NCBI GenBank assembly: GCA_965223845.1
Contig: CBDCXR010000004.1
Span: forward strand, 5,440,001-5,504,000
Source of the DNA: Planctomycetota bacterium
Lineage (GTDB): Bacteria > Planctomycetota > UBA8108 > SXIK01
Length of the DNA stretch: 64,000 nucleotides
Direction of reading: 5' to 3'
Of the stretch, positions 1 to 64,000 are shown piece by piece. Numbering within the stretch: position 1 is the stretch's first letter; every line of letters starts with the position of its first letter. Under the pieces are notes generated by a model. That model did no database searches, was not told the DNA's origin, and saw nothing but the letters and a program-made list of their open reading frames with translations. The translations under genes and the position numbers were made by a program.

Positions 1-122
1 ACGCGACTCGCAGTCGGGTGCGCTGGTGTTTAATCGGACGGTTTCGCTGCGGGATCAGTGGGCGAAAATCTCGGGGCGGGGAGGATAGTCCCGGCGTATG
101 TGCGACCGTGGGAGGAGAATTG

Positions 123-315
123 CACACGAAGAGCGCGAAGAGCCGCGAAGAAAGACGAAGGAGAGAGAAACGAGGACACGGACGAGAGCGATCGGTAGAG
201 CCTCGTTTAGATGTGACTCTGTACGATCGTCCAGTCCCTTGAAGACGTTCTGGCTCTCTTTCTACAAATCACCTCTTGTTCGTCTTCCTTCGCGGCTCTT
301 CGCGCTCTTCGTGTG
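123..315. repeat. REP/REPIN-like element copy 1: ~37-bp inverted arms around a ~120-bp spacer
   Basis: Left arm 123-159 CACACGAAGAGCGCGAAGAGCCGCGAAGAAAGACGAA. Right arm 279-315 is its reverse complement with one mismatch. Same family as the copies at 22430 and 36026. Confidence 0.85.
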
Positions 316-354
316 AATCCTCTTCAAAGAACATGCATGCGCGTCGAATGAAAC

Positions 355-990
355 CTAGCGATTAGGCTGAGGAGTATACCGAAGATAAGGCTTCACCGTC
401 CGGTGCCCCTTCGGGAACTTCTCCGGCACTTCCGAGTCCGGAACCGCCGGCACGATGATGCAGTCCTCTCCGTCCTCCCAGTTCGCCGGTGTCGCCACCT
501 GGTAGTTCGCCGTGAGCTGGAGCGAATCGATGACGCGGAGGAGCTCCGCGAAGTTTCGCCCGGTCGACGCCGGATAGGTCAAGGTCAGCTTGACCTTCTT
601 GTCGGGTCCGATCACGAACACCGAACGCACCGTCATATTGTCCGAGGCATTCGGGTGGATCATGTCGTAAAGCGTCGAGACGTGCCGATCGGGGTCCGCG
701 ATCATCGGAAAGTTGACTGTCGTCTCCTGAGTCTCGTTGATGTCCTTGATCCAGCCCGTGTGATCCTCTAGTGGATCGACGCTGAGGCCGATCACTTTCA
801 CGCCGCGACGATCGAACTCGTCCTTGATCTTCGCGACCGTGCCGAGCTCGGTCGTGCACACCGGCGTGTAATCCTTCGGATGCGAGAAGAGAACACACCA
901 TCCGCCTTCGATCCAATCGTGGAAGTGAATCGTTCCTTCGGTCGTTTCGGCGGTGAAGTCCGGAGCCGTGTCTCCGAGTCGTACTGCCAT
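355..990 (-). CDS. 1-Cys peroxiredoxin (Prx6 family)
   Basis: FSHPKDYTPVCTTE peroxidatic motif, YPASTGRNF and TPANW motifs; GGAGGG RBS upstream. Confidence 0.95.
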   Translation of the reverse strand: MAVRLGDTAPDFTAETTEGTIHFHDWIEGGWCVLFSHPKDYTPVCTTELGTVAKIKDEFDRRGVKVIGLSVDPLEDHTGWIKDINETQETTVNFPMIADPDRHVSTLYDMIHPNASDNMTVRSVFVIGPDKKVKLTLTYPASTGRNFAELLRVIDSLQLTANYQVATPANWEDGEDCIIVPAVPDSEVPEKFPKGHRTVKPYLRYTPQPNR

Positions 991-1309
991 TGCTCCCCTC
1001 CTTCAGGGTAGTTTCTGCCGATAGCTCGCCAACGCGACGGCGGTGCGGTGCCTGCGTCTTCTTCCCGGATGGGTCTCGATCCCGACGCCCCGTCCGAGCC
1101 CATCAAAACCGAGCTCGCGAGGGCCGTCAACCTTCGGTCGGACGTTCCGAAACGCTCCGTGCCGCGGCCTCACCGAAGGCGATTCGACCGCAAATTCAGC
1201 GCTTCTTTTGGCTGCTGTACCCGATTCGACGGACGCGAAGGCCCATCGTATTCTTCTCCAGCCGTTCCTGTAACGAGCGTTCCGTTCGTTGAGCTGTCAG
1301 GGGAAGAGT

Positions 1310-2457
1310 ATGAGCGTCAAAGAAACGACCACGATTCGTCGCGGCGTCAGTCGGGAGGCGGATCCACGCGCCGCCGCGGAAGAGCTGTACGAGTCTCTCA
1401 AGGGCGAAGGCACGGAACTCGTCTTCTTCTTTGTCGCTCCGCAGTACGACCTCGAGGAGCTCGGCGGCCATCTCGCTCGGCTGTTCGGGGAAACGAAAGT
1501 CATCGGTTGCACCACCGCCGGCGAAATCACACCGATCGGCTACGTGCGTGACTCGATCACGGGTGTCGCGCTGCCGTCGTCTCGTTTCCGCGCGGTCTCC
1601 ACCTGCATCGAGAACGTGAGCGAACTCGAGTGCGCGCGGGGGGCAGAGATCGCCGAGGAGCTCCGGTCGCGGATGCGAAAGGAGCACCCGGAGCTCGAGC
1701 ATTTCTTCGCCTTCCTTCTCATCGACGGGCTCACGATGTCCGAGGAGAAGGTGGTCAGCAGCCTTCACCAAAGCCTCTCGGATGTCCCGCTCTTCGGTGG
1801 CTCAGCGGGTGACGGCGTGACGTTCAAGCGAACGTTCGTGTACGCGGACGGCAAGTTTCGAACGGATGCGGCCGCACTGACGCTCGTAGGCACCAAGGAT
1901 CCGTTCCACGTTTTCAAGACGGAGCACTTCGAGAGCTCCGAGGAGAAAGTCGTGGTAACGCGGGCCGATCCGGATCGCCGCATCGTTCACGAGATCAACG
2001 GTCTTCCCGCGGGCGAAGAGTACGCGCGCCTCGTGGGTCTCGGGAGCGTTGAGCTCTCGCCCATGATCTTCGCGACCTACCCCGTCGTAGTCCGCGTCGG
2101 CGGCAAAAACTACGTGCGGTCGATTCAGCAGGTGAACGAAGACGGAAGTCTCACTTTCTTCTGCGCCATCGACGAAGGCATCGTGCTCACCCTCGCGCGC
2201 GGCGTCGATCTTCTCGACAATCTCCGCGAGACGCTGGAGAACGTGAAGCGCATCGTCGGGCCACCGCAGCTCGTGCTCGCCTGCGACTGCATTCTCCGCA
2301 ACCTCGAGGTCGATCAGAAAGAGCTCGTCAACGAGGTGAGCGATCTCCTCGACGAGTACAACGCGGTCGGCTTCGGGACTTACGGCGAGCAGTTCAACGG
2401 TATGCACGTCAATCAGACGTTTACTGGGGTCGCGATCGGAGCCGAGACCGAAGACTA

Positions 2458-2458
<1 letters not shown>
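1310..2458 (+). CDS. FIST-domain sensory protein, NosP-like
   Basis: IGCTTAGEI, LIDGL, FGGSAGD, LTFFCAIDEG, CDCILR and GFGTYGEQFNGMHVNQTF are typical FIST N/C motifs. ATG at 1310 preferred over TTG at 1289. Confidence 0.9.
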
Positions 2459-4700
<2,242 letters not shown>

Positions 4701-4707
<7 letters not shown>

Positions 4708-6275
4708 TCTCCGCCGTCCTCGGGCGGTAGCTCTCGCGCGACGAACTCGTAGACCGTGACGTGATTCTCGGCCTCTCCCGCCGAATCGCGGAAGTGAGCG
4801 ACGACCTTTGCCTCGACGCCTTCGAACGCAGCGCGCTCCGCGTCCGAAAACTGCGCCCGATCTCGTTCGCGAACGATCGCGAAATGTCGTCCCGGTTTGC
4901 CCGCGCTCGGCGCGAGACTAGGCACTCTCGAATTCTCGACGCCCGCAAGGAGAGCCGCAAACGCGTACCGCACTCCGAGCGTATCGGTAGACGAGCGACG
5001 TTCGGCCACCCACTCGGCGGCGGCGACGACCGCGCGGTAGTTCTGATGCAGGCGCCGCCCGAAGAGCGACGGCACCGAGGCCGCGGCGGTGAGAGCGATG
5101 ACGAAAGCGAGCTTTGCCCAAGGCCTCGACCGCTTGAAGATCGTGCGCGAGGAGAGCTCCGCGAGAAGAGCGACGGAGAGGCAGGTGAGGAGTGGGGCTA
5201 GCGCGAGAAAGTAGCGGGCTGAGGTGTACCCGCTGCGCGAACGTACGACGAGAGTCGCGAGAAGAACGCCTCCACCGAACAGCGCGGCAAAGAGTCGTCC
5301 CGGGGTGCGCGCCCCGCGCAGGAGAACCATCGCAACGCCGAGCGCCCCTCCGATCGCGTGAAGATATTGGTGCTCGGCCCCGAACGCAGAGACGACGTCG
5401 AGAGACGCCTCCGCGGCGTCCGTGAAGCGCGACGCGCCGAATCCCGCGAGTGTTACCAAGCCTCCCTCCGGTGTCGCCGCTGCTCCTTCGAGAGAGAGGA
5501 TTCGCGACACGGGTTTCGGACTGATGCGACCGCAGACGACGACGAACGGCACGAATCCCGCAACGAATCCTCCGAGCAAAGCGCCCACGTCTCGGAGTCG
5601 CCCGACTACTCCGCGGCCGGTTCCCTCGATGCGCGGGGAGAGGATCACAAGACTCGCGACGAGCGCGGCGAGGCAAACGATGGCGTCGAATCGCACCCAG
5701 TAGGCCGCCGACGCGACGAGACCGCACACGGCGAATCCTCGCGCCCGCGACCAGCCCTCTCGTTCCGCGGCGAGGACGAAGAGCCACGCCGCGCCGAGTG
5801 CGAGCGTCGCGTAGAGCGGGTCGGAGAGGACGTCGCTCGTCTGCCAGAGGGGACGAGGAAGAAGGACGTAAGCGAGACATCCCGTCACCGCAACTCCGAA
5901 CGCCCAAGTGCGAAGGGCGAAGAGGAACGCGAAGCCGACGCCGATCGCGCCGATGGCCGCCGTAGCGATCTGCGCGAGCCGGACTCGACCTCGGGGCGAG
6001 TCGATCCCGACGGACCGCCCGACACCGAAGACCCCGGCGAGAAAGAGTGGATATCCGGGGTGGTCTCGCTCGCGGCGGGAAACATCCGTCAAGGCCTCCG
6101 TCGCGAGCGCGTTCGCGTAGCCGAAGTACCGGACCCCGTCCCGCGCCGGACCGACCGAGGTCGAGATCACAGCGGCTCGAGTCGCGATGTAAACGGTGAG
6201 GACCACGCCAAACGCCGCGACCGCACGGAAACGGTCCCGGGATCGGTGAGGAGCTGAGAGCGTTCGTTCGGCCAC
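4701..6275 (-). CDS. Polytopic membrane protein, probable GT-C (ArnT/PMT-like) glycosyltransferase
   Basis: Many hydrophobic helices; first loop RDGVRY..HPGYPLFLA, plus LSDPLY and RYFLALAP, resemble GT-C family proteins. Confidence 0.6.
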
Positions 6276-6279
6276 GACG

Positions 6280-7089
6280 TTACCAATGCATCACGTACCC
6301 GCCGTCGACGTTGATCGTCTGGCCGGTGATGGAGCGCGAACGCGGCGAGGCGAGGAACACGGCCATCGCGGCGACCTCGGCGGCTTCCTGCCAGCGGCCG
6401 AGGGGAACGACCTCAGCGATCTTCTCAGCCGCCCACGCCTCGTAGTCGGGCGGGTCGGCGTCGTTCTGCCGGCGCCGCCAAGCCTCCCACACGGATCGGT
6501 TGAGCTCCGTTTTCACCATCCCCGGACACAGACAATTGACGCGCACACGGTGCGGCGCGAGGTCTTTTGCCGCGCACTGTGCGAAGTTGATCACGCCAGC
6601 TTTTGCCGCGCTGTACGGCGGATCGGTTTGCGACCCGATCTGCCCCGCGACGGATGAGAAGAAGAGCAACGATCCGGATTTCTTTGCGACGAGGTGCGGG
6701 GCGAACGCGTGCCCGACGTGGACGACTCCGCGGAGGTTGACGTCGAGGACCTTGGACCACGACTCGGGAGAGACGTTCCAGAATGGAAAGCCGAACTCTC
6801 CCGAACCGATCCCCACGGCGGAGACGACGTGATCGAACCCGCCGCGCTCCTCGACGGTCCTTTCGGCGACTCGCTCGAGCGCCGCGAGATCCATCACGTC
6901 CGCTTCGAAGGCGAGCGCGGGGCGTGCCGTGTCCTCCTCGATCGCACGCGAGACTTCTCGGACGACTGCGTCGCGATCGACGACGACGACCGACGCGCCT
7001 TCAGCGGCGAAGGCGTCCGCGACCGCGCGACCGATGCCGCGCGCAGCGCCGATGACTACCGCGGTCGTACCGCCGAGCTCGAGGTCCAT
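6280..7089 (-). CDS. Short-chain dehydrogenase/reductase
   Basis: GAARGIG Rossmann motif, YSAAK catalytic motif, ITGQTINVDGG C-terminus. Start placed at ATG 7089 after an AGAGGA RBS; the longer ORF extension is antisense to the symporter. Confidence 0.92.
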   Translation of the reverse strand: MDLELGGTTAVVIGAARGIGRAVADAFAAEGASVVVVDRDAVVREVSRAIEEDTARPALAFEADVMDLAALERVAERTVEERGGFDHVVSAVGIGSGEFGFPFWNVSPESWSKVLDVNLRGVVHVGHAFAPHLVAKKSGSLLFFSSVAGQIGSQTDPPYSAAKAGVINFAQCAAKDLAPHRVRVNCLCPGMVKTELNRSVWEAWRRRQNDADPPDYEAWAAEKIAEVVPLGRWQEAAEVAAMAVFLASPRSRSITGQTINVDGGYVMHW

Positions 7090-7287
7090 GATTCGTCCTC
7101 TAAGGGTCGATTGAAGCTCGCAGTTTAGCACCACGGTTCGGAATCGCCCACGACGTGATCTACGCCGAATCGGGTCGGCTCTCCGCTGCGATGTCTGGAC
7201 GGCTCCGACTCGATGCATCATAGTTTGGAGCTCGCAATCATGGGGCGCTCGAGCGCCGAGTTGCGGATTTGTGAAAAGGCGGACTTC

Positions 7288-8994
7288 GTGCCCGATCTCC
7301 ATCCCGTCGACGCGACGGTCATCGTTCTCTATCTCGCCGGAATCACCGCCGCCGGCGCGTGGATGGGTCGTCGAGTGAAGACCACTCGCGACCTCTTCAT
7401 GCCGCGCCGGTTCGGAAAGGCGATGATGATCATGCACGCCTTCGGATCCGGCACGGCGACCGATCAAGCGGTCAGCGTTGCCTCCGGGGCGTTTCGCTCC
7501 GGACTCTCCGGCATCTGGTACCAGTGGCTCTGGCTTCCCTCGACGCCCGTCTACTGGCTGATGGCGCCGATCTTTCGGCGCTTCCGCGCGACCACGACCG
7601 CGGACGTGCTCGAGCTCCGCTTCGACCGGAGCGTCGCGACGCTCTTCGCGGTCGTCGGCATCGCCGGCATGTCGGTGAAGATCGGAGTGATGCTGAAAGG
7701 CGCCGGCGCCCTCGCTCAGGCGGGTACGGGAGACTCGCTCCCCGCAGACGTCGCGATCGCCGTGATCACGGTGCTCTTCGTCGCCTACGGCATGATCGGC
7801 GGGCTCGGCGCGGCGATCGTGACCGATTTCGTTCAAGGGCTCCTCACGATCCTCTTCTCGTTCCTTCTGCTGCCGTTCGTTCTCTACGAAGTCGGCGGAG
7901 TGAGCGGGATGCGCGAGCGAGTGGGCGACGACTTCCTTTCGCTCGTCTCCCCGGGGGAGATCTCCGTGTTCTTCGTCGTCATGTTTTCCTTGCAGGCGCT
8001 CGTCGGCATCGTGAGCTTTCCTCACGTCATGGGCGCATGCGCGGCCGGGAAGACCGAGTGGGAAGGACGCGTCGGGTTCGTCGTCGGCAATCTCGTCAAG
8101 CGAGTGTGTACCGTCGCGTGGTGTCTCACCGGCATCGCCGCCGTCGCCTGGTACCTCGGCGAGGGCCGCGAGCCGACCGCCGCGAACGCCGACGGCGTCT
8201 ACGGCGAAATGGCGGCGACGTTTCTTCCTGCGATCAGTCCCGGACTCCTCGGCGTGTTTCTCGCGTCGATGCTCGCGGCGATCATGAGCTCCTGCGATTC
8301 CTTCATGATCTCGTCGTCCGCGCTCTTCACGGAGAACATCTACAAGCCGTTCTTCGGCAGCGAAGATCCGCGGCGCCGACTCCTCGTCGGTCGCGTCGCC
8401 GGTCTCGGTGTCGTGGCCGGCGGGCTCGCGTTCGCATACTGGACGCCCGATGTCATCGCCGCGCTCAAGACGTGGTTCAAGATCGGCCCGATGACGGGAA
8501 TCGTCCTTTGGATCAGTCTCGTGTGGCGCCGGATGACGGTCGCCGGTGCGTGGGCGACGACTCTCGCCGGCTTTGGGAGCTGGTGGATCGCCACCCGCTC
8601 GTGGTTCGTCCAGTGGGCCGAGACGCTATCCTTCGCCGAAGCGATCGGACTCACCGCGACGAAGGGCGATCGATCGGTCATCTACGAGCCGTGGGTGATC
8701 GTGCTCTATCTTTCGACCGCAGTGATCGCCGGCGTCGGAGTGAGTCTCGTCACGCGAGCGGTGCGCGAAGAAAAGCTCAGCCGGTTCTACGCGCTCATCC
8801 GGACTCCGGTGCAGCCCGACGAAGCCGACGTCGAGCCCTGCACGCTCCCGCCCGGCGCCGAAACGCGCCCACCGCTCTGGCGCGGCTGGGGGTTCGAGAT
8901 CCCACGGCCGTCACGGACTTCGGTCATTGGGTTCGCTGTCATCTGGTTAGCCATCGCGGCGCTGGTCGGCGGCGTGGTTTGGTTGGTGGCTTGA
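7288..8994 (+). CDS. Sodium:solute symporter family (SSF) protein
   Basis: About 13-14 TM helices; GGLGAAIVTDFVQG and LAAIMSSCDS SSF motifs. GTG start at 7288 is inferred. Confidence 0.9.
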   Translation: MPDLHPVDATVIVLYLAGITAAGAWMGRRVKTTRDLFMPRRFGKAMMIMHAFGSGTATDQAVSVASGAFRSGLSGIWYQWLWLPSTPVYWLMAPIFRRFRATTTADVLELRFDRSVATLFAVVGIAGMSVKIGVMLKGAGALAQAGTGDSLPADVAIAVITVLFVAYGMIGGLGAAIVTDFVQGLLTILFSFLLLPFVLYEVGGVSGMRERVGDDFLSLVSPGEISVFFVVMFSLQALVGIVSFPHVMGACAAGKTEWEGRVGFVVGNLVKRVCTVAWCLTGIAAVAWYLGEGREPTAANADGVYGEMAATFLPAISPGLLGVFLASMLAAIMSSCDSFMISSSALFTENIYKPFFGSEDPRRRLLVGRVAGLGVVAGGLAFAYWTPDVIAALKTWFKIGPMTGIVLWISLVWRRMTVAGAWATTLAGFGSWWIATRSWFVQWAETLSFAEAIGLTATKGDRSVIYEPWVIVLYLSTAVIAGVGVSLVTRAVREEKLSRFYALIRTPVQPDEADVEPCTLPPGAETRPPLWRGWGFEIPRPSRTSVIGFAVIWLAIAALVGGVVWLVA

Positions 8995-9010
8995 GCGCAG
9001 GGGGGACCTA

Positions 9011-9036
9011 GAAAGAGTTTTCACCACGAAGGGCAC
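9011..9036. repeat. Truncated single arm of the REP-like family
   Basis: GAAAGAGTTTTCACCACGAAGGGCAC resembles the start of the 22421 arm (GAAGAGTTTCACACGAAGGGCGC); lies between convergent genes. Confidence 0.4.
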
Positions 9037-9042
9037 CCACAT

Positions 9043-12000
9043 TCACTCACAGGCCGTCGAGTCCCCGCAGCTCAACCGATCAGCCGTCGGATCGAACCCG
9101 CACTCGCCGCCGGGACGAGCCGGATCCGGGCCCGTGCCGAAGAGCCAATTGAGCTCGAAGATCGCGTCGGCGATGTTCGCCTGACCGTCGTCGTTGAGAT
9201 CCGCCGCGTCGAGACAGATCGGCTCGGCCGCAGTGCCAAAGAGCCAATTCAGGCTGTAGATCGCGTCGGCGATGTTGCGCTCGCCGTCGTCGTTCACGTC
9301 GCCCCGGCGAAACTGCGGATCCTCGTTTGGATCGCGCGGCTCGGGCACGTCGACCGTGCACTCCGCGCGAACTGACTTCGAGACACCGATGCAGCCTCGC
9401 ACTTCGTAGCGATGTTCTCCCGGCTCGACGTACGAATCGACGAAGCGCGTGCATCCGCCCGTCAGCGACGCGATCATCGCGCCGTCTCGGTACACCCAGA
9501 TTTCCTCGTAGCGCACGGGGTTCTCCCACGCGAGGCAGGCGACGGTCTCGGCTCCATCTCGATAGAACCTCGCTTCGCAGGTGAACTCCTCCGGCGTCGG
9601 CGCTCCGAACAGACACTGGCGCATGTTGTTCGTCGCAATGCGATCGATTGGATTCGGAAACAGACGCGCGATGATCGTTCCGGGATCGTGCGGCATCTCG
9701 ACGTCGAGCTCAAGGCGCGCTCCCCCACCCGGGGCGAGCTCCGGCACGGTCGCCGAAGCAACGACCTCGTCGCGTCCGTCGCCATCCATGAAGACGATCT
9801 CGACGCCGAGTCGACTCTCTCCGTTCCCGTCGACCGGAGTGCACGCGAGACCGAGGTTCTCGACGTCCACCGTCGCGACGACGATGCCGCCGGGTCCGGG
9901 ATAGGAATCGCTGAGCCGGCAGACCGTAATCGCGGCGTCGGGAAGGACCTCGGTGTCGAACGACACCAAGGTCTTCCCTCCGCCGATGCCACCGGCCCGT
10001 CCTTCCGACCGGTGGCGCAGCTGGGCCCAGCCGCCGTCGAGGTTCATGGAATGGATCACACCGCCCGGAGAAATCGCCGTCGCGACGTTGGAATGAACTC
10101 GCTCGTCGTCGGTGAGACACACCGGCGCACCCCACTTCGCGTCCGACGCCGGTCCGATCGCGACCGACATCACGTTTCCCGAGCCCGCCCGCGAGCCGAG
10201 CGGCCCGAGTCCGTGATAAGTCATTACGTATTCCGCCGGGGCGAACGAGCCGCCACCGCCGCCGATCGGATCGTCGAAATCGATGTTCGGCCCCGCCGTC
10301 CACGCGATCGACGGATACATCCCGTTTTCCGGCTGGAGACACCGGCCGTGAATCAGCTCCGGCGTCTCGAAGACGCCCTCGGTGAACCGACTCGCGAATA
10401 CGTAACGATTGCTTCCGAGACCGGTGTCGTTCTCGCTCGCGCCCTTCCCGAGTGCGGTGAAGACAAGCATGCCGCTGCCGTCGCTCTGGAGCGCGAGATC
10501 GGGATGCAGCATCCCCGGATAGTCATCGGGGTTCGCAAATACCGGCGCGCCGGCCGACCAGCCGACGCCCTTCTCGTAGGTTGCGATGAGAAGATTCCGC
10601 CCGAGGTTCGAGTCCGTCAGGTTCTCGTGCTCGGGATCGTGAACCCAGATGCAGTACGTCGTGTCCCCCGACGGCGACGTCGCGAGCGTCGGGGCGATGT
10701 TGATCCCCGGAGGCGATAGCTTCGTCTCGCCGTCGAGCACTCCGCCGATTCCGACGCGCCGCGCGTAGATCGCCGTCGCATCGAGATTCGGGATGATCGG
10801 ATTCTGAATCACCTTCGCCGTGAGCGGATTCTCCGCGCTCACCTTGCCGATCGGCTGCTCGTAGATGACCTGAGACTCGGTTCCGATCTGAAGGAAGGAG
10901 TCCTCGAACCGCACCCAAGCCACCATCGCTTCCCCACCCGCCGCGACGGCGGCGCCGCTCGGATCTCGCGCGATCGCCGCCGAGCCGTCGGCACGCCTTG
11001 CGGAGGGAGCGACTTCTTCGGATCGATCAGACACTTGAATGAGAGGCTCGTTCTCGTCTCGGCGCCACAGATCAGCGACGTTCCGCTCGACGACCGCGAC
11101 CACGATGTCCTGCTGGGCTGCCGTGGAGTTCATGAGCGCGACGTTCGTCCCAACGGGACTCGTCGCCGCCTTGCCGCTCGTCCAAACGATGAACGCGCGT
11201 TCATTCGTCACGAACTCGACCGCAGGATCGATCACGTCGCCGATTGCCTGCGTAACGAGAAACGCGTTGTCTTCGTTCGTAAAGAAAATGCCGAGCGTTC
11301 GCTCCGGCGGGGAGACGGCCTCGACAGCGAACGCCTGCATCCACGTCGAACCGTCAGGCGAGTACGCGGTCGAGTTGCGGCTCGTCGTGAGGAACTTGAG
11401 TGTCGGATCCGCCACTCCCCCACCGGCACCGTCGATGATGTCGCCGCAATCGAGGCCGGCCGCTTGCTTGAGCAATCCGCAGATCTCGAAGAAATCGCAG
11501 GCTTCGGTGTCGAAGTTCGCCCCGGCCGAGAACGATACGAGCTCTTCGTCGTCGACGAGCGGCACCCGTCCGGGCGAGTAGCAAATCTCGTCGAAGAGCG
11601 CCCAGACGCAGGCTTCCACCTCGAAGAAGAGGCTGAACGCCGCGCGCATCTTGAGCCCGGAGTTCGGCGAGCCGTCGATGACACCCACGTGGGCGTCGAG
11701 GTCGATGTTCGCCTCGGGGATGAGGCGCGTCGCCACGGATGCGACGCCGAAGAGCACATCCGCGCGGACTTCGCAGGGAATCCGAATGTCGACGTCACCA
11801 CAAAGATACGCGTGCGTTTCGACGCGCGGGCCACCGCCCTGGAGGTCGGCGAACGGACGAACGTCGAGAGTGACGTTCGTTCCGACCAAGAAGTCGATGG
11901 CTAGAGAGATCGACGCCCACACCGTGACCGGCACCGGACCGATCGACCCCGTGTAGAGGATGGCGTCGAAAATCTCTTGCCGGAACGTGTTGTCGTAGAG

Positions 12001-15000
12001 GACGTCGATCGACTCCCAGTGATATTCGGGGAACGCGAGCCCGCCGGCGATGCCGTCCGGAATCGTCTCGCCCGGCTGAATGATGTTCGGCGCGCCCTCC
12101 ATTCGATTCCCGAGCGTGTCTCCGTGCGTCGCCCCGATCGCCGCTTCCTGAACGAAATCCTCGCCGACGATCGTGAACTCAGGGAGCGTACCGGAGGAGA
12201 GATCGTTGCCGAAGCTCGGGATCCCCGTTCCCGGCGGTAGACCTTCGACGGGGAAATCGACCTGCTTGCTCGGCCCGATCGGATAGTGCTCCTTCGTCGA
12301 ATGCGACGCCTTGAACGAGAAGCGGTAGGTCGCATCCTGCGCGTCGTAGAATCCGTTCCAGAAAGTGTGGTCGAGATTCGGCGGATGGTTGAGCATGCGC
12401 ATCGCTGAGCCGATCGGATGCCAAATGTCATCGACAAGCGTCGGGCCGTTCGAATCGTCGCCGAGGTGATGATTCGCCGGCCAACCGTCGTCGAACCGCC
12501 GCGTCTTCCCAGCGAACCATACGTTCTTCCAGTTCGTTCCGTTCGCGCCGGGGACCGAGGGTATCTTGTGGAGGTCTTCGATCCGCACATGGAGGTACTT
12601 GAGTCCGTTCTGCACCTCGGGACAGAGGTCCTCGACGATCATGTCAACGTCGGTGAACGGGACGAACGGCTGGTCGCCGACGAGAGACGCGACGACGAGG
12701 TCGAAGAGGACGTCGCTCTGCGACGGATCGTTCGGGTCGATGTAGACCGCCGGAACCACCTGTCCCTGGCAAAACCCGCGCGGCGCAACGAGAAGTCGAA
12801 ACTCGACCGGCCGCTCCGTGTCGAACTCACCGTTCCCCGGCGGCGGGATGAGGCCGACGACGGACCGGATTCCCTTCGGATCCGGTGTGGGGCACAGGAA
12901 CGAGTAGTAGACGAGATCGCACTCTACGTCCTGCGGCTGGATCGCGATCTGGTAGGAGCGCGTCGTCGACCGCGGGCAAAACTTGCTCCTCACTTCGACA
13001 TCCACGTAGTAACAGCCGAGCTCCTGCACCTGGGTCGTAATCTGGTGCGCGCTCCCCGAGCAGACCGTCGTCGGGTTGCCGCCCTTGTCGTAGATCGTCC
13101 AGACGTACTCGAATTCCGGGTTGTCCGGCTCACCCTCGGCGCCGCCGATCTTGTGCGGGATCCCGTCGCCGTCGATCCAGGTTCCGAACGCCTCGAGGCT
13201 CACCCACACGCCAGAGGCATTCTCGGGCGATACCGCTTCGCCGTGAATCGCCGTGATGACGGGAAGCGTGTCGCGGCCCGTCATGTCGCGGACGCGAACG
13301 AGCGGATACGGCGGACACGGCGACCCCGGGATCAGCAGCTCGTAATCGCGATCGTCGCTCCCGAACGCGAAATACTGAACGTCGTTGTCTCCGCCGACGA
13401 CATAGAGGTCGAGAAGGTATCGTCCGGCAGGAATCCGCTTGAGCGTTCCTTCGCCGTCGAGGCAGGGCTGAGGTCCCGTATCGTTCGGGTCCGCAGGGTT
13501 CGGCGGTGTTCCGATGTCGCGGTCCGCGCGGAAGTAGTTCACGCAGTGCCAGTCCTTCTTCGTCGTATCGATGAGGATGTTTGGAAACGTGAACTCGTCG
13601 GTGAAGTCGCTCTCGATGTGCCGGAGACGCCCGCGAAGCTCGACACCGGGCTTCGTCGCGATCTTGTGGTAGAAGCCGGCGAACTCGAGCACCGTCGCGT
13701 CGTTCGGAAGAAGGAATCCCGTCGTGATCTGGTTACCGGGTATCACACTCTGGAGCCACTCGGGCCGAATGAATCCGATGGCGCTCGGACTCTGCACCGC
13801 GCCGAGCTTTCCGAGGTCTTCGACGAGCGGAGCCTGGACGAAGCTCGGCTCGTCCGGTCCCGGAATCTTGCCCGCGCCGCCGTCTCCTTCCTCGTTGAAG
13901 ACGAGATCGGCGCAGCGCTCGACTTGCGCCGGCGCGTGGTCACCCCGAAGCGGAAACACACCGCCGCCGTCCGTTCCGTTGCCGGCGATCACTGGTCCGT
14001 TGCAGAACGCACGAATCGCATCCGCAACCGAGATCGCGAACTGGCCGCGCGACGAGACTCCGACGAACTGGAGCTGGAGGTGATCGCCGTTCGCCGCGAT
14101 GTTGAGCTCGGTCGCGTCGCCCGAGAGGACCATGATCTCCTCGCCGCTCTCGTCGCGAACCTCGATGCGCTCGTAGATTTCGGGATTGAACCAGCGGAAC
14201 CGAGCCTCTCCGCCTGCGAGGCTCGTCTCGAACTGCTGCGGACCGACGAGCTGTCGCGGCACGACGGGTTCGGGCTCGACCGTGAGAGCGCGCGCGAGCT
14301 GCGTGACGATCGTCCCGCCGCGCCGGAGCGAAACCGAGTACGTCCCCGGATCGAGGGCCGGCGTGAGCGACTCGAGCTCGTTCGCTCGCGGCATCGTCGC
14401 AAACTCCGCTTGATCGTTCCCGAAGTGAACTGACATCGATTCGAGCGCGTCCGCGGGAAGATTCTCGAAGAACAGCCGGATGCGGTTCCCCGCGCGAGGA
14501 TTGACCGTCGCCGGGTCGATGCGAAGCAGCTCGATCGGCTCGGGAAGGTAGGTGACACCGTCCGGAAGGCGGGCGTCTCCTCTCGGATCCTCAGCGACGA
14601 CGTCCACGGCCATCGGCTCGAAGAGGGGGTCGTCCGAGCCGCTCGCCGCTCTCCAGGTCGGCGCGACTCCGGAGATTTCCGTGCCTTCGGCGTTCACCGC
14701 ACTCCCGCCGATAAACGCTCTCCCGAAACGAACGCGGGTCTCACCCGAGAAGTTCTGGCCGAATACTCGAACCGCGACCGATCCTTCCCCCGCCGGAATC
14801 TGGCTCGGAAGGACGCGAGTGAGAACCGGAGGTGCCGGCGGTGGATCCGGGACGTAGCTCACGAGGTTCGATTCGCGCACGAGTCCACGCGAATCGGAAG
14901 CGAACACATCGACGAACGTCGGCTCGGTCGGATCGTCCGCGCCCTCGCTCACCGCATCCCAGCTCGGCACGGTCGCGGTCGCACTCAGTCCATCGGCGGC

Positions 15001-16125
15001 CACCGCGACGTCGCTGAGGCGCGCGCGGCGCCCGAACCCGAAGATCGTCACGTCGCGAAACGATCGGCCCCGAATTCGCACACGAATTCCGCCCTCGAGT
15101 GGAATTTCGTCCGGCGTGACGCTGGTGATGATGATCGGCGGTGCGGCCTCGACGGCCCGCGGCTGCGACACCGCTACCGCGCCGTTGGCGCAGCGGATCT
15201 CGAGAGCGTGAACTCCCGACGGAAGCGAGGGCGACAGCCCCGAAATCGTCGCGCGGTCGATCGACACTCTGGTGAGCTCCGCGCCGCCGAGCAGTACGAC
15301 GTGCGACGAGTCGACGCCCGGCGCCTCGATCGCCATCGGCGTACCGCCCGCGGTGGAGACGAGCGTCGGCGCGATTTCGTTGATCTCGAGCGGAGCGCAC
15401 GCCGGCGGACAGAGCGCATGGATCTCCGCGCGCGTGAGAACGTGGCTGTAGACGCGGACGTCGTCGATGCTGCCGTTAAAGGAGCAGCAAGGATTTGTCC
15501 GTCGGACGAGCGCACCGAGCGTCGTGTAGTCGAAGAGGATCGGCTCGAACGCGTAGCTGAAATCCGTCTCGTCTTCTTCGCCGTCGATCCAGAGCGTGGC
15601 GTCACCGTTGTTGTCGGTCCAGACCACGTGGCGCCACGACCCGTCGAGAACCTTTGTCGAGCTGAGCCGATTGAGGGGCGTACCCCGCGTCGAATCAATC
15701 CGGATGAGGAGATTCGAACTCGCGGCCGGATCCCGCCCGATCCCAAATCCGGGCTCGGGAAGATCGGTGAACCCTTCGCCGAAGATGTACGCGGCGCCGC
15801 GTCCTGGTCTTCCCTTCACCCAAAACGCGATCGAATAGCCACCGCGGCGAAAGACCGGGAGCCCCGAGTTGTTTCGAAAGCGGACACGTTCCGTGATGTT
15901 GTCGATGACGATCGCGCCCGAGCGGCGGCCGTCAAATCCTACTTCGAAGGTGGGCGTCCCTCCTCCGGGCAGCGTCCCGTCGTTTCCCCCAGGACCGCTG
16001 TCGGTGAGCGACAGGTTGAGCGTCCAATGAGAGATCAGATCGGCACGCGCCGACGGAGCAAGCGCCGCGAGCGCGAGCGTGAAACCGAAAACCTGGGTAA
16101 CTCTTCGCGTTGCCGTCGTCGTCAC
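9043..16125 (-). CDS. Giant secreted protein: LamG, ~4 IPT/TIG-like repeats, large unknown core, CARDB-like domain, C-terminal dockerin-like module
   Basis: Signal peptide ending PSARA-DL; LamG motifs (WRHVVW, FNGSIDDVRVY); repeated I-x-x-V-x-P..GG..I.G..F units; ends FRRGDVNDDGERNIADAI..DLNDDGQANIADAI..CGFDPTADRLSC. GTG start at 16125 follows GGAGGG. Confidence 0.85.
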   Translation of the reverse strand: MTTTATRRVTQVFGFTLALAALAPSARADLISHWTLNLSLTDSGPGGNDGTLPGGGTPTFEVGFDGRRSGAIVIDNITERVRFRNNSGLPVFRRGGYSIAFWVKGRPGRGAAYIFGEGFTDLPEPGFGIGRDPAASSNLLIRIDSTRGTPLNRLSSTKVLDGSWRHVVWTDNNGDATLWIDGEEDETDFSYAFEPILFDYTTLGALVRRTNPCCSFNGSIDDVRVYSHVLTRAEIHALCPPACAPLEINEIAPTLVSTAGGTPMAIEAPGVDSSHVVLLGGAELTRVSIDRATISGLSPSLPSGVHALEIRCANGAVAVSQPRAVEAAPPIIITSVTPDEIPLEGGIRVRIRGRSFRDVTIFGFGRRARLSDVAVAADGLSATATVPSWDAVSEGADDPTEPTFVDVFASDSRGLVRESNLVSYVPDPPPAPPVLTRVLPSQIPAGEGSVAVRVFGQNFSGETRVRFGRAFIGGSAVNAEGTEISGVAPTWRAASGSDDPLFEPMAVDVVAEDPRGDARLPDGVTYLPEPIELLRIDPATVNPRAGNRIRLFFENLPADALESMSVHFGNDQAEFATMPRANELESLTPALDPGTYSVSLRRGGTIVTQLARALTVEPEPVVPRQLVGPQQFETSLAGGEARFRWFNPEIYERIEVRDESGEEIMVLSGDATELNIAANGDHLQLQFVGVSSRGQFAISVADAIRAFCNGPVIAGNGTDGGGVFPLRGDHAPAQVERCADLVFNEEGDGGAGKIPGPDEPSFVQAPLVEDLGKLGAVQSPSAIGFIRPEWLQSVIPGNQITTGFLLPNDATVLEFAGFYHKIATKPGVELRGRLRHIESDFTDEFTFPNILIDTTKKDWHCVNYFRADRDIGTPPNPADPNDTGPQPCLDGEGTLKRIPAGRYLLDLYVVGGDNDVQYFAFGSDDRDYELLIPGSPCPPYPLVRVRDMTGRDTLPVITAIHGEAVSPENASGVWVSLEAFGTWIDGDGIPHKIGGAEGEPDNPEFEYVWTIYDKGGNPTTVCSGSAHQITTQVQELGCYYVDVEVRSKFCPRSTTRSYQIAIQPQDVECDLVYYSFLCPTPDPKGIRSVVGLIPPPGNGEFDTERPVEFRLLVAPRGFCQGQVVPAVYIDPNDPSQSDVLFDLVVASLVGDQPFVPFTDVDMIVEDLCPEVQNGLKYLHVRIEDLHKIPSVPGANGTNWKNVWFAGKTRRFDDGWPANHHLGDDSNGPTLVDDIWHPIGSAMRMLNHPPNLDHTFWNGFYDAQDATYRFSFKASHSTKEHYPIGPSKQVDFPVEGLPPGTGIPSFGNDLSSGTLPEFTIVGEDFVQEAAIGATHGDTLGNRMEGAPNIIQPGETIPDGIAGGLAFPEYHWESIDVLYDNTFRQEIFDAILYTGSIGPVPVTVWASISLAIDFLVGTNVTLDVRPFADLQGGGPRVETHAYLCGDVDIRIPCEVRADVLFGVASVATRLIPEANIDLDAHVGVIDGSPNSGLKMRAAFSLFFEVEACVWALFDEICYSPGRVPLVDDEELVSFSAGANFDTEACDFFEICGLLKQAAGLDCGDIIDGAGGGVADPTLKFLTTSRNSTAYSPDGSTWMQAFAVEAVSPPERTLGIFFTNEDNAFLVTQAIGDVIDPAVEFVTNERAFIVWTSGKAATSPVGTNVALMNSTAAQQDIVVAVVERNVADLWRRDENEPLIQVSDRSEEVAPSARRADGSAAIARDPSGAAVAAGGEAMVAWVRFEDSFLQIGTESQVIYEQPIGKVSAENPLTAKVIQNPIIPNLDATAIYARRVGIGGVLDGETKLSPPGINIAPTLATSPSGDTTYCIWVHDPEHENLTDSNLGRNLLIATYEKGVGWSAGAPVFANPDDYPGMLHPDLALQSDGSGMLVFTALGKGASENDTGLGSNRYVFASRFTEGVFETPELIHGRCLQPENGMYPSIAWTAGPNIDFDDPIGGGGGSFAPAEYVMTYHGLGPLGSRAGSGNVMSVAIGPASDAKWGAPVCLTDDERVHSNVATAISPGGVIHSMNLDGGWAQLRHRSEGRAGGIGGGKTLVSFDTEVLPDAAITVCRLSDSYPGPGGIVVATVDVENLGLACTPVDGNGESRLGVEIVFMDGDGRDEVVASATVPELAPGGGARLELDVEMPHDPGTIIARLFPNPIDRIATNNMRQCLFGAPTPEEFTCEARFYRDGAETVACLAWENPVRYEEIWVYRDGAMIASLTGGCTRFVDSYVEPGEHRYEVRGCIGVSKSVRAECTVDVPEPRDPNEDPQFRRGDVNDDGERNIADAIYSLNWLFGTAAEPICLDAADLNDDGQANIADAIFELNWLFGTGPDPARPGGECGFDPTADRLSCGDSTACE

Positions 16126-16159
16126 GACTCGTCCCTCCAAGCGGCTTCGATCACCTCGT

Positions 16160-16274
16160 TAACCCGCATTTCTCACCAGATTCGGTGAGCGAAGCGGCGA
16201 GACGTCGCGGCGCATCCGATGCTCAGTTTTCGTCTCACGGCGTCGTAGTAGAATCTGGTGAGGAATGCGGGTTA
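16160..16274. promoter_or_regulatory. 24-bp inverted repeat (23/24 identical) with 67-bp spacer in a divergent intergenic region
   Basis: 16160-16183 TAACCCGCATTTCTCACCAGATTC versus 16251-16274 GAATCTGGTGAGGAATGCGGGTTA. The function is inferred. Confidence 0.6.
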
Positions 16275-16469
16275 GGGATGGGTTCGATCGCGCGATCGCG
16301 CTGCCGACCGCGCCCTCGCATCTCAAGATCCCGAACCGCCCTCGCCGCGGGGAAGAATCTCGGTAGAATTGCGGACGGCACGCCGCAACTTGGAGTGTGC
16401 AGGGAGTTTGGGGAAACTCGCGCGCTGCGCTGGTTCACCGACAACGACCTCTTCGAAGCGATACCGACG

Positions 16470-17090
16470 ATGGCGGAGGACGACTTTCCCGCGCTTCTCG
16501 ATCGCGCCAGAACCGGTGATTCGGCTGCCGTAGAAGAGCTTCTCGTTCTCATTCGTCCGCACCTCGAGCGGGTCGCGAGCGAGTATTCGAGCACCGACGC
16601 CGGGGAGAGCACGACCGACTTCGTCCAGGAGTCGTGGCTCGACGCGTGGCACAAGCTCGACCAGTTTCGCGGAAACGGCGCCGACACACTGCCGGCGTTC
16701 AAGGCGTGGACGCGCCAAATCGTGCGCACAAAGATCCTCAAGGCGCACCGACGCCGATCCGCGCAGAAGCGTCCAGATGCTCGCCGGAAGCTCACGCTCG
16801 GAGCACCCAGCTCGGAGCGGCCGACCCACGATCCCGTCGCGAGTGAATCCACGCCGAGCGGACACGCGAGACAGAAGGAGGAGGCTCGGCGCATCCAAGA
16901 CGCCCTCGCGCGCATCGAAGATGCCACGATTCGCGAGGTGGTCCGGATGCGCTTCTTCGAGCAGCGCTCGCTCCGCGAGATCGCCACCGCGCTCGAGATC
17001 ACTTACGACCAAACACGCGACCGATTCCACCGCGGTCTCGCCTGGCTGGGTCGCGACCTCAGGTCGCTCGCCGCGGAGGATCTGCGCTGA
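16470..17090 (+). CDS. ECF sigma-70 factor (kinase-associated type)
   Basis: Region 2 (DFVQESWLDAW..FKAWTRQIVR) and region 4 (REVVRMRFFEQRSLREIA); lies directly upstream of a Ser/Thr kinase. ATG 16470 chosen as start. Confidence 0.9.
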   Translation: MAEDDFPALLDRARTGDSAAVEELLVLIRPHLERVASEYSSTDAGESTTDFVQESWLDAWHKLDQFRGNGADTLPAFKAWTRQIVRTKILKAHRRRSAQKRPDARRKLTLGAPSSERPTHDPVASESTPSGHARQKEEARRIQDALARIEDATIREVVRMRFFEQRSLREIATALEITYDQTRDRFHRGLAWLGRDLRSLAAEDLR

Positions 17091-17219
17091 CGCGACAAAG
17101 TTCGGGTTTCTCTCCCATACGCGGAACCCGATGGGATCTACGGATGGAGGCAGTCGACGCGAACAGAGGACTCTGGCAATCGAGGACCCGAGCACCGCAC
17201 GAATCCAACGCTCGAATCC

Positions 17220-20200
17220 ATGACGAAATCGTCGTCCGAATCACCACGCCCGCCAAACGACGCACTCGAAGCCGAGGTCGTCGAGATCGCCGAGCGTTTT
17301 CTCGACGGACTCGAAAGCGCGGAGCGCCCAGACCGAGAGGCGCTCGTCGCCGCGCGACCGGATCTCGCGCCTTGGCTCGAGGAGCGACTCGTCGCCATCG
17401 AGCTCGTTCACGATTTCGCAAGTGAGTCGCGGACCGGGGCGCCGTCGGGACGGATTCGCTGCCCACACTGCGGGCGAGTTTCGGCGGCGACACGCCCGGC
17501 GACGAGGAGCGATGGATCAGAGGGCGGACGCTCGACCTGTTCCGACTGTGGACGGACGTTTCGCGTCGATCGCGCGACGCTCAAGACAGACGCCGACGAC
17601 CTGCCGGAGCGCATCGGCCGCTTCGACGTCGTCGCGTTTCTCGGCCGCGGCGCGTTCGGCAACGTCTACAAGGCGATCGATCCGGACCTCGGTCGGCGCG
17701 TCGCCATCAAGATTCCTCGCGCGGGCTACTTCACGGCCGATGAGGAAGCGCGATTCCTGCGCGAGGCGAGAAGCGCGGCGAAGCTCCGGCATCCCGGAAT
17801 CGTCGCCGCGCACGAAATCGGGGACGCGCGCGGCGTGCCCTTTCTCGTCTCGGATTACGTCGAAGGGGTCTCGCTCGAAGAACGGACTCCCGGTCCCGAG
17901 ACGCCGGCCGAGGCGGCCCGGATCGCGCGAGCGATCGCCGAGGCACTCCACTACGCTCACGAAAGCGGGATCGTCCATCGGGACGTCAAGCCGGGTAACG
18001 TGATCGTCGATGGCGCGGGCGATCCTCATCTCACCGATTTCGGTCTCGCGCGTCACGACGAGGGCGAGGTGACGGTCACGATCGACGGGCAATTGCTCGG
18101 CACACCCGCGTTCATGTCGCCCGAGCAGGCGCGCGGAACCGTCGACGCCATCGACCGGCGTTCCGATGTCTACAGCCTCGGCGTCGTTCTCTACGAACTG
18201 CTCACCGGCGAGCGACCGTTTCGCGGATCGCGGAGCGTCGTTCTCAGCCAGGTCTTGAGCGACGAACCGCGTCCGCCGCGAGCGCTCAACGATCGCATCC
18301 CGATCGATCTCGAGACGATCTGTCTCAAGGCGATGGCGAAGGAGCCGAACCGGCGCTACGCGACGGCGAACGCGCTCGCCGAAGACCTCGGGCGATTCCT
18401 TTGCGGAGAGCCGATCTCCGCTCGTCCCGTCGGTCGGCTCGAGAAGACGTGGCGGTGGGCGCGCCGCCAGCCGGTCGTCGCAGGGCTCTTGGCCTCGGTC
18501 GCCTTCTTGATCGTAGCGGTCGCGGCCGTCTCTTTGGTCGCGGCCGTCTGGCTGTCTCGCGCCGTCGACGAGAGTGGACGGCGACTCGTGCACGCGCACA
18601 TTCAGAACGGCAGCCTGAGACTCGACCGAGGCGATGCCGGTTCGGCGCTGCCCTGGTTCGTTGAAGCACTGCGCTTCGACGAAGGAAAGATCGATCGCGA
18701 GGAGGTCCACCGGACGCGCATCGGAGCCGCATTCCGCTACCACCCGCGTCTCCTCCGGGTGTGGTTCGACGACGAGCCGGCGCGCGTCGTCGCGTTCGGG
18801 CCGGGCGGTGAGATTGCGCTGAGCTATTCAGGAACGACGGTGAAGCTCCTCGACGTCGAGGGCGGAGCGATCGCGAAATCATGGCAGCACTCGGCTGCCG
18901 TCGTCGACGCCGTCCTCGATCCCCTCGCCGCCCGGTGGACCGTCGTCGCCTGCGCCGATCGCTCGCTCCACATTCGTGACCTCTCGGAACCGAGCTCGGA
19001 CGCGCGCGTGGAGATGGAGCACGTCCCGTCGCGCCTCGCTGTGCATCCGCGCGGAGAGCTCGTCGTTAGCGCCGACGCCGGAGGGCACGCGATCGTTTGG
19101 GATCCCGAGCGAAGCCGCGAGATTCGGCGATTCGCACATCGCGGCGCCGTCTCCGATCTCGCGATCAGTCCCGACGGAAAACTCCTCGCGACGGCGGGCC
19201 GAAAGAGTGGAGTGTCGGTTTGGGAACTGTCGACTGGACGATCGCTCGGAGAGTTCCTTCGCGACGACGACGGATCGATCGTTCGCTGGGCTCACGACTC
19301 TAAGACTCTCTTCAGCTGCTTCGGGCGCCGCATGATCACGTGGGACACCGCCAAGCTCGAAGCTCTCGCCGAGTGGATCATCGGAGCCGACATCCGCGAC
19401 GCAGCGTGGTGCCCGAACGACTTGACCGTCGCGATCGCGGCGACCGACGGCTGGGCTCGCTACTGGCTCCCGCTTCGACAATGGGGGACACTCGGCGACG
19501 CGAAGTCGAGCGCACTTACGTCGGTAGAATTCGATCCGGCCGGGCTTCGCCTCGTGACCGGACGACGGGACGGACGCGCCGAGCTCTGGACGGCCGGAGC
19601 TCTGACGATTGCCGCCTCCCCGCTCCACCACAGCGGCGCGGTGACGAGCACGACCTTTCACCCGGGCGGATACCTCGTTCTCACCGCGAGCGAAGACGGA
19701 ACGACGCGGCTTTGGGATCTCACCCCCGGACCTCGCGTCACGGGTCTCGACGTCAGGGGGGATCCGGAGCCGATCTCCGACGAGGACGAGACGCGGCGCC
19801 TCCGCGTCGATCGTGACTCCGTCCGCGTTCACGCCACAGCGTCGGGAGTACCCCTCGCACCGCCGATGCGTCACCCGCGCGAGGTAGAGCTCGCTGCGTT
19901 CGGAGACGGGAAGACACGCATCGTTTCGGCGACGCGCCGAAACGTGCGTATCTGGGAGGCGGCGACCGCCGATCCGATCACGCCTTGGCTCCGGCACGAT
20001 CGCCCCCTCGCCTCCGTTCGTCTCGCCGAAGACGGCGCTCGCCTCGTCACGAGGGACGACATCGGAATCGAACGCGAATTCGAGTTCGCACCAGAAGCGC
20101 GCTCCGTTGGGGAGCTCGCGGTGGCGGCGAAGATCCTCGCCGCATCCGAGATCGATTCAGCGGGTGGCTTCGTCCGTCTCTCGCCAGAAGCGACGCGGCG

Positions 20201-20999
20201 CGCGTGGGAGAGACTCCTCGCGCGCGGACAACCTGCGCTGCCCACCGAGCTCGCGATCGGGCATTGGCACTTCCGGGAATCGATCGACGCGTATCGAGAC
20301 GAACGCTGGCGCGATGCGGTTTGGCACCTCGACCGGTCGCTGCCGCCCATCGCCGGATCGGCGCGAGTACACGGGATGCTCGGCCGTGCCTACGGTGAGC
20401 TCGGCGACTGGAGCGCGGCGGCAAACCATTACGAAGAATCGATCGCCGAGGACTCGACGACGGCGAGATATCACTTTCGCTTGGCCGTCCTCTGTCTCGC
20501 CCTCGGCGACGACGATCGATACCGTGCGGTAAGCGAGCGGATGGCCGTGGTATTTGGGTCGAACGCGACGAGAGCCGATCGCCAGCTCACCGCAGCAACC
20601 GCCGTGCTCGGCCCGGGCGCCGTGACCGAGGTCGAACCATTCGCGCGACTCCTCAGGGAAAAGCACTTTTCCTTTCGGTTGACGACGACGCGGGCGCGCA
20701 TTTTGGGCGCGCTTCATCTGCGAGCCGGTAACCTCGAAGAGGCCCTCGCGGTTCTCTCCGGGCTCCGCTTCAATCCGCGGCGCGAGATGACGTGGAAAGA
20801 CGCGATCTTCCTCGCCCTCGCCTTCCACGCAAACGACAACGCGGCAGCGGCCGAGAAATGGCTTCGCCGCGGAATCGAAGAAGTCGAACAGATCAAGATG
20901 CAGCACTTTTTCGACCGACTGGAGCGGCGAGTGTTGCTTCTCGAAGCGAAGGAACAGATCCTCGGCACCGGGGAGAACCCGAGTGCGTCCGTTCGGTGA
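17220..20999 (+). CDS. Ser/Thr protein kinase with Zn-ribbon, TM helix, WD40 repeats and TPRs
   Basis: CPHC..CSDC; LGRGAFGNV, VAIK, HRDVKPGN, DFG, GTPAFMSPEQ; hydrophobic helix; WD-like repeats (LTASEDGTTRLWD); TPR-like C-terminus. Confidence 0.93.
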   Translation: MTKSSSESPRPPNDALEAEVVEIAERFLDGLESAERPDREALVAARPDLAPWLEERLVAIELVHDFASESRTGAPSGRIRCPHCGRVSAATRPATRSDGSEGGRSTCSDCGRTFRVDRATLKTDADDLPERIGRFDVVAFLGRGAFGNVYKAIDPDLGRRVAIKIPRAGYFTADEEARFLREARSAAKLRHPGIVAAHEIGDARGVPFLVSDYVEGVSLEERTPGPETPAEAARIARAIAEALHYAHESGIVHRDVKPGNVIVDGAGDPHLTDFGLARHDEGEVTVTIDGQLLGTPAFMSPEQARGTVDAIDRRSDVYSLGVVLYELLTGERPFRGSRSVVLSQVLSDEPRPPRALNDRIPIDLETICLKAMAKEPNRRYATANALAEDLGRFLCGEPISARPVGRLEKTWRWARRQPVVAGLLASVAFLIVAVAAVSLVAAVWLSRAVDESGRRLVHAHIQNGSLRLDRGDAGSALPWFVEALRFDEGKIDREEVHRTRIGAAFRYHPRLLRVWFDDEPARVVAFGPGGEIALSYSGTTVKLLDVEGGAIAKSWQHSAAVVDAVLDPLAARWTVVACADRSLHIRDLSEPSSDARVEMEHVPSRLAVHPRGELVVSADAGGHAIVWDPERSREIRRFAHRGAVSDLAISPDGKLLATAGRKSGVSVWELSTGRSLGEFLRDDDGSIVRWAHDSKTLFSCFGRRMITWDTAKLEALAEWIIGADIRDAAWCPNDLTVAIAATDGWARYWLPLRQWGTLGDAKSSALTSVEFDPAGLRLVTGRRDGRAELWTAGALTIAASPLHHSGAVTSTTFHPGGYLVLTASEDGTTRLWDLTPGPRVTGLDVRGDPEPISDEDETRRLRVDRDSVRVHATASGVPLAPPMRHPREVELAAFGDGKTRIVSATRRNVRIWEAATADPITPWLRHDRPLASVRLAEDGARLVTRDDIGIEREFEFAPEARSVGELAVAAKILAASEIDSAGGFVRLSPEATRRAWERLLARGQPALPTELAIGHWHFRESIDAYRDERWRDAVWHLDRSLPPIAGSARVHGMLGRAYGELGDWSAAANHYEESIAEDSTTARYHFRLAVLCLALGDDDRYRAVSERMAVVFGSNATRADRQLTAATAVLGPGAVTEVEPFARLLREKHFSFRLTTTRARILGALHLRAGNLEEALAVLSGLRFNPRREMTWKDAIFLALAFHANDNAAAAEKWLRRGIEEVEQIKMQHFFDRLERRVLLLEAKEQILGTGENPSASVR

Positions 21000-21128
21000 A
21001 TCAATCAACGGGCGAACTCGTCGCTCTTCGATCGCTGGATCGAGTCCCTTCGTGATACGATCCTCTCCCGGCCGACACCCGCCGCCGTTACGAACAAGCC
21101 GCGCCCCGATACGACGAGAGGTCTCGGA

Positions 21129-22400
21129 GTGGACATCGCGAGCGGAACGACTCTCATTCACAACGGAAAGCTCGTCGACGGCACCGGCAGCGCTCCTTTG
21201 CCGGATGCCGCGGTGGTCTTTACGGATGGGCTCATCGATTACGCCGGACCGCTCGCGGCCGCGCCTTCTCTTCCGGCCGCTGCGACGCGTATCGACGCCG
21301 GAGGGGGAACGATCCTTCCCGGGCTCGTCGAGGCGCATTTTCACCCGACGTATTTCAACGTCGCGGCGCTCGAGGATCTCGATATCCGCTACCCCGTCGA
21401 ATACGTGACGCTGCTCGCCGCTGCAAACGCGAAGCTCGCGCTCGAATGCGGGTACACAGCGGCGCGAAGCGGTGGAAGTCTCTTCAACATCGACGTCTGG
21501 CTGAAGAAAGCCATCGAAGAGGACCTCACGCTCGGCCCTCGCCTCGCGGCGAGCGGCCGCGAGATCTGCGGGGTCGGCGGTCTCATGGATTGGAATCCCG
21601 ATTTTCGCAAGATCGGAATGGAGGGACTCGTTCTTCTCGTGAGCGGTCCCGACGAGGCGCGCTCCGCCGTTCGCAAGCTCGTCAAGGACGGAGTCGAATG
21701 GGTCAAAACCTATCCGACCGGCGATGCAGCGGCCCCGGATGTCAACGATCACCACACTCTCTGCATGACCTTCGAAGAGATGCATGCTGTCGTTGAGACT
21801 GCACACAACCACAACATGAAGGTCACCGGCCACTGCCGCGCGACCGAAGGAATCAAGAACGCGCTCCGGGCGGGTTACGACACTCTCGAACACGGCACGT
21901 TCATCGACGACGAAGCGCTCGAAATGATCCTCGCGCGCGATGTTCCCGTCGTGCCGGCGCTTCAATTCGAGAAGGCGAGCATCGAGCGCGGCCCGGAAAT
22001 CGGGATGCCCCAGGCGGTGATCGACGGTCACCAGGAGACGCTCGACGGCGGCGCGGAGAGTGCTCGGCGCCTCCACGAGGCCGGGGGAACACTCGGGATG
22101 GGCGGCGACTACGGATTCGCGTGGAACCCGCACGGCGACTACGCGAAGGAGCTCACGTTCTTCGTCGAGTTCGTCGGCTTCACTCCGCTCGACACCATCC
22201 GCTGCGCGACACTGAACGGGGCGAAGATCCTCGGGCGAAGCGACGAGATCGGCACGCTCGAAGCCGGAAAGCTCGCGGACATTCTCGTCGTCGACGGTGA
22301 CGTCGCGGCGGACATTTCAATCCTCGAGGATCGATCGAGGATCTCCGTTTTTCAGGGCGGGGTGCTCAAGGTCGACCGGTTGGCGCGCTCGGCTTCCTGA
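21129..22400 (+). CDS. Metal-dependent amidohydrolase (Xaa-Pro dipeptidase-like subgroup)
   Basis: PGLVEAHFH, carboxylatable Lys (WVKTY), VTGHC, LEHG, GGDYG, GKLADILVVDG. Confidence 0.88.
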   Translation: MDIASGTTLIHNGKLVDGTGSAPLPDAAVVFTDGLIDYAGPLAAAPSLPAAATRIDAGGGTILPGLVEAHFHPTYFNVAALEDLDIRYPVEYVTLLAAANAKLALECGYTAARSGGSLFNIDVWLKKAIEEDLTLGPRLAASGREICGVGGLMDWNPDFRKIGMEGLVLLVSGPDEARSAVRKLVKDGVEWVKTYPTGDAAAPDVNDHHTLCMTFEEMHAVVETAHNHNMKVTGHCRATEGIKNALRAGYDTLEHGTFIDDEALEMILARDVPVVPALQFEKASIERGPEIGMPQAVIDGHQETLDGGAESARRLHEAGGTLGMGGDYGFAWNPHGDYAKELTFFVEFVGFTPLDTIRCATLNGAKILGRSDEIGTLEAGKLADILVVDGDVAADISILEDRSRISVFQGGVLKVDRLARSAS

Positions 22401-22429
22401 CTACGACGAGCTTCTAAGGGGAAGAGTTT

Positions 22430-22712
22430 CACACGAAGGGCGCGAAGGTCCGCGAAGGAAGACGAAGGGGAGAAAGAGAGGGAGAATTGTTTTCGAGAGT
22501 GGCGATCTGAGTCACGAAACGTTCACCGTCGGAACTCGATCGATCGATGTCAGGACGTTCTCGTCTTGAGTCACATGCGGGCGATCCAACCATCACTCGC
22601 GAGGACGTGAACGCGCTCACCCGCCCTCCTAATCGCCTACTTTCTTATCTCTCCTACTCTCCTCCTCTCTCTTTCCTCCGTCTTCCTTCGCGGACCTTCG
22701 CGCCCTTCGTGT
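22430..22712. repeat. REP/REPIN-like element copy 2
   Basis: ACACGAAGGGCGCGAAGGTCCGCGAAGGAAGACG (22431-22464) has a perfect 34-bp reverse complement at 22679-22712, with a purine tract inside the left arm and a pyrimidine tract inside the right arm. Confidence 0.85.
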
Positions 22713-22771
22713 AAAATCTTCACCCTTGGCAGGACCCGCCGCAAAGAAGTCAAGAACGCGCATAGAATCCC

Positions 22772-25700
22772 ATGCCGCGAATCGCGCTCCTCGTCTTGTC
22801 TTCGCTCGGAGCGAGCACGAGCATCCACGCCGGCGTTCGATTGAGCGAGGTGATGTACCACCCACCGCTCGAGGCGCTCGAGTTCGTCGAGATCGCGAAC
22901 GACGGCGATCAAGTGGTCGAACTTTCGGGATGGCAGTTCATCGACGGAATCGTCTTCGAGTTCCCCGCGGGGAGCGAGATCGCCGGCGGTGAGCACATCG
23001 TCATTTGCCGCGACCCGGAAGCCTTCGGCGCGGTGTACGAAGTCACCGGCCAGCTCTTCGGCCCGTACGCCGGAGCGCTCGCGAACGGCGGCGAGCGCGT
23101 CGCACTCGCGGCGCCGGGAGACGAGGTCGCAGATGCGCTCATCTACGATGATCGCGCTCCGTTCGATCCACGCGCGGACGGCGCGGGACGTTCGCTCGAA
23201 CGAGTGTGCCTAGCGCAGGACGCGGCGGTCGTAGGGAATTGGCGAGCGTCGCTCGTCGATGGCGGAACTCCATTCGCCGCTGGGGAAAGCGTCTGTCCTC
23301 CGCCGCTTCCCGAATCGGGAAGCCCTGTCGTCGTCACCGAAATCCACTACCACCCCTCCGGCGAAGCCGATCCCGCGGGTGAGTTTCTCGAGCTCTACAA
23401 TCGTGACGTCGCCGCCGTCGATCTCGCCGGATGGCGTCTATCGGGTGCCGTCGAGTACCGCTTCACGCCCGGCGATGCGCCGACGTCGATCGCGCCCGGA
23501 GAGTTTCTCCTCGTCGCCCGACATCCGGGCGAGCTCGCCGCTGCGACTGGGATCGACGCACTGGCGATCGCTGGACCGTACGAAGGAGTGCTCTCGAACT
23601 ATCGCGATGACGTCGAGCTTCGCGATGCGGACGATCGCGTCGTCGATTTCATCGAGTATCGACAAGACGGCGTTTGGCCGGCACTCGCCGACGGACTTGG
23701 AGCGAGCCTTCAGCGTGTCGACGCCGATGTCTCCGGATCACTGCCGCAGAACTGGGCGGTTTCGCACGACTGCAGACGCGAAGAGACCTGCGTGCTCGTC
23801 GAGAACGGCACGATCGTAAGCTGGTTCGAGAACCTCGACGGTTCCGATCCTGGTTTCATCGGCGACTCCGCCTGGTACGCGACGGACTTCGATGCCGATC
23901 TAAACGGCTGGAATCGCGGTCCCTTCGCGGTCGGGTACGACACCCGGGATCCCGACGGTCAACCGTGGATCCTCACGAGCTCGACCGCCGAGGCGGGTCT
24001 CCACTCGATCCTCCTCCGCATCGAATTCGATTACGACCCCGCTGTCGATTGCGGCGCCCAGATCCCCGTTCTCGCCGCCGATTGGGACGACGGCTTCATC
24101 GCGTGGTTGAACGGTGACGAGATCGCGCGGCGCGGAATGCTCGACTCGCCCGGAACCGAGCCGGAGTTCGACGGCGAGTACCGCGCCGAGGTCGTCACCG
24201 CGCAAGGGTTTCGCGAATCGGAGCCGGTCTATCAAGTCGTTTGGTCGGGCACGGCGGCCGATCTTCGCGCGGGACGAAACGTGATCGCGATCGGAAACTA
24301 CAACTCTCGCCCAACGAGCTCCGACCTCTATTTGAGCGCGCGACTGAATCTCGGCTCGGCCCGAACGGATGATGCGGCTACGCCCGGTGCACCGAGCTCG
24401 CTCGGATTCTCCACCGTCCCGCCTCTCGTCGCATCGGCCGATCACGATCCCGCCGAGCCGACATCCGCCGACGCGGTACGGATACTCAGCCGCATCGAAG
24501 GTCCGGACGTCGACAGCGTCGAGGTCATCACCGACGCGGGCGACGGAACGGAGGTCGTCGCGATGCGGGACGATGGCGCCGGCCCCGACGACGTCGCCGG
24601 CGACGGAATCTACAGCGCGCTTCTTCCTCCGCGCCCCGACCAGACCCTCGTTCGCTATCGCATCGAGGCCCGAGCCGGGCGGTCCGAATGTCCCGCGTCG
24701 TTTCCGCCGCAGGGAAACCCCTCGCCGTTCACTGGTTATCTCGTCGCCGACGACCGTCCCGCCACCGCCGGCGAAGTGCATCTCTTCCACATCTCTACGC
24801 CGGGAGCGCTCCGCGATCTTTCGTGCGCCGATGGCGCGTGGACGGGAGGAACTCTCGTCGACCATCGCGGCCGCGCGCACTTCGACGTCGGCGTCAAGTT
24901 CCGCGGAGCCACGGCGTGCAATTATCCGAAGAAACCGCTCCGCGTGCGCTTCAACAAGGGAGATCTCCTCGACGGCAAGTCGCGCCTCAATTTCAACGCG
25001 GGCTGGAACGACAAGGGGATGCTCCGCGAGAAGCTGACCTACGACTTCTTTCGCGACGCGGGTGTGCCGTACTCCGAGACGCACATGGCGCGCGTCCACA
25101 CGAACGGCGGTGCGTTTCACGGTGTCTTCTTCACGATCGAGGATCCTTCGACCGAATACCTGCGACGGAACGACTGGGACGACGACGCGCCTCTCTACAA
25201 GTGTTTCACCGCGATGCTGAACGGCTCGACCGCCGGCTACGAACCGCGCACTCGTTCGGCCGAGGAGCGAATCACCGAGATCGGCGCGTTCGCCTCCGAG
25301 CTGAACTCTACGAGCGGGGCAGCGCTCATCGAGTTTCTCGGCGAACGCCTTCACGTCGAAGCGATGATCGACTACCAAGTCGTCCAGGCGGTGGTCATCG
25401 ATCTCGATTCCGTGACGAAGAACTGGCTCCTCTATCTCGGCCCGCACGGGCGCGGCAAGACGGGGCCGGATCGAGTAGCGGTGTTCGCCTGGGATCTCGA
25501 TCTCACATGGGGACAACGCCGTCTAACGACGGACGTTCGCAGCCACATCGAGCACCCGCTCCTCCATACGCAGACGTACCCTTTCACCGACCAAGGGCAT
25601 CACGGCATCGTCAACGCGCTCCTTCAGCGTGCGCCGGACGACTACTTCGTAAGGGCCCACTACGGGAGGATGTGGAATCTCCTCCAGGAGAAGTTCCACC

Positions 25701-27256
25701 CCGACGTTCTCCTCCCGAAGATCGATCGCTACGGCATCGCGACGCTTCCTCACGTCGAAGACGATTCGGAGAAGTGGCCGCGCACTTGGGGCGCGCGCGG
25801 AGATGATCCCGAGTTTTGGCGGGAAGATCTCCGCGCCTGGGCCGTCCGGCGGTTCGAGTACCTCACGGAGTTTCTCACATCGGATCGACCGACCACGCAG
25901 GGTCGTCGATTCCGTTACGCTCCGGCGCCTCGAATCAAGTTCTCCGAGATTCACTACAACCCCGAAGGAAACTCGGAAGAGCTGGAATTCGTCGAGCTGC
26001 GGAGTCTCGAAGCGAGTGCGATCGACATCTCCGGCTGGACCATTCCGGCGATCGAGTTCACGTTTCCCGCGGGAAGCGAAATCGCGGCCGAGGGATTCGT
26101 CATCGTGGCTCGGAATCCGGCCGCTCTCCGCTCGGCAGTCGCGGTAGCGGACGATCTTCCCGTCTTCGGGCCCTACGCCGGAAACCTCCGAAACGGAGGC
26201 GAGGAGCTGCGCCTTCGCGACGGTGGCGACGCGCGCGAGCGGCCCGATTTCCCCGAAACGATCGACGTCGTCCGCTACGACGACGCAGCGCCGTGGCCGG
26301 AAGCGGCCGACGGCGACGGATTCTCACTCGAGCTCGAGACACTCGAGCTCGACAACGATCTCGCGACGAGCTGGCGATCGTCACGGGAACGCGGCGGGTC
26401 ACCCGGCTCGCTCGAGCGGACGTCCGCCGCGCCGGAAATCGTTCTCACGGTCGATCCCGTGACCGGCGTCGCACCACTCCGAGTGGCCTTCGACGCCTCG
26501 CAGTCGCGCGATCCGTCGGGCGGCGAGCTCACTTTCGCCTGGGACTTCGGAGACGGTATCGCGGGGGCTGGCGCGGCTGTCTCGCGCACTTATCGAAATC
26601 CGGGAACGTACCGAGGCTCGGTGACCGCCACCGGCGCAGCGGGTAACGCGACGCGCGAGTTTGAAGTCGTCGTCCTCAGCGATGAAGCGCCGGTGATCTC
26701 CCTCCGCGTCGTTCCACTCTCCGGACCGGCGCCGCTCGAGGTGCGAGGCGACGCTGCCGGCTCGGTGTCCCCTCGCGGGCGCGAGCTCTCGTTTGCTTGG
26801 GACTTCGGCGACGGAATCGTCGGGGCGGGTGCCGACGTCGCCCACACGTACCGTGAGCCCGGTCGGTACACAGGACGCCTGACCGCGAGCGACGGCGAGC
26901 TCGAAAGCACGAAATCATTCGAGGTTGTCGTTGAATCGGGCATCGTTCTCTTCCATCGTGGGGACGCGAACGAGGATGGGGGCGTCAATCTCGCCGACGG
27001 GGTCTACGTGCTCAACTTTCTCTTCGGCGACGGCCCCGAACCGGCGTGTCGAGAGGCGGCGAACGCAAACGACGATCGATCGCTCGATGTCGCCGATCCC
27101 ATTTTTCTCTTCAACTTTCTCTTCGGCGACGGCGATCCGATTCCGTCGCCCGGTCCGGCCTCGCTCCCGTGTGGCAGCGATCCGCCGGAATCTCCAGCAA
27201 ACCTCGGGTGTGAGGTCTACGAAGGTTGCAGGAACCCTGACGCGGAAGCGCGATGA
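22772..27256 (+). CDS. Secreted CotH-family kinase with lamin-tail domains, two PKD domains and C-terminal dockerin-like module
   Basis: Signal peptide; three (S/T)E(V/I)(M/H)Y(H/N)P..EF(V/L)E lamin-tail starts; CotH motifs VKFRG, KKPLRVRF, LREKL, KNWLLY, AWDLDLTWG; FAWDFGDG x2; RGDANEDGGVNLAD dockerin-like tail. Confidence 0.88.
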   Translation: MPRIALLVLSSLGASTSIHAGVRLSEVMYHPPLEALEFVEIANDGDQVVELSGWQFIDGIVFEFPAGSEIAGGEHIVICRDPEAFGAVYEVTGQLFGPYAGALANGGERVALAAPGDEVADALIYDDRAPFDPRADGAGRSLERVCLAQDAAVVGNWRASLVDGGTPFAAGESVCPPPLPESGSPVVVTEIHYHPSGEADPAGEFLELYNRDVAAVDLAGWRLSGAVEYRFTPGDAPTSIAPGEFLLVARHPGELAAATGIDALAIAGPYEGVLSNYRDDVELRDADDRVVDFIEYRQDGVWPALADGLGASLQRVDADVSGSLPQNWAVSHDCRREETCVLVENGTIVSWFENLDGSDPGFIGDSAWYATDFDADLNGWNRGPFAVGYDTRDPDGQPWILTSSTAEAGLHSILLRIEFDYDPAVDCGAQIPVLAADWDDGFIAWLNGDEIARRGMLDSPGTEPEFDGEYRAEVVTAQGFRESEPVYQVVWSGTAADLRAGRNVIAIGNYNSRPTSSDLYLSARLNLGSARTDDAATPGAPSSLGFSTVPPLVASADHDPAEPTSADAVRILSRIEGPDVDSVEVITDAGDGTEVVAMRDDGAGPDDVAGDGIYSALLPPRPDQTLVRYRIEARAGRSECPASFPPQGNPSPFTGYLVADDRPATAGEVHLFHISTPGALRDLSCADGAWTGGTLVDHRGRAHFDVGVKFRGATACNYPKKPLRVRFNKGDLLDGKSRLNFNAGWNDKGMLREKLTYDFFRDAGVPYSETHMARVHTNGGAFHGVFFTIEDPSTEYLRRNDWDDDAPLYKCFTAMLNGSTAGYEPRTRSAEERITEIGAFASELNSTSGAALIEFLGERLHVEAMIDYQVVQAVVIDLDSVTKNWLLYLGPHGRGKTGPDRVAVFAWDLDLTWGQRRLTTDVRSHIEHPLLHTQTYPFTDQGHHGIVNALLQRAPDDYFVRAHYGRMWNLLQEKFHPDVLLPKIDRYGIATLPHVEDDSEKWPRTWGARGDDPEFWREDLRAWAVRRFEYLTEFLTSDRPTTQGRRFRYAPAPRIKFSEIHYNPEGNSEELEFVELRSLEASAIDISGWTIPAIEFTFPAGSEIAAEGFVIVARNPAALRSAVAVADDLPVFGPYAGNLRNGGEELRLRDGGDARERPDFPETIDVVRYDDAAPWPEAADGDGFSLELETLELDNDLATSWRSSRERGGSPGSLERTSAAPEIVLTVDPVTGVAPLRVAFDASQSRDPSGGELTFAWDFGDGIAGAGAAVSRTYRNPGTYRGSVTATGAAGNATREFEVVVLSDEAPVISLRVVPLSGPAPLEVRGDAAGSVSPRGRELSFAWDFGDGIVGAGADVAHTYREPGRYTGRLTASDGELESTKSFEVVVESGIVLFHRGDANEDGGVNLADGVYVLNFLFGDGPEPACREAANANDDRSLDVADPIFLFNFLFGDGDPIPSPGPASLPCGSDPPESPANLGCEVYEGCRNPDAEAR

Positions 27257-27350
27257 ATCGGACGCACGATGGGTGAGTGTACCCACGTCCGGTCTGACGA
27301 AAACTCGCGTGCGTGCAGGGAGCGAGCCAAACGAAGGAGGTAGGGTCCCC

Positions 27351-29042
27351 ATGCGAGCGGCATCTCGATCGGTATTGGCAGTATTGATTCTGGGTCTCCC
27401 GACGGCGGTACATGCGCAGGTATTCGCACCCAATCCCGCCTTGACGTTCTCCGCCGAGCTCACCATCGCCGAGGTCGGCGAGCTCGCCGCGTTCAACGCC
27501 GACCCCGACGGCGGAACACCGGCAACGACGGGACGTACGAACCTCGCGCTCGCGGCAAACGGTGGAGTCGGGTTCGAGTCGAGCCGCATCGCAGCGAGCT
27601 ACGGGGACGACAAGCTCAACAACGGAGTCTACGGAGCCGGTCTCCCCGACATCGACGACGGGACGAGACCCTGGATCAACTCCGCCGTCGAAATCGACGG
27701 TTTCGCCGGCGTCGCGCTCAGCGCCGCGTCGACCGTCGGTGCCATTGGCTTCGGGAGCCGCTTCCCCTCCCGATCCGACGGTCTCTTTACGCTTCAAGTC
27801 ACGACCGATGACCTCACCGGTGTCGATCTCGAGGATCTCGCGGCAACGGGCGCGCTCGGCTGGTCGTCCGTGGGCAACGTCGAGTCGACGACTGGGGGCG
27901 AATTCGGCCGGCACGTCGTTCAGTTCACACCGGTCGACGATGTCACCGCGGTCCGCATCGTCGTTTCGCAGGGCGGCACGACCATCACCGAGATCGAGGC
28001 GTACGCCTCGGTCGACGTCGTCTTCCGCCCGCCCGAGCTCGGCCCTCAGGCCGATCCGACGGCGTACACCCAGGCCATCCTCGCCGACGGTCCGATCCAC
28101 TACTACCGCTTCGAAGAAACCGCCGCGCACCATTTCGCGCGCGACGAGATCGGCGATCAACACGGCCTCTACTCGGGCGGGAGCAGCTTCGGTGGAGCGA
28201 GCGCCACCGGCGTTCTCGGAAGCGCCGCGACGTTCAACGGGCTACCCGGCTCCTTCATCGATCTCGGGACCCCGTTTCACCCGGGGCCGACGATGTCCGT
28301 CGAGGCTTGGGTCAATCTCGACGAGGACTCCACCGTCGCGTTCGCGCCGATCGCGGCACGCTGGGACGGAAGCTTTGAGATCGACTTCAACGAGAGCTCG
28401 GGAAAGCTCAACTTCGTGACGCGGAACGAGGTCAATACATTCAGCCTCGCCGAGAGTGAGGCCCCGTTTACGAAGGGTGAATGGCATCACGTCGTGGGAG
28501 TCTTCGAGAACGGCATCACCACCGTCTATCTGAACGGAGTTCAGGGAACCTCCGTCGACGTCTCGGATACCGGACCGGCGCTTCAGGACGCGGGCGCGAC
28601 TCTCCTCATCGGCTCGACGCGCGACGGCAACGCGTTCAATTGGAAAGGCGTCATCGACGAAGTCGCGTTCTACGATTACGCCCTGAGCGAGGTTCAAGTC
28701 GCCGCGCACTTCGCCGCGGCGTCGGAGGATCTCGTCCCGCAAATCATCGGCGACTGCAACCAAGACGGCGATTTCAATGTCGGCGACATCGTCTGCGGCG
28801 TCGGGCTTCTCTTCCCGGGCTTTCTCCTCCTCGACGGCGGGGGGCTGCTCCCGCCGTGCGGTCTGAGCGAGCTCGGAAACGGCGCGATCCTCGACGTGAA
28901 CGGCGATCTCGCGCTCGATCTCGCCGATGTCGTCTACGCGGCGAATTACCTCTTCGGCGGTGGACCACCCCCGGTGCGAGGTGCAGGCTGCGTGGGGATT
29001 CCAGAAGACCTCGGTTGCCTGCAGAATCAAGGTTGTCAGTAG
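27351..29042 (+). CDS. Secreted protein A: discoidin/F5-8-like domain, LamG, variant dockerin-like module
   Basis: AAGGAGG RBS; signal peptide VHA-Q; NLAL..AVRIVV..ITEIEAY beta-sandwich; PIHYYRFEE..WHHVVG..IDEVAFY LamG; GDCNQDGDFNVGD / DVNGDLALDLAD. Confidence 0.85.
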   Translation: MRAASRSVLAVLILGLPTAVHAQVFAPNPALTFSAELTIAEVGELAAFNADPDGGTPATTGRTNLALAANGGVGFESSRIAASYGDDKLNNGVYGAGLPDIDDGTRPWINSAVEIDGFAGVALSAASTVGAIGFGSRFPSRSDGLFTLQVTTDDLTGVDLEDLAATGALGWSSVGNVESTTGGEFGRHVVQFTPVDDVTAVRIVVSQGGTTITEIEAYASVDVVFRPPELGPQADPTAYTQAILADGPIHYYRFEETAAHHFARDEIGDQHGLYSGGSSFGGASATGVLGSAATFNGLPGSFIDLGTPFHPGPTMSVEAWVNLDEDSTVAFAPIAARWDGSFEIDFNESSGKLNFVTRNEVNTFSLAESEAPFTKGEWHHVVGVFENGITTVYLNGVQGTSVDVSDTGPALQDAGATLLIGSTRDGNAFNWKGVIDEVAFYDYALSEVQVAAHFAAASEDLVPQIIGDCNQDGDFNVGDIVCGVGLLFPGFLLLDGGGLLPPCGLSELGNGAILDVNGDLALDLADVVYAANYLFGGGPPPVRGAGCVGIPEDLGCLQNQGCQ

Positions 29043-29047
29043 TCGTC

Positions 29048-29120
29048 CGCCGTCCCGCGGCGGATGGACTCGTGAATCGGCGATCGCCGATTCCGCGCGT
29101 CCGTCCGCCGCGGGACGGCG
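29048..29120. other. Long intergenic GC-rich hairpin (73 nt)
   Basis: 22-bp arms (29048-29069 / 29099-29120, one G-U pair) enclose a perfect 20-bp palindrome GAATCGGCGATCGCCGATTC; no U-tract follows. Confidence 0.75.
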
Positions 29121-29156
29121 ATCTGATGCGCCCCAACCCGCTCCCGGAGAAATCGT

Positions 29157-32100
29157 ATGCGCCGAGTCGGAGTCCCTCGCCGAAGCAGCTTGGGCAGAGC
29201 TGTGGCCGTATTCGTGGCGCTCGCGGGCACGACCGCGGAGGCTCAGATCTTCGCGCCGAATCCCGCGCTCACGTTCTCGGCCGAGCTCGAAGTCGTCGAG
29301 ACCGATCAGCGATCGGAATTCAACGCGAACCCGGACGGGGGCACGGAGGCTACGGACGGAAAGACGAACTTCGCGCTCGCGACAAACGGCGGCGTCGGGT
29401 TCGAGTCGACTCGCATCTCGGAGACGTACGGCGACGACAAGATCAACAACGGTTCCTACGGGGCCGGCTTTCCGGACGTCGATGACGAGACGCGCCCTTG
29501 GATCAACGCCGACGCCGACTCGCCGGGATTCGTCGGCGTTCTGCTTCCCGAGGCCTTCGATATCAATGCGATCGGATTCGGGAGTCGCTTCACGTCTCGT
29601 TCCGACGGCACGTTTACGCTCGAGGTCACGTCGGATCCGTTCGACGGGCTCGACCTCGAGAATCCGGCGGACACGAACTCCGTCGCCTGGCAATTCGTCG
29701 GTGAGCTCGAATCGACCACTGGAGCTGAATTCGGGCGTCATCTCGTCGTATTCGAACCGGTCGAGGGGGTCACCGCCGTGCGCATCGTGGTGTCTCAGGG
29801 CGGGACGACCGTCACGGAGATCGAGGCCTACGAAGGAATCGACTTTCGCCCTCCCCCGCCGCCCGACCCCGATCCACCGGCCGCGCCGACCGCGTACACG
29901 GGCGCCGTGCTCGAGGACAACCCGGTTCACTACTATCGCTTCGAGGAAACTCACACCCAGCAGCCGGCGAAGGACGAGGGCACGGGCGAAGAGCGCCACG
30001 GCGCGTATCTCGGAGGTGTCGCGGCCGGCAAGCCTAGCGGCTTCGTCGACCTCGGCTTCGCGGCGGAGTTCGACGGTAATGCGGGCTCACTCGTCGACCT
30101 CGGCGCGCCGTTTCATCTCGGCGCGTCGGCCACGATCGAGGCCTGGGTACTCCTCGACCCCACCGCGCCCGCGGCGTTCCATCCGATCGTCGCGCGCTGG
30201 GACGGAAGCTACGAGCTCGACGTGAACGAGGGAACCGGGCGTGCGAACTTCGTCACCCGAAACACGGCAAACGAGTTCGCGCTCGCCGAGAGCCTCGACG
30301 CGTTCACGAAAGGTGAGTGGCACCACCTCGTCGGCATTTTCGACGAGGGGATGACGACGGTCTACGTCGACGGTGTTCAGGGCTCGATCATCGATACGTC
30401 CGCCTCGGGCATCGACCTCCAAGATTCCGGCCCGACGCTCTTCATCGGCGCTACGCGCGACGGAACTGCGTTTGTTTGGAAGGGTCTCATCGACGAAGTC
30501 GCACTCTACGACTACGCCCTCAGCGAAGAGCAGATCGCGCGACACATCGCGGTCGCGCGCGGTGGCTGCGAAGAGGTCGCCGATCGCGTCTCGATCAGCG
30601 GGGATTCGCTCGCGACCACGACGGACGCGGTGGACTTGTCGGCTTCGTTCAGCGGCGCCGAACCCGGCGCGGTGGTCGAGTACGAGTGGAGCGTCGACTC
30701 CGGACCCGGAATGCTCGAATCGACCGATGGCGAATCGACTCGCGTGAGTGCGACCGCCGCGGGCGACGTCGTCGTCCGCGTTCGCGCGAACGACGGAGTG
30801 TGCGCGACCTTCGTCGAAGCGACTCACAGCATCCGTTTTCTCGGCGCCGGCGATCCTCCCGCGGAGCCGACCGCGTACACCGAAGCGGTCTTAGCGGATT
30901 CGCCGGTCCACTACTACCGCTTCGAGGAGTTGGACGCGGCCCAATTCGCAAAGGACGAGATCGGAGAGAGCGAGCTGGGCGATCATCCCGGGATCTACGA
31001 AGGAGATGCGACCGTCGGCGAACCGAGTTTTTCGCCCTTACTCGGGAACGCGTGTCGATTCAGCGGCACTCCCGGCACCCTCGTCAACCTCGGCTCGCCG
31101 TTCCACCTCGGCTCGACGGTGAGCGTCGAAGCGTGGGTCTGGCTGGATCCAGCGGCAGCATCGGCGTTTCATCCCATCGCCGCACGCTGGGACGGAAGCT
31201 ACGAGCTCGACTTCAACGAGGGCACCGGCAACGCGAACTTCGTCACCCGAAACTCGGGAAACGAGTTCGCTCTCGCCGAGAGTTTGTCTCCGTTCACGAA
31301 GGGCGAATGGCATCACGTAGTCGGGATCTTCGACGAAGGAATCTCGACCGTTTACATAGACGGGATGCAAGGGACCGAGGTCGACACTTCCGCAACGGGA
31401 TTCGATCTGCAAGATCGCGGCGGTACGCTTCTCATCGGCTCGACTCGCGACGGATCGACCTTTCTTTGGACCGGCCTCATCGACGAAGTCGCGTTCTACG
31501 ACTACGCCCTGTCCGAGGATCAAATCCTCGGACACATCGCCGCCTCCGGGACGCACTGCGACGAGGACGTCGATTCCGTCGCGATCGACGGCGCGGAGCT
31601 CGCGTTCACGGGCGAGCCCCTCGAGCTCACCGCCGAGTTCTCTGGAGCCGACCCGGGCGGTGAGGTCGTCTACGAATGGTCGATCGTAAGCGGTCCGGCC
31701 GACGTGGAGGCGGGAGCCGGTGTCGCAGCGACGCTGACGTGCTCCGGCGCCGGCGACGTCGTCGTTCGCGTCGATGCCGACGACGGCGCCTGCGAGGAAA
31801 ACGGCGGCGCGACGGCGATCCGGGAGATTTGCTGCGAATCGCGCGACGTCCTCACGATCGACGGTCCGACCGCTGCTCCGCTCGACGCGGAGGTGCTGCT
31901 CACCGCGCAGTTCGAGGGCATCGACGGTGAAGCACCCAGCTACGAATGGACTCTCGTGAGCGGTGTAACGTCGTTCGAGGATCTCGGTGGAGGATCCCTC
32001 CGCGTCACTTGCGTCGAGGAGGGGGAGGTCGTCTTCCGCGCCTCCGTGGGTGACGGGGCGTGCGAAGACACCGCAGAGGTCGAAGTCACGCTCGCCTGCG

Positions 32101-32396
32101 GAGTGGACGGAATCGGACCCTTCAGCCGCGGTGACTGCAACAACGACGGCGCCGCGAACATCGCCGACGGGATCTTCCTTCTCAACTTCCTCTTCGGTGA
32201 CGGCGCTACGCCGCGGTGCGACGCGGCCTGCGATTCCGGAGCGGGAGGCAGCCTCAACATCGCAACTGCGATCTACCTCTTCAATCACCTCTTCGGCACC
32301 GGCGATCCTCCGCCGGCGCCGTTCGAGACCTGCGAAATCTCGGCGCGGGAGAGTGATCTCGCGATCGGGTGCCAGAACCCTCAAGACTGTCTGTAG
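29157..32396 (+). CDS. Secreted protein B: discoidin-like domain, LamG, Ig/PKD-like, LamG, two Ig/PKD-like, dockerin-like module
   Basis: N-terminal domain paralogous to protein A; two PVHYYRFEE LamG domains; YEWS/YEWT Ig-like repeats; FSRGDCNNDGAANIAD tail. Confidence 0.87.
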   Translation: MRRVGVPRRSSLGRAVAVFVALAGTTAEAQIFAPNPALTFSAELEVVETDQRSEFNANPDGGTEATDGKTNFALATNGGVGFESTRISETYGDDKINNGSYGAGFPDVDDETRPWINADADSPGFVGVLLPEAFDINAIGFGSRFTSRSDGTFTLEVTSDPFDGLDLENPADTNSVAWQFVGELESTTGAEFGRHLVVFEPVEGVTAVRIVVSQGGTTVTEIEAYEGIDFRPPPPPDPDPPAAPTAYTGAVLEDNPVHYYRFEETHTQQPAKDEGTGEERHGAYLGGVAAGKPSGFVDLGFAAEFDGNAGSLVDLGAPFHLGASATIEAWVLLDPTAPAAFHPIVARWDGSYELDVNEGTGRANFVTRNTANEFALAESLDAFTKGEWHHLVGIFDEGMTTVYVDGVQGSIIDTSASGIDLQDSGPTLFIGATRDGTAFVWKGLIDEVALYDYALSEEQIARHIAVARGGCEEVADRVSISGDSLATTTDAVDLSASFSGAEPGAVVEYEWSVDSGPGMLESTDGESTRVSATAAGDVVVRVRANDGVCATFVEATHSIRFLGAGDPPAEPTAYTEAVLADSPVHYYRFEELDAAQFAKDEIGESELGDHPGIYEGDATVGEPSFSPLLGNACRFSGTPGTLVNLGSPFHLGSTVSVEAWVWLDPAAASAFHPIAARWDGSYELDFNEGTGNANFVTRNSGNEFALAESLSPFTKGEWHHVVGIFDEGISTVYIDGMQGTEVDTSATGFDLQDRGGTLLIGSTRDGSTFLWTGLIDEVAFYDYALSEDQILGHIAASGTHCDEDVDSVAIDGAELAFTGEPLELTAEFSGADPGGEVVYEWSIVSGPADVEAGAGVAATLTCSGAGDVVVRVDADDGACEENGGATAIREICCESRDVLTIDGPTAAPLDAEVLLTAQFEGIDGEAPSYEWTLVSGVTSFEDLGGGSLRVTCVEEGEVVFRASVGDGACEDTAEVEVTLACGVDGIGPFSRGDCNNDGAANIADGIFLLNFLFGDGATPRCDAACDSGAGGSLNIATAIYLFNHLFGTGDPPPAPFETCEISARESDLAIGCQNPQDCL

Positions 32397-32453
32397 TCGG
32401 CAAAGGAAACACCTTCCCTGCCAGCTCTCCGATCGCGCTCTGGAGGAACGTGA

Positions 32454-32786
32454 GACGGCGACCCCGAAAGCACGACATCATTCGAAGGTTGTCGTTGATT
32501 CGAGCGGGGTTCTCTCCCATCGTGGATGCGAGCCCACCTCGTCTACGGGATTTTCGTACTCAATTTTCTCTTCGGCGATGGCTCTGAACCAGAGTGCCAC
32601 GAGGCGACAAAAGCGAACGACAATCGCTCGCTGTCGCCGATCCCCTCTCTCTCTACGGCGACGGCGACCCGCTTCCGCCGCCCGGCCCGGCGATGCTCCC
32701 GAGCGGACGCCCTCCGCCGGAATCTCCAGCGAACCTCGGATGTGAGATCTACGAAGGTTGCGTGCCCTGCTGCGGAACGGCGATGA
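32454..32786 (+). pseudogene. Degenerate duplicated fragment of the 3' end (dockerin region) of the CotH gene
   Basis: Aligns by eye with 26891-27256 (CGAAAGCACGA..TCATTCGA..GTTGTCGTTGA; CTCAATTTTCTCTTCGGCGA; CCGCCGGAATCTCCAGC.AACCTCGG) but carries indels and frameshifts. Confidence 0.8.
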
Positions 32787-32882
32787 ATCGACAGCGCTTT
32801 GAGTTAGCGTACCCACGTCGGGTCTGACGAGAAGTCGCCTGCGTACAGGGGGGTCGAGCCATACGAAGGAGGCTAGGTCACC

Positions 32883-34553
32883 ATGCAAGCGACATCTCTA
32901 ACCGCTTTGACCGTGTCGCTCTTGGGATTCGCGACCGCCGGGAACGCCCAGGTGTTTCACAGCCACCCGAGCTTGACGTTCTCCCCGGAGCTGACCGTCG
33001 CCGAAGTCGACGAGCGCTCCGCATTCAACGCCGACCCCGACGGCGGAACGCCGGCGACGACGGGACGATCGAATCTGGCTCTCGCGGCGAACGGAGGCAT
33101 CGGATTCGAATCGAGTCGCATCTCTCAGAGTTACGGCGACGACAAGATCAACAACGGAGTGTACGGCGCAGTTCTCCCCGTCGCCGACGACGCGACCAGA
33201 CCCTGGATCAGCGCGTCGGACCAGCTCCAGGGTTTCGCGGGCGTCGCCCTCGGCTCCGCGTCAACCGTCGGAGCCATCGGCTTCGGGAGCCGCATTCCGG
33301 GTCGTTCCGACGGTCTCTTCACGCTTCAAGTCACTACCCAGAGTCTCGCCGGCGTCGATCTCGAAGACTCTGGTGCAACGGGCGCGCTCAGCTGGAAGTC
33401 CGTCGGCAGCCTCGAATCGACGACGGCGGGCGAGTTCGGCCGGCATGTCGTTCAGTTCGCTCCGGTCGCCGATGTCACCGCGGTCCGCGTCGTCGTCTCG
33501 CAGGCCGGCACGACCATCACCGAGATCGAGGCGTATAGCTCGGTCGACGTCGTCATCCGCGCGCCCGAGCTCGGCCTCCAGCCCGGACCGACGGAGTACA
33601 GCCGGGCCATCCTCGCCGACGGGCCTATCCACTACTACCGATTCGAAGAGACCGCCAAGAACCAGCTCGCACGCGACGAGGTCGGGGATCAACACGGCGT
33701 CTACTCAGGCGGGAGCAGCTCCGGCGGCAAGAGCGCCACGGGTGCTCTCGGCCGCGCCGCCACGTTTGACGGATATCCCGGGTCGTTCGTCGATTTAGGG
33801 ACCCCGTTTCACCCGGGGCCGACGATTTCCGTCGAAGCTTGGGTCAACGTTGACCCGGAATCCGTCGCCCGGTTCGGTCCCATCGCGGCGCGCTGGGATG
33901 GGAGTTTCGAGGTCGACTACGACGAGAATTCACAGTATCTGAACCTCGCGACCCGAAACGCGGCGAATGAGTTCAGCGTCGCCTGGAGTGTAGCCCCGAT
34001 TGCGAAAGGCGATTGGCATCACGTCGTGGGAATCTTCGAAAACGGCATCAGCACCGTCTACTTGAACGGAATCCGGGGACCTTCCCGTGACGTCTCCAAT
34101 ACCAGTCCGCTGCTTCAGGACGCGGGCGCGACCCTCTTGATCGGCGCGTCGCGCGATGGGAACGAATTCGTGTGGAACGGCCGCATCGACGAAGTCGCGT
34201 TCTACGACTACGCCCTGTCCGAGGATCAGATCCTCGACCACATCGCGGCTTCTGGGCGAGCGGACGAGATCGGACCGTTCAGCCGCGGCGATTGCAACAA
34301 CGACGGCGCCGCGAACATCGCCGACGGCATCTTCCTCCTCAACTTTCTCTTCGGGGACGGCGCTACGCCGCGGTGCGACGCGGCCTGCGATTCCGGAGCG
34401 GGAGGCAGCCTCAACATCGCAACTGCGATCTACCTCTTCAATCACCTCTTCGGCACCGGCGATCCTCCGCCGGCGCCGTTCGAGACCTGCGAAATCTCGG
34501 CGCGGGAAAGTGATCTCGCGGTCGGGTGTCAGAACCCCCAAAACTGTCGGTAG
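32883..34553 (+). CDS. Secreted protein C: discoidin-like domain, LamG, dockerin-like module (A/B chimera)
   Basis: AAGGAGG RBS; body closest to protein A; tail nearly identical to protein B. Confidence 0.87.
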   Translation: MQATSLTALTVSLLGFATAGNAQVFHSHPSLTFSPELTVAEVDERSAFNADPDGGTPATTGRSNLALAANGGIGFESSRISQSYGDDKINNGVYGAVLPVADDATRPWISASDQLQGFAGVALGSASTVGAIGFGSRIPGRSDGLFTLQVTTQSLAGVDLEDSGATGALSWKSVGSLESTTAGEFGRHVVQFAPVADVTAVRVVVSQAGTTITEIEAYSSVDVVIRAPELGLQPGPTEYSRAILADGPIHYYRFEETAKNQLARDEVGDQHGVYSGGSSSGGKSATGALGRAATFDGYPGSFVDLGTPFHPGPTISVEAWVNVDPESVARFGPIAARWDGSFEVDYDENSQYLNLATRNAANEFSVAWSVAPIAKGDWHHVVGIFENGISTVYLNGIRGPSRDVSNTSPLLQDAGATLLIGASRDGNEFVWNGRIDEVAFYDYALSEDQILDHIAASGRADEIGPFSRGDCNNDGAANIADGIFLLNFLFGDGATPRCDAACDSGAGGSLNIATAIYLFNHLFGTGDPPPAPFETCEISARESDLAVGCQNPQNCR

Positions 34554-34570
34554 TCGGCGAAGGAAAGACT

Positions 34571-36007
34571 TTGTTTGCGAACGTTTCGAACGCGCGGCGA
34601 ACCCGCGCGCGGCGGTGGTGGTGTGTGGTCTGGATCTTGAGTGTCTCGAGCGCGATCCCGATCGGACTCGATGTCCGTTCGCAGGCAGAGGACGGCGCCG
34701 CTCGACCACCCAACATCGTCCTCCTCCTCGTCGACGACCTCGGCTGGATGGATCTCGGCTGTCAGGGGAACGCGCGAGTCGACACCCCCCACATCGACCG
34801 GCTCGCGAGTGAAGGAATTCGGTTCACGGACGGATACTCCGCGTCGCCCGTTTGCTCGCCGACGCGCGCGGCGATTCTCACCGGTCAGAATCCGGCGAGA
34901 CTTCGAATCACGAATCACATTCCCGACCAAAAGCGCTTTCTTCCCGACAACGCCGAGTGGCTGCCGGCGGAGATGAAGAACGAGCTCGCGGCCGACTACG
35001 AAACGATCGCGGAGCGACTGAAAACGGCCGGCTACGCGACGGGCTTCTTCGGCAAGTGGCATCTCTCCGGGCCGTCCGGGCGAGGTGGACGAGGAAACGA
35101 AGCGGTCTATCCGGAAGCCCAGGGATTCGACGCGAATGTCGGCGGCTGCTCCTACGGTGGTCCGCCGACGTTTTTCGATCCCTACCGCATCCACAACCTG
35201 CCGCCGCGGAAGAAGGGAGAGTATCTCCCCGATCGACTCATCGACGAGGCGCTCGGATTCGTCGATCGCGATCGCTCGAAGCCGGTGTTCCTTTCGCTCT
35301 GGTTCTACACGGTCCACTGGCCGATGGAGGCCCCGGCGCCGCTCATCGAGAAATATCAGGATCGACTCGGACCCGGCCTCAAGGACGCGCGCTACGGCGG
35401 AATGATCGAAGCGCTCGACAACGCGGTCGGACGACTCCTCGACGAGCTCGACAAACGCGACCTCACGGATTCGACGCTCGTCGTCTTCACGTCCGACAAT
35501 GGCGCGTTCCTCGGCGTCGGCGACATCCGCCCGCTCCGCCTCGGGAAGGGTTACCTCTACGAAGGCGGGATCCGCGTCCCGTGGATCATCCGCTGGCCGG
35601 GAGTGGTGAAGCCGGGGACGGTCTCGTCGACACCGATCGTGAGCACGGATCTCTTTCCGACGTTCCTCGAAGCCGCCGGGCTCGAAGCACGGACGGACGT
35701 GCCGCTCGACGGCGTGAGCCTTGTGCCGCTACTTCGCGGAGGCACTCTCAAGGAGCGCGCGCTTCACTTCCACTACCCGCACTACGCCTGGCACCGGAGC
35801 AACCGGCTGGGGAGCGCAATCCGAGAGGGCGACTGGAAGCTGATCGAGTGGCTCGACGACGGGTCGGTCGAGCTCTACAACCTCGCTGCGGACCTCGGGG
35901 AAGAGAAGAACTTGGCTCCGTCGGACAAGGGGCGCGCACAGTCCATGCGCGAGCGACTCGCTCGCTGGAGGGAGTCGGTGGGGGCTGGGATGCCTCGGCG
36001 GAGATGA
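34571..36007 (+). CDS. Formylglycine-dependent sulfatase (S1 family)
   Basis: PNIVLLLVDDLG, CSPTRAAILTG (CxPxR), GKWHL, FTSDNG, YEGGIRVP. The start is uncertain (TTG 34571 after AAGGAAAG). Confidence 0.93.
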   Translation: MFANVSNARRTRARRWWCVVWILSVSSAIPIGLDVRSQAEDGAARPPNIVLLLVDDLGWMDLGCQGNARVDTPHIDRLASEGIRFTDGYSASPVCSPTRAAILTGQNPARLRITNHIPDQKRFLPDNAEWLPAEMKNELAADYETIAERLKTAGYATGFFGKWHLSGPSGRGGRGNEAVYPEAQGFDANVGGCSYGGPPTFFDPYRIHNLPPRKKGEYLPDRLIDEALGFVDRDRSKPVFLSLWFYTVHWPMEAPAPLIEKYQDRLGPGLKDARYGGMIEALDNAVGRLLDELDKRDLTDSTLVVFTSDNGAFLGVGDIRPLRLGKGYLYEGGIRVPWIIRWPGVVKPGTVSSTPIVSTDLFPTFLEAAGLEARTDVPLDGVSLVPLLRGGTLKERALHFHYPHYAWHRSNRLGSAIREGDWKLIEWLDDGSVELYNLAADLGEEKNLAPSDKGRAQSMRERLARWRESVGAGMPRRR

Positions 36008-36025
36008 CGGTCTCGGTGAAGATTT

Positions 36026-36271
36026 CACACGAAGAGCGCGAAGGACCGCGAAGGAAGACGAAGGAAGAGATAAGAGTAAGAGAGAGAGTGTGTGTGAGTG
36101 CGTGGAGATACTTGTAACGCCCACACCTTGGACTCGACGTCAGCCGAAACAGCATCGTTTCCGCGCAAACACGTGCGACCGCAGATCAATCTCTCTGACT
36201 TTGCTTTCTCAAATCCTCAATTCCTTGCTCTTATTTCGTCTTCCTTCGCGGTCCTTCGCTCCCTTCGTGTG
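36026..36271. repeat. REP/REPIN-like element copy 3
   Basis: Left arm 36026-36062 CACACGAAGAGCGCGAAGGACCGCGAAGGAAGACGAA; right arm 36235-36271 is the reverse complement with two mismatches; lies between convergent genes. Confidence 0.85.
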
Positions 36272-36290
36272 AATCTCACGCGTCAGAAAT

Positions 36291-39200
36291 CTACGGACAC
36301 TTGTCGTAGAGATCACACCCGAGCGAGCCGGCCGGATTTGGATCTGCACCGCACTGCCACCCGTCCTCGCCCGCGCCGTCGATCGCTGGGGGTCCGTCGC
36401 CGAAGAGTCGGTTGAGCCCGTAGATCGCGTCCGCGATGTTGTACGAGTTGTCACCGTTCAGATCACCCGCTTCGGCGCACGTCGGCGGACTTCCGTCGCC
36501 GAAGAGACCGTTCAGCATGTAGATCATGTCTGCGATGTTCACGGCGCCGTCGTTGTTGACGTCGCCGCGGCGGATCTGATCCGGCGGCGGAGGCGGCTCA
36601 CCTCCACCCAGGATGAACGCGCTCGCGAACGTGCCGTGATCGCAGCCGTCGCCTCCGTTCGAGCCGGTCGCGAGGGTCAAGTATTGCGCGCTCGAGATAT
36701 CGACCGTGATCGTTTCGCCGAAGTTGGACGTCGCGTTCGTCGTCAGCGCTTCGATGACCCCCTCCGCGTCACTACTCGTGATTACGTAGAGGTTGACGTC
36801 GCCGTTACAGCCGTCCATTCCCCACATCGTGGAGAACGTCCCCGCGGCGTCGTTCCCGTGCTCGGCGCGGATCGCAGAGAGGTCGTAGGTGATTCCCCCC
36901 GCGGAGTGAAGGCCGACCCCCGACGTGTGCGTTTGGCCACCAGTAAGGAAGCCAGCACCGTCCGCCCAGACGCCCCCGGCGGAATCGCGGAGGATGTGGT
37001 TCCAGAGCGAGCCGAAGCCGTCCTCGCTGGGGAATTCGTACTCGATTCCGCTCTGCGTGAGGAGCTGCGGCAGAATCTCGCCCGGCGGAAGATCGCGCTC
37101 CCCAAGAATGAACACACTGTCGACAAAGTCGGTCTCGTCGACAGGAGAGGGGTCGAGACCGTCGCCCTCGAAGTCCGCTTCGAAAATGTGGCCGCCGATC
37201 GGCGTTAAAGCAAAGAGCCCGTTCCGCGGATCGATGCCGATGTTCTCGGCCGGCGCCGTCCCCGTGCCGTCGCCGCCGGCGGTGATGTCCCCGAGGTGCA
37301 GAAGCCGGCCGACCGTGACCGAAATCTCAGCCTCGATGTCGCCGAGGCTAGCGGTGATCGTCGTCTGTCCGCCCTTGAGTCCCTTGATAACGCCGTCTTC
37401 GACGACGGCGACCGTCGCGTCTTCCGGCGTGAAGGTGACGTCCGCGATATCGACGACGATCGGAAGGCCCGTGAATGGATCCGGCCCGGCGAGCGTCCCC
37501 GAGACCGAGACGGCCTGCTCACCGCCGATGTCGAGCGTCACCGACGAAGGCGCGACGATCAGCTCCCCGACGTTCGTCGTATCGATGCCCTCCTCGGTAA
37601 TGCGCGCGAGCCCGAACGCGCCGTGGTCGCTTCCGATGCCGTTTCCGGCGGCGCCGACGGCGAAGGTGAGGAAGACTGCAGTCGGCGGAATCTCCATCTG
37701 GACGAGCGCGCCCGAATCCGTCGCCCCGAGAACCGCGCGGCTGTCGATGACACCGTCCGCGTCCGCGAGAATGACGTAGCTGTTGACGAGACCGTTCGGT
37801 TGCCCACTCGCCTCGCCGGCGATCGCGGAGACGAACTTCACCGCGTCTTCGCCGTGCTCGGCGCGCATCTCGTCGAGATCGAACGTAATCCCCTGTGCCG
37901 CGTGGAGACCGATCCCCTCGTCGAAGGGTCCGGCGACCCCGAAGCTCAGGCTGTCGGGACCGCCCGGTTCGCGTCCCTTGAGGATCGCTTCCCAGCCCTG
38001 CGCCGCATCGCCGTCGGCGAAGTCGAACACGATCTCTTCGGTGGAAATGACCTGGCCGACCGCTACGTCCATCACGAAGACGGAATCGATAAGCGGCGAG
38101 TCGGGAACTGGTTCCGGATTGACGAAGTTCGTATCGTTCACGTCGGCGTTGAAGCGCGCCTGGACGAACATGCCGAGGTCGGCCTCGATGCCGATGTTCT
38201 CGACCGGAGCATTCCCGATTCCGGTTCCGCCCGCGACGATGTCGCCGAGATCGATGTAACCCTTCCCCGCCACGGTCACGGCCGCTTCGGCGGAGAGCGC
38301 GCCGTTCTGCGCCGTGAGCGTTGCCTCACCGGCACCGGTCGCGGTCACGAGGCCATCGGCGCTCACGTCGACGATCCCGGCTGGATCGGCGGAATACGTC
38401 GTCCCTTCGGCGCCCGCGGTCACATCCGTCGACAAGCCGAGGTTGTCGATGCGGAGAACGCTGATCTGCGTGAACGCGCCCGGCGCGAGATCGATCGTGT
38501 CCGGCACGATGCGGAGCTCGACTGGCTCCGGCGCCTCACACACACCCGGGTCAATCTGCGCGATCGCGAACGTCCCGTGGTCGCATCCGTCCCCACCGTT
38601 TGAGCCGGTAGCGAGCGTGAGATACTCGGCGCCCGCGGGGAGATCGACCTGAAGAAACTCGCCGCCATTCTGCGTGAAGTTGCCGGAGAAACTCTCGATG
38701 ACGCCGTCCGCCTCGCTGCTCACGACCACATAGAGGTTGACGTCTCCGCCGCACGCATCCATGCCCCAAACGGTCGAAAAGCACGAGCCGCCCTCGATCC
38801 CGTGCGCGGCGCGCAGCGCGTTCAGGTCGTACGTGATTCCGCCGGCCGCGTGGAGGCCGACGCCGCTCGTGTGTTCGATCCCACCGGTGAGAAACGGGTT
38901 GCCGCCAGCCCATGCTCCTCCGGCCGAATCGCGAAGGATGTGATTCCACAGTGAGCCGAAGCCGTCGGCCGCGGGAAACTCGAACTCGATCCCGCTCTGC
39001 GTGATGCCCTGAACGATGATCTCGCCGAGATCTTCCGGCGGCTCGAGGATGAACACTGAGTCGATGAAGTCCGATTCGTCGACGGGCGACGGGTCGAGAC
39101 CATCCGCTTCGGGATCCGCCTCGGTGATGTGCCCATTGATCGGCTCCGTCGCGAACATGCCGTTCCGCGGATCGACGCCGACGTTCTCCGCCGGGGCCGT

Positions 39201-39341
39201 ACCCGTGCCGTCGCCGCCGGCGGTGACATCGCCGAGCTGAATCGTCTGCGCGGACGCGCGGTGCGCCGCCGACATGAGCAAGATCCCTAACAACAAGCAG
39301 CATCCGCACGCGAATCGGCGTACGCCGAGAGAGCGACTCAT
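36291..39341 (-). CDS. Secreted protein with three NPCBM/NEW2-like repeats, two Big_2-like Ig domains and dockerin-like module
   Basis: GGAGG RBS before ATG 39341; signal peptide ASA-Q; three repeats starting LGD(V/I)xAGG with G(V/I)GLH(A/S)AxGITxDL; VSADGLVTA..GEATLTA Ig-like; RRGDVNNDGAVNIAD tail. Confidence 0.82.
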   Translation of the reverse strand: MSRSLGVRRFACGCCLLLGILLMSAAHRASAQTIQLGDVTAGGDGTGTAPAENVGVDPRNGMFATEPINGHITEADPEADGLDPSPVDESDFIDSVFILEPPEDLGEIIVQGITQSGIEFEFPAADGFGSLWNHILRDSAGGAWAGGNPFLTGGIEHTSGVGLHAAGGITYDLNALRAAHGIEGGSCFSTVWGMDACGGDVNLYVVVSSEADGVIESFSGNFTQNGGEFLQVDLPAGAEYLTLATGSNGGDGCDHGTFAIAQIDPGVCEAPEPVELRIVPDTIDLAPGAFTQISVLRIDNLGLSTDVTAGAEGTTYSADPAGIVDVSADGLVTATGAGEATLTAQNGALSAEAAVTVAGKGYIDLGDIVAGGTGIGNAPVENIGIEADLGMFVQARFNADVNDTNFVNPEPVPDSPLIDSVFVMDVAVGQVISTEEIVFDFADGDAAQGWEAILKGREPGGPDSLSFGVAGPFDEGIGLHAAQGITFDLDEMRAEHGEDAVKFVSAIAGEASGQPNGLVNSYVILADADGVIDSRAVLGATDSGALVQMEIPPTAVFLTFAVGAAGNGIGSDHGAFGLARITEEGIDTTNVGELIVAPSSVTLDIGGEQAVSVSGTLAGPDPFTGLPIVVDIADVTFTPEDATVAVVEDGVIKGLKGGQTTITASLGDIEAEISVTVGRLLHLGDITAGGDGTGTAPAENIGIDPRNGLFALTPIGGHIFEADFEGDGLDPSPVDETDFVDSVFILGERDLPPGEILPQLLTQSGIEYEFPSEDGFGSLWNHILRDSAGGVWADGAGFLTGGQTHTSGVGLHSAGGITYDLSAIRAEHGNDAAGTFSTMWGMDGCNGDVNLYVITSSDAEGVIEALTTNATSNFGETITVDISSAQYLTLATGSNGGDGCDHGTFASAFILGGGEPPPPPDQIRRGDVNNDGAVNIADMIYMLNGLFGDGSPPTCAEAGDLNGDNSYNIADAIYGLNRLFGDGPPAIDGAGEDGWQCGADPNPAGSLGCDLYDKCP

Positions 39342-39432
39342 CTCAATCCTCCGAGAACGAGACCCAGTTCGAAACTCGACTCCAAGACCACTCAGGATGT
39401 TGCGCGCAAGGCGGCGCCGACAACCCGAAGTG

Positions 39433-39456
39433 GCGATTGTCCCCGGGGACAGTCGC
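39433..39456. promoter_or_regulatory. 24-bp near-perfect palindrome upstream of the NPCBM-like gene
   Basis: GCGATTGTCCCCGGGGACAGTCGC has one mismatched pair; lies ~90 bp upstream of ATG 39341. Confidence 0.4.
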
Positions 39457-39515
39457 GGAGGCAAACAATCCTCACCCCCTCTCGAGCGAGGAGATCGCGG
39501 AGGCGCGTCCGCCCT

Positions 39516-42500
39516 TCAGTTTCGACAGACGTACCGGGTGCAGCCCAAGAGATCCGGCGTCGGATCCGGTCCGCAGATGCTCGGCGACGGCATTTCCACT
39601 CCCCCGAAGAGGTGCTGGAGGATCGAGATCGCGTCGGAGAGGTTGATCGATTCGTCGTCGTTCGCGTCAGCGGTCTTTTGACACTGCGGCGCCGGTTCGC
39701 CCTGAAACAAATGTCCGAGGAGGCGCATGGCGTCCGCCAAGTTCACCCGGCCGTCGATGTTCGTATCGCCGCGCACGTACTCCTTCGAACGACTGATTTG
39801 TCGGCGCGACTCGTCGGTCACCGTCCCCTGTCCGATCCGAGCGAATTGTTCGTTCAGATAAAAGACTTCTTGCGTATCGAAGAGCTCGTCGGGAACGGCG
39901 ATCTCGACGACGGCGACCGGCTCAGGAAGACCGTCCATCGGGACCGGCTCGTCGAGCAGGACCCAGTAGCGGACACCGAGGTTGTGCCGACCGGCCGTAT
40001 ACACGAGTCGCCAATAGTCTTCGACGACCATCAACTCCTCCGACTCGGCGTCGAGTATGAGCTCCGCCTTGACGAGTGCCGCCGGCCCAGTCGCCGTAAT
40101 GTCCTCGACCGGCGCGAAGCGTTCGGTCATGCGGAATCGCGGACCTTCTTCCGTCAGGACCTCGACGTGCCAAAGCGGGAGCGTGTCGTAGGTGCAGGAC
40201 CGGTACTCGACGGCGAGCGGGGCTTGATTCTCTTCCTCGAGCGTCGCGTCGACAGAGACCAAGCCGGACGCGAGGAGATCACTCAGAGTCCGACGCGAGC
40301 CGGCCCCGTTCCGTGCCGGCACGCCGAACCGCAATCGGCTGAAGCGGAGGATAAGCTCTCGGCCGTCCGGCAATAGGAACGACTGCTCGTAGTCGAACTC
40401 GAAAACTGGCGACGCGGGAGTGCCGATGCGAGAAAAGCGGAAGCGGCCAGGGCTCGCCGGCTCACCGAGCACGCGCTCGGGACCGAATTCGACCGACTCG
40501 ACGAGATCGTAGTGCGTGATGCGTTGCGTCGTCGGAAGCTCGTATTCGCCCGCCGGAAGACGAATCCGGCTCTTCAGCTCGTAGGTCTCCTGCGGTTTCC
40601 GGCCGACCACGAACGCGCCGCAGAGATCGAGATCTTCCGGCACATCGACGAAGAGTGTGGGCGTCGGCGGGACCTCGGCGTTCGAGAGGAACGGCCGGAC
40701 CTGCTTGACGGCGAGCGCACCCTCTTGATCGATCTTGAACTCGACATCGAGCATGATGCTGAGTGGATTCTTGTCGCCGAGATCGAGGGGAAACTCCGCC
40801 TCGAGATGCGAGAGCAGTCGACCGAGCTCTCGCAGCTGCTCGTCGTCGAGCACGGACTCCCCGGGCGCAGTCAATGACGACGATGCGGAGCGCTCGATGT
40901 CGATCACCTCACCGTTCTCGAGACTGAGCAGTGTTTTCTCCGGGATCTCCCCCGGTTCGGGGCTCACGACGCTTCGCTCGCCGATCTGGGCGGTGATGAT
41001 GAAGCGTTCGTCGAGAACGTCGAGGGGATTGCCCGTGAATGCGACTCCGTTCGCTCTCTCACTAGAGAACGCGCGGCTGACGAGAATTCCCATCCCCACT
41101 CGGTCCTGCGGCACGGAGAAAAACTCGCGCTCTTCGAACGCGCGGAAGTTCCACAGGCTCGCCCAGACGATCCGGAGCGCACGCGCGACACCCCGCTCGT
41201 CCCGCCGCGCGGCGTCGCAGTGAGAGGGACCGTTCGCGTCCGCGTCGAGGTCATCGGCCGCGCAGCCCGATGTCGACGCATAGAGCCCCGCACCGTTGAA
41301 CTCGAGCGCGTCTTCGACGTTCGACGAGGAGCGAAACCGAACGGCGTTTTGAGTGCTCCCGAACTCGGTCGCGATCTTGAGCGCGATTCGCCGAACGAGG
41401 CTTCCGTCGACGACACTTTCGTTCTCGATGTGCTCGCGCAAGTTCTTCAGCGCATCGAAGCGAAACGCCGGGCTCGTACGAAACTCGTTGTCGTCGAGAA
41501 GCTCCGCGACGTACTCCGCGTAGGAGACTTCGCGGCCCTCGTCGAGATACGACGGGATCCGATTGGACTCCATGAACTCGAGGTAGGGCTGGATGGGGAT
41601 CGCGAAGCCCCGCGCGCGGTACCGTTCGAATTCGCCGGTCATCACCGTCTGCATGACGGCGAAATTCGTCGCCTTTCCTCCGAAGCGTCTCACGGCGTTC
41701 CCGAGCTCAGCTTGAGCGGCGATAGCTTCGAGTCCGGTCAGATCCGAGTACTCGAGATCGATCTCGGGTGCGACCGAGAGCTGCTTTCGGTTCTCTCTCC
41801 ACCAGCGCTCCGCCTCCTCGACGTTCGCGCGCCCGACGGTGTACGTTTCGTCGGTCACCTCGAGTCGAACGAGCTCGCCGTCGTGGGCAGCGAACGCCGC
41901 GGCGGCGTTCCGAACGAAGGCATTCGGCGTCCCACGCCGAGCCGTCCGGATCGCGAGGTGACTCAGCTCGCCTTGAGGCTCCCCGGTGATCACTCCTCCG
42001 ATCACTCCTTCGATGTCGCGCGGCGATCGTTCGAGAACGAGGATCTCCTGAAAGCTGATTCCGCCGGCTTCGTTGAGAGCGCGGAACCCGTCTGCATCCA
42101 AGACTCGCACTCGGCCGTAGGCAACACCCGATGTGTACGGAATGAACTCGACGCCGCTCGTAAACTCTTCGAACACGACGGGGAAGTCGACATCTCCCCA
42201 GCTCTCGGCGTTCTCGCGCGTCGCCTCGTCGGCGGGAAAGTAGACGAGCTCTCCGAGCGGCAGAAGCGGCTCGAGCTGCGCGTAGAGCGCGGCGACTTCG
42301 TCGCGCCGCGGGAGCTCGCGCGCGTCCGCGTCGTAGCCCGTGATCACGTGGAATCCGTACAGGCGCTTCGAATCGATCCGGAGCTGATACAGATTGCCGA
42401 TGAAATAGTCGCGCGTCGCCCGCCTCGAGACCAGCTGCTCGTAAACTTCGAACGTAAGCCCATCGAAGCGCTCGGGGAACGTCTCGCGAAGGAACTCGAG

Positions 42501-44882
42501 GTGGAGGTCGAACTGCCACACGTTCTGAAACGCGACCGGGAGAAGAGCTGGATCTCCTGCGCGAGCGGGCGCGGTGAACTTCGTGAGTCGCTCCACACGT
42601 TCGGAGCTGCGCACGGGAATGGAGATCTTGCCGAAATCTACCGCAGTACAAATCTTCTCGAGATGGGAAACGTCGACATCACGCGAGCGGTTGAGAAAAA
42701 CGCTCACCGCATTCCCCTGACGATTCGTCGCGACGACGTCGGTGCGGCCATCGCCGTCGAGATCTCCCCCGCCCGCCCAGCGGATCTCTCCCCGCGCCTG
42801 AAGGAGAATCGGCGGCAGAAACTCGCCTCCAGGGGAGTTGAGGAGAACGCGGACCGCCGAGTCCGAAACGCTCCCGCCCACGATGTCTATGCGGCCGTCG
42901 CCGTCGACGTCGAGCGGCGTGATGCCGAAGAGATTGCTTCGAGTGCTCAAGAGCCCTCCGAGCTCGAACAGTCCGGCGCCCTGGTTCCAGATCAGATGGA
43001 TGCCGCCCCCTTGGAAGTCCGTCGCTGCGAGGTCCGGATCGCCGTCGCCGTCGAAGTCCGCCGAAGCGATCGCGAACGCGCCCCCGACGCGAATCGCGTT
43101 TCGCGAAACGAACTTCCGCGACTCGATCTGCTCGTTGAGGACGACCCCGGTACCGGTGACAACCGCGATGTCGGGAAGCCCATCGCCGGTCAGATCGCGG
43201 ACGACGTGGCTCCAGCCGTTCACACCCAAGCGTCCGATCGCCTCGTACTGAAAGTCCGGACCAAAGTACGTCCCGAGAGCTGGGCCCGAGGCGACGATGT
43301 CGCGCTCGCCGTCGAGATCGAGATCGATCGGGGTGACCACTTGGCTTCGAAAGCGTGTCGGCCCGCGCGTGAACCGACCTTGACCGTTGTTGAGAAGCAG
43401 AGTTCCGGTCTCCGGAGCGAAGATATCGACATCGCCGTCTGGCTCGAAGTCACCGATCTGAAAGAGATGAACGTCCGGAACCGAATAGCGCTCGGTAACC
43501 GCGATCTTTCCGGTGCCGTCGTTCATGAAGATCGCGATCGAGGGAGGCCGAATCGCCGCGGCGACGTCCTCGTCTCCGTCTCCGTCGAAGTCGGCGACCG
43601 CCCCCCAGTGCGCGAGCGAGATCGGATAGTGGACCGGCTCGAACTCGAGCACCCGAACCGGCGGCGCGTCGTGACGAGATTCGGCGTAAACGAGACCGTC
43701 CGTCACCGCGACGATGTCCGGTACGCCATCTCGGTTGATGTCGGCGCTGGCGGGCCGCGCAAGCGCGGTGGTCGTGAAGATCCCCGAATCGGCGAAGGAC
43801 TCGATCTCTCCCTCGGAATCGCCGCGAAGAAAACCGAGCCGGCGGTCGTTGCCAAGAGTAAGCGCGATGTCGAGGTCGCCGTCGAGATCCGCGTCGAAGA
43901 CCTTCGCACCCGTGGCGCGGTCGAGCTTGACCGAAGTCGAACCGGTAAAGCCGCCGGCGCCGTCTCCCAGGTACACTTCCGCGCGCGTCGTCGTGACGAC
44001 GACGAAGTCGAGGTCGCCGTCGCCATCCCAATCGGTCGGGATGAGCGTCTTCAGCGATCTCTCTCCGACGGGAAACGCCGCCCCTTCGGTGAATCGCCCC
44101 GCGCCGTCGCCGGCGTAGATCGTGACATCGTCTGAAGCGGTCGAGACGGCCGCCACGTCGATGAACTCGTCCCCGGTAAACTCACCGAGTGCGGTCATCG
44201 TCACGGCGTCCTTGACGGGAGTCTCGATCCCTTCGCCGAGCCCGTCTGGCCCCCCCGCAAAAAACGTGATGAAATCGGCGCGCCGAAGATTGATGAGAAC
44301 ATCATCGAATCCGTCGCCGTTGACATCACCGATCGACGTATCGCGCGGATCCGCCGAGAGCTCCAGCCGCGACTCCTCGCGCCAAAAGCTCTCGCCTTCC
44401 CCCGCGTTGTTCTCGAGGTAAATCGCTCCGAAACTCCCCCACACGACGAGATCGGAGTACCCGTCCCCGTTGACGTCTCCAGTGGCCATCTTCGACGGGC
44501 GCGCGGAGAGTTCCATGGTTTCCGCGCGAGTGAGCTCGCCGCTCGGATCACTCGTCCACGTGCGGATCAGACTCCCCTCGGCGGCACTCGCGAGTAGAAC
44601 TATGTCGGGAGAGTCGTCGCCGTTCGCGTTGGCCATGACGACTGCCGACGCGCGACTCTCCGCCGGGATGATCAGAGACTTTGCCCGGTACGCGATCGGC
44701 GTGCCTTGGCACTCGTCCGGAATCCCGTCCTCGTTGCAATCGGCACTCGTCGCGGCGGCGATATCGTCGTCGTCTTCGACGCCGTTCAGATTGCAATCCG
44801 CCGCGTCGAGGGTCGAAGCCGCGACGGCGAGACAGACCCCCAACCACGCCCCGCGGACACAGAGTGATGGACGACTCGTCAT
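39516..44882 (-). CDS. Secreted FG-GAP repeat / phosphohistidine + PPDK_N ATP-grasp (dikinase-like) / dockerin-like protein, paralog 1
   Basis: Signal peptide LDA-A; DCNxxG repeats; many DxDGDGxxD FG-GAP repeats; GELSHLAIRTARRGTP; FGGKATN; RFRSSSNVED..GAGLY; VWASLW; DVEFK..KQVRP; RGDTNIDGRVNLAD tail. Start ATG 44882. Confidence 0.85.
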   Translation of the reverse strand: MTSRPSLCVRGAWLGVCLAVAASTLDAADCNLNGVEDDDDIAAATSADCNEDGIPDECQGTPIAYRAKSLIIPAESRASAVVMANANGDDSPDIVLLASAAEGSLIRTWTSDPSGELTRAETMELSARPSKMATGDVNGDGYSDLVVWGSFGAIYLENNAGEGESFWREESRLELSADPRDTSIGDVNGDGFDDVLINLRRADFITFFAGGPDGLGEGIETPVKDAVTMTALGEFTGDEFIDVAAVSTASDDVTIYAGDGAGRFTEGAAFPVGERSLKTLIPTDWDGDGDLDFVVVTTTRAEVYLGDGAGGFTGSTSVKLDRATGAKVFDADLDGDLDIALTLGNDRRLGFLRGDSEGEIESFADSGIFTTTALARPASADINRDGVPDIVAVTDGLVYAESRHDAPPVRVLEFEPVHYPISLAHWGAVADFDGDGDEDVAAAIRPPSIAIFMNDGTGKIAVTERYSVPDVHLFQIGDFEPDGDVDIFAPETGTLLLNNGQGRFTRGPTRFRSQVVTPIDLDLDGERDIVASGPALGTYFGPDFQYEAIGRLGVNGWSHVVRDLTGDGLPDIAVVTGTGVVLNEQIESRKFVSRNAIRVGGAFAIASADFDGDGDPDLAATDFQGGGIHLIWNQGAGLFELGGLLSTRSNLFGITPLDVDGDGRIDIVGGSVSDSAVRVLLNSPGGEFLPPILLQARGEIRWAGGGDLDGDGRTDVVATNRQGNAVSVFLNRSRDVDVSHLEKICTAVDFGKISIPVRSSERVERLTKFTAPARAGDPALLPVAFQNVWQFDLHLEFLRETFPERFDGLTFEVYEQLVSRRATRDYFIGNLYQLRIDSKRLYGFHVITGYDADARELPRRDEVAALYAQLEPLLPLGELVYFPADEATRENAESWGDVDFPVVFEEFTSGVEFIPYTSGVAYGRVRVLDADGFRALNEAGGISFQEILVLERSPRDIEGVIGGVITGEPQGELSHLAIRTARRGTPNAFVRNAAAAFAAHDGELVRLEVTDETYTVGRANVEEAERWWRENRKQLSVAPEIDLEYSDLTGLEAIAAQAELGNAVRRFGGKATNFAVMQTVMTGEFERYRARGFAIPIQPYLEFMESNRIPSYLDEGREVSYAEYVAELLDDNEFRTSPAFRFDALKNLREHIENESVVDGSLVRRIALKIATEFGSTQNAVRFRSSSNVEDALEFNGAGLYASTSGCAADDLDADANGPSHCDAARRDERGVARALRIVWASLWNFRAFEEREFFSVPQDRVGMGILVSRAFSSERANGVAFTGNPLDVLDERFIITAQIGERSVVSPEPGEIPEKTLLSLENGEVIDIERSASSSLTAPGESVLDDEQLRELGRLLSHLEAEFPLDLGDKNPLSIMLDVEFKIDQEGALAVKQVRPFLSNAEVPPTPTLFVDVPEDLDLCGAFVVGRKPQETYELKSRIRLPAGEYELPTTQRITHYDLVESVEFGPERVLGEPASPGRFRFSRIGTPASPVFEFDYEQSFLLPDGRELILRFSRLRFGVPARNGAGSRRTLSDLLASGLVSVDATLEEENQAPLAVEYRSCTYDTLPLWHVEVLTEEGPRFRMTERFAPVEDITATGPAALVKAELILDAESEELMVVEDYWRLVYTAGRHNLGVRYWVLLDEPVPMDGLPEPVAVVEIAVPDELFDTQEVFYLNEQFARIGQGTVTDESRRQISRSKEYVRGDTNIDGRVNLADAMRLLGHLFQGEPAPQCQKTADANDDESINLSDAISILQHLFGGVEMPSPSICGPDPTPDLLGCTRYVCRN

Positions 44883-44991
44883 AGCGCGGCCCCCCGCTGG
44901 TTGCGCCGGCATCGTCACCCGCGGCCTCCCGAACCCTTCGCCTCCACTGTGACCGCGGCGCGCGGGTCTCGCCATCAGATTTCGCGCTCGG

Positions 44992-47900
44992 TCAGGGAAT
45001 CCGCGGGCAGTCGTAGCGCCGGCAGTCGAGTCGATCCGGGGTCGGGTCCGGCTCACACCCGGACGGAGGCGGCATCGGAACGCCGCCGACGAGATGCTGA
45101 ATGATCGCGAGCGCGTCGGAGATGTTGACCGCCGCATCGTCGTTTGCGTCGGCCGTCTTGAGGCACAGAGGCTCGCGCTCCGGGCCGAACAGATGGCCGA
45201 GAAGGTAGATCGCGTCGCTGAGATTCACCGATCCGTCGGCCGTCGCGTCGCCGCGCACGAAACTCGCCTGGACGCTGAGCTCTCGACGAATCGACGAGCG
45301 AACCGCCGCCTCTCGAACGAGTTGGAAGCGCTCGCCGAGGTACCGCACTCTTCCGCGAGGAAAGAGTTCATCGGGGACGGAGACGTCGATGAATGCGATC
45401 GGACCTCCGATTCCCGACACGGTCACGGGTTCCTCGAGGACGATCCAATACCGCACGCCGAGGTTGTGACGGCCGGCAGTGTAGACAAGCCGCCAGTAGT
45501 CGCGAACGGTCTGCCTTTCGTGCCCGCGGAACTGAATCTCCGCCTCGACGAGCTCCGCGAGTCCCGTCTCCTCGATGTTCTCCTTCGGCTCGAAGCGTTC
45601 GGTAAAGACGAAGCGATCCGCGGCGTCTGTCGTCACCTGAACTAGCCAGAGAGGTAGAAAATCGTACGAGCACGAACGAAAGGAGAGCGCGAGCGGCGGT
45701 TCGCCCGCCTCGGCAACGACACCGTCGAAGAGAACTGAACGAGAGAGGCGCTCATCGGAAAGCTCGAGCGGGCGGCGAGCGACACCCTCTCTCGGAAGGG
45801 CGAACTCGAGACCGCTCAGACTGAGCGCGAGCTCGCGGCCGTCGTCGAACCGAAGCGTCTGCTCGTACTCGAAACGAAAGCGCGGTGCCCCCGTAGTTCC
45901 GACACGCGCGAGGCGAAACAGTCCGGGGCCGAGCGGCTCTCCCCGGGCGCGATTCTGTCCGAGCTCGACCGAGAGGACGAGATCGTGCTGGATCGTCCGC
46001 TGCGATGTCGGAAGCGAGAACTCGCCCGCGCGGAGTCGGAGACGACCCTTCAGCTCGTACGCGGCTCGCGGGTCGCGACCGACGACGAAGGCGCCGCAGA
46101 GCTCCGTGCCGGGCGGGATCGCGATGGAAAACGTCGGGCTCGGCGGCGCCTCGACGTTCGACAGAAACGGGCGCACTTGCTTCACCGCGAGCGCTCCCTC
46201 GCGGTCGATCTTGAACTCGACGTCGAGGAGGACGCGAGCGGGATCCACTTCGCCGAGCTCGAGCGGGAACGTCTCGACGAGGTGGGCAAGAAGTCGGCCG
46301 AGCTCGCGGAGCTGGTCGTCGGTGAGAACGGGATCACCCGGTGCGGCGAGAGACGACGGCGCCGAACGCTCGATGTTCGTCACTTCGCCCGCGGTCACCT
46401 CGAGAAGCGTTCGCTCTGGGATTTCCCCGGGCTCCGGACTCACGACACTCCGCTCGCCGACTTGCGCCGTCACGATGTAGCGGCCATCGAGAAGGTCGAG
46501 AGGATTCCCGGTCAGCGCGACGCCGTTCGCGCGCTCGTCCTGGAACGCCTTGCTCACGAGAATTCCCATTCCGACCCGATCGTGATCGACCGAGAAAAAC
46601 TCGCGCTCCTCGAAGGCGCGAAAGTTCCACAAACTCGCCCAGACTACGCGGAGCGCTCGTGCGATTCCGCGTTCGTCGCGCCTCGACGCATCGCAGCGCG
46701 ATGGACCATTTGCGTCCGCATCGAGATCATCGGCCGCGCAACCCGACGTCGACGCGTAAAGACCCGCCCCACTGAACTCGAGTGCGTCCTCGACGTTCGA
46801 CGAGGAGCGGAATCGCACCGCCGCTTCCGTCGCTCCGAACTCGGTTGCGACCTTGAGCGCAACGCGGCGGACAAACGCGGGGTCGACGACCCCGTTCTCG
46901 ACCATCTCCTCGCGAAGAACGCGGAGCGCGCTAAAGCGATACGCGGGATCCGTGCGAAATCGATCGTCGACGAGGAGCTCAGCGACGAACTCCGCGTAGG
47001 ACACATCGCGCGTCTCGTCGATGAACGAGGGACGGCGGTTCTCGCGCATGAAGTCGAGATAGTGCCGCATCGGGATCGCGAACCCGCGCGCGCGGTAGTG
47101 CTCGAAATCGCCCGTGAGCGCGGTCTGAAGCTTCGCGAAATTCGCAGCCTTTCCGCCGAAGCGACTCTCGGCGACTCCGGTCGCGGCCTGGATCGCGATC
47201 TCCGCTAACGAATCGAGCGATTCGTACTCTTCGTCGAGGTTCGGGTCCGTCGACAGTTTGCGCCGGTTCTCTTCCCACCAGCGCTCCGCCTCGTCGACGC
47301 TCGCTCGATCGATCGAGTATCCGTCCTCCGTGACTTCGAGACGGATGAGCTCGCCATCGAGCTCGGCGAACGCCTGAGCTGCGCCCCGAACGAACGCGTT
47401 CGGCGTCCCGCGCCGCGCGGTTCGGATCGCAAGGTGGCTCAACTCGCCTTGAGCCTCCGCGGTGATCACTCCGCCGACGACACCTTCGATGTCGCGCGGC
47501 GAGCGCTCGAGGACGAGGATCTCCTGAAAGCTGAACTCTCCCGCGTCGTTCGCCGCGACAAACTCGGCCGCGTCGAGAACGCGGACGCGGCCGAACGTGA
47601 CGCCGGTCGTGTACGGGATGAATTCAACTCCCGAATTGATCTCGGCAAAGTGAATCGGAAACTCGACCTCACCCCAACCCTCGGCATTCTCGCGCGTGGC
47701 GGCGTCCGCCGGGAAGTAGACGAGCGGCCCGAGGGGAAGTAGCGGCGCCAGCCTCGCGTAGAGATCGGCGATTTCCTCGCGCCGGGGAAGCTCGCGAGGA
47801 TCGGCATCGTAACCCGCGATGACGTGAAAACCGTAGCTGCGCCCGACGTCCGTGCGGATTTGATAGACGTTTCCTATGAAGTACTCTCGCGTCGCGCGGC

Positions 47901-50355
47901 GGGAAACGAGTCCTTCGTACTCGCCCGGCGTCAGAGCACCGAATCGATCGGGAAACGTCTCCTTGAGGAATTCGAGATGGAGATCGAATCTCCAGACGTT
48001 CTGAAAAGCGACGGGGAGGAGAGCCGCATCGCCGCTCCGAACGGGTGCGATGAACTTCGTGACGCGCTCGATCGTGCTCGATCCATGCACCGGGATCGAG
48101 ATCGAGCTGAAGTCGAGCTCGGTGCAGATTTCCGTCCGGTGCGACACGTGCACGTTGCGCGTCCGGTTGAGGAACACGCTCACGGCGCTTCCTCTGCGAT
48201 TGGCGACGACGATGTCGCTCCGGCCGTCACCGTCCATGTCGCCGGGTCCGGCCCAGCGGGGCTCGCCGGGAACGGGAATGCGGACCGGCGGTTGAAATCC
48301 GCCGTTCACTCCGCCGAGGAACACGCGGACGAGATCATCGCCGATGCTCGCCGCAACGAGATCCGTACGCCCATCGCCGTTGGCCTCGAATGGCCTGATC
48401 CCGAACACGCCAGGGATGCGATGGGGCACGAGCTCAACGATCCACTCGAGCGCGCCCTCGTTCCACAAAAGAGTGAGATCACCGGATTCGACGTCCGACG
48501 AAATGAGGTCGACGTCGCCGTCGCGATCGAAATCCGCAGACGCGAGATGAGTCGCGCCACTGACCGGGACCTGGTGCCGCACGACGAATCGGCGAGCCTC
48601 GGTCTGCTCGAACACGAACACGGTCGACCCTCGGATGGTTGCCAGGTCAGCGAGCTCGCTTCCCAGGAGGTCGTCCGCAACTAGCGCCAACTCACGCGCA
48701 CCGAAGCTCGCGATCTCGCTGTACTCGAGCTCCGGACCGTATCGGACGCCGAGCCCGGGCGCGGCGCTGGCGATGTCCACGTGACCGTCCCGGTCCACGT
48801 CGAGGACTCGGACGATTCGGCCGCTGAACACCCTGCGCTCGAGCTCGAAGACACCCGAGCCATCGTTCAGAAAGACAGAAGACGCCTCCGGAACGAGAAG
48901 ATCGAGATCCCCATCGAAATCGATGTCGACGATCTGGAAGAAGTGCACCGAGTCGACGGAGTACGATTCGATCGGCCTTAGATTCCCCGCACCGTCGTTC
49001 CGGTAGACTTGAAGCGCTGGAGGTCGAATCGCGGCGACCACATCGAGATCACCGTCGCCGTCGAGGTCGCCGGTCTCCCCCCAATGAGCGAGCTCAATCG
49101 GGTAGTGGGTCGGGTCGAACTCGAGGGGAGTCACCGGCGCGGCGTTGCCGCTCGACGTCGCGAGCGAGACGCCGCGCCCGAGGACCGCAACTTCCGGAAC
49201 TCCATCACCATTCAAGTCGGCGCTCGCCGGTGAAGTGAACGCCGCGTCCGAGGACAAGCCGCTGTCGACCAGGGATTCGATCGTCGATGCGTTCCCATTG
49301 CGAAGAAAGGAAAGCCGCCGGCTGCCGCCCGAGGTGATCGCGATGTCGGGGTCGCCGTCGTGATCGACGTCGAAAACGTCCGCGCCGGTGGCTCGCTCGA
49401 GCGGCACTGCCCCCGAGCTGCGAAAATTCCCGGCGCCATCGCCGCGATAGACCTCCGCGCGATCGAACGTGACGAGAGCGAGATCGAGCGCTCCGTCTCG
49501 GTCCCAGTCGACGGGCCGAAGCGTCTTGATCGCCGTCGGGCCGATCGGAAACGCGGTGTGTTCGACGAAACCCCCGTTTCCGAGCGAAGCGTAGATCGTC
49601 ACGTCGTCCGAAACCGTCGACACCGCGGCGACGTCCAGGCGCTCGTCGCCCGTGAACTCACCGAGAGCGGTAAACGTGACGCCCTCCTTGATCGGTGTGG
49701 CCACAGGCTCGCCGGGCCCTCCTGCCGTACCCGGAACGAACGCGAGCTCGCCCGTGCGGCGAGTGCTAGCGACCCAATCGACAAAACCGTCGCCTTCGAC
49801 GTCGCCCGTGACGATCCACTGCGGAGACTCGGGAGTCGTGACGAGCATCGCTTCGCGAAAGAAATGCTCGGAGTCGCCGGCCGTATTCTCGACGTATCTC
49901 GCGCCGAAGGATCCGTAGACGACGATGTCGTCGAGGCGATCGCCGTTGAAGTCTCCGACGGCCATCTTCCTCGGGGCGTCGGAGAGCTTGATCGCGTCCG
50001 CGCGCGAGAGACGGCCGCTCGCGTCACTCGTCCATACGTCGAGGCGGGACTCGCCTCCTTCGGTCGTGAGCACGATGAGGTCTGCGTGTGCGTCCGCGTC
50101 TACGCGTCCGAACGCGATGGCGTTCGCCTTGATCTCGCCCGGAAGAGGGGTCTCGAGCTCGTACGGAGTCGGCGTGCCCTGACACTCGTCGGGAACGAGG
50201 TCGCCGTTACAGTCTTCGATCGTCCCATCGGCGATGTCTTGAACATCGCTGATGCCGTTTAGATTGCAGTCGGCCGCCCATGCGACCGCAGCGAGACCCA
50301 CGAAACACCACACCCCGGCAACCCGTGACACTCGGAATCCGTGACGATGCGTCAT
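44992..50355 (-). CDS. Secreted FG-GAP / dikinase-like / dockerin-like protein, paralog 2
   Basis: Same architecture and motifs as paralog 1 (SHLAIRTARRGTP, FGGKAANF, RSSSNVED, KQVRPF); signal peptide AWA-A. Confidence 0.85.
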   Translation of the reverse strand: MTHRHGFRVSRVAGVWCFVGLAAVAWAADCNLNGISDVQDIADGTIEDCNGDLVPDECQGTPTPYELETPLPGEIKANAIAFGRVDADAHADLIVLTTEGGESRLDVWTSDASGRLSRADAIKLSDAPRKMAVGDFNGDRLDDIVVYGSFGARYVENTAGDSEHFFREAMLVTTPESPQWIVTGDVEGDGFVDWVASTRRTGELAFVPGTAGGPGEPVATPIKEGVTFTALGEFTGDERLDVAAVSTVSDDVTIYASLGNGGFVEHTAFPIGPTAIKTLRPVDWDRDGALDLALVTFDRAEVYRGDGAGNFRSSGAVPLERATGADVFDVDHDGDPDIAITSGGSRRLSFLRNGNASTIESLVDSGLSSDAAFTSPASADLNGDGVPEVAVLGRGVSLATSSGNAAPVTPLEFDPTHYPIELAHWGETGDLDGDGDLDVVAAIRPPALQVYRNDGAGNLRPIESYSVDSVHFFQIVDIDFDGDLDLLVPEASSVFLNDGSGVFELERRVFSGRIVRVLDVDRDGHVDIASAAPGLGVRYGPELEYSEIASFGARELALVADDLLGSELADLATIRGSTVFVFEQTEARRFVVRHQVPVSGATHLASADFDRDGDVDLISSDVESGDLTLLWNEGALEWIVELVPHRIPGVFGIRPFEANGDGRTDLVAASIGDDLVRVFLGGVNGGFQPPVRIPVPGEPRWAGPGDMDGDGRSDIVVANRRGSAVSVFLNRTRNVHVSHRTEICTELDFSSISIPVHGSSTIERVTKFIAPVRSGDAALLPVAFQNVWRFDLHLEFLKETFPDRFGALTPGEYEGLVSRRATREYFIGNVYQIRTDVGRSYGFHVIAGYDADPRELPRREEIADLYARLAPLLPLGPLVYFPADAATRENAEGWGEVEFPIHFAEINSGVEFIPYTTGVTFGRVRVLDAAEFVAANDAGEFSFQEILVLERSPRDIEGVVGGVITAEAQGELSHLAIRTARRGTPNAFVRGAAQAFAELDGELIRLEVTEDGYSIDRASVDEAERWWEENRRKLSTDPNLDEEYESLDSLAEIAIQAATGVAESRFGGKAANFAKLQTALTGDFEHYRARGFAIPMRHYLDFMRENRRPSFIDETRDVSYAEFVAELLVDDRFRTDPAYRFSALRVLREEMVENGVVDPAFVRRVALKVATEFGATEAAVRFRSSSNVEDALEFSGAGLYASTSGCAADDLDADANGPSRCDASRRDERGIARALRVVWASLWNFRAFEEREFFSVDHDRVGMGILVSKAFQDERANGVALTGNPLDLLDGRYIVTAQVGERSVVSPEPGEIPERTLLEVTAGEVTNIERSAPSSLAAPGDPVLTDDQLRELGRLLAHLVETFPLELGEVDPARVLLDVEFKIDREGALAVKQVRPFLSNVEAPPSPTFSIAIPPGTELCGAFVVGRDPRAAYELKGRLRLRAGEFSLPTSQRTIQHDLVLSVELGQNRARGEPLGPGLFRLARVGTTGAPRFRFEYEQTLRFDDGRELALSLSGLEFALPREGVARRPLELSDERLSRSVLFDGVVAEAGEPPLALSFRSCSYDFLPLWLVQVTTDAADRFVFTERFEPKENIEETGLAELVEAEIQFRGHERQTVRDYWRLVYTAGRHNLGVRYWIVLEEPVTVSGIGGPIAFIDVSVPDELFPRGRVRYLGERFQLVREAAVRSSIRRELSVQASFVRGDATADGSVNLSDAIYLLGHLFGPEREPLCLKTADANDDAAVNISDALAIIQHLVGGVPMPPPSGCEPDPTPDRLDCRRYDCPRIP

Positions 50356-50607
50356 GCGGGCCCTCCGATGCTTTCGGGCGGAAAGGTCGACCCGGACTCA
50401 CCGGTCCACTTTGACCGCTGTTTCGAAGCGGGGCCAGGAGTATTCGGCTTCAGAGACCGAGTCCAGCTCCACCGGCTGACGGGCCCGGGACGGGCACGCC
50501 AGGATTCCGGGCAGGCTGAGCTCGAACTGTCGTTCCCTTCAACAGAGCCCGAAGTCGACGGAGCGCTTCGGGATCCGTCGATCGGCCCCTTTTTCGGAGG
50601 ACGACCC

Positions 50608-52434
50608 ATGAACGGCATGATTCTCTCGCGATCAACCGGAACGCACGCCCGACGCACGGCCGTCGGCGCACTCGTCGCGTTTCTCTTCGCCGGCGGTGCG
50701 ATCGCACACGCGCAAACCCCGTACGTCCGCGGCGACACGAGCGGCGACGGCATCGTCGACATCACAGACGTGACAAGCTACGTCACGTATTACTTTCAGG
50801 GCGCCGCGTCAACCGCGGCGTCCATGGAGGCGTACGACGTGAACGGCGACGGCGCCCGGTCGCTCACTGACCTCATCCACCTCTCGCGCCACCTCTTTCT
50901 GAACGGCGATCCGATCCCCGCGCCCTTCCCGTCGCCGGGGACCGTCCCTCCGCCCGTCGTACCAGACCGCGAAGACTTCGTAACGTTCCAGATCGAAGAC
51001 GGCGTCGCCGCTCCGGGTGGGAGCGTCACGATTCCGGTCTACATGACGTACAAGCCTCACCTCTCGCCGCCGCCGCCCGTCGCTTCGTACACGGTCGGAG
51101 TCGAATTCAACGCAAGCGACTTGAAGCTTTCGTCGATCACGATCCCGCCGACGATCGCGGCGCTCAACCCGGAGCTCGCGCATCCGATGATCCGCACGGG
51201 CGAAGCACGGCTCACCGTGCTCTTCGATGCTCGGCGGATCGACGTCGGCCTCGCCCCTGCCGACAATCTGCCGATCGCACTCCTTCACTTCGATGTCGAC
51301 TCGTCGACGACGAACACCGAAACCGAGATCAGAATCACGGACACCGTTTTCGCCGGTACGTCCGCGTCCGCTTCCGACCGGAGCCTCTACACCGAGGCAT
51401 CGATCGGCGGACGAATGGTCCGTCCGCGCAGAATTCGCGGACGGATCTTCATCGATCAATCCCTCAGCTTTGTTCGCGGCGACATCTCTCGCGATGGACT
51501 GCTCGATATCACCGACATGGTGCAGCTCCTCCGCGCCCTCTCCATGACCGGAGATCTCCTCGGTGAGCACGCTGCGGCCGACGTCAACGATGACGGCATG
51601 TACTCCTTCGGCGATGTCTACTTCGGCATGTTCCACTCCTTCGGTCTCGTGTCTGTTCCGCCCGTTCCGGCCCCGCACCCGACGGCGGGTACGGCGCCTC
51701 TCAAGCCGCTTCCCGTCCGCTCGCATCTCGACGAGCTCAAAATCGACGATGGCGAGCTCGTCCGCGGCCACCACGAGGTGATCCAGGTGAAGATGACGAC
51801 CAGCTCCCCGGTCGACGGGTTCACCGTCTCGCTCACCTACGACCCGGCGCGCATCACGGTCCACAAGGTCGACATCAGCGCGGGCCTCACCCCCCCGGCG
51901 GCGATCCAGCCGGTCATCGTCCACAACGCGACCCGCGGCTGGATCCTCGTCACGACACCCCTCGATCGCGAGATTCCCGCCACAGCGAACTTTCCGCTCG
52001 TCGACATCGAGGTCGAACCGATCGATTTCACCGAGGCGTACCACCACATCTGCTTCCGCGACGCGTTCCTTCCGCCGCTCAGCTACAACGAGCTCATGCA
52101 GCTCCGCGCCACCGGAGGTAGTGTGCGCCCGCTTCTCAACTCGGGTACGTTCGCGAACGTCGTCCCGTTCCGACGCGGCGACTGCAATGCCGACGGCCGC
52201 TTCGACATCGCTGATGCCGTAACGATGCTCAACTGCCAGTTCGGAAACCAGATCTGCCAGTGCTTCGACGCTTGCAACGTGAACGACGATCCCTGGTTCG
52301 ACATCTCCGACCCGATCTACGCTCTCAACTACCAGTTCTCGACCGGGCCGGCGCCACGTGCGCCCTTCCCGAATTGCGGGCTCGATCCGACTCCGGATCC
52401 GTTTCCGTTCTGTTCGCGGTCAAGCTGCCCCTAA
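50608..52434 (+). CDS. Candidate scaffoldin/adaptor: dockerin-cohesin-dockerin-cohesin-dockerin-like
   Basis: GGAGG RBS; signal peptide AHA-Q; three RGDxxxDGxxDIxD duplicated Ca-loop modules separated by two ~150-aa beta-rich domains (APGGSVTIPVYM..ASYTVGVEFNASDL; EVIQVKM..DGFTVSLTYDPARI) resembling cohesins. Confidence 0.72.
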   Translation: MNGMILSRSTGTHARRTAVGALVAFLFAGGAIAHAQTPYVRGDTSGDGIVDITDVTSYVTYYFQGAASTAASMEAYDVNGDGARSLTDLIHLSRHLFLNGDPIPAPFPSPGTVPPPVVPDREDFVTFQIEDGVAAPGGSVTIPVYMTYKPHLSPPPPVASYTVGVEFNASDLKLSSITIPPTIAALNPELAHPMIRTGEARLTVLFDARRIDVGLAPADNLPIALLHFDVDSSTTNTETEIRITDTVFAGTSASASDRSLYTEASIGGRMVRPRRIRGRIFIDQSLSFVRGDISRDGLLDITDMVQLLRALSMTGDLLGEHAAADVNDDGMYSFGDVYFGMFHSFGLVSVPPVPAPHPTAGTAPLKPLPVRSHLDELKIDDGELVRGHHEVIQVKMTTSSPVDGFTVSLTYDPARITVHKVDISAGLTPPAAIQPVIVHNATRGWILVTTPLDREIPATANFPLVDIEVEPIDFTEAYHHICFRDAFLPPLSYNELMQLRATGGSVRPLLNSGTFANVVPFRRGDCNADGRFDIADAVTMLNCQFGNQICQCFDACNVNDDPWFDISDPIYALNYQFSTGPAPRAPFPNCGLDPTPDPFPFCSRSSCP

Positions 52435-52457
52435 GCGGTTCGGTCGAACTCGAGACG

Positions 52458-52497
52458 AAACGCGCCCGCTCCAACTCGGCTGGGGCGGGCGCGTTTT
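52458..52497. terminator. Intrinsic terminator, possibly bidirectional
   Basis: AAA-CGCGCCCGCTCCA-loop-TGGGGCGGGCGCG-TTTT between convergent genes. Confidence 0.8.
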
Positions 52498-52535
52498 GAA
52501 GTTCTCGGATTCAATCCGCGAACGGATTCCGGCTT

Positions 52536-53495
52536 CTAACGCCGACGAGCGCCGCGTCGCATGCGGGCGTCGCCGTCTTCGCCGTCGTCGCCATCCCCGT
52601 CTCCATCGTCGTCGTCGTCATCATCATCGTCGTCGTCATCGCCCTCCTCTTCTTCCTCTTCCTCGACGATCCGCGTTTCGGGAAGAGCCGCGGCGATGGC
52701 CGCTTCATTCTCGGAGTTATCGACGATGCAGTGCGCGTGGCCGAAGCCGCTCTCGCTCTTTGCGTGACCGTTCGCGTCCTCGGCGATATCGAAGATGATG
52801 TTGTCGTTCCCGTCGGGATGGACGCCCGCCGGCACGTAGTCGAGCTCGAGCAGATGGCGCGTCCGCCACGCGATGTTGTGGTCGGCGCAGCTCGAGTCGC
52901 CGCTGACTCCGACCGCGCCGATGATCTCGCCGTCCGAGTTGTAGAGCGCGAGACCGCCGCCGAAGACGTTCACTCCACCGATCTTCTTTCCGACCATCGG
53001 ATCGTTGGGCGTTCCGATCCGCTGCGATGGCCCACCGTAGGCAACGGACGTGTCGACGGGGTTGCTGTGCTGGAGACCGTAGAGGCTTCCTCCGGGCTGA
53101 ACGGCGGAGAACAAGTTTGCGGTCGAAAGCGCGAGGCCGGGAAGACTGAACGCGTTCGCCGTGTTCGCCTTCTGCCCCGAGATCACCCGGCTTCCAGGCC
53201 ACTGATCACCGCGATCGTTGCCGGTGAACGCAACCGCGACGACGACGCCATCGCGATCGACGACGGTCGCCCACATGTCGAGATTGAAGCCGCCGTTGTC
53301 CATGTTGCGCGCTTCGGTGAGCGCCGCCTTGAGCGCGGCGTGCGACGGCAAATCCTCGTGGAATCGGGGGCGCGCTCGATCACCTCGCGCCCAATTTCGA
53401 TCCGCGTCCGCGGAGCTCTCCGTGAGAGCAAAGAAACAACCGATTCCGACGATCCCCGCCGCGATGGAAACTGCCCAACGGGTTCTCCGCTGCAT
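52536..53495 (-). CDS. Secreted GlcG/HbpS-like heme-binding protein with acidic C-terminal tail
   Basis: WATVVDRDG, KANTA, FGGGLAL, IGAVGVSGD..ADH motifs; N-terminal signal; poly-E/D tail; GAGGGG RBS. Confidence 0.8.
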   Translation of the reverse strand: MQRRTRWAVSIAAGIVGIGCFFALTESSADADRNWARGDRARPRFHEDLPSHAALKAALTEARNMDNGGFNLDMWATVVDRDGVVVAVAFTGNDRGDQWPGSRVISGQKANTANAFSLPGLALSTANLFSAVQPGGSLYGLQHSNPVDTSVAYGGPSQRIGTPNDPMVGKKIGGVNVFGGGLALYNSDGEIIGAVGVSGDSSCADHNIAWRTRHLLELDYVPAGVHPDGNDNIIFDIAEDANGHAKSESGFGHAHCIVDNSENEAAIAAALPETRIVEEEEEEEGDDDDDDDDDDDDGDGDGDDGEDGDARMRRGARRR

Positions 53496-53654
53496 GACGA
53501 TCCCCTCGTACTGTGAGTGATGAGAGCCTCGCCGAGAACGCCCCTCGTCCTCGGTCAAGATCCTCGATAAATCAGGACGAGGAGTGTCGCCTAACGGCGG
53601 CGGGACATCAAGCGGCGCGAGACGACGCGTTCCGGCGCTCGAGTCGCGAACGGA

Positions 53655-55520
53655 TCAGAACGCGCGCAGCTTCTCCTCGCCGAGAACTCGGCGGAGAACA
53701 TACCTTCCGCCGACGACGGGTAGCTCGAGCGAAACTCGCTCGAGATCGAGCGTGAGCCGCGTGCCGGGCTCCGGCCAGAGTGTGAAGTCTCGATCGCTCG
53801 AAAAGATCATGAGGCCGATGCGCTGCCCCGCCGGAATGACTTGATCGTCCGGTTGGAGATCGAAGGCAAGGTCGTAGAAACGCCCCGGATTGAGCGGTTC
53901 GCTCTCGGTGAGCGACGAATGGTTCTGCGGATCGGCCCAGCCGCGCGTGATGAGGTTGTCGTTGATCTTCTTCGAGTCCGTCCAGGGGAGCGAGACAAGC
54001 CAGACGGAGAGATTCACTGCAGGCTTGCTCGCAGCGACGCGAAGGCGTATCCGCGCCGTGCCCGACAAATGGAGCGGCTCCTTGAGCGCGCTCGTCGCGT
54101 AGAGCAGGCGATGCTCCGACTGGGGAGCCGCAGCGAGTTTCGCGCCCGAGTGTGAGACGTCGTCGACGAGAGTCTGCTTGCTTGGCCCAGCGAACGGCTG
54201 AAGGACGAGGTGCCCCGAGCCGCGTCCGTCTCCGCCAAGGTAGAGCGACACGGGAGACGCATTCGGATTCGGGTAGTCGACGTAGGGCGTCGGCGAGAGA
54301 CGGCGCGCGTCCTCGCGAACGACCCACGAGCGCGGATCGTTCTCGACGCCGTTCTCGATGCCGCAGACGTAGCGCGTGAACCAGCGGTTCATGAGCTCGA
54401 GCGGCGGTGGGCCCCCGTGTCCGCCCTGGTGGAAATAGATCTGCGACGGGAGTCCCTTCTTCTTGAACGCTTCGTAGATGCGGACACTGTGCTCCGGCAT
54501 CACGTTCCAATCGTTGAACGCGTGCGCCATGAGAAGCGCAGCCTTCACGTTTCCGAGCTCGTCCAAGTAGTCGCGCCCGGCCCAGAAGTCGTTGTAGTCG
54601 CCCGTCACGCGGTCGAACCCGGCGCGCATCTCGGTGTCGCGGACGCGCTCATTGCAGTCGCCGCGGCGCTCGGGATAGCCGCTGTTGATGAAATCGTAGA
54701 GGACGTCGATGTCTTCCCCCATCCAGCCTCCCGGATGGCGAACGAGACCGTGAGAGCGGTAGTAGTGGTAGTAGGACGTGTTCGGCGCGACGGGAATGAT
54801 CGCCATGAGTCCTTCGACGCCGGTCGTCGCCGCCGCAAGCGGAATCGTCCCGTTGTACGACGTACCCGTCATGCCGACGCGTCCGGTCGACCACGACGCG
54901 ACGACACGCTCGTCACCGTCTGGCGTCGCGTAGCCCTTCGCGCGACCGTTCAGCCAATCGATCACGGCCTTCGGCGCGAGTGACTCGTTGTCGCCGCCGA
55001 CGGTCGGGCAACCCTGCGACAGCCCAGTGCCGGGAGACGCGGAGTGAACGACGGCGAATCCGCGCGGCACCCATTCGCGGATCTGTGAGCGCGACATCAG
55101 CGGTCGCCGACTCTGGTGCTCGATCGGCGGCGGGTGCGTACGCGTGGGAGGCGTCGCACCGACTTCCTGCTTCGGATCCCAGAAGTACTTCCGGTCGCTC
55201 GAGCTCGTGCCCGAGTAGTACGGGCTCGATTCATAGATGACGTGGACCTTGAGACTCTCGGTGTCCGTCTGCTTCGGACGGGTGACGTCGACGTGCATGC
55301 GGTCGAGCTTGCCGTCGCCGTCCGAATCGAATTCCGTCTCAACCCAGAGGTCGTGCTGGATCCACTCCTTCGGGTCGCTGAACTCGGGAATGATCTGCGC
55401 TTCGCCGCCGGCGTAACACGGAGCCGCCCGCGAAGCATCGCCGGCCATCGCGGCCGACGCGGTCCCGAAGAAGAGAGCAGTGAACGCGACGTACAGACGG
55501 AGAGTCGAGGATGCGGACAT
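53655..55520 (-). CDS. Xaa-Pro dipeptidyl-peptidase (PepX-like, S15), secreted
   Basis: YESSPY, AVIDWLNGRA, GMTGTSYNG nucleophile, DWNV and HQGGH triad motifs, ITRGWADPQN. Confidence 0.9.
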   Translation of the reverse strand: MSASSTLRLYVAFTALFFGTASAAMAGDASRAAPCYAGGEAQIIPEFSDPKEWIQHDLWVETEFDSDGDGKLDRMHVDVTRPKQTDTESLKVHVIYESSPYYSGTSSSDRKYFWDPKQEVGATPPTRTHPPPIEHQSRRPLMSRSQIREWVPRGFAVVHSASPGTGLSQGCPTVGGDNESLAPKAVIDWLNGRAKGYATPDGDERVVASWSTGRVGMTGTSYNGTIPLAAATTGVEGLMAIIPVAPNTSYYHYYRSHGLVRHPGGWMGEDIDVLYDFINSGYPERRGDCNERVRDTEMRAGFDRVTGDYNDFWAGRDYLDELGNVKAALLMAHAFNDWNVMPEHSVRIYEAFKKKGLPSQIYFHQGGHGGPPPLELMNRWFTRYVCGIENGVENDPRSWVVREDARRLSPTPYVDYPNPNASPVSLYLGGDGRGSGHLVLQPFAGPSKQTLVDDVSHSGAKLAAAPQSEHRLLYATSALKEPLHLSGTARIRLRVAASKPAVNLSVWLVSLPWTDSKKINDNLITRGWADPQNHSSLTESEPLNPGRFYDLAFDLQPDDQVIPAGQRIGLMIFSSDRDFTLWPEPGTRLTLDLERVSLELPVVGGRYVLRRVLGEEKLRAF

Positions 55521-55760
55521 TCGTTGGCTCAGAGGAGTGTGGAGAGGGCTCGCGAGGAAGGCAGTACGCGGCTGAGACCGAGACGCTCCATCATCTCGCC
55601 TCGAGCGCGAAATCACGAATCCGTTTTGCGAGCGCGGCGAATCCGGATCCCGGCCCGCAATCGCCGTACCGAACGGGCGGTCGACGCGATGCTAGGCGTT
55701 CGCACAACCGGGTGACCCGCTTGTTCGGTGTTTGAGCGGGCGCGCGGAGTCGCGTCGCGG

Positions 55761-55928
55761 TCACTGCGCCTTCGGAAACAGGGCGACGAGGAGGAACGTC
55801 GCGATCGGCCCGAGAAGGAGCGAGATCAAGAACCAGCTGAGTCCGCTTCGATTCTTCCCTTGCGCGAGTCCGGCGTTGACGAGCGCGAGGCTCCCCCAGC
55901 CGACGACGTAGGGTTCCGGGTTCTCCAA
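55761..55928 (-). CDS. Small two-TM membrane protein (55 aa), absent from the ORF track
   Basis: Manual translation from TTG after GAAGGG: MENPEPYVVGWGSLALVNAGLAQGKNRSGLSWFLISLLLGPIATFLLVALFPKAQ*; co-oriented with its neighbours. Confidence 0.75.
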   Translation of the reverse strand: MENPEPYVVGWGSLALVNAGLAQGKNRSGLSWFLISLLLGPIATFLLVALFPKAQ

Positions 55929-55981
55929 GAGTCAGCCCCTTCGATCGAGTGCGAGCGCGTAAGGCACACTCGCGGCTTGAG

Positions 55982-56659
55982 CTAGGACGCCTGAGATTCC
56001 ATCTCCGCGATGAAGGCGTCCGCTTCGCTGATGGCTGCTTCCATCTCCGCGACTAGCGAAGCGACGTTCGACTCGATCCCCTTCAGCTCGTCTCCAAGAG
56101 CGGCAATCGCTTTTGCGTTGAGGTTGTGCTTGAGGAAGAGCACGTGATCCTTGAGCGAGGTGAGAACGGGATCCATCTTTCCCTCGGCTCGTTTCATCGC
56201 GCCGAGTAAGCCTTGGTATCTCTCTTCAGTCGCTTCGAGTAGCTGCTCGTCCTTGGCTTTGAGCGATTCGCTGCTCATGCCTTCGATGTCGCTCCGCCAC
56301 TCAGCGAACAGATCCGAGCCGACCTTCTCGACCTGCCTGATCCGCTCCGAGACGGCGTTCGCCTTCCGCTCGCTGCTGCGATAAACCGACTCGAGCTTCT
56401 TGTATTTCTCCTCGAGCTCGCCGCCGGAAAACTCAATCAGCGCGCTGAACTGTTCCAGCGCGGACTTAAACTCCTGCTTCGCCTCCGTTTGAGTCTCTCG
56501 CGCGGTTTCGACGCGGCTCGCGAGGATGTGGCGCTTGTCCTTGCCGAGGAAAGTCTCCATCGCGCCATAATAAAGGTTGCTGCAGCCGACGGATGAGAGG
56601 CACAAGAACAGGGCCGAACCAGAGGCGATGCGTCGGCGGAGTGCAGGAAGATTGTTCAT
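55982..56659 (-). CDS. DUF2959-like coiled-coil lipoprotein
   Basis: Lipobox-like SVGC, YYGAME..KRHIL..RVE, LFAEW, VLFLKHNLNAKAIAAL. Confidence 0.8.
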   Translation of the reverse strand: MNNLPALRRRIASGSALFLCLSSVGCSNLYYGAMETFLGKDKRHILASRVETARETQTEAKQEFKSALEQFSALIEFSGGELEEKYKKLESVYRSSERKANAVSERIRQVEKVGSDLFAEWRSDIEGMSSESLKAKDEQLLEATEERYQGLLGAMKRAEGKMDPVLTSLKDHVLFLKHNLNAKAIAALGDELKGIESNVASLVAEMEAAISEADAFIAEMESQAS

Positions 56660-56813
56660 ACGGGATGACCTTTCACTGGCTAGAGAATCCGGGCATTCTA
56701 TGGGAAGCTGACCGCCTGGTCGATCGGGATCCCCCTGACGCTTCGCGTCGGGCGGGAGGCGATCGCGAAAGGCCCCCCGGCCGCATCGAAAACCCGGTGA
56801 CAAGGAGCACACC

Positions 56814-57320
56814 ATGGTCTCGCTGAAGGAACGTCTCGATTTCGTGGAGATCGACAGCCCCGTCGGCCCTCTCCGCCTCGCGTCGGACGATCGCGCGCTT
56901 CGTTTCCTCAGCTTCATGGGAGGTCGCGACCCGGTGGAGGTCGGCTCCGACTGGAGGAAACGCCGCGCGCCGATTCTGCGTGCGGCCGCGAGTCAGCTCC
57001 GCGAGTACTTCGACGGCCGGCGCACGGAGTTCGACCTTCCGCTCGACCCGCACGGAACCGACTTTCAGCGCGCGGTCTGGGATGCTCTCTGCGAAATCCC
57101 GTTCGGTGAGACGCGCTCCTACGGCGAGCAGGCGCGCATGATCGGCCGGCCGAACGCTTCGCGCGCCGTCGGTGCGGCGAACGGACGGAATCCGATCGCG
57201 ATCATCATCCCCTGCCACCGCGTCATCGGCGCCTCCGGCGAACTCACCGGTTTCGGCGGCGGACTCGACACGAAACGCCGACTGCTCGATCTCGAGCGCG
57301 GAGTGCTGGCGGCGGTGTGA
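56814..57320 (+). CDS. ogt: Methylated-DNA--protein-cysteine methyltransferase
   Basis: GTDFQRAVW, IPFGETRSY, RAVGAANGRNP, IPCHRVIG active site; AAGGAG RBS. Confidence 0.95.
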   Translation: MVSLKERLDFVEIDSPVGPLRLASDDRALRFLSFMGGRDPVEVGSDWRKRRAPILRAAASQLREYFDGRRTEFDLPLDPHGTDFQRAVWDALCEIPFGETRSYGEQARMIGRPNASRAVGAANGRNPIAIIIPCHRVIGASGELTGFGGGLDTKRRLLDLERGVLAAV

Positions 57321-58774
57321 GCGACGAGCTGACGCTCGACCCGTCCGACTGGGACGAGTTTCGCCGGCTCGCGCGGGAGATGGTCGACGACATGATCGAC
57401 CACTTCGCCGCGACCCGCGAGCGACCCGTGTGGCGATCGATGCCGCCCGACGTCCGTTCGGCGCTCGACGAACCCGTGCCGTGGGAAGGAGAAGGCGCGG
57501 AGAGCGCTTACCAATCCTTCGTGCGGAACGTACGCCCGTATCCGAACGGAAACGCGCACCCGCGATTCTTCGGCTGGGTGCAGGGAAACGGAACGCCGCT
57601 CGGAATGATGGCGGACATGCTCGCCTCCGGGCTGAATCCGCACCTCGCGGGATTCGACCAGGCCCCGACGCTCGTCGAGAAGAAGGTCGTCCAATGGATG
57701 GTCGAGCTTATGGGATTCCCTTCGTCGGCGAGCGGTCTCCTCACCGGCGGTGCTTCGCTCTCGAATCTCCTCGCGCTCTCCATCGCCCGCTACTCCCGCG
57801 CGGGATTCGACGTACGCACCCGCGGACTGTACGGATCGAATCGCCGCCTGACGGTGTACGCGTCCGGAGAAACGCACGGCTGGCTCGACAAAGCGGTCGA
57901 GCTGCTCGGCCTCGGGACCGAATCGTTCCGGCGCGTTCCGCACGATTCTCGCCATCGAATCGATGTGAACGCACTCCGGAAGACCGTACGCGCCGACCGA
58001 GCTCGCGAGAGTCTTCCCTTCTGCGTCGTCGCGAACGCCGGGACGGTGAGTACCGGAGCGACGGATGATCTCCGAGCGCTCGGCGAGCTCTGCCGCGAAG
58101 AAGAGCTCTGGCTCCACGTCGACGGCGCATTCGGTGCACTCGCTCGATGGAGCGAACGACTGCGCGACCGCGTCGCGGGCATCGCGGATGTCGATTCGGT
58201 TGCCTTCGACCTCCACAAGTGGGTCTACCAGCCGTTTACCGTCGCGTGTCTTCTCGTTCGAGACGGTGAAGTGCACCGGAGTTGCTTCGCGACGAAGGCG
58301 AGCTACTTGAGTCCGCAGGAACGCGGAGTCATCGCCGGCGGACTCCCGTTCGCCGATCTCGGCATCGAGCTGACGCGAGAGTTTCGAGCGCTCAAGGTTT
58401 GGATGAGTCTCAAGGCGCACGGCGTTCGTCCGATCGTCCGCCTCATCGAGCAAAACGTCGAGCAAGCGGAGCTCCTCGGACGACTCGTCGAAGAGCGCGA
58501 GGAACTCGAGCTTCTAGCTCCGGTCGAGCTCAACATCGTCTGCTTTCGCTTCGCGCCGGAACGCATCGGGGAAGAGCGTGCACTCGCGGATCTCAATCGA
58601 GAGATTCTTCTCCGCATCCAAGAGTCGGGCGTCGCCGTTCCGTCGAGCGCGTCGCTCGGCGGCCGTTTCGCGCTCCGCTGCGCATTCACGAACCACCGGA
58701 CTCGCCTAGCGGACGTCGAGCTTTTGGTCGACGAGATCATCCGGATTGGGCGCCAACTGACAACACGAGGGTAG
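57317..58774 (+). CDS. PLP-dependent group II (aromatic amino acid-type) decarboxylase
   Basis: HPRFFGW, AGTVSTGATD, LHVDGAFG, DLHKW (PLP lysine), RALKVW; GTGA overlap with ogt. Confidence 0.92.
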   Translation: MSDELTLDPSDWDEFRRLAREMVDDMIDHFAATRERPVWRSMPPDVRSALDEPVPWEGEGAESAYQSFVRNVRPYPNGNAHPRFFGWVQGNGTPLGMMADMLASGLNPHLAGFDQAPTLVEKKVVQWMVELMGFPSSASGLLTGGASLSNLLALSIARYSRAGFDVRTRGLYGSNRRLTVYASGETHGWLDKAVELLGLGTESFRRVPHDSRHRIDVNALRKTVRADRARESLPFCVVANAGTVSTGATDDLRALGELCREEELWLHVDGAFGALARWSERLRDRVAGIADVDSVAFDLHKWVYQPFTVACLLVRDGEVHRSCFATKASYLSPQERGVIAGGLPFADLGIELTREFRALKVWMSLKAHGVRPIVRLIEQNVEQAELLGRLVEEREELELLAPVELNIVCFRFAPERIGEERALADLNREILLRIQESGVAVPSSASLGGRFALRCAFTNHRTRLADVELLVDEIIRIGRQLTTRG

Positions 58775-58776
58775 AC

Positions 58777-59589
58777 ATGCTGGGCAAGAGCGACGTTGAG
58801 GAGCTACGCGCCAGATTCTCCTGGACCAATTACTGCATCGAGATGAGCGCCCGCACGGCATTCACGGTTGGGATCGCACCCGCGCTCGACATGGCGAGAG
58901 GAGTCTTGCGATTTCCTCTGACCCGGAAGGTAAACGCACTATTCGAGGGATTCGAGATCCATCGTGCGCCCGGCGCGAGTTGGTTCTGGTGGACCTACGC
59001 GACGTTCTCGTTCAAGAAAAAACGCGTTCGGTTCAAGCTGAGCCCGAGACAGGCCGTACGCATGTTAATACGGAGCGACAACTGGCCAGGCGATTCCGGC
59101 GTTCTTCGGTACAGCATGCGGCGCCTCGTAAGTTGGCAGAACGCGCGGACCGCAGGAGCGGACAAGGCGGTGTTTCTCTCGTATCCGCAAAGCCGGCAAG
59201 CAGAGGCCGAGTACGTTGCGAACGTACTCAAAGGATTCCGATTGGATCCATGGTACGACAAGGATCGCCTGGCTCCCGGCGACGACCTCCCCGACGAGAT
59301 CGCCAAAGGCATCACGGTTTCTAGCTGCTTCGTTCCTCTCCTCTGTCCCGAGTACATCGCATCGAGCTGGTGCCGTCGCGAACTGGAGCTCGCGGTAAAC
59401 AGCGGGGACGATCTTCTCATTCGACCGATACGCATCGAGCCGAGAAAGTTCTTCATTCCGGACGACGTCGAGAAGCTGCTGAATTCCCGCGGAGAGATCC
59501 TGCACGCCAATATCTCCGGCGAGGACGGCCTCGAGCAACTCCAAGCCGCGGCAGCGGCGATTCACACGCAACTCGCCGAACGAGAATAG
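58777..59589 (+). CDS. TIR-domain protein with unknown N-terminal domain
   Basis: VFLSY, WYDKDRLAPGD, EYIASSWCRRELELA (conserved Glu); ATG 2 nt after the decarboxylase stop. Confidence 0.85.
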   Translation: MLGKSDVEELRARFSWTNYCIEMSARTAFTVGIAPALDMARGVLRFPLTRKVNALFEGFEIHRAPGASWFWWTYATFSFKKKRVRFKLSPRQAVRMLIRSDNWPGDSGVLRYSMRRLVSWQNARTAGADKAVFLSYPQSRQAEAEYVANVLKGFRLDPWYDKDRLAPGDDLPDEIAKGITVSSCFVPLLCPEYIASSWCRRELELAVNSGDDLLIRPIRIEPRKFFIPDDVEKLLNSRGEILHANISGEDGLEQLQAAAAAIHTQLAERE

Positions 59590-59904
59590 GTCCAAGTGGA
59601 GACGCGACGTCGAACAGGGCTCCTCTTCTCCGTGCAGGCGCTCGCGCAATAGAACCGTTGCGTTCGCCCTAGCGGGCTTCTGGTCGGACGAATCGAACTG
59701 TCAACGTCAGAGCATGGAAAGGCGCCAGACCGACACGACCGGCTGGACCCCTGAGTGGGTCGACGTGCTGCACAAGTACGCGAACAGACGCAGCACGAGA
59801 ATTAGCCAGCGTCCGCCACTATCTCTGAAAGGATTCGGGGCGAGGAGCCCCGCCACGACCGCTCTCGCCATCGAGTGCGTCGAGCCGATAGTCGTCGGTC
59901 GAGT

Positions 59905-61323
59905 TCACCCCACCAGCTCGTTGATCACCTTCCCGCCGAACTGACTGAGCTGCTTGTATCTTCCCGCATGGAAGTACGTCAGCTTGTTGTCGTCGAGCCC
60001 GAGGAGGTGGAGCAGTGTGACATGGAAGTCGCGGATGGGGTGGACGACGTCGACCGCCTCCGCGCCGAGCTCGTCGGTCGCTCCGACGATCCCCTTCTTC
60101 ACGCCTCCGCCCGCGAGGAGCATCGTCATCGCGTCCGCGTTGTGGCCGCGGCCGAGAGCGTACACGCCGCCGCGGCGATTGTTGTCCGGCGTGCGGCCGA
60201 ACTCGCCGGTCCATACGACGAGGGTCTCGTCGAGCATTCCGCGCGCCTTCAGATCTTTGATGAGCGCCGCCATCGGCCGGTCGACGCTGCGAATCCGCGA
60301 GGAGTGACCGCGCTCGAGGAAGTCGTGGCTGTCCCAACCGCCGGAGAAGATCTGCACGAACCGAACTCCCTTCTCGACGAGACGTCGCGCGAGGAGGCAC
60401 TGACGCCCGAATGCGGCCGTCTCCGCGTTCTCGAGTCCGTACATCTCTTGCGTGTGCCGCGATTCTCCCGAGATGTCGAGAATGCCCGGGACCTCGAGCT
60501 GCATGCGAAACGCGAGCTCGTAGTCCTCCATGCGTCCAGCGAGCGCGTCGTGCTCGGGGTGCGCTTCGGCATGGCGCCGATTGAGGAACTGGAGCTCGTC
60601 GAGTGCACGCCGCTGATGCTCGCGGCTCTTGAACGCCTGCGGATGGAGATCGAGGATCGGTGATCCCTCCGGACGGAGGCGCGTTCCCTGGTACGGGACG
60701 GGAAGGAACCCGTTCGACCAGTTGCGCGAGCCGCCCTGCGGAAGGGCGAGCTCCGTCATGACGACGTAACCGGGAAGGTTTCGGTTGACCGAGCCGAGAC
60801 CGTACGTCACCCAAGAACCCACCGCCGGGTCGCTCCCGAGACGACTCCCCGTGTTCATGTGGAAGAGCGCTTCCGGATGGTTGAGCGACTCCGCCTGGCA
60901 TCCGCGGTAGTTGCAAAGCTCGTTTGCGATCTCGGGATCCGCCATGTGGACCCACTGGTCGCACATATCGAGACCGGCTTCGCCCACCTTGCGAAACTGA
61001 AACGGGCTCCCGACGTAGAACTTGAACCCCGTTTCGAGACCGCGCGTGCTCTTCGACTCCGTCTTGTGGCGCTTGTCGAGATCGGGCTTCGGATCGAAGG
61101 TGTCCGCCTGACTCGGGCCGCCCTCCATGAAGAGAAGGATGCAGGCCTTCGCTTTCGGAGCGAAGAGCGATGGCTTCGGCGTGAGCGGTCCGGTCTTCAC
61201 GGCCCCGTCGGCCGCGAGAAGATCGCTGAACGCGACGGACCCCAGCGACGCGCCGAGACCGTAGAGAAACTCTCGGCGAGAGCTCGGCGTCGAAACCGGT
61301 CGGTGGCAGAGGGGATGCTTCAT
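59905..61323 (-). CDS. DUF1501 family protein with Tat-like signal
   Basis: SRREFL leader; LFMEGGPSQADTFDPKP, CLLARRLVEKGVRFVQ, WDSH, GEFGRTP. Confidence 0.93.
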   Translation of the reverse strand: MKHPLCHRPVSTPSSRREFLYGLGASLGSVAFSDLLAADGAVKTGPLTPKPSLFAPKAKACILLFMEGGPSQADTFDPKPDLDKRHKTESKSTRGLETGFKFYVGSPFQFRKVGEAGLDMCDQWVHMADPEIANELCNYRGCQAESLNHPEALFHMNTGSRLGSDPAVGSWVTYGLGSVNRNLPGYVVMTELALPQGGSRNWSNGFLPVPYQGTRLRPEGSPILDLHPQAFKSREHQRRALDELQFLNRRHAEAHPEHDALAGRMEDYELAFRMQLEVPGILDISGESRHTQEMYGLENAETAAFGRQCLLARRLVEKGVRFVQIFSGGWDSHDFLERGHSSRIRSVDRPMAALIKDLKARGMLDETLVVWTGEFGRTPDNNRRGGVYALGRGHNADAMTMLLAGGGVKKGIVGATDELGAEAVDVVHPIRDFHVTLLHLLGLDDNKLTYFHAGRYKQLSQFGGKVINELVG

Positions 61324-61352
61324 GACGGACTCTTCTGGCTCGTCGGGCTCGC

Positions 61353-64000
61353 TCAGTAGACGTAGAGGAATTCGCTCGAGTTGAAAAGAAGAAGGCAAAG
61401 GTCGGCGAGCGCACGCGTGCCGGCGCTCGTTTGGGCAGGCTTCGGATCCGCGGCATACTTCTTGTATACCGGAAGAATCTCCTCGTACTCGAACACCTTG
61501 CCGGAAAACTCCTCGACGAGCGAGCGGGTGATGCTCGTCGGGAAGCGGACCGGCGGCGGCTCGGTGCGCTCGTGGTAGCCGCGCATTTCCTCGACGTACC
61601 GCGTCCCTCGTTCGCGCTCCTCCTCCGAAGGCTCCCGACCGTAAGCGAGAAGGAAGGCGCGCGCGATCCGGCTCGCGAGCGTGTCCGCCTCACGCTCAAG
61701 GCGAAGCGCGAATGCGATCGAGCGATCCGTCATCACGTCGCTATTGAGAAGGGTGAACGCCTGCGGCGTCACCGCCGCGGCATCGCGGTCCTCGCACGAG
61801 TCGTTCGGGTTCGGCTGGTTGAAGAGCTCGAGGAACGGATCGGCCATTCCTCGCACGCGGTAGGCGTAGATCGTCCGGCGATTCCGCTCGGCGGGCGTGG
61901 GCGATGGCTGATACGCCGGCGCGATCGAAAACTGAATCATGCGCGGCTGAAGGGCGACCTCGATGTTGATCTCCGGCATGACTGGAAGTCCGCCGAGCCG
62001 CGGGTTCAGCTCTCCCGTCACAGCTAGCAAGCTGTCGCGGAGCTCCTCGGCCGTAAGTCGACGAGCCGGACGGTACGCGAGCAAGCGATTCTCGGGGTCT
62101 TTCTCGCGCAGCGCGCCGAGCTGCGCGTGCCCCGTCGCCTGCCGATACGCGCGCGAAGTCATGATCAGCCGGTGGAGACGCTTCATCGTCCAGCCGTTCT
62201 CGACGAAGTCCGCCGCGAGCCAATCGAGGAGACCGGGGTGCGTCGGCTTCGCGCCCTTCGCGCCGAAGCTGTTCGGGTTCCGCGCGATCGGATGCACGAA
62301 GTGATGTTGCCAGATCCGATTGACGATCGAACGCGCGGTGAGCGGGTTCTTCGGGTCGACGATCCACTTCGCGAGCGCGAGACGCCGCCCTTCGAGTCCG
62401 TCCGGTACTCGATAGGGATCCTCTTCCGTCGCACCGCTCGCGGCAACGCCGGTCGCGCTCAAAACACCCGGCGAGACCGCCTCGCCCAGCGCCGATAGGG
62501 CGCCCCCGGAGTAGATGAAGCTCGCCGGTCGCCACGCGGGATCCGATTTCGGATTGATGCGAAGCTTCCGTGCGCCGTTCCACGCGAACTTTGCGTCCGA
62601 GCCGTTGTAGACGCTCTGCGCCATCGGCTGATAGCGCTCGAGCCGGCGATTCCAGATCCACTCGTCCTGCTCGCGAACCTTCAGCCGACCCTCGTCGACG
62701 TGATCGAGGCCGAAGTAGCGCGGTGGCTTCTCCTCGTCGGGTAGGTCCCTCCGCTCCTTCTCGGTCTTGTACTCGAGTCCGCGTTCACGGAACCAAGCAC
62801 GCGCGGCGGCCTCCTGCTTCTCCTTGATCGCGTTCTTCTTCGAAACGGCGAACGCCTTCATCGTCTCGACGAGCGCCTTTCCCGTTTCGAATCCCGCGTG
62901 ACTCTCCGCTTCAAGAAACGGCGCCGGACGTTCGGCCATCTGCGTGCCTGCGAAGGCTGCGTAGATGCGGTAGTAATCGCGCGTCGGGATCGGGTCGAAC
63001 TTGTGGTCGTGGCACTTCACGCAGCGAAGCGACATCGAGAGAAACGTCTGCCCCACCGAGTGAACGACATCGTCGAGATAGATCTGGCGCGCTTCGGGCG
63101 CCTTCACCATCGCGTTGTCCCACGGACCCATGCGAAGGAATCCCGTCGCGACGATCCACTCGCTCTCGGATTCGGTGTACTCGCCCGAGAGTCTCGTCTT
63201 GCGCACGACCCCGTCGTCCCCGCCCGTACGTTCACGCACCGACGCGTCGGCGAGCTCGTCGCCGGCGAGCTGCTCGGTCACGAACCGGTCGTAGGGCTTG
63301 TCGTCGTTGAACGAACGGATGACGTAATCCCGGTAGCGCCACGCATTCGATCGTTCGTAGTCGTTCGAGTAGCCGCCGGTGTCGGCGTAGCGCGCGACAT
63401 CCAGCCAGTGCTGCGCCCAACGCTCGCCGTAGTGCGGGCTCGCGAGCAATCGATCGATGAGATCCGTCCAAGCTTCGTCTGGGTTGCGCTTCCAATGCGC
63501 GAGAAACTGAACGATCTCGGCGGGCGAAGGCGGCAGGCCGGTGAGGTCGAACTTCGCGCGCCGAAGGAGAGTGACCGGATCGGCCTCCGGCGCCGCAGCG
63601 AAGCCGGCGGCATCGCGACGCGCGTCGATGAATGCGTCGACGGGATGTGGTTTCGTCTCCTCGCTCGAGCTCGCGGTCTCCGGCAAGACAGGCTTCCGAA
63701 TGGGCTGAAAGGCCCACAAATCCTCACGCTGATAACGCCGATAGGTCCACTCGTCCGCGAGACCGCCGCTCGTCGCGACGAGGATCCCGTCTTCGTTCTC
63801 GACGACGGAGCGCTCGCGCAAGCGGATGCGCTCCCGAACCTCCGGCGCGGGCCAGGCCGCGCCGCTCTTGATCCACGTCTCGATCGCGGCGATCTGCTCG
63901 ACCGTCAGTCGATCGTTCTCCTTGGGCGGCATTTCGAGTCCGTCCCAGCGCACGGCGCGGAGGAGAAGACTCTCCTCGGGCCGACCGGGAATGATTCCGG
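61353..64000 (-). CDS. Planctomycete cytochrome c / PSD1-PSD2 (DUF1549/DUF1553) protein, 5'-truncated by the window edge
   Basis: HPVDAFI, YGERWAQHWLDVARY, CVKCHDHKFDP, ARSIVNRIWQHHF, PTHPGLLDWLA; frame appears open to the window end. Confidence 0.93.
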   Translation of the reverse strand, partial: GIIPGRPEESLLLRAVRWDGLEMPPKENDRLTVEQIAAIETWIKSGAAWPAPEVRERIRLRERSVVENEDGILVATSGGLADEWTYRRYQREDLWAFQPIRKPVLPETASSSEETKPHPVDAFIDARRDAAGFAAAPEADPVTLLRRAKFDLTGLPPSPAEIVQFLAHWKRNPDEAWTDLIDRLLASPHYGERWAQHWLDVARYADTGGYSNDYERSNAWRYRDYVIRSFNDDKPYDRFVTEQLAGDELADASVRERTGGDDGVVRKTRLSGEYTESESEWIVATGFLRMGPWDNAMVKAPEARQIYLDDVVHSVGQTFLSMSLRCVKCHDHKFDPIPTRDYYRIYAAFAGTQMAERPAPFLEAESHAGFETGKALVETMKAFAVSKKNAIKEKQEAAARAWFRERGLEYKTEKERRDLPDEEKPPRYFGLDHVDEGRLKVREQDEWIWNRRLERYQPMAQSVYNGSDAKFAWNGARKLRINPKSDPAWRPASFIYSGGALSALGEAVSPGVLSATGVAASGATEEDPYRVPDGLEGRRLALAKWIVDPKNPLTARSIVNRIWQHHFVHPIARNPNSFGAKGAKPTHPGLLDWLAADFVENGWTMKRLHRLIMTSRAYRQATGHAQLGALREKDPENRLLAYRPARRLTAEELRDSLLAVTGELNPRLGGLPVMPEINIEVALQPRMIQFSIAPAYQPSPTPAERNRRTIYAYRVRGMADPFLELFNQPNPNDSCEDRDAAAVTPQAFTLLNSDVMTDRSIAFALRLEREADTLASRIARAFLLAYGREPSEEERERGTRYVEEMRGYHERTEPPPVRFPTSITRSLVEEFSGKVFEYEEILPVYKKYAADPKPAQTSAGTRALADLCLLLFNSSEFLYVY

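Follow-up and report, generated by a model that had tools for sequence, protein, structure and literature searches.

Two tandem planctomycetal genes for candidate exported histidine-swivel dikinases with FG-GAP propellers and a dockerin tail

Two neighbouring genes in a 64,000-nucleotide stretch of a planctomycetal genome (the window) encode large multidomain proteins, read here with about even confidence as exported and probably surface-docked histidine-swivel dikinases whose conserved core is formed by a 166-residue N-domain, a swivel phospho-histidine domain and an ATP-grasp domain. Gene B (44992..50355, minus strand; 1787 aa, P0002) and its paralog gene A (39516..44912, minus strand; 1798 aa as on record, P0003) are arranged in tandem and their reading frames are intact; the observation of the first-pass annotation is confirmed. 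The order of the parts is the same in both genes: a signal peptide, about 14 FG-GAP blades, the alpha/beta N-domain, the swivel phospho-histidine domain, the PPDK_N ATP-grasp domain, an all-beta C-domain and a dockerin with a cysteine-rich tail.

Gene B is an uninterrupted reading frame with Pfam domains and a single protein on record. The longest reading frame of gene A extends up to 45137 and overlaps gene B, the true start being probably 44912 (1798 aa, P0003) or 44882 (MTSRPSL..., 1788 aa). The core of the two proteins is 71.7% identical in the N-domain, 76.6% in the His domain and 73.3% in the ATP-grasp domain; the other parts share 49% (propellers), 50% (C-domain) and 61% (tail). The AlphaFold model of gene B has a pLDDT of 92.3 and a pTM of 0.74, and its residues 167-290 form the swivel domain, residues 299-658 belonging to the ATP-grasp domain. 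The swivel domain is placed immediately N-terminal of the ATP-grasp domain in this model, so that the His-before-ATP-grasp order, for which a structure prediction had been proposed as a check, is real at the fold level. NCBIfam returned only PEP synthase matches for the two genes, all sub-threshold, and a PDB sequence search returned matches to the ATP-grasp and dockerin parts only. The pyruvate-binding TIM barrel (PF02896, PEP-utilizers_C) was missing from both genes in Pfam, in agreement with the earlier description, and the domain behind the ATP-grasp is all-beta in the gene B model.

The ATP-grasp domain is encoded together with a helical linker at 46150..47253 (minus strand) in gene B, residues 1035-1402, where it was identified with Pfam PPDK_N and VIA, and at 40674..41777 (minus strand) in gene A (PPDK_N E 8.9e-18). 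The PPDK_N scores of the two genes were E 9e-18 and 1e-16, with 65.1 and 61.4 bits where the cut-off is 27. The best match of the gene B domain was rifampin phosphotransferase (RPH) 5hv1, with a VIA Z of 28.2 and an rmsd of 2.4 over 295 residues, followed by HpeI (Z 20.5) and maize PPDK (Z 13.5); a profile match to PEP synthase 8a8e was obtained at E 6.5e-15. The motifs GGKA, RFRSSSNVED..GAGLY, VWASLW and EFK..KQVRP were all recovered, and the catalytic His, the GGK lysine, the RSSS arginine and the E, Q and R of EFK..KQVRP are the same in all 49 aligned sequences. The ATP-binding residues, whose misalignment would have spoken against the earlier reading, are aligned and invariant in these sequences. 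K1069, R1183 and E1380 of gene B align with Lys22, Arg117 and Glu297 of RPH, described in the accessible text of PMC4844700 as nucleotide and Mg contacts. The features general to swivelling-histidine dikinases are present, namely PPDK_N over its cut-off with conserved contacts and an invariant histidine in a swivel domain.

The swivel His domain is located at 47254..47625 (minus strand) in gene B, residues 911-1034, where it was identified by a VIA fold match, and at 41778..42149 (minus strand) in gene A. The motif GELSHLAIRTARRG is found in both genes, with the histidine codons exactly where the first-pass annotation had put them, at 47434..47436 (minus strand) in gene B and at 41958-41960 in gene A. 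The former encodes H974, a histidine of putative catalytic role that all 49 aligned sequences share. The fold of the gene B domain matched the PEP-utilizer-type C-terminal domain of pyruvate kinase (VIA Z 10.3), Enzyme I (about 10) and the PPDK phosphoryl carrier domain (7.3); the matches, to four phospho-carrier or swivel domains in all, spanned Z 7.3-10.3, which is moderate. PF22973 (GWD1_pHisD) was matched at E<=1 by the His segments of 56 of 70 relatives and PEP-utilizers by 3 of 70, the former never at its 27-bit cut-off (13.3 bits for the gene B segment and 24.6 for the best of the 70 relatives). A search of the whole 7.9-Mb genome gave only 4 PF22973 matches, all of them His domains of this family, the two window genes scoring 13.9 and 12.2 bits. 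Judged from these profiles, the His domain leans to the GWD type.

The part conserved together with the His domain is the 166-residue N-domain, encoded at 47626..48123 (minus strand) in gene B, residues 745-910, and at 42150..42647 (minus strand) in gene A, where it is about 72% identical. The gene B domain was modelled with a pLDDT of 93.4 and comprises 5 strands and 5 helices; K767, H793, R823, G828 and P882 are invariant, and the domain is kept in every length class of the family. Comparison with solved structures gave a best VIA Z of 3.9, and not one among 48,161 chains reached Z 5; the best Foldseek E was 0.32, with nothing at E<=0.001, and there was no Pfam match. A profile search for stand-alone N-domains among proteins of 85-301 aa returned a single partial record of 143 aa. 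Since it has no structural relative, the N-domain is proposed as the phosphoryl-acceptor site from its position and its conservation.

The all-beta C-domain is encoded at 45271..46149 (minus strand) in gene B, residues 1403-1695, which contain only strands in the model, and at 39795..40673 (minus strand) in gene A, placed through the alignment to gene B. Searched as part of the whole gene B model, it gave only weak VIA matches (Z 7.6 and 7.3), with no match in Pfam or the Atlas, and no new fold is claimed for it. The first reading of this DNA had overlooked both the N-domain, at the boundary between propeller and His domain, and the beta domain of about 290 residues between the ATP-grasp and the dockerin.

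The export features begin with the signal peptide, encoded in gene B at 50275..50355 (minus strand), about residues 1-27, reading MTHRHGFRVSR followed by VAGVWCFVGLAAVAWA and then AD, with a crude hydrophobicity score of 2.35. Inspection by eye shows in both N-termini a basic n-region, a hydrophobic core of 14-16 residues and a small-residue cleavage site, predicted in gene B as AWA|AD. The hydrophobic segment is kept with either candidate start of gene A. The signal peptide that had been noted on both paralogs was therefore recovered, by eye and with the crude score, and signal-like N-termini were found across the family in 185 of 219 proteins, the failures being mostly fragments. All five copies in this genome carry one, that of the fifth starting at an internal Met, and the true GWD homologues do not.

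The signal peptide of gene B is followed at 48124..50274 (minus strand), residues 28-744, by a Cys-rich motif (CNxNG..DCN..PDEC) and then the FG-GAP region identified by Pfam, with about 14 blades as judged from a spacing of about 49 residues and 7 strict DxDxDG-type loops. FG-GAP_3 was matched over the Pfam cut-off in both genes, at E 5.7e-54 (181 bits, 7 stretches) in gene B, where FG-GAP was also matched, and at E 3e-51 (172 bits, 9 stretches) in gene A; the multiple repeats are those of an FG-GAP/VCBS propeller, and their earlier assignment to both paralogs is borne out. Cysteines are conserved as well, 7 of the 8 in the C-terminal 1043 residues of gene B falling in conserved Cys columns. 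The pair Cys1206-Cys1221 lies in a family-specific loop of the ATP-grasp domain which is missing from the cytoplasmic GWD homologue.

The dockerin and Cys-rich tail is encoded at 44995..45270 (minus strand) in gene B, residues 1696-1787, and at 39519..39794 (minus strand) in gene A. Dockerin_1 (PF00404) scored 20.6 bits in gene B, below the cut-off of 22.9, and 24.8 bits in gene A, above it. The gene B model matched the solved dockerin 5m2o_B with a VIA Z of 10.2 and an rmsd of 1.6 over 70 residues, and the gene A tail matched dockerin 2y3n_B (phmmer E 5e-4); a type I dockerin is thus identified by the profile in gene A and by the fold in gene B. The same tail terminates at least 5 other proteins of the window. 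A complex prediction between the gene B tail and a cohesin-like module in a divergent neighbour (P0227, residues 205-360) gave no verdict, at a score of 0.02.

The family comprises 2678 clusters and bears no functional name in the source databases; the first-pass annotation had expected uncharacterised bacterial relatives, and they exist in large numbers. They are distributed in Planctomycetota, Verrucomicrobiota, Myxococcota and Omnitrophota. Many relatives of about 1070-1100 aa and about 700 aa are without any propeller, and the core is also embedded in proteins of 3336 and 6419 aa. The propellers are therefore an accessory part, family members occurring both with and without them. The source genome contains 5 copies, together with an ordinary PEP synthase and a PPDK, and at least 22 loci with variable binding modules occur in one genome.

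A tblastn comparison of 13 window neighbours with 75 related loci identified the dockerin tail as the only common element (47-49 loci); sulfatase and PSD1 matches were scattered, in 5 loci each. Pfam searches on the neighbours of 10 loci from other phyla gave no recurrent partner and no hint of a substrate, and nothing at the locus points to an ATP supply. In a scan of 36000-51000, 0 promoter-like sites were seen where 1.2 would be expected, and 13 terminator-like sites compared with an expectation of 11.5, which is uninformative. Among the sequencing runs listed as containing this DNA there were four DNA runs, all of one study, and no RNA run. A full-text literature search, covering few subscription journals, returned no account of a dikinase that is exported or fused to FG-GAP repeats, nor any text with 'water dikinase' together with 'FG-GAP'. 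A match in an Omnitrophota preprint is to selenide, water dikinase.

The alpha-glucan and phosphoglucan, water dikinases (GWD1 and PWD; EC 2.7.9.4 / 2.7.9.5) are plastidial or cytosolic enzymes, and plants phosphorylate starch with GWD. Their layout is like the one described here: binding modules, a middle domain, the phospho-histidine swivel domain and then the PPDK_N ATP-binding domain. The His motif LSH..R.R on a short helix is shared, and an acidic residue about 19 positions upstream of it aligns with the acid of EEIP in the GWD homologue. A planctomycetal GWD homologue positive for PF22973 was aligned by BLASTP over the His domain and ATP-grasp in one collinear stretch (28% identity over 363 columns, E 2e-15). 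According to the accessible text of PMC13553574, StGWD1 also has a short link ahead of the His domain and a helix behind it, and an ATP domain nearer to RPH than to PPDK. The same text describes the central domain of StGWD1 as all-helical (residues 483-926, 20 helices), a 444-residue bundle whereas the N-domain here is alpha/beta and has 166 residues. Unlike GWD, the present proteins have export signals and cysteine pairs of the disulfide type, as well as propellers, the beta domain and the dockerin. True bacterial GWD homologues were identified in 6 of 201 sampled Planctomycetota genomes, with PF22973 at 49-116 bits, and Ig_N_CWD1 was found in the planctomycetal homologue at E 3.9e-33; in the two genes neither CBM45 (Ig_N_CWD1) nor CBM20 was matched by Pfam at E<=0.01. 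The GWD-like layout of the first-pass annotation consequently stands for the order of the domains, the His domain's leaning and the collinear alignment, and falls for the starch-binding modules, the helical central domain and the PF22973 cut-off.

The ATP-grasp phylogeny which had been proposed as a check was built without plant GWD or RPH sequences. It placed the family in a clade of its own (99/97), not nested in the GWD-like clade. Its central split joined the family with PPDK and the GWD-like sequences with PEP synthase (94/85, on a branch not starred), and an AU test did not reject a clade of the family plus the GWD-like sequences (p 0.261), so that a sister relation is still compatible with the data. 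Filing the proteins as GWD was rejected: no CBM45 or CBM20, no helical central domain, PF22973 below its cut-off and an ATP-grasp clade of their own.

RPH, phenolic phosphate synthetase and HpeHI are cytoplasmic enzymes with small-molecule acceptors. They are alike in the ATP-grasp fold, with RPH as the best match, and in the Lys, Arg and Glu that contact the nucleotide, and the chemistry proposed here is of the RPH type, with ATP converted to AMP, Pi and a phosphorylated acceptor through a swivelling histidine. The difference is in the order, RPH having the ATP-grasp first, then the substrate-binding domain and the His domain at the C-terminus, whereas here the His domain precedes the ATP-grasp. 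PEP synthase and PPDK share the PPDK_N ATP-grasp and a swivel His domain of the same fold class, but are ordered as ATP-grasp, His domain and PEP/pyruvate TIM barrel; here this order is reversed and the barrel absent. The C-terminal dockerin and Cys-rich tail are those of other planctomycetal dockerin-tailed secreted proteins, but the cargo here is an ATP-dependent phosphotransferase module and not a hydrolase, lectin or adhesin.

The mechanism proposed for the core would start with the binding of Mg-ATP by the ATP-grasp domain. H974 of gene B would attack the beta-phosphate, giving AMP and a pyrophosphoryl-enzyme, and the gamma-phosphate would pass to water. The phospho-histidine domain would then swing onto the adjoining 166-residue N-domain, where the invariant Lys, His and Arg may aid the transfer of the phosphate to a hydroxyl of an extracytoplasmic substrate. 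The faster-diverging propellers and the beta C-domain could hold or select this substrate, and anchoring would fall to the dockerin tail. That the acceptor is a polymer is a guess, and that the propeller recognises it as the target of phosphorylation, as suggested earlier, is pure conjecture. To our knowledge neither the periplasm nor the space around the cell is expected to contain ATP, and an exported ATP-driven core is puzzling because of this.

The puzzle of ATP is the main weakness of the forward reaction, and it lends some weight to a rather unlikely explanation in which the proteins run the reaction in reverse (taking phosphate from a phosphorylated polymer), use another nucleotide or donor, or keep the fold as a module for nucleotide binding or for sensing. 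PPDK catalyses a reversible reaction, as stated in the accessible part of PMC5371819; however, the histidine and all the checked ATP and Mg contacts are strictly invariant in 49 diverse sequences, which argues for retained catalysis, and the accessible parts of the literature examined offer no precedent among GWD-type or RPH-type enzymes. The ATP could instead be supplied by prey, host or lysed cells on or in which the proteins, released or displayed, would work, for example on envelope polymers during predation or scavenging. The presence of relatives in Myxococcota and Omnitrophota and of the core inside the proteins of 3336 and 6419 aa agrees with this, as does a preprint about the giant genes found in predatory bacteria, where PPDK_N is among the 20 most frequent domains of the protein set, according to a supplementary-figure legend. 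Nothing marks the source organism as a predator, though; no injection or translocation domain was seen in the two genes with Pfam or NCBIfam, and the PF12256 matches of the relatives fall in the FG-GAP-like part, which makes this explanation quite improbable.

The same dikinase chemistry might also be directed to a small molecule (an antibiotic, a polyphenol or another hydroxylated compound) for detoxification or uptake at the surface. The nearest solved ATP-grasps, RPH (Z 28.2) and HpeI (Z 20.5), come from enzymes whose acceptors are small hydroxylated molecules, as stated in published abstracts and in the accessible text of PMC13553574, and with 166 residues the N-domain is small to form a groove for a polymer. 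Such an acceptor is nevertheless unlikely: the RPH-type order (ATP-grasp, substrate domain, His) is not the one found, the propellers, beta domain and dockerin fit large or surface-bound targets, at least 22 loci with variable binding modules in one genome fit diverse macromolecular targets better, and the ATP problem would be unchanged. Finally, the proteins could be cytoplasmic and their signal peptides misread start regions, the peptides having been judged by eye and with a crude score and the start of gene A being ambiguous. This is very improbable, since the hydrophobic segment is kept at both starts of gene A and in 185 of 219 relatives, the conserved paired cysteines, Ca-binding FG-GAP loops and dockerin point outside the cytoplasm, and the cytoplasmic GWD homologues have neither a signal-like N-terminus nor the Cys loop of the family.

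The preferred reading, an exported histidine-swivel dikinase, could be given a biological sense, tentatively and with considerable doubt, if phosphorylation at the own surface or in an enlarged periplasm loosened an insoluble or recalcitrant polymer before its hydrolysis, much as plants treat starch with GWD, with the paralogs (5 to more than 20) varying in propellers and beta domains for different targets and the N-domain being a new kind of acceptor site. Were this true, Planctomycetota and their relatives would have to possess a source of ATP on the far side of the cytoplasmic membrane. The histidine-swivel dikinases known to us are cytoplasmic or plastidial: PEP synthase, PPDK, GWD/PWD and the kinases for rifampin and for phenols. 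What is described here is an intact swivel-dikinase module with systematic export signals, joined to propellers of adhesin-like type and to a docking module, in a family of thousands of sequence clusters. The N-domain, for which no solved relative was seen, offers a concrete object for structure determination and mutagenesis, and the true GWD homologues of other Planctomycetota are a natural comparator. If these proteins are active at their predicted site, ATP or another donor would have to be available outside the cytoplasmic membrane, or they would act on the contents of other cells, and the covalent attachment of phosphate to external substrates would add a new step to the handling of polymers by Planctomycetota and their relatives.

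Gene B (44992-50355, minus strand; P0002) is an uninterrupted long ORF of 1787 aa. Its paralog gene A is also uninterrupted, the longest ORF (39516-45137, minus strand) overlapping the end of gene B; the true start is likely at 44912, giving the 1798-aa form P0003, or at 44882, and the spacer between both genes is accordingly 79 or 109 bases. The surrounding genome comprises 7.93 Mb in 4 contigs, and GC content is even along the whole window (0.60-0.67). The motifs quoted in the first-pass annotation were found as written in both translations, and the two His codons placed at 41958-41960 and 47434-47436 are exact. Pfam identified FG-GAP_3 (172 and 181 bits, the FG-GAP model matching too), PPDK_N (65.1 and 61.4 bits, cut-off 27) and Dockerin_1 (24.8 and 20.6 bits, cut-off 22.9) in the two paralogs, and neither PEP-utilizers nor PEP-utilizers_C in either one; NCBIfam returned just PEP synthase matches, far below threshold. 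Repeat spacing suggests about 14 propeller blades.

The core of these proteins is formed by an N-domain, a swivelling His domain and a PPDK_N ATP-grasp domain. Residues 745-1787 of gene B were folded with 49 diverse members of the family (alignment A1), giving a model with mean pLDDT 92.3 and pTM 0.74. The model bears out the domain order proposed from the sequence, with the His domain ahead of the ATP-grasp, as well as the predicted lack of a TIM barrel, the region after the ATP-grasp being an all-beta domain. The best ATP-grasp matches by Foldseek were rifampin phosphotransferase (RPH; E 5.7e-15), PEP synthase, HpeI and PPDK. With VIA-align, model residues 299-658 were superposed on RPH 5hv1_A (Z 28.2, rmsd 2.4, 295 aligned), with lower values for HpeI (Z 20.5) and maize PPDK (Z 13.5). 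The His domain (167-290) was matched to the C-terminal domain, of PEP-utilizer type, in pyruvate kinase from B. stearothermophilus (Z 10.3, rmsd 2.6, 99 aligned), to Enzyme I N-domains (Z 9.4-10.1) and to the phosphoryl carrier domain of PPDK (Z 7.3), and residues 952-1025 to dockerins (Z 8.7-10.2).

The N-domain (gene B residues 745-910), overlooked in the first-pass annotation, has a compact alpha/beta fold, and in the model only a very short linker separates it from the His domain; it was found in every length class of the family. Folded alone with 63 sequences it reached pLDDT 93.4 and pTM 0.87, and K767, H793, R823, G828 and P882 are invariant across them. No chain among 48,161 representatives reached Z 5 (best 3.9), Foldseek gave no match at E<=0.001, and a profile search of 85-301 aa proteins for a stand-alone form returned a single 143-aa partial record. 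The N-domain is the positional counterpart of the acceptor-side domain in other dikinases, and judging by this position it would have that role.

The sole Pfam match of the gene B His segment is a glucan, water dikinase (GWD) model, GWD1_pHisD (PF22973; 13.3 bits, E 0.065). His segments were cut from 75 related loci, of which two were dropped for a match starting too late and three for stops or a missing motif. Of the 70 remaining segments, 56 gave PF22973 at E<=1, in constant register and nine times below E 0.001, with none reaching the 27-bit cut-off (best 24.6 bits); PEP-utilizers scored in three, each time more weakly. Across the whole genome (E<=10) PF22973 gave four matches, all of them family His domains, and none to this genome's own PEP synthase and PPDK. 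True GWD homologues, over the cut-off at 49-116 bits, were identified in six of the 201 Planctomycetota genomes sampled, as tandem pairs of ~1170-1260 aa. One pair (locus L082, G135:C1:3042000-3053500; minus-strand ORFs 5951-9505 and 2440-5949) adjoins a starch-synthase-like glycosyltransferase and lacks a signal-like N-terminus in both proteins. One protein of the pair contains Ig_N_CWD1 (GWD1 Ig-like, CBM45-type), GWD1_pHisD and PPDK_N; in the other, AP_endonuc_2, a xylose-isomerase-like TIM barrel, precedes GWD1_pHisD and PPDK_N. BLASTP of the gene B core against the AP_endonuc_2 protein gave a single collinear alignment running through the His motif on into the ATP-grasp (201-556 to 748-1057, 28% identity, E 2e-15), which also marks a Cys-containing loop of 20 residues as particular to the exported family; the Ig_N_CWD1 protein gave only short, separate pieces. 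StGWD1, according to PMC13553574, has a pair of CBM45 modules, an entirely helical central domain of 444 residues, a His domain (H992) and an ATP domain whose fit to RPH on superposition is better than that to PPDK. The window proteins share the His domain, the ATP domain and its nearness to RPH, but contain neither CBMs nor the all-helical domain.

The ATP-grasp tree (IQ-TREE, LG+C20+F+G4) comprises 40 rows: 28 from the family, 4 planctomycetal GWD homologues, 2 PEP synthases, 4 PPDKs and 2 other PPDK_N proteins. Not included were 29 of the 49 A1 rows, a GWD-like copy interrupted by an internal stop, four further PPDK_N proteins whose type was unclear, and any plant GWD or RPH sequence. The family (99/97), GWD-like (100/98) and PEP synthase (100/99) groups were recovered. 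The central branch, with the family and a very long PPDK branch on one side and GWD-like plus PEP synthase on the other, had 94/85 and was not starred, and constraining family and GWD-like proteins to one clade cost 4.41 log-likelihood units (p-AU 0.261). The family is thus a separate deep clade, its sister relation to GWD being neither shown nor rejected.

A word-indexed search identified 297 relatives at ~50% identity, named 'VCBS/FG-GAP repeat-containing', 'PEP/pyruvate-binding domain-containing' or 'hypothetical'. With gene B 745-1700 as query, exhaustive searching by HMMER gave 2678 cluster representatives at E<=0.001, 971 of them at E<=1e-30. The main length classes are ~1800 aa (propellers and all else), ~1070-1100 aa (signal peptide, core, beta domain, dockerin) and ~700 aa (covering just query positions 4-655); the core is also embedded in proteins of 3336 and 6419 aa. 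With one genome per species there were at least 598 matching stretches, 590 being confirmed among the matches listed. By title, the 75 loci retained comprise 48 Planctomycet-, 3 Verrucomicrobi-, 3 Omnitrophota, 9 Myxococcales/Deltaproteobacteria/Nannocystis/Anaeromyxobacteraceae, one 'proteobacterium', one 'Enterobacteriaceae' and 10 plain 'bacterium', and a single 9.18-Mb assembly contributes 22. The family is patchy in the phylum and not universal, the core being identified at E<=1e-20 in 10 of 201 evenly sampled genomes (7 of 129 high-quality ones). The window's own genome contains five copies. The fifth, a 723-aa ORF with a core 35% identical (G000:C4:6442570-6444276; L086 651-2822), falls in a deep sub-clade of ~660-750 aa forms (100/99 in the ATP-grasp tree); it has a clear signal peptide when read from a Met inside the ORF, and the annotation therefore probably sets its start too far upstream.

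The N-termini of genes A and B read as Sec signal peptides. Among family proteins beginning with M, V or L, 185 of 219 have an 11-residue hydrophobic stretch (mean Kyte-Doolittle >=1.8) that begins among the initial 40 residues, and the 34 failing are mostly starts within a later domain or clipped signal peptides. Seven of the eight cysteines in gene B 745-1787, C1206 and C1221 of the family-specific loop among them, occupy alignment columns with 83-100% Cys. The FG-GAP calcium loops and the dockerin would fit an extracytoplasmic location. Together these features point to export indirectly.

A ~90-residue dockerin and Cys-rich tail (CG.DPTPD..C...C) ends both dikinases and five other window proteins: P0228, P0227, two Laminin_G_3 proteins (32883-34553 and 29157-32396) and a CotH-kinase protein. 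P0228 (36291-39464, minus strand) contains a signal peptide, three repeated NPCBM modules and an Ig-like domain; its gene follows gene A in the same orientation after a gap of 51 bases, and is possibly co-transcribed with both dikinase genes. P0227 (50341-52434, plus strand), divergent from gene B, contains three dockerin-like EF-hand pairs (Dockerin_1 E 1.6e-12), two cohesin-like beta modules (Cohesin 19.9 bits, under the 24.1 cut-off) and, after upstream extension, a signal-like N-terminus; it looks like a small scaffoldin. The CotH-kinase protein (22772-27256, plus strand; 1494 aa), with Lamin Tail Domains and PKD domains, is a second type of ATP-using kinase in the window and appears exported; in one of ten loci examined (L054) a CotH protein is two genes away from a minimal dikinase. 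Genes ordinary for planctomycetes also flank the locus: PSCyt2/PSD1 (DUF1549/DUF1553; 61353-63953, minus strand), a sulfatase (34526-36007, plus strand) and an S15 X-Pro dipeptidyl peptidase (53655-55616, minus strand). No neighbour gene is conserved across the related loci. The tail, identified by tblastn in 47-49 of the 75 loci, looks like a tag that this lineage commonly uses for sorting or anchoring.

The putative catalytic His (H230 in A1, H974 of gene B) is invariant in A1, as are R238, G323/K325 (GGK), R437/R439/S440/E445/D446 (RFRSSSNVED), E636/K638 and K648/Q649/R651. In profile alignments with PEP synthase and RPH, K325, R439 and E636 fall on Lys22, Arg117 and Glu297 of RPH; the first two RPH residues are reported to be phosphate contacts required for resistance and the third the Mg ligand (PMC4844700). 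Nothing found at the locus bears on a source of ATP outside the cytoplasm, the weak point of the dikinase reading. The rival readings are each unlikely: a small-molecule acceptor, an enzyme acting on the contents of other cells, and use of the module in reverse or in a non-catalytic role.

Identity between genes A and B is 71.7% in the N-domain, 76.6% in the His domain and 73.3% in the ATP-grasp, compared with 49.0% in the propeller region, 50.0% in the beta C-domain and 61.1% in the tail. This lower identity, along with the propeller-less relatives, indicates that propellers and C-domain are variable add-ons, which plausibly serve target recognition. No description of such exported dikinases was found in a full-text literature search whose coverage excludes most subscription journals. 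The reading with the best support, which we hold at about even odds, is that genes A and B encode exported, docked dikinases with a three-step activity in the style of GWD and RPH, in which the phospho-His would shuttle from the ATP-grasp to the N-domain and back.
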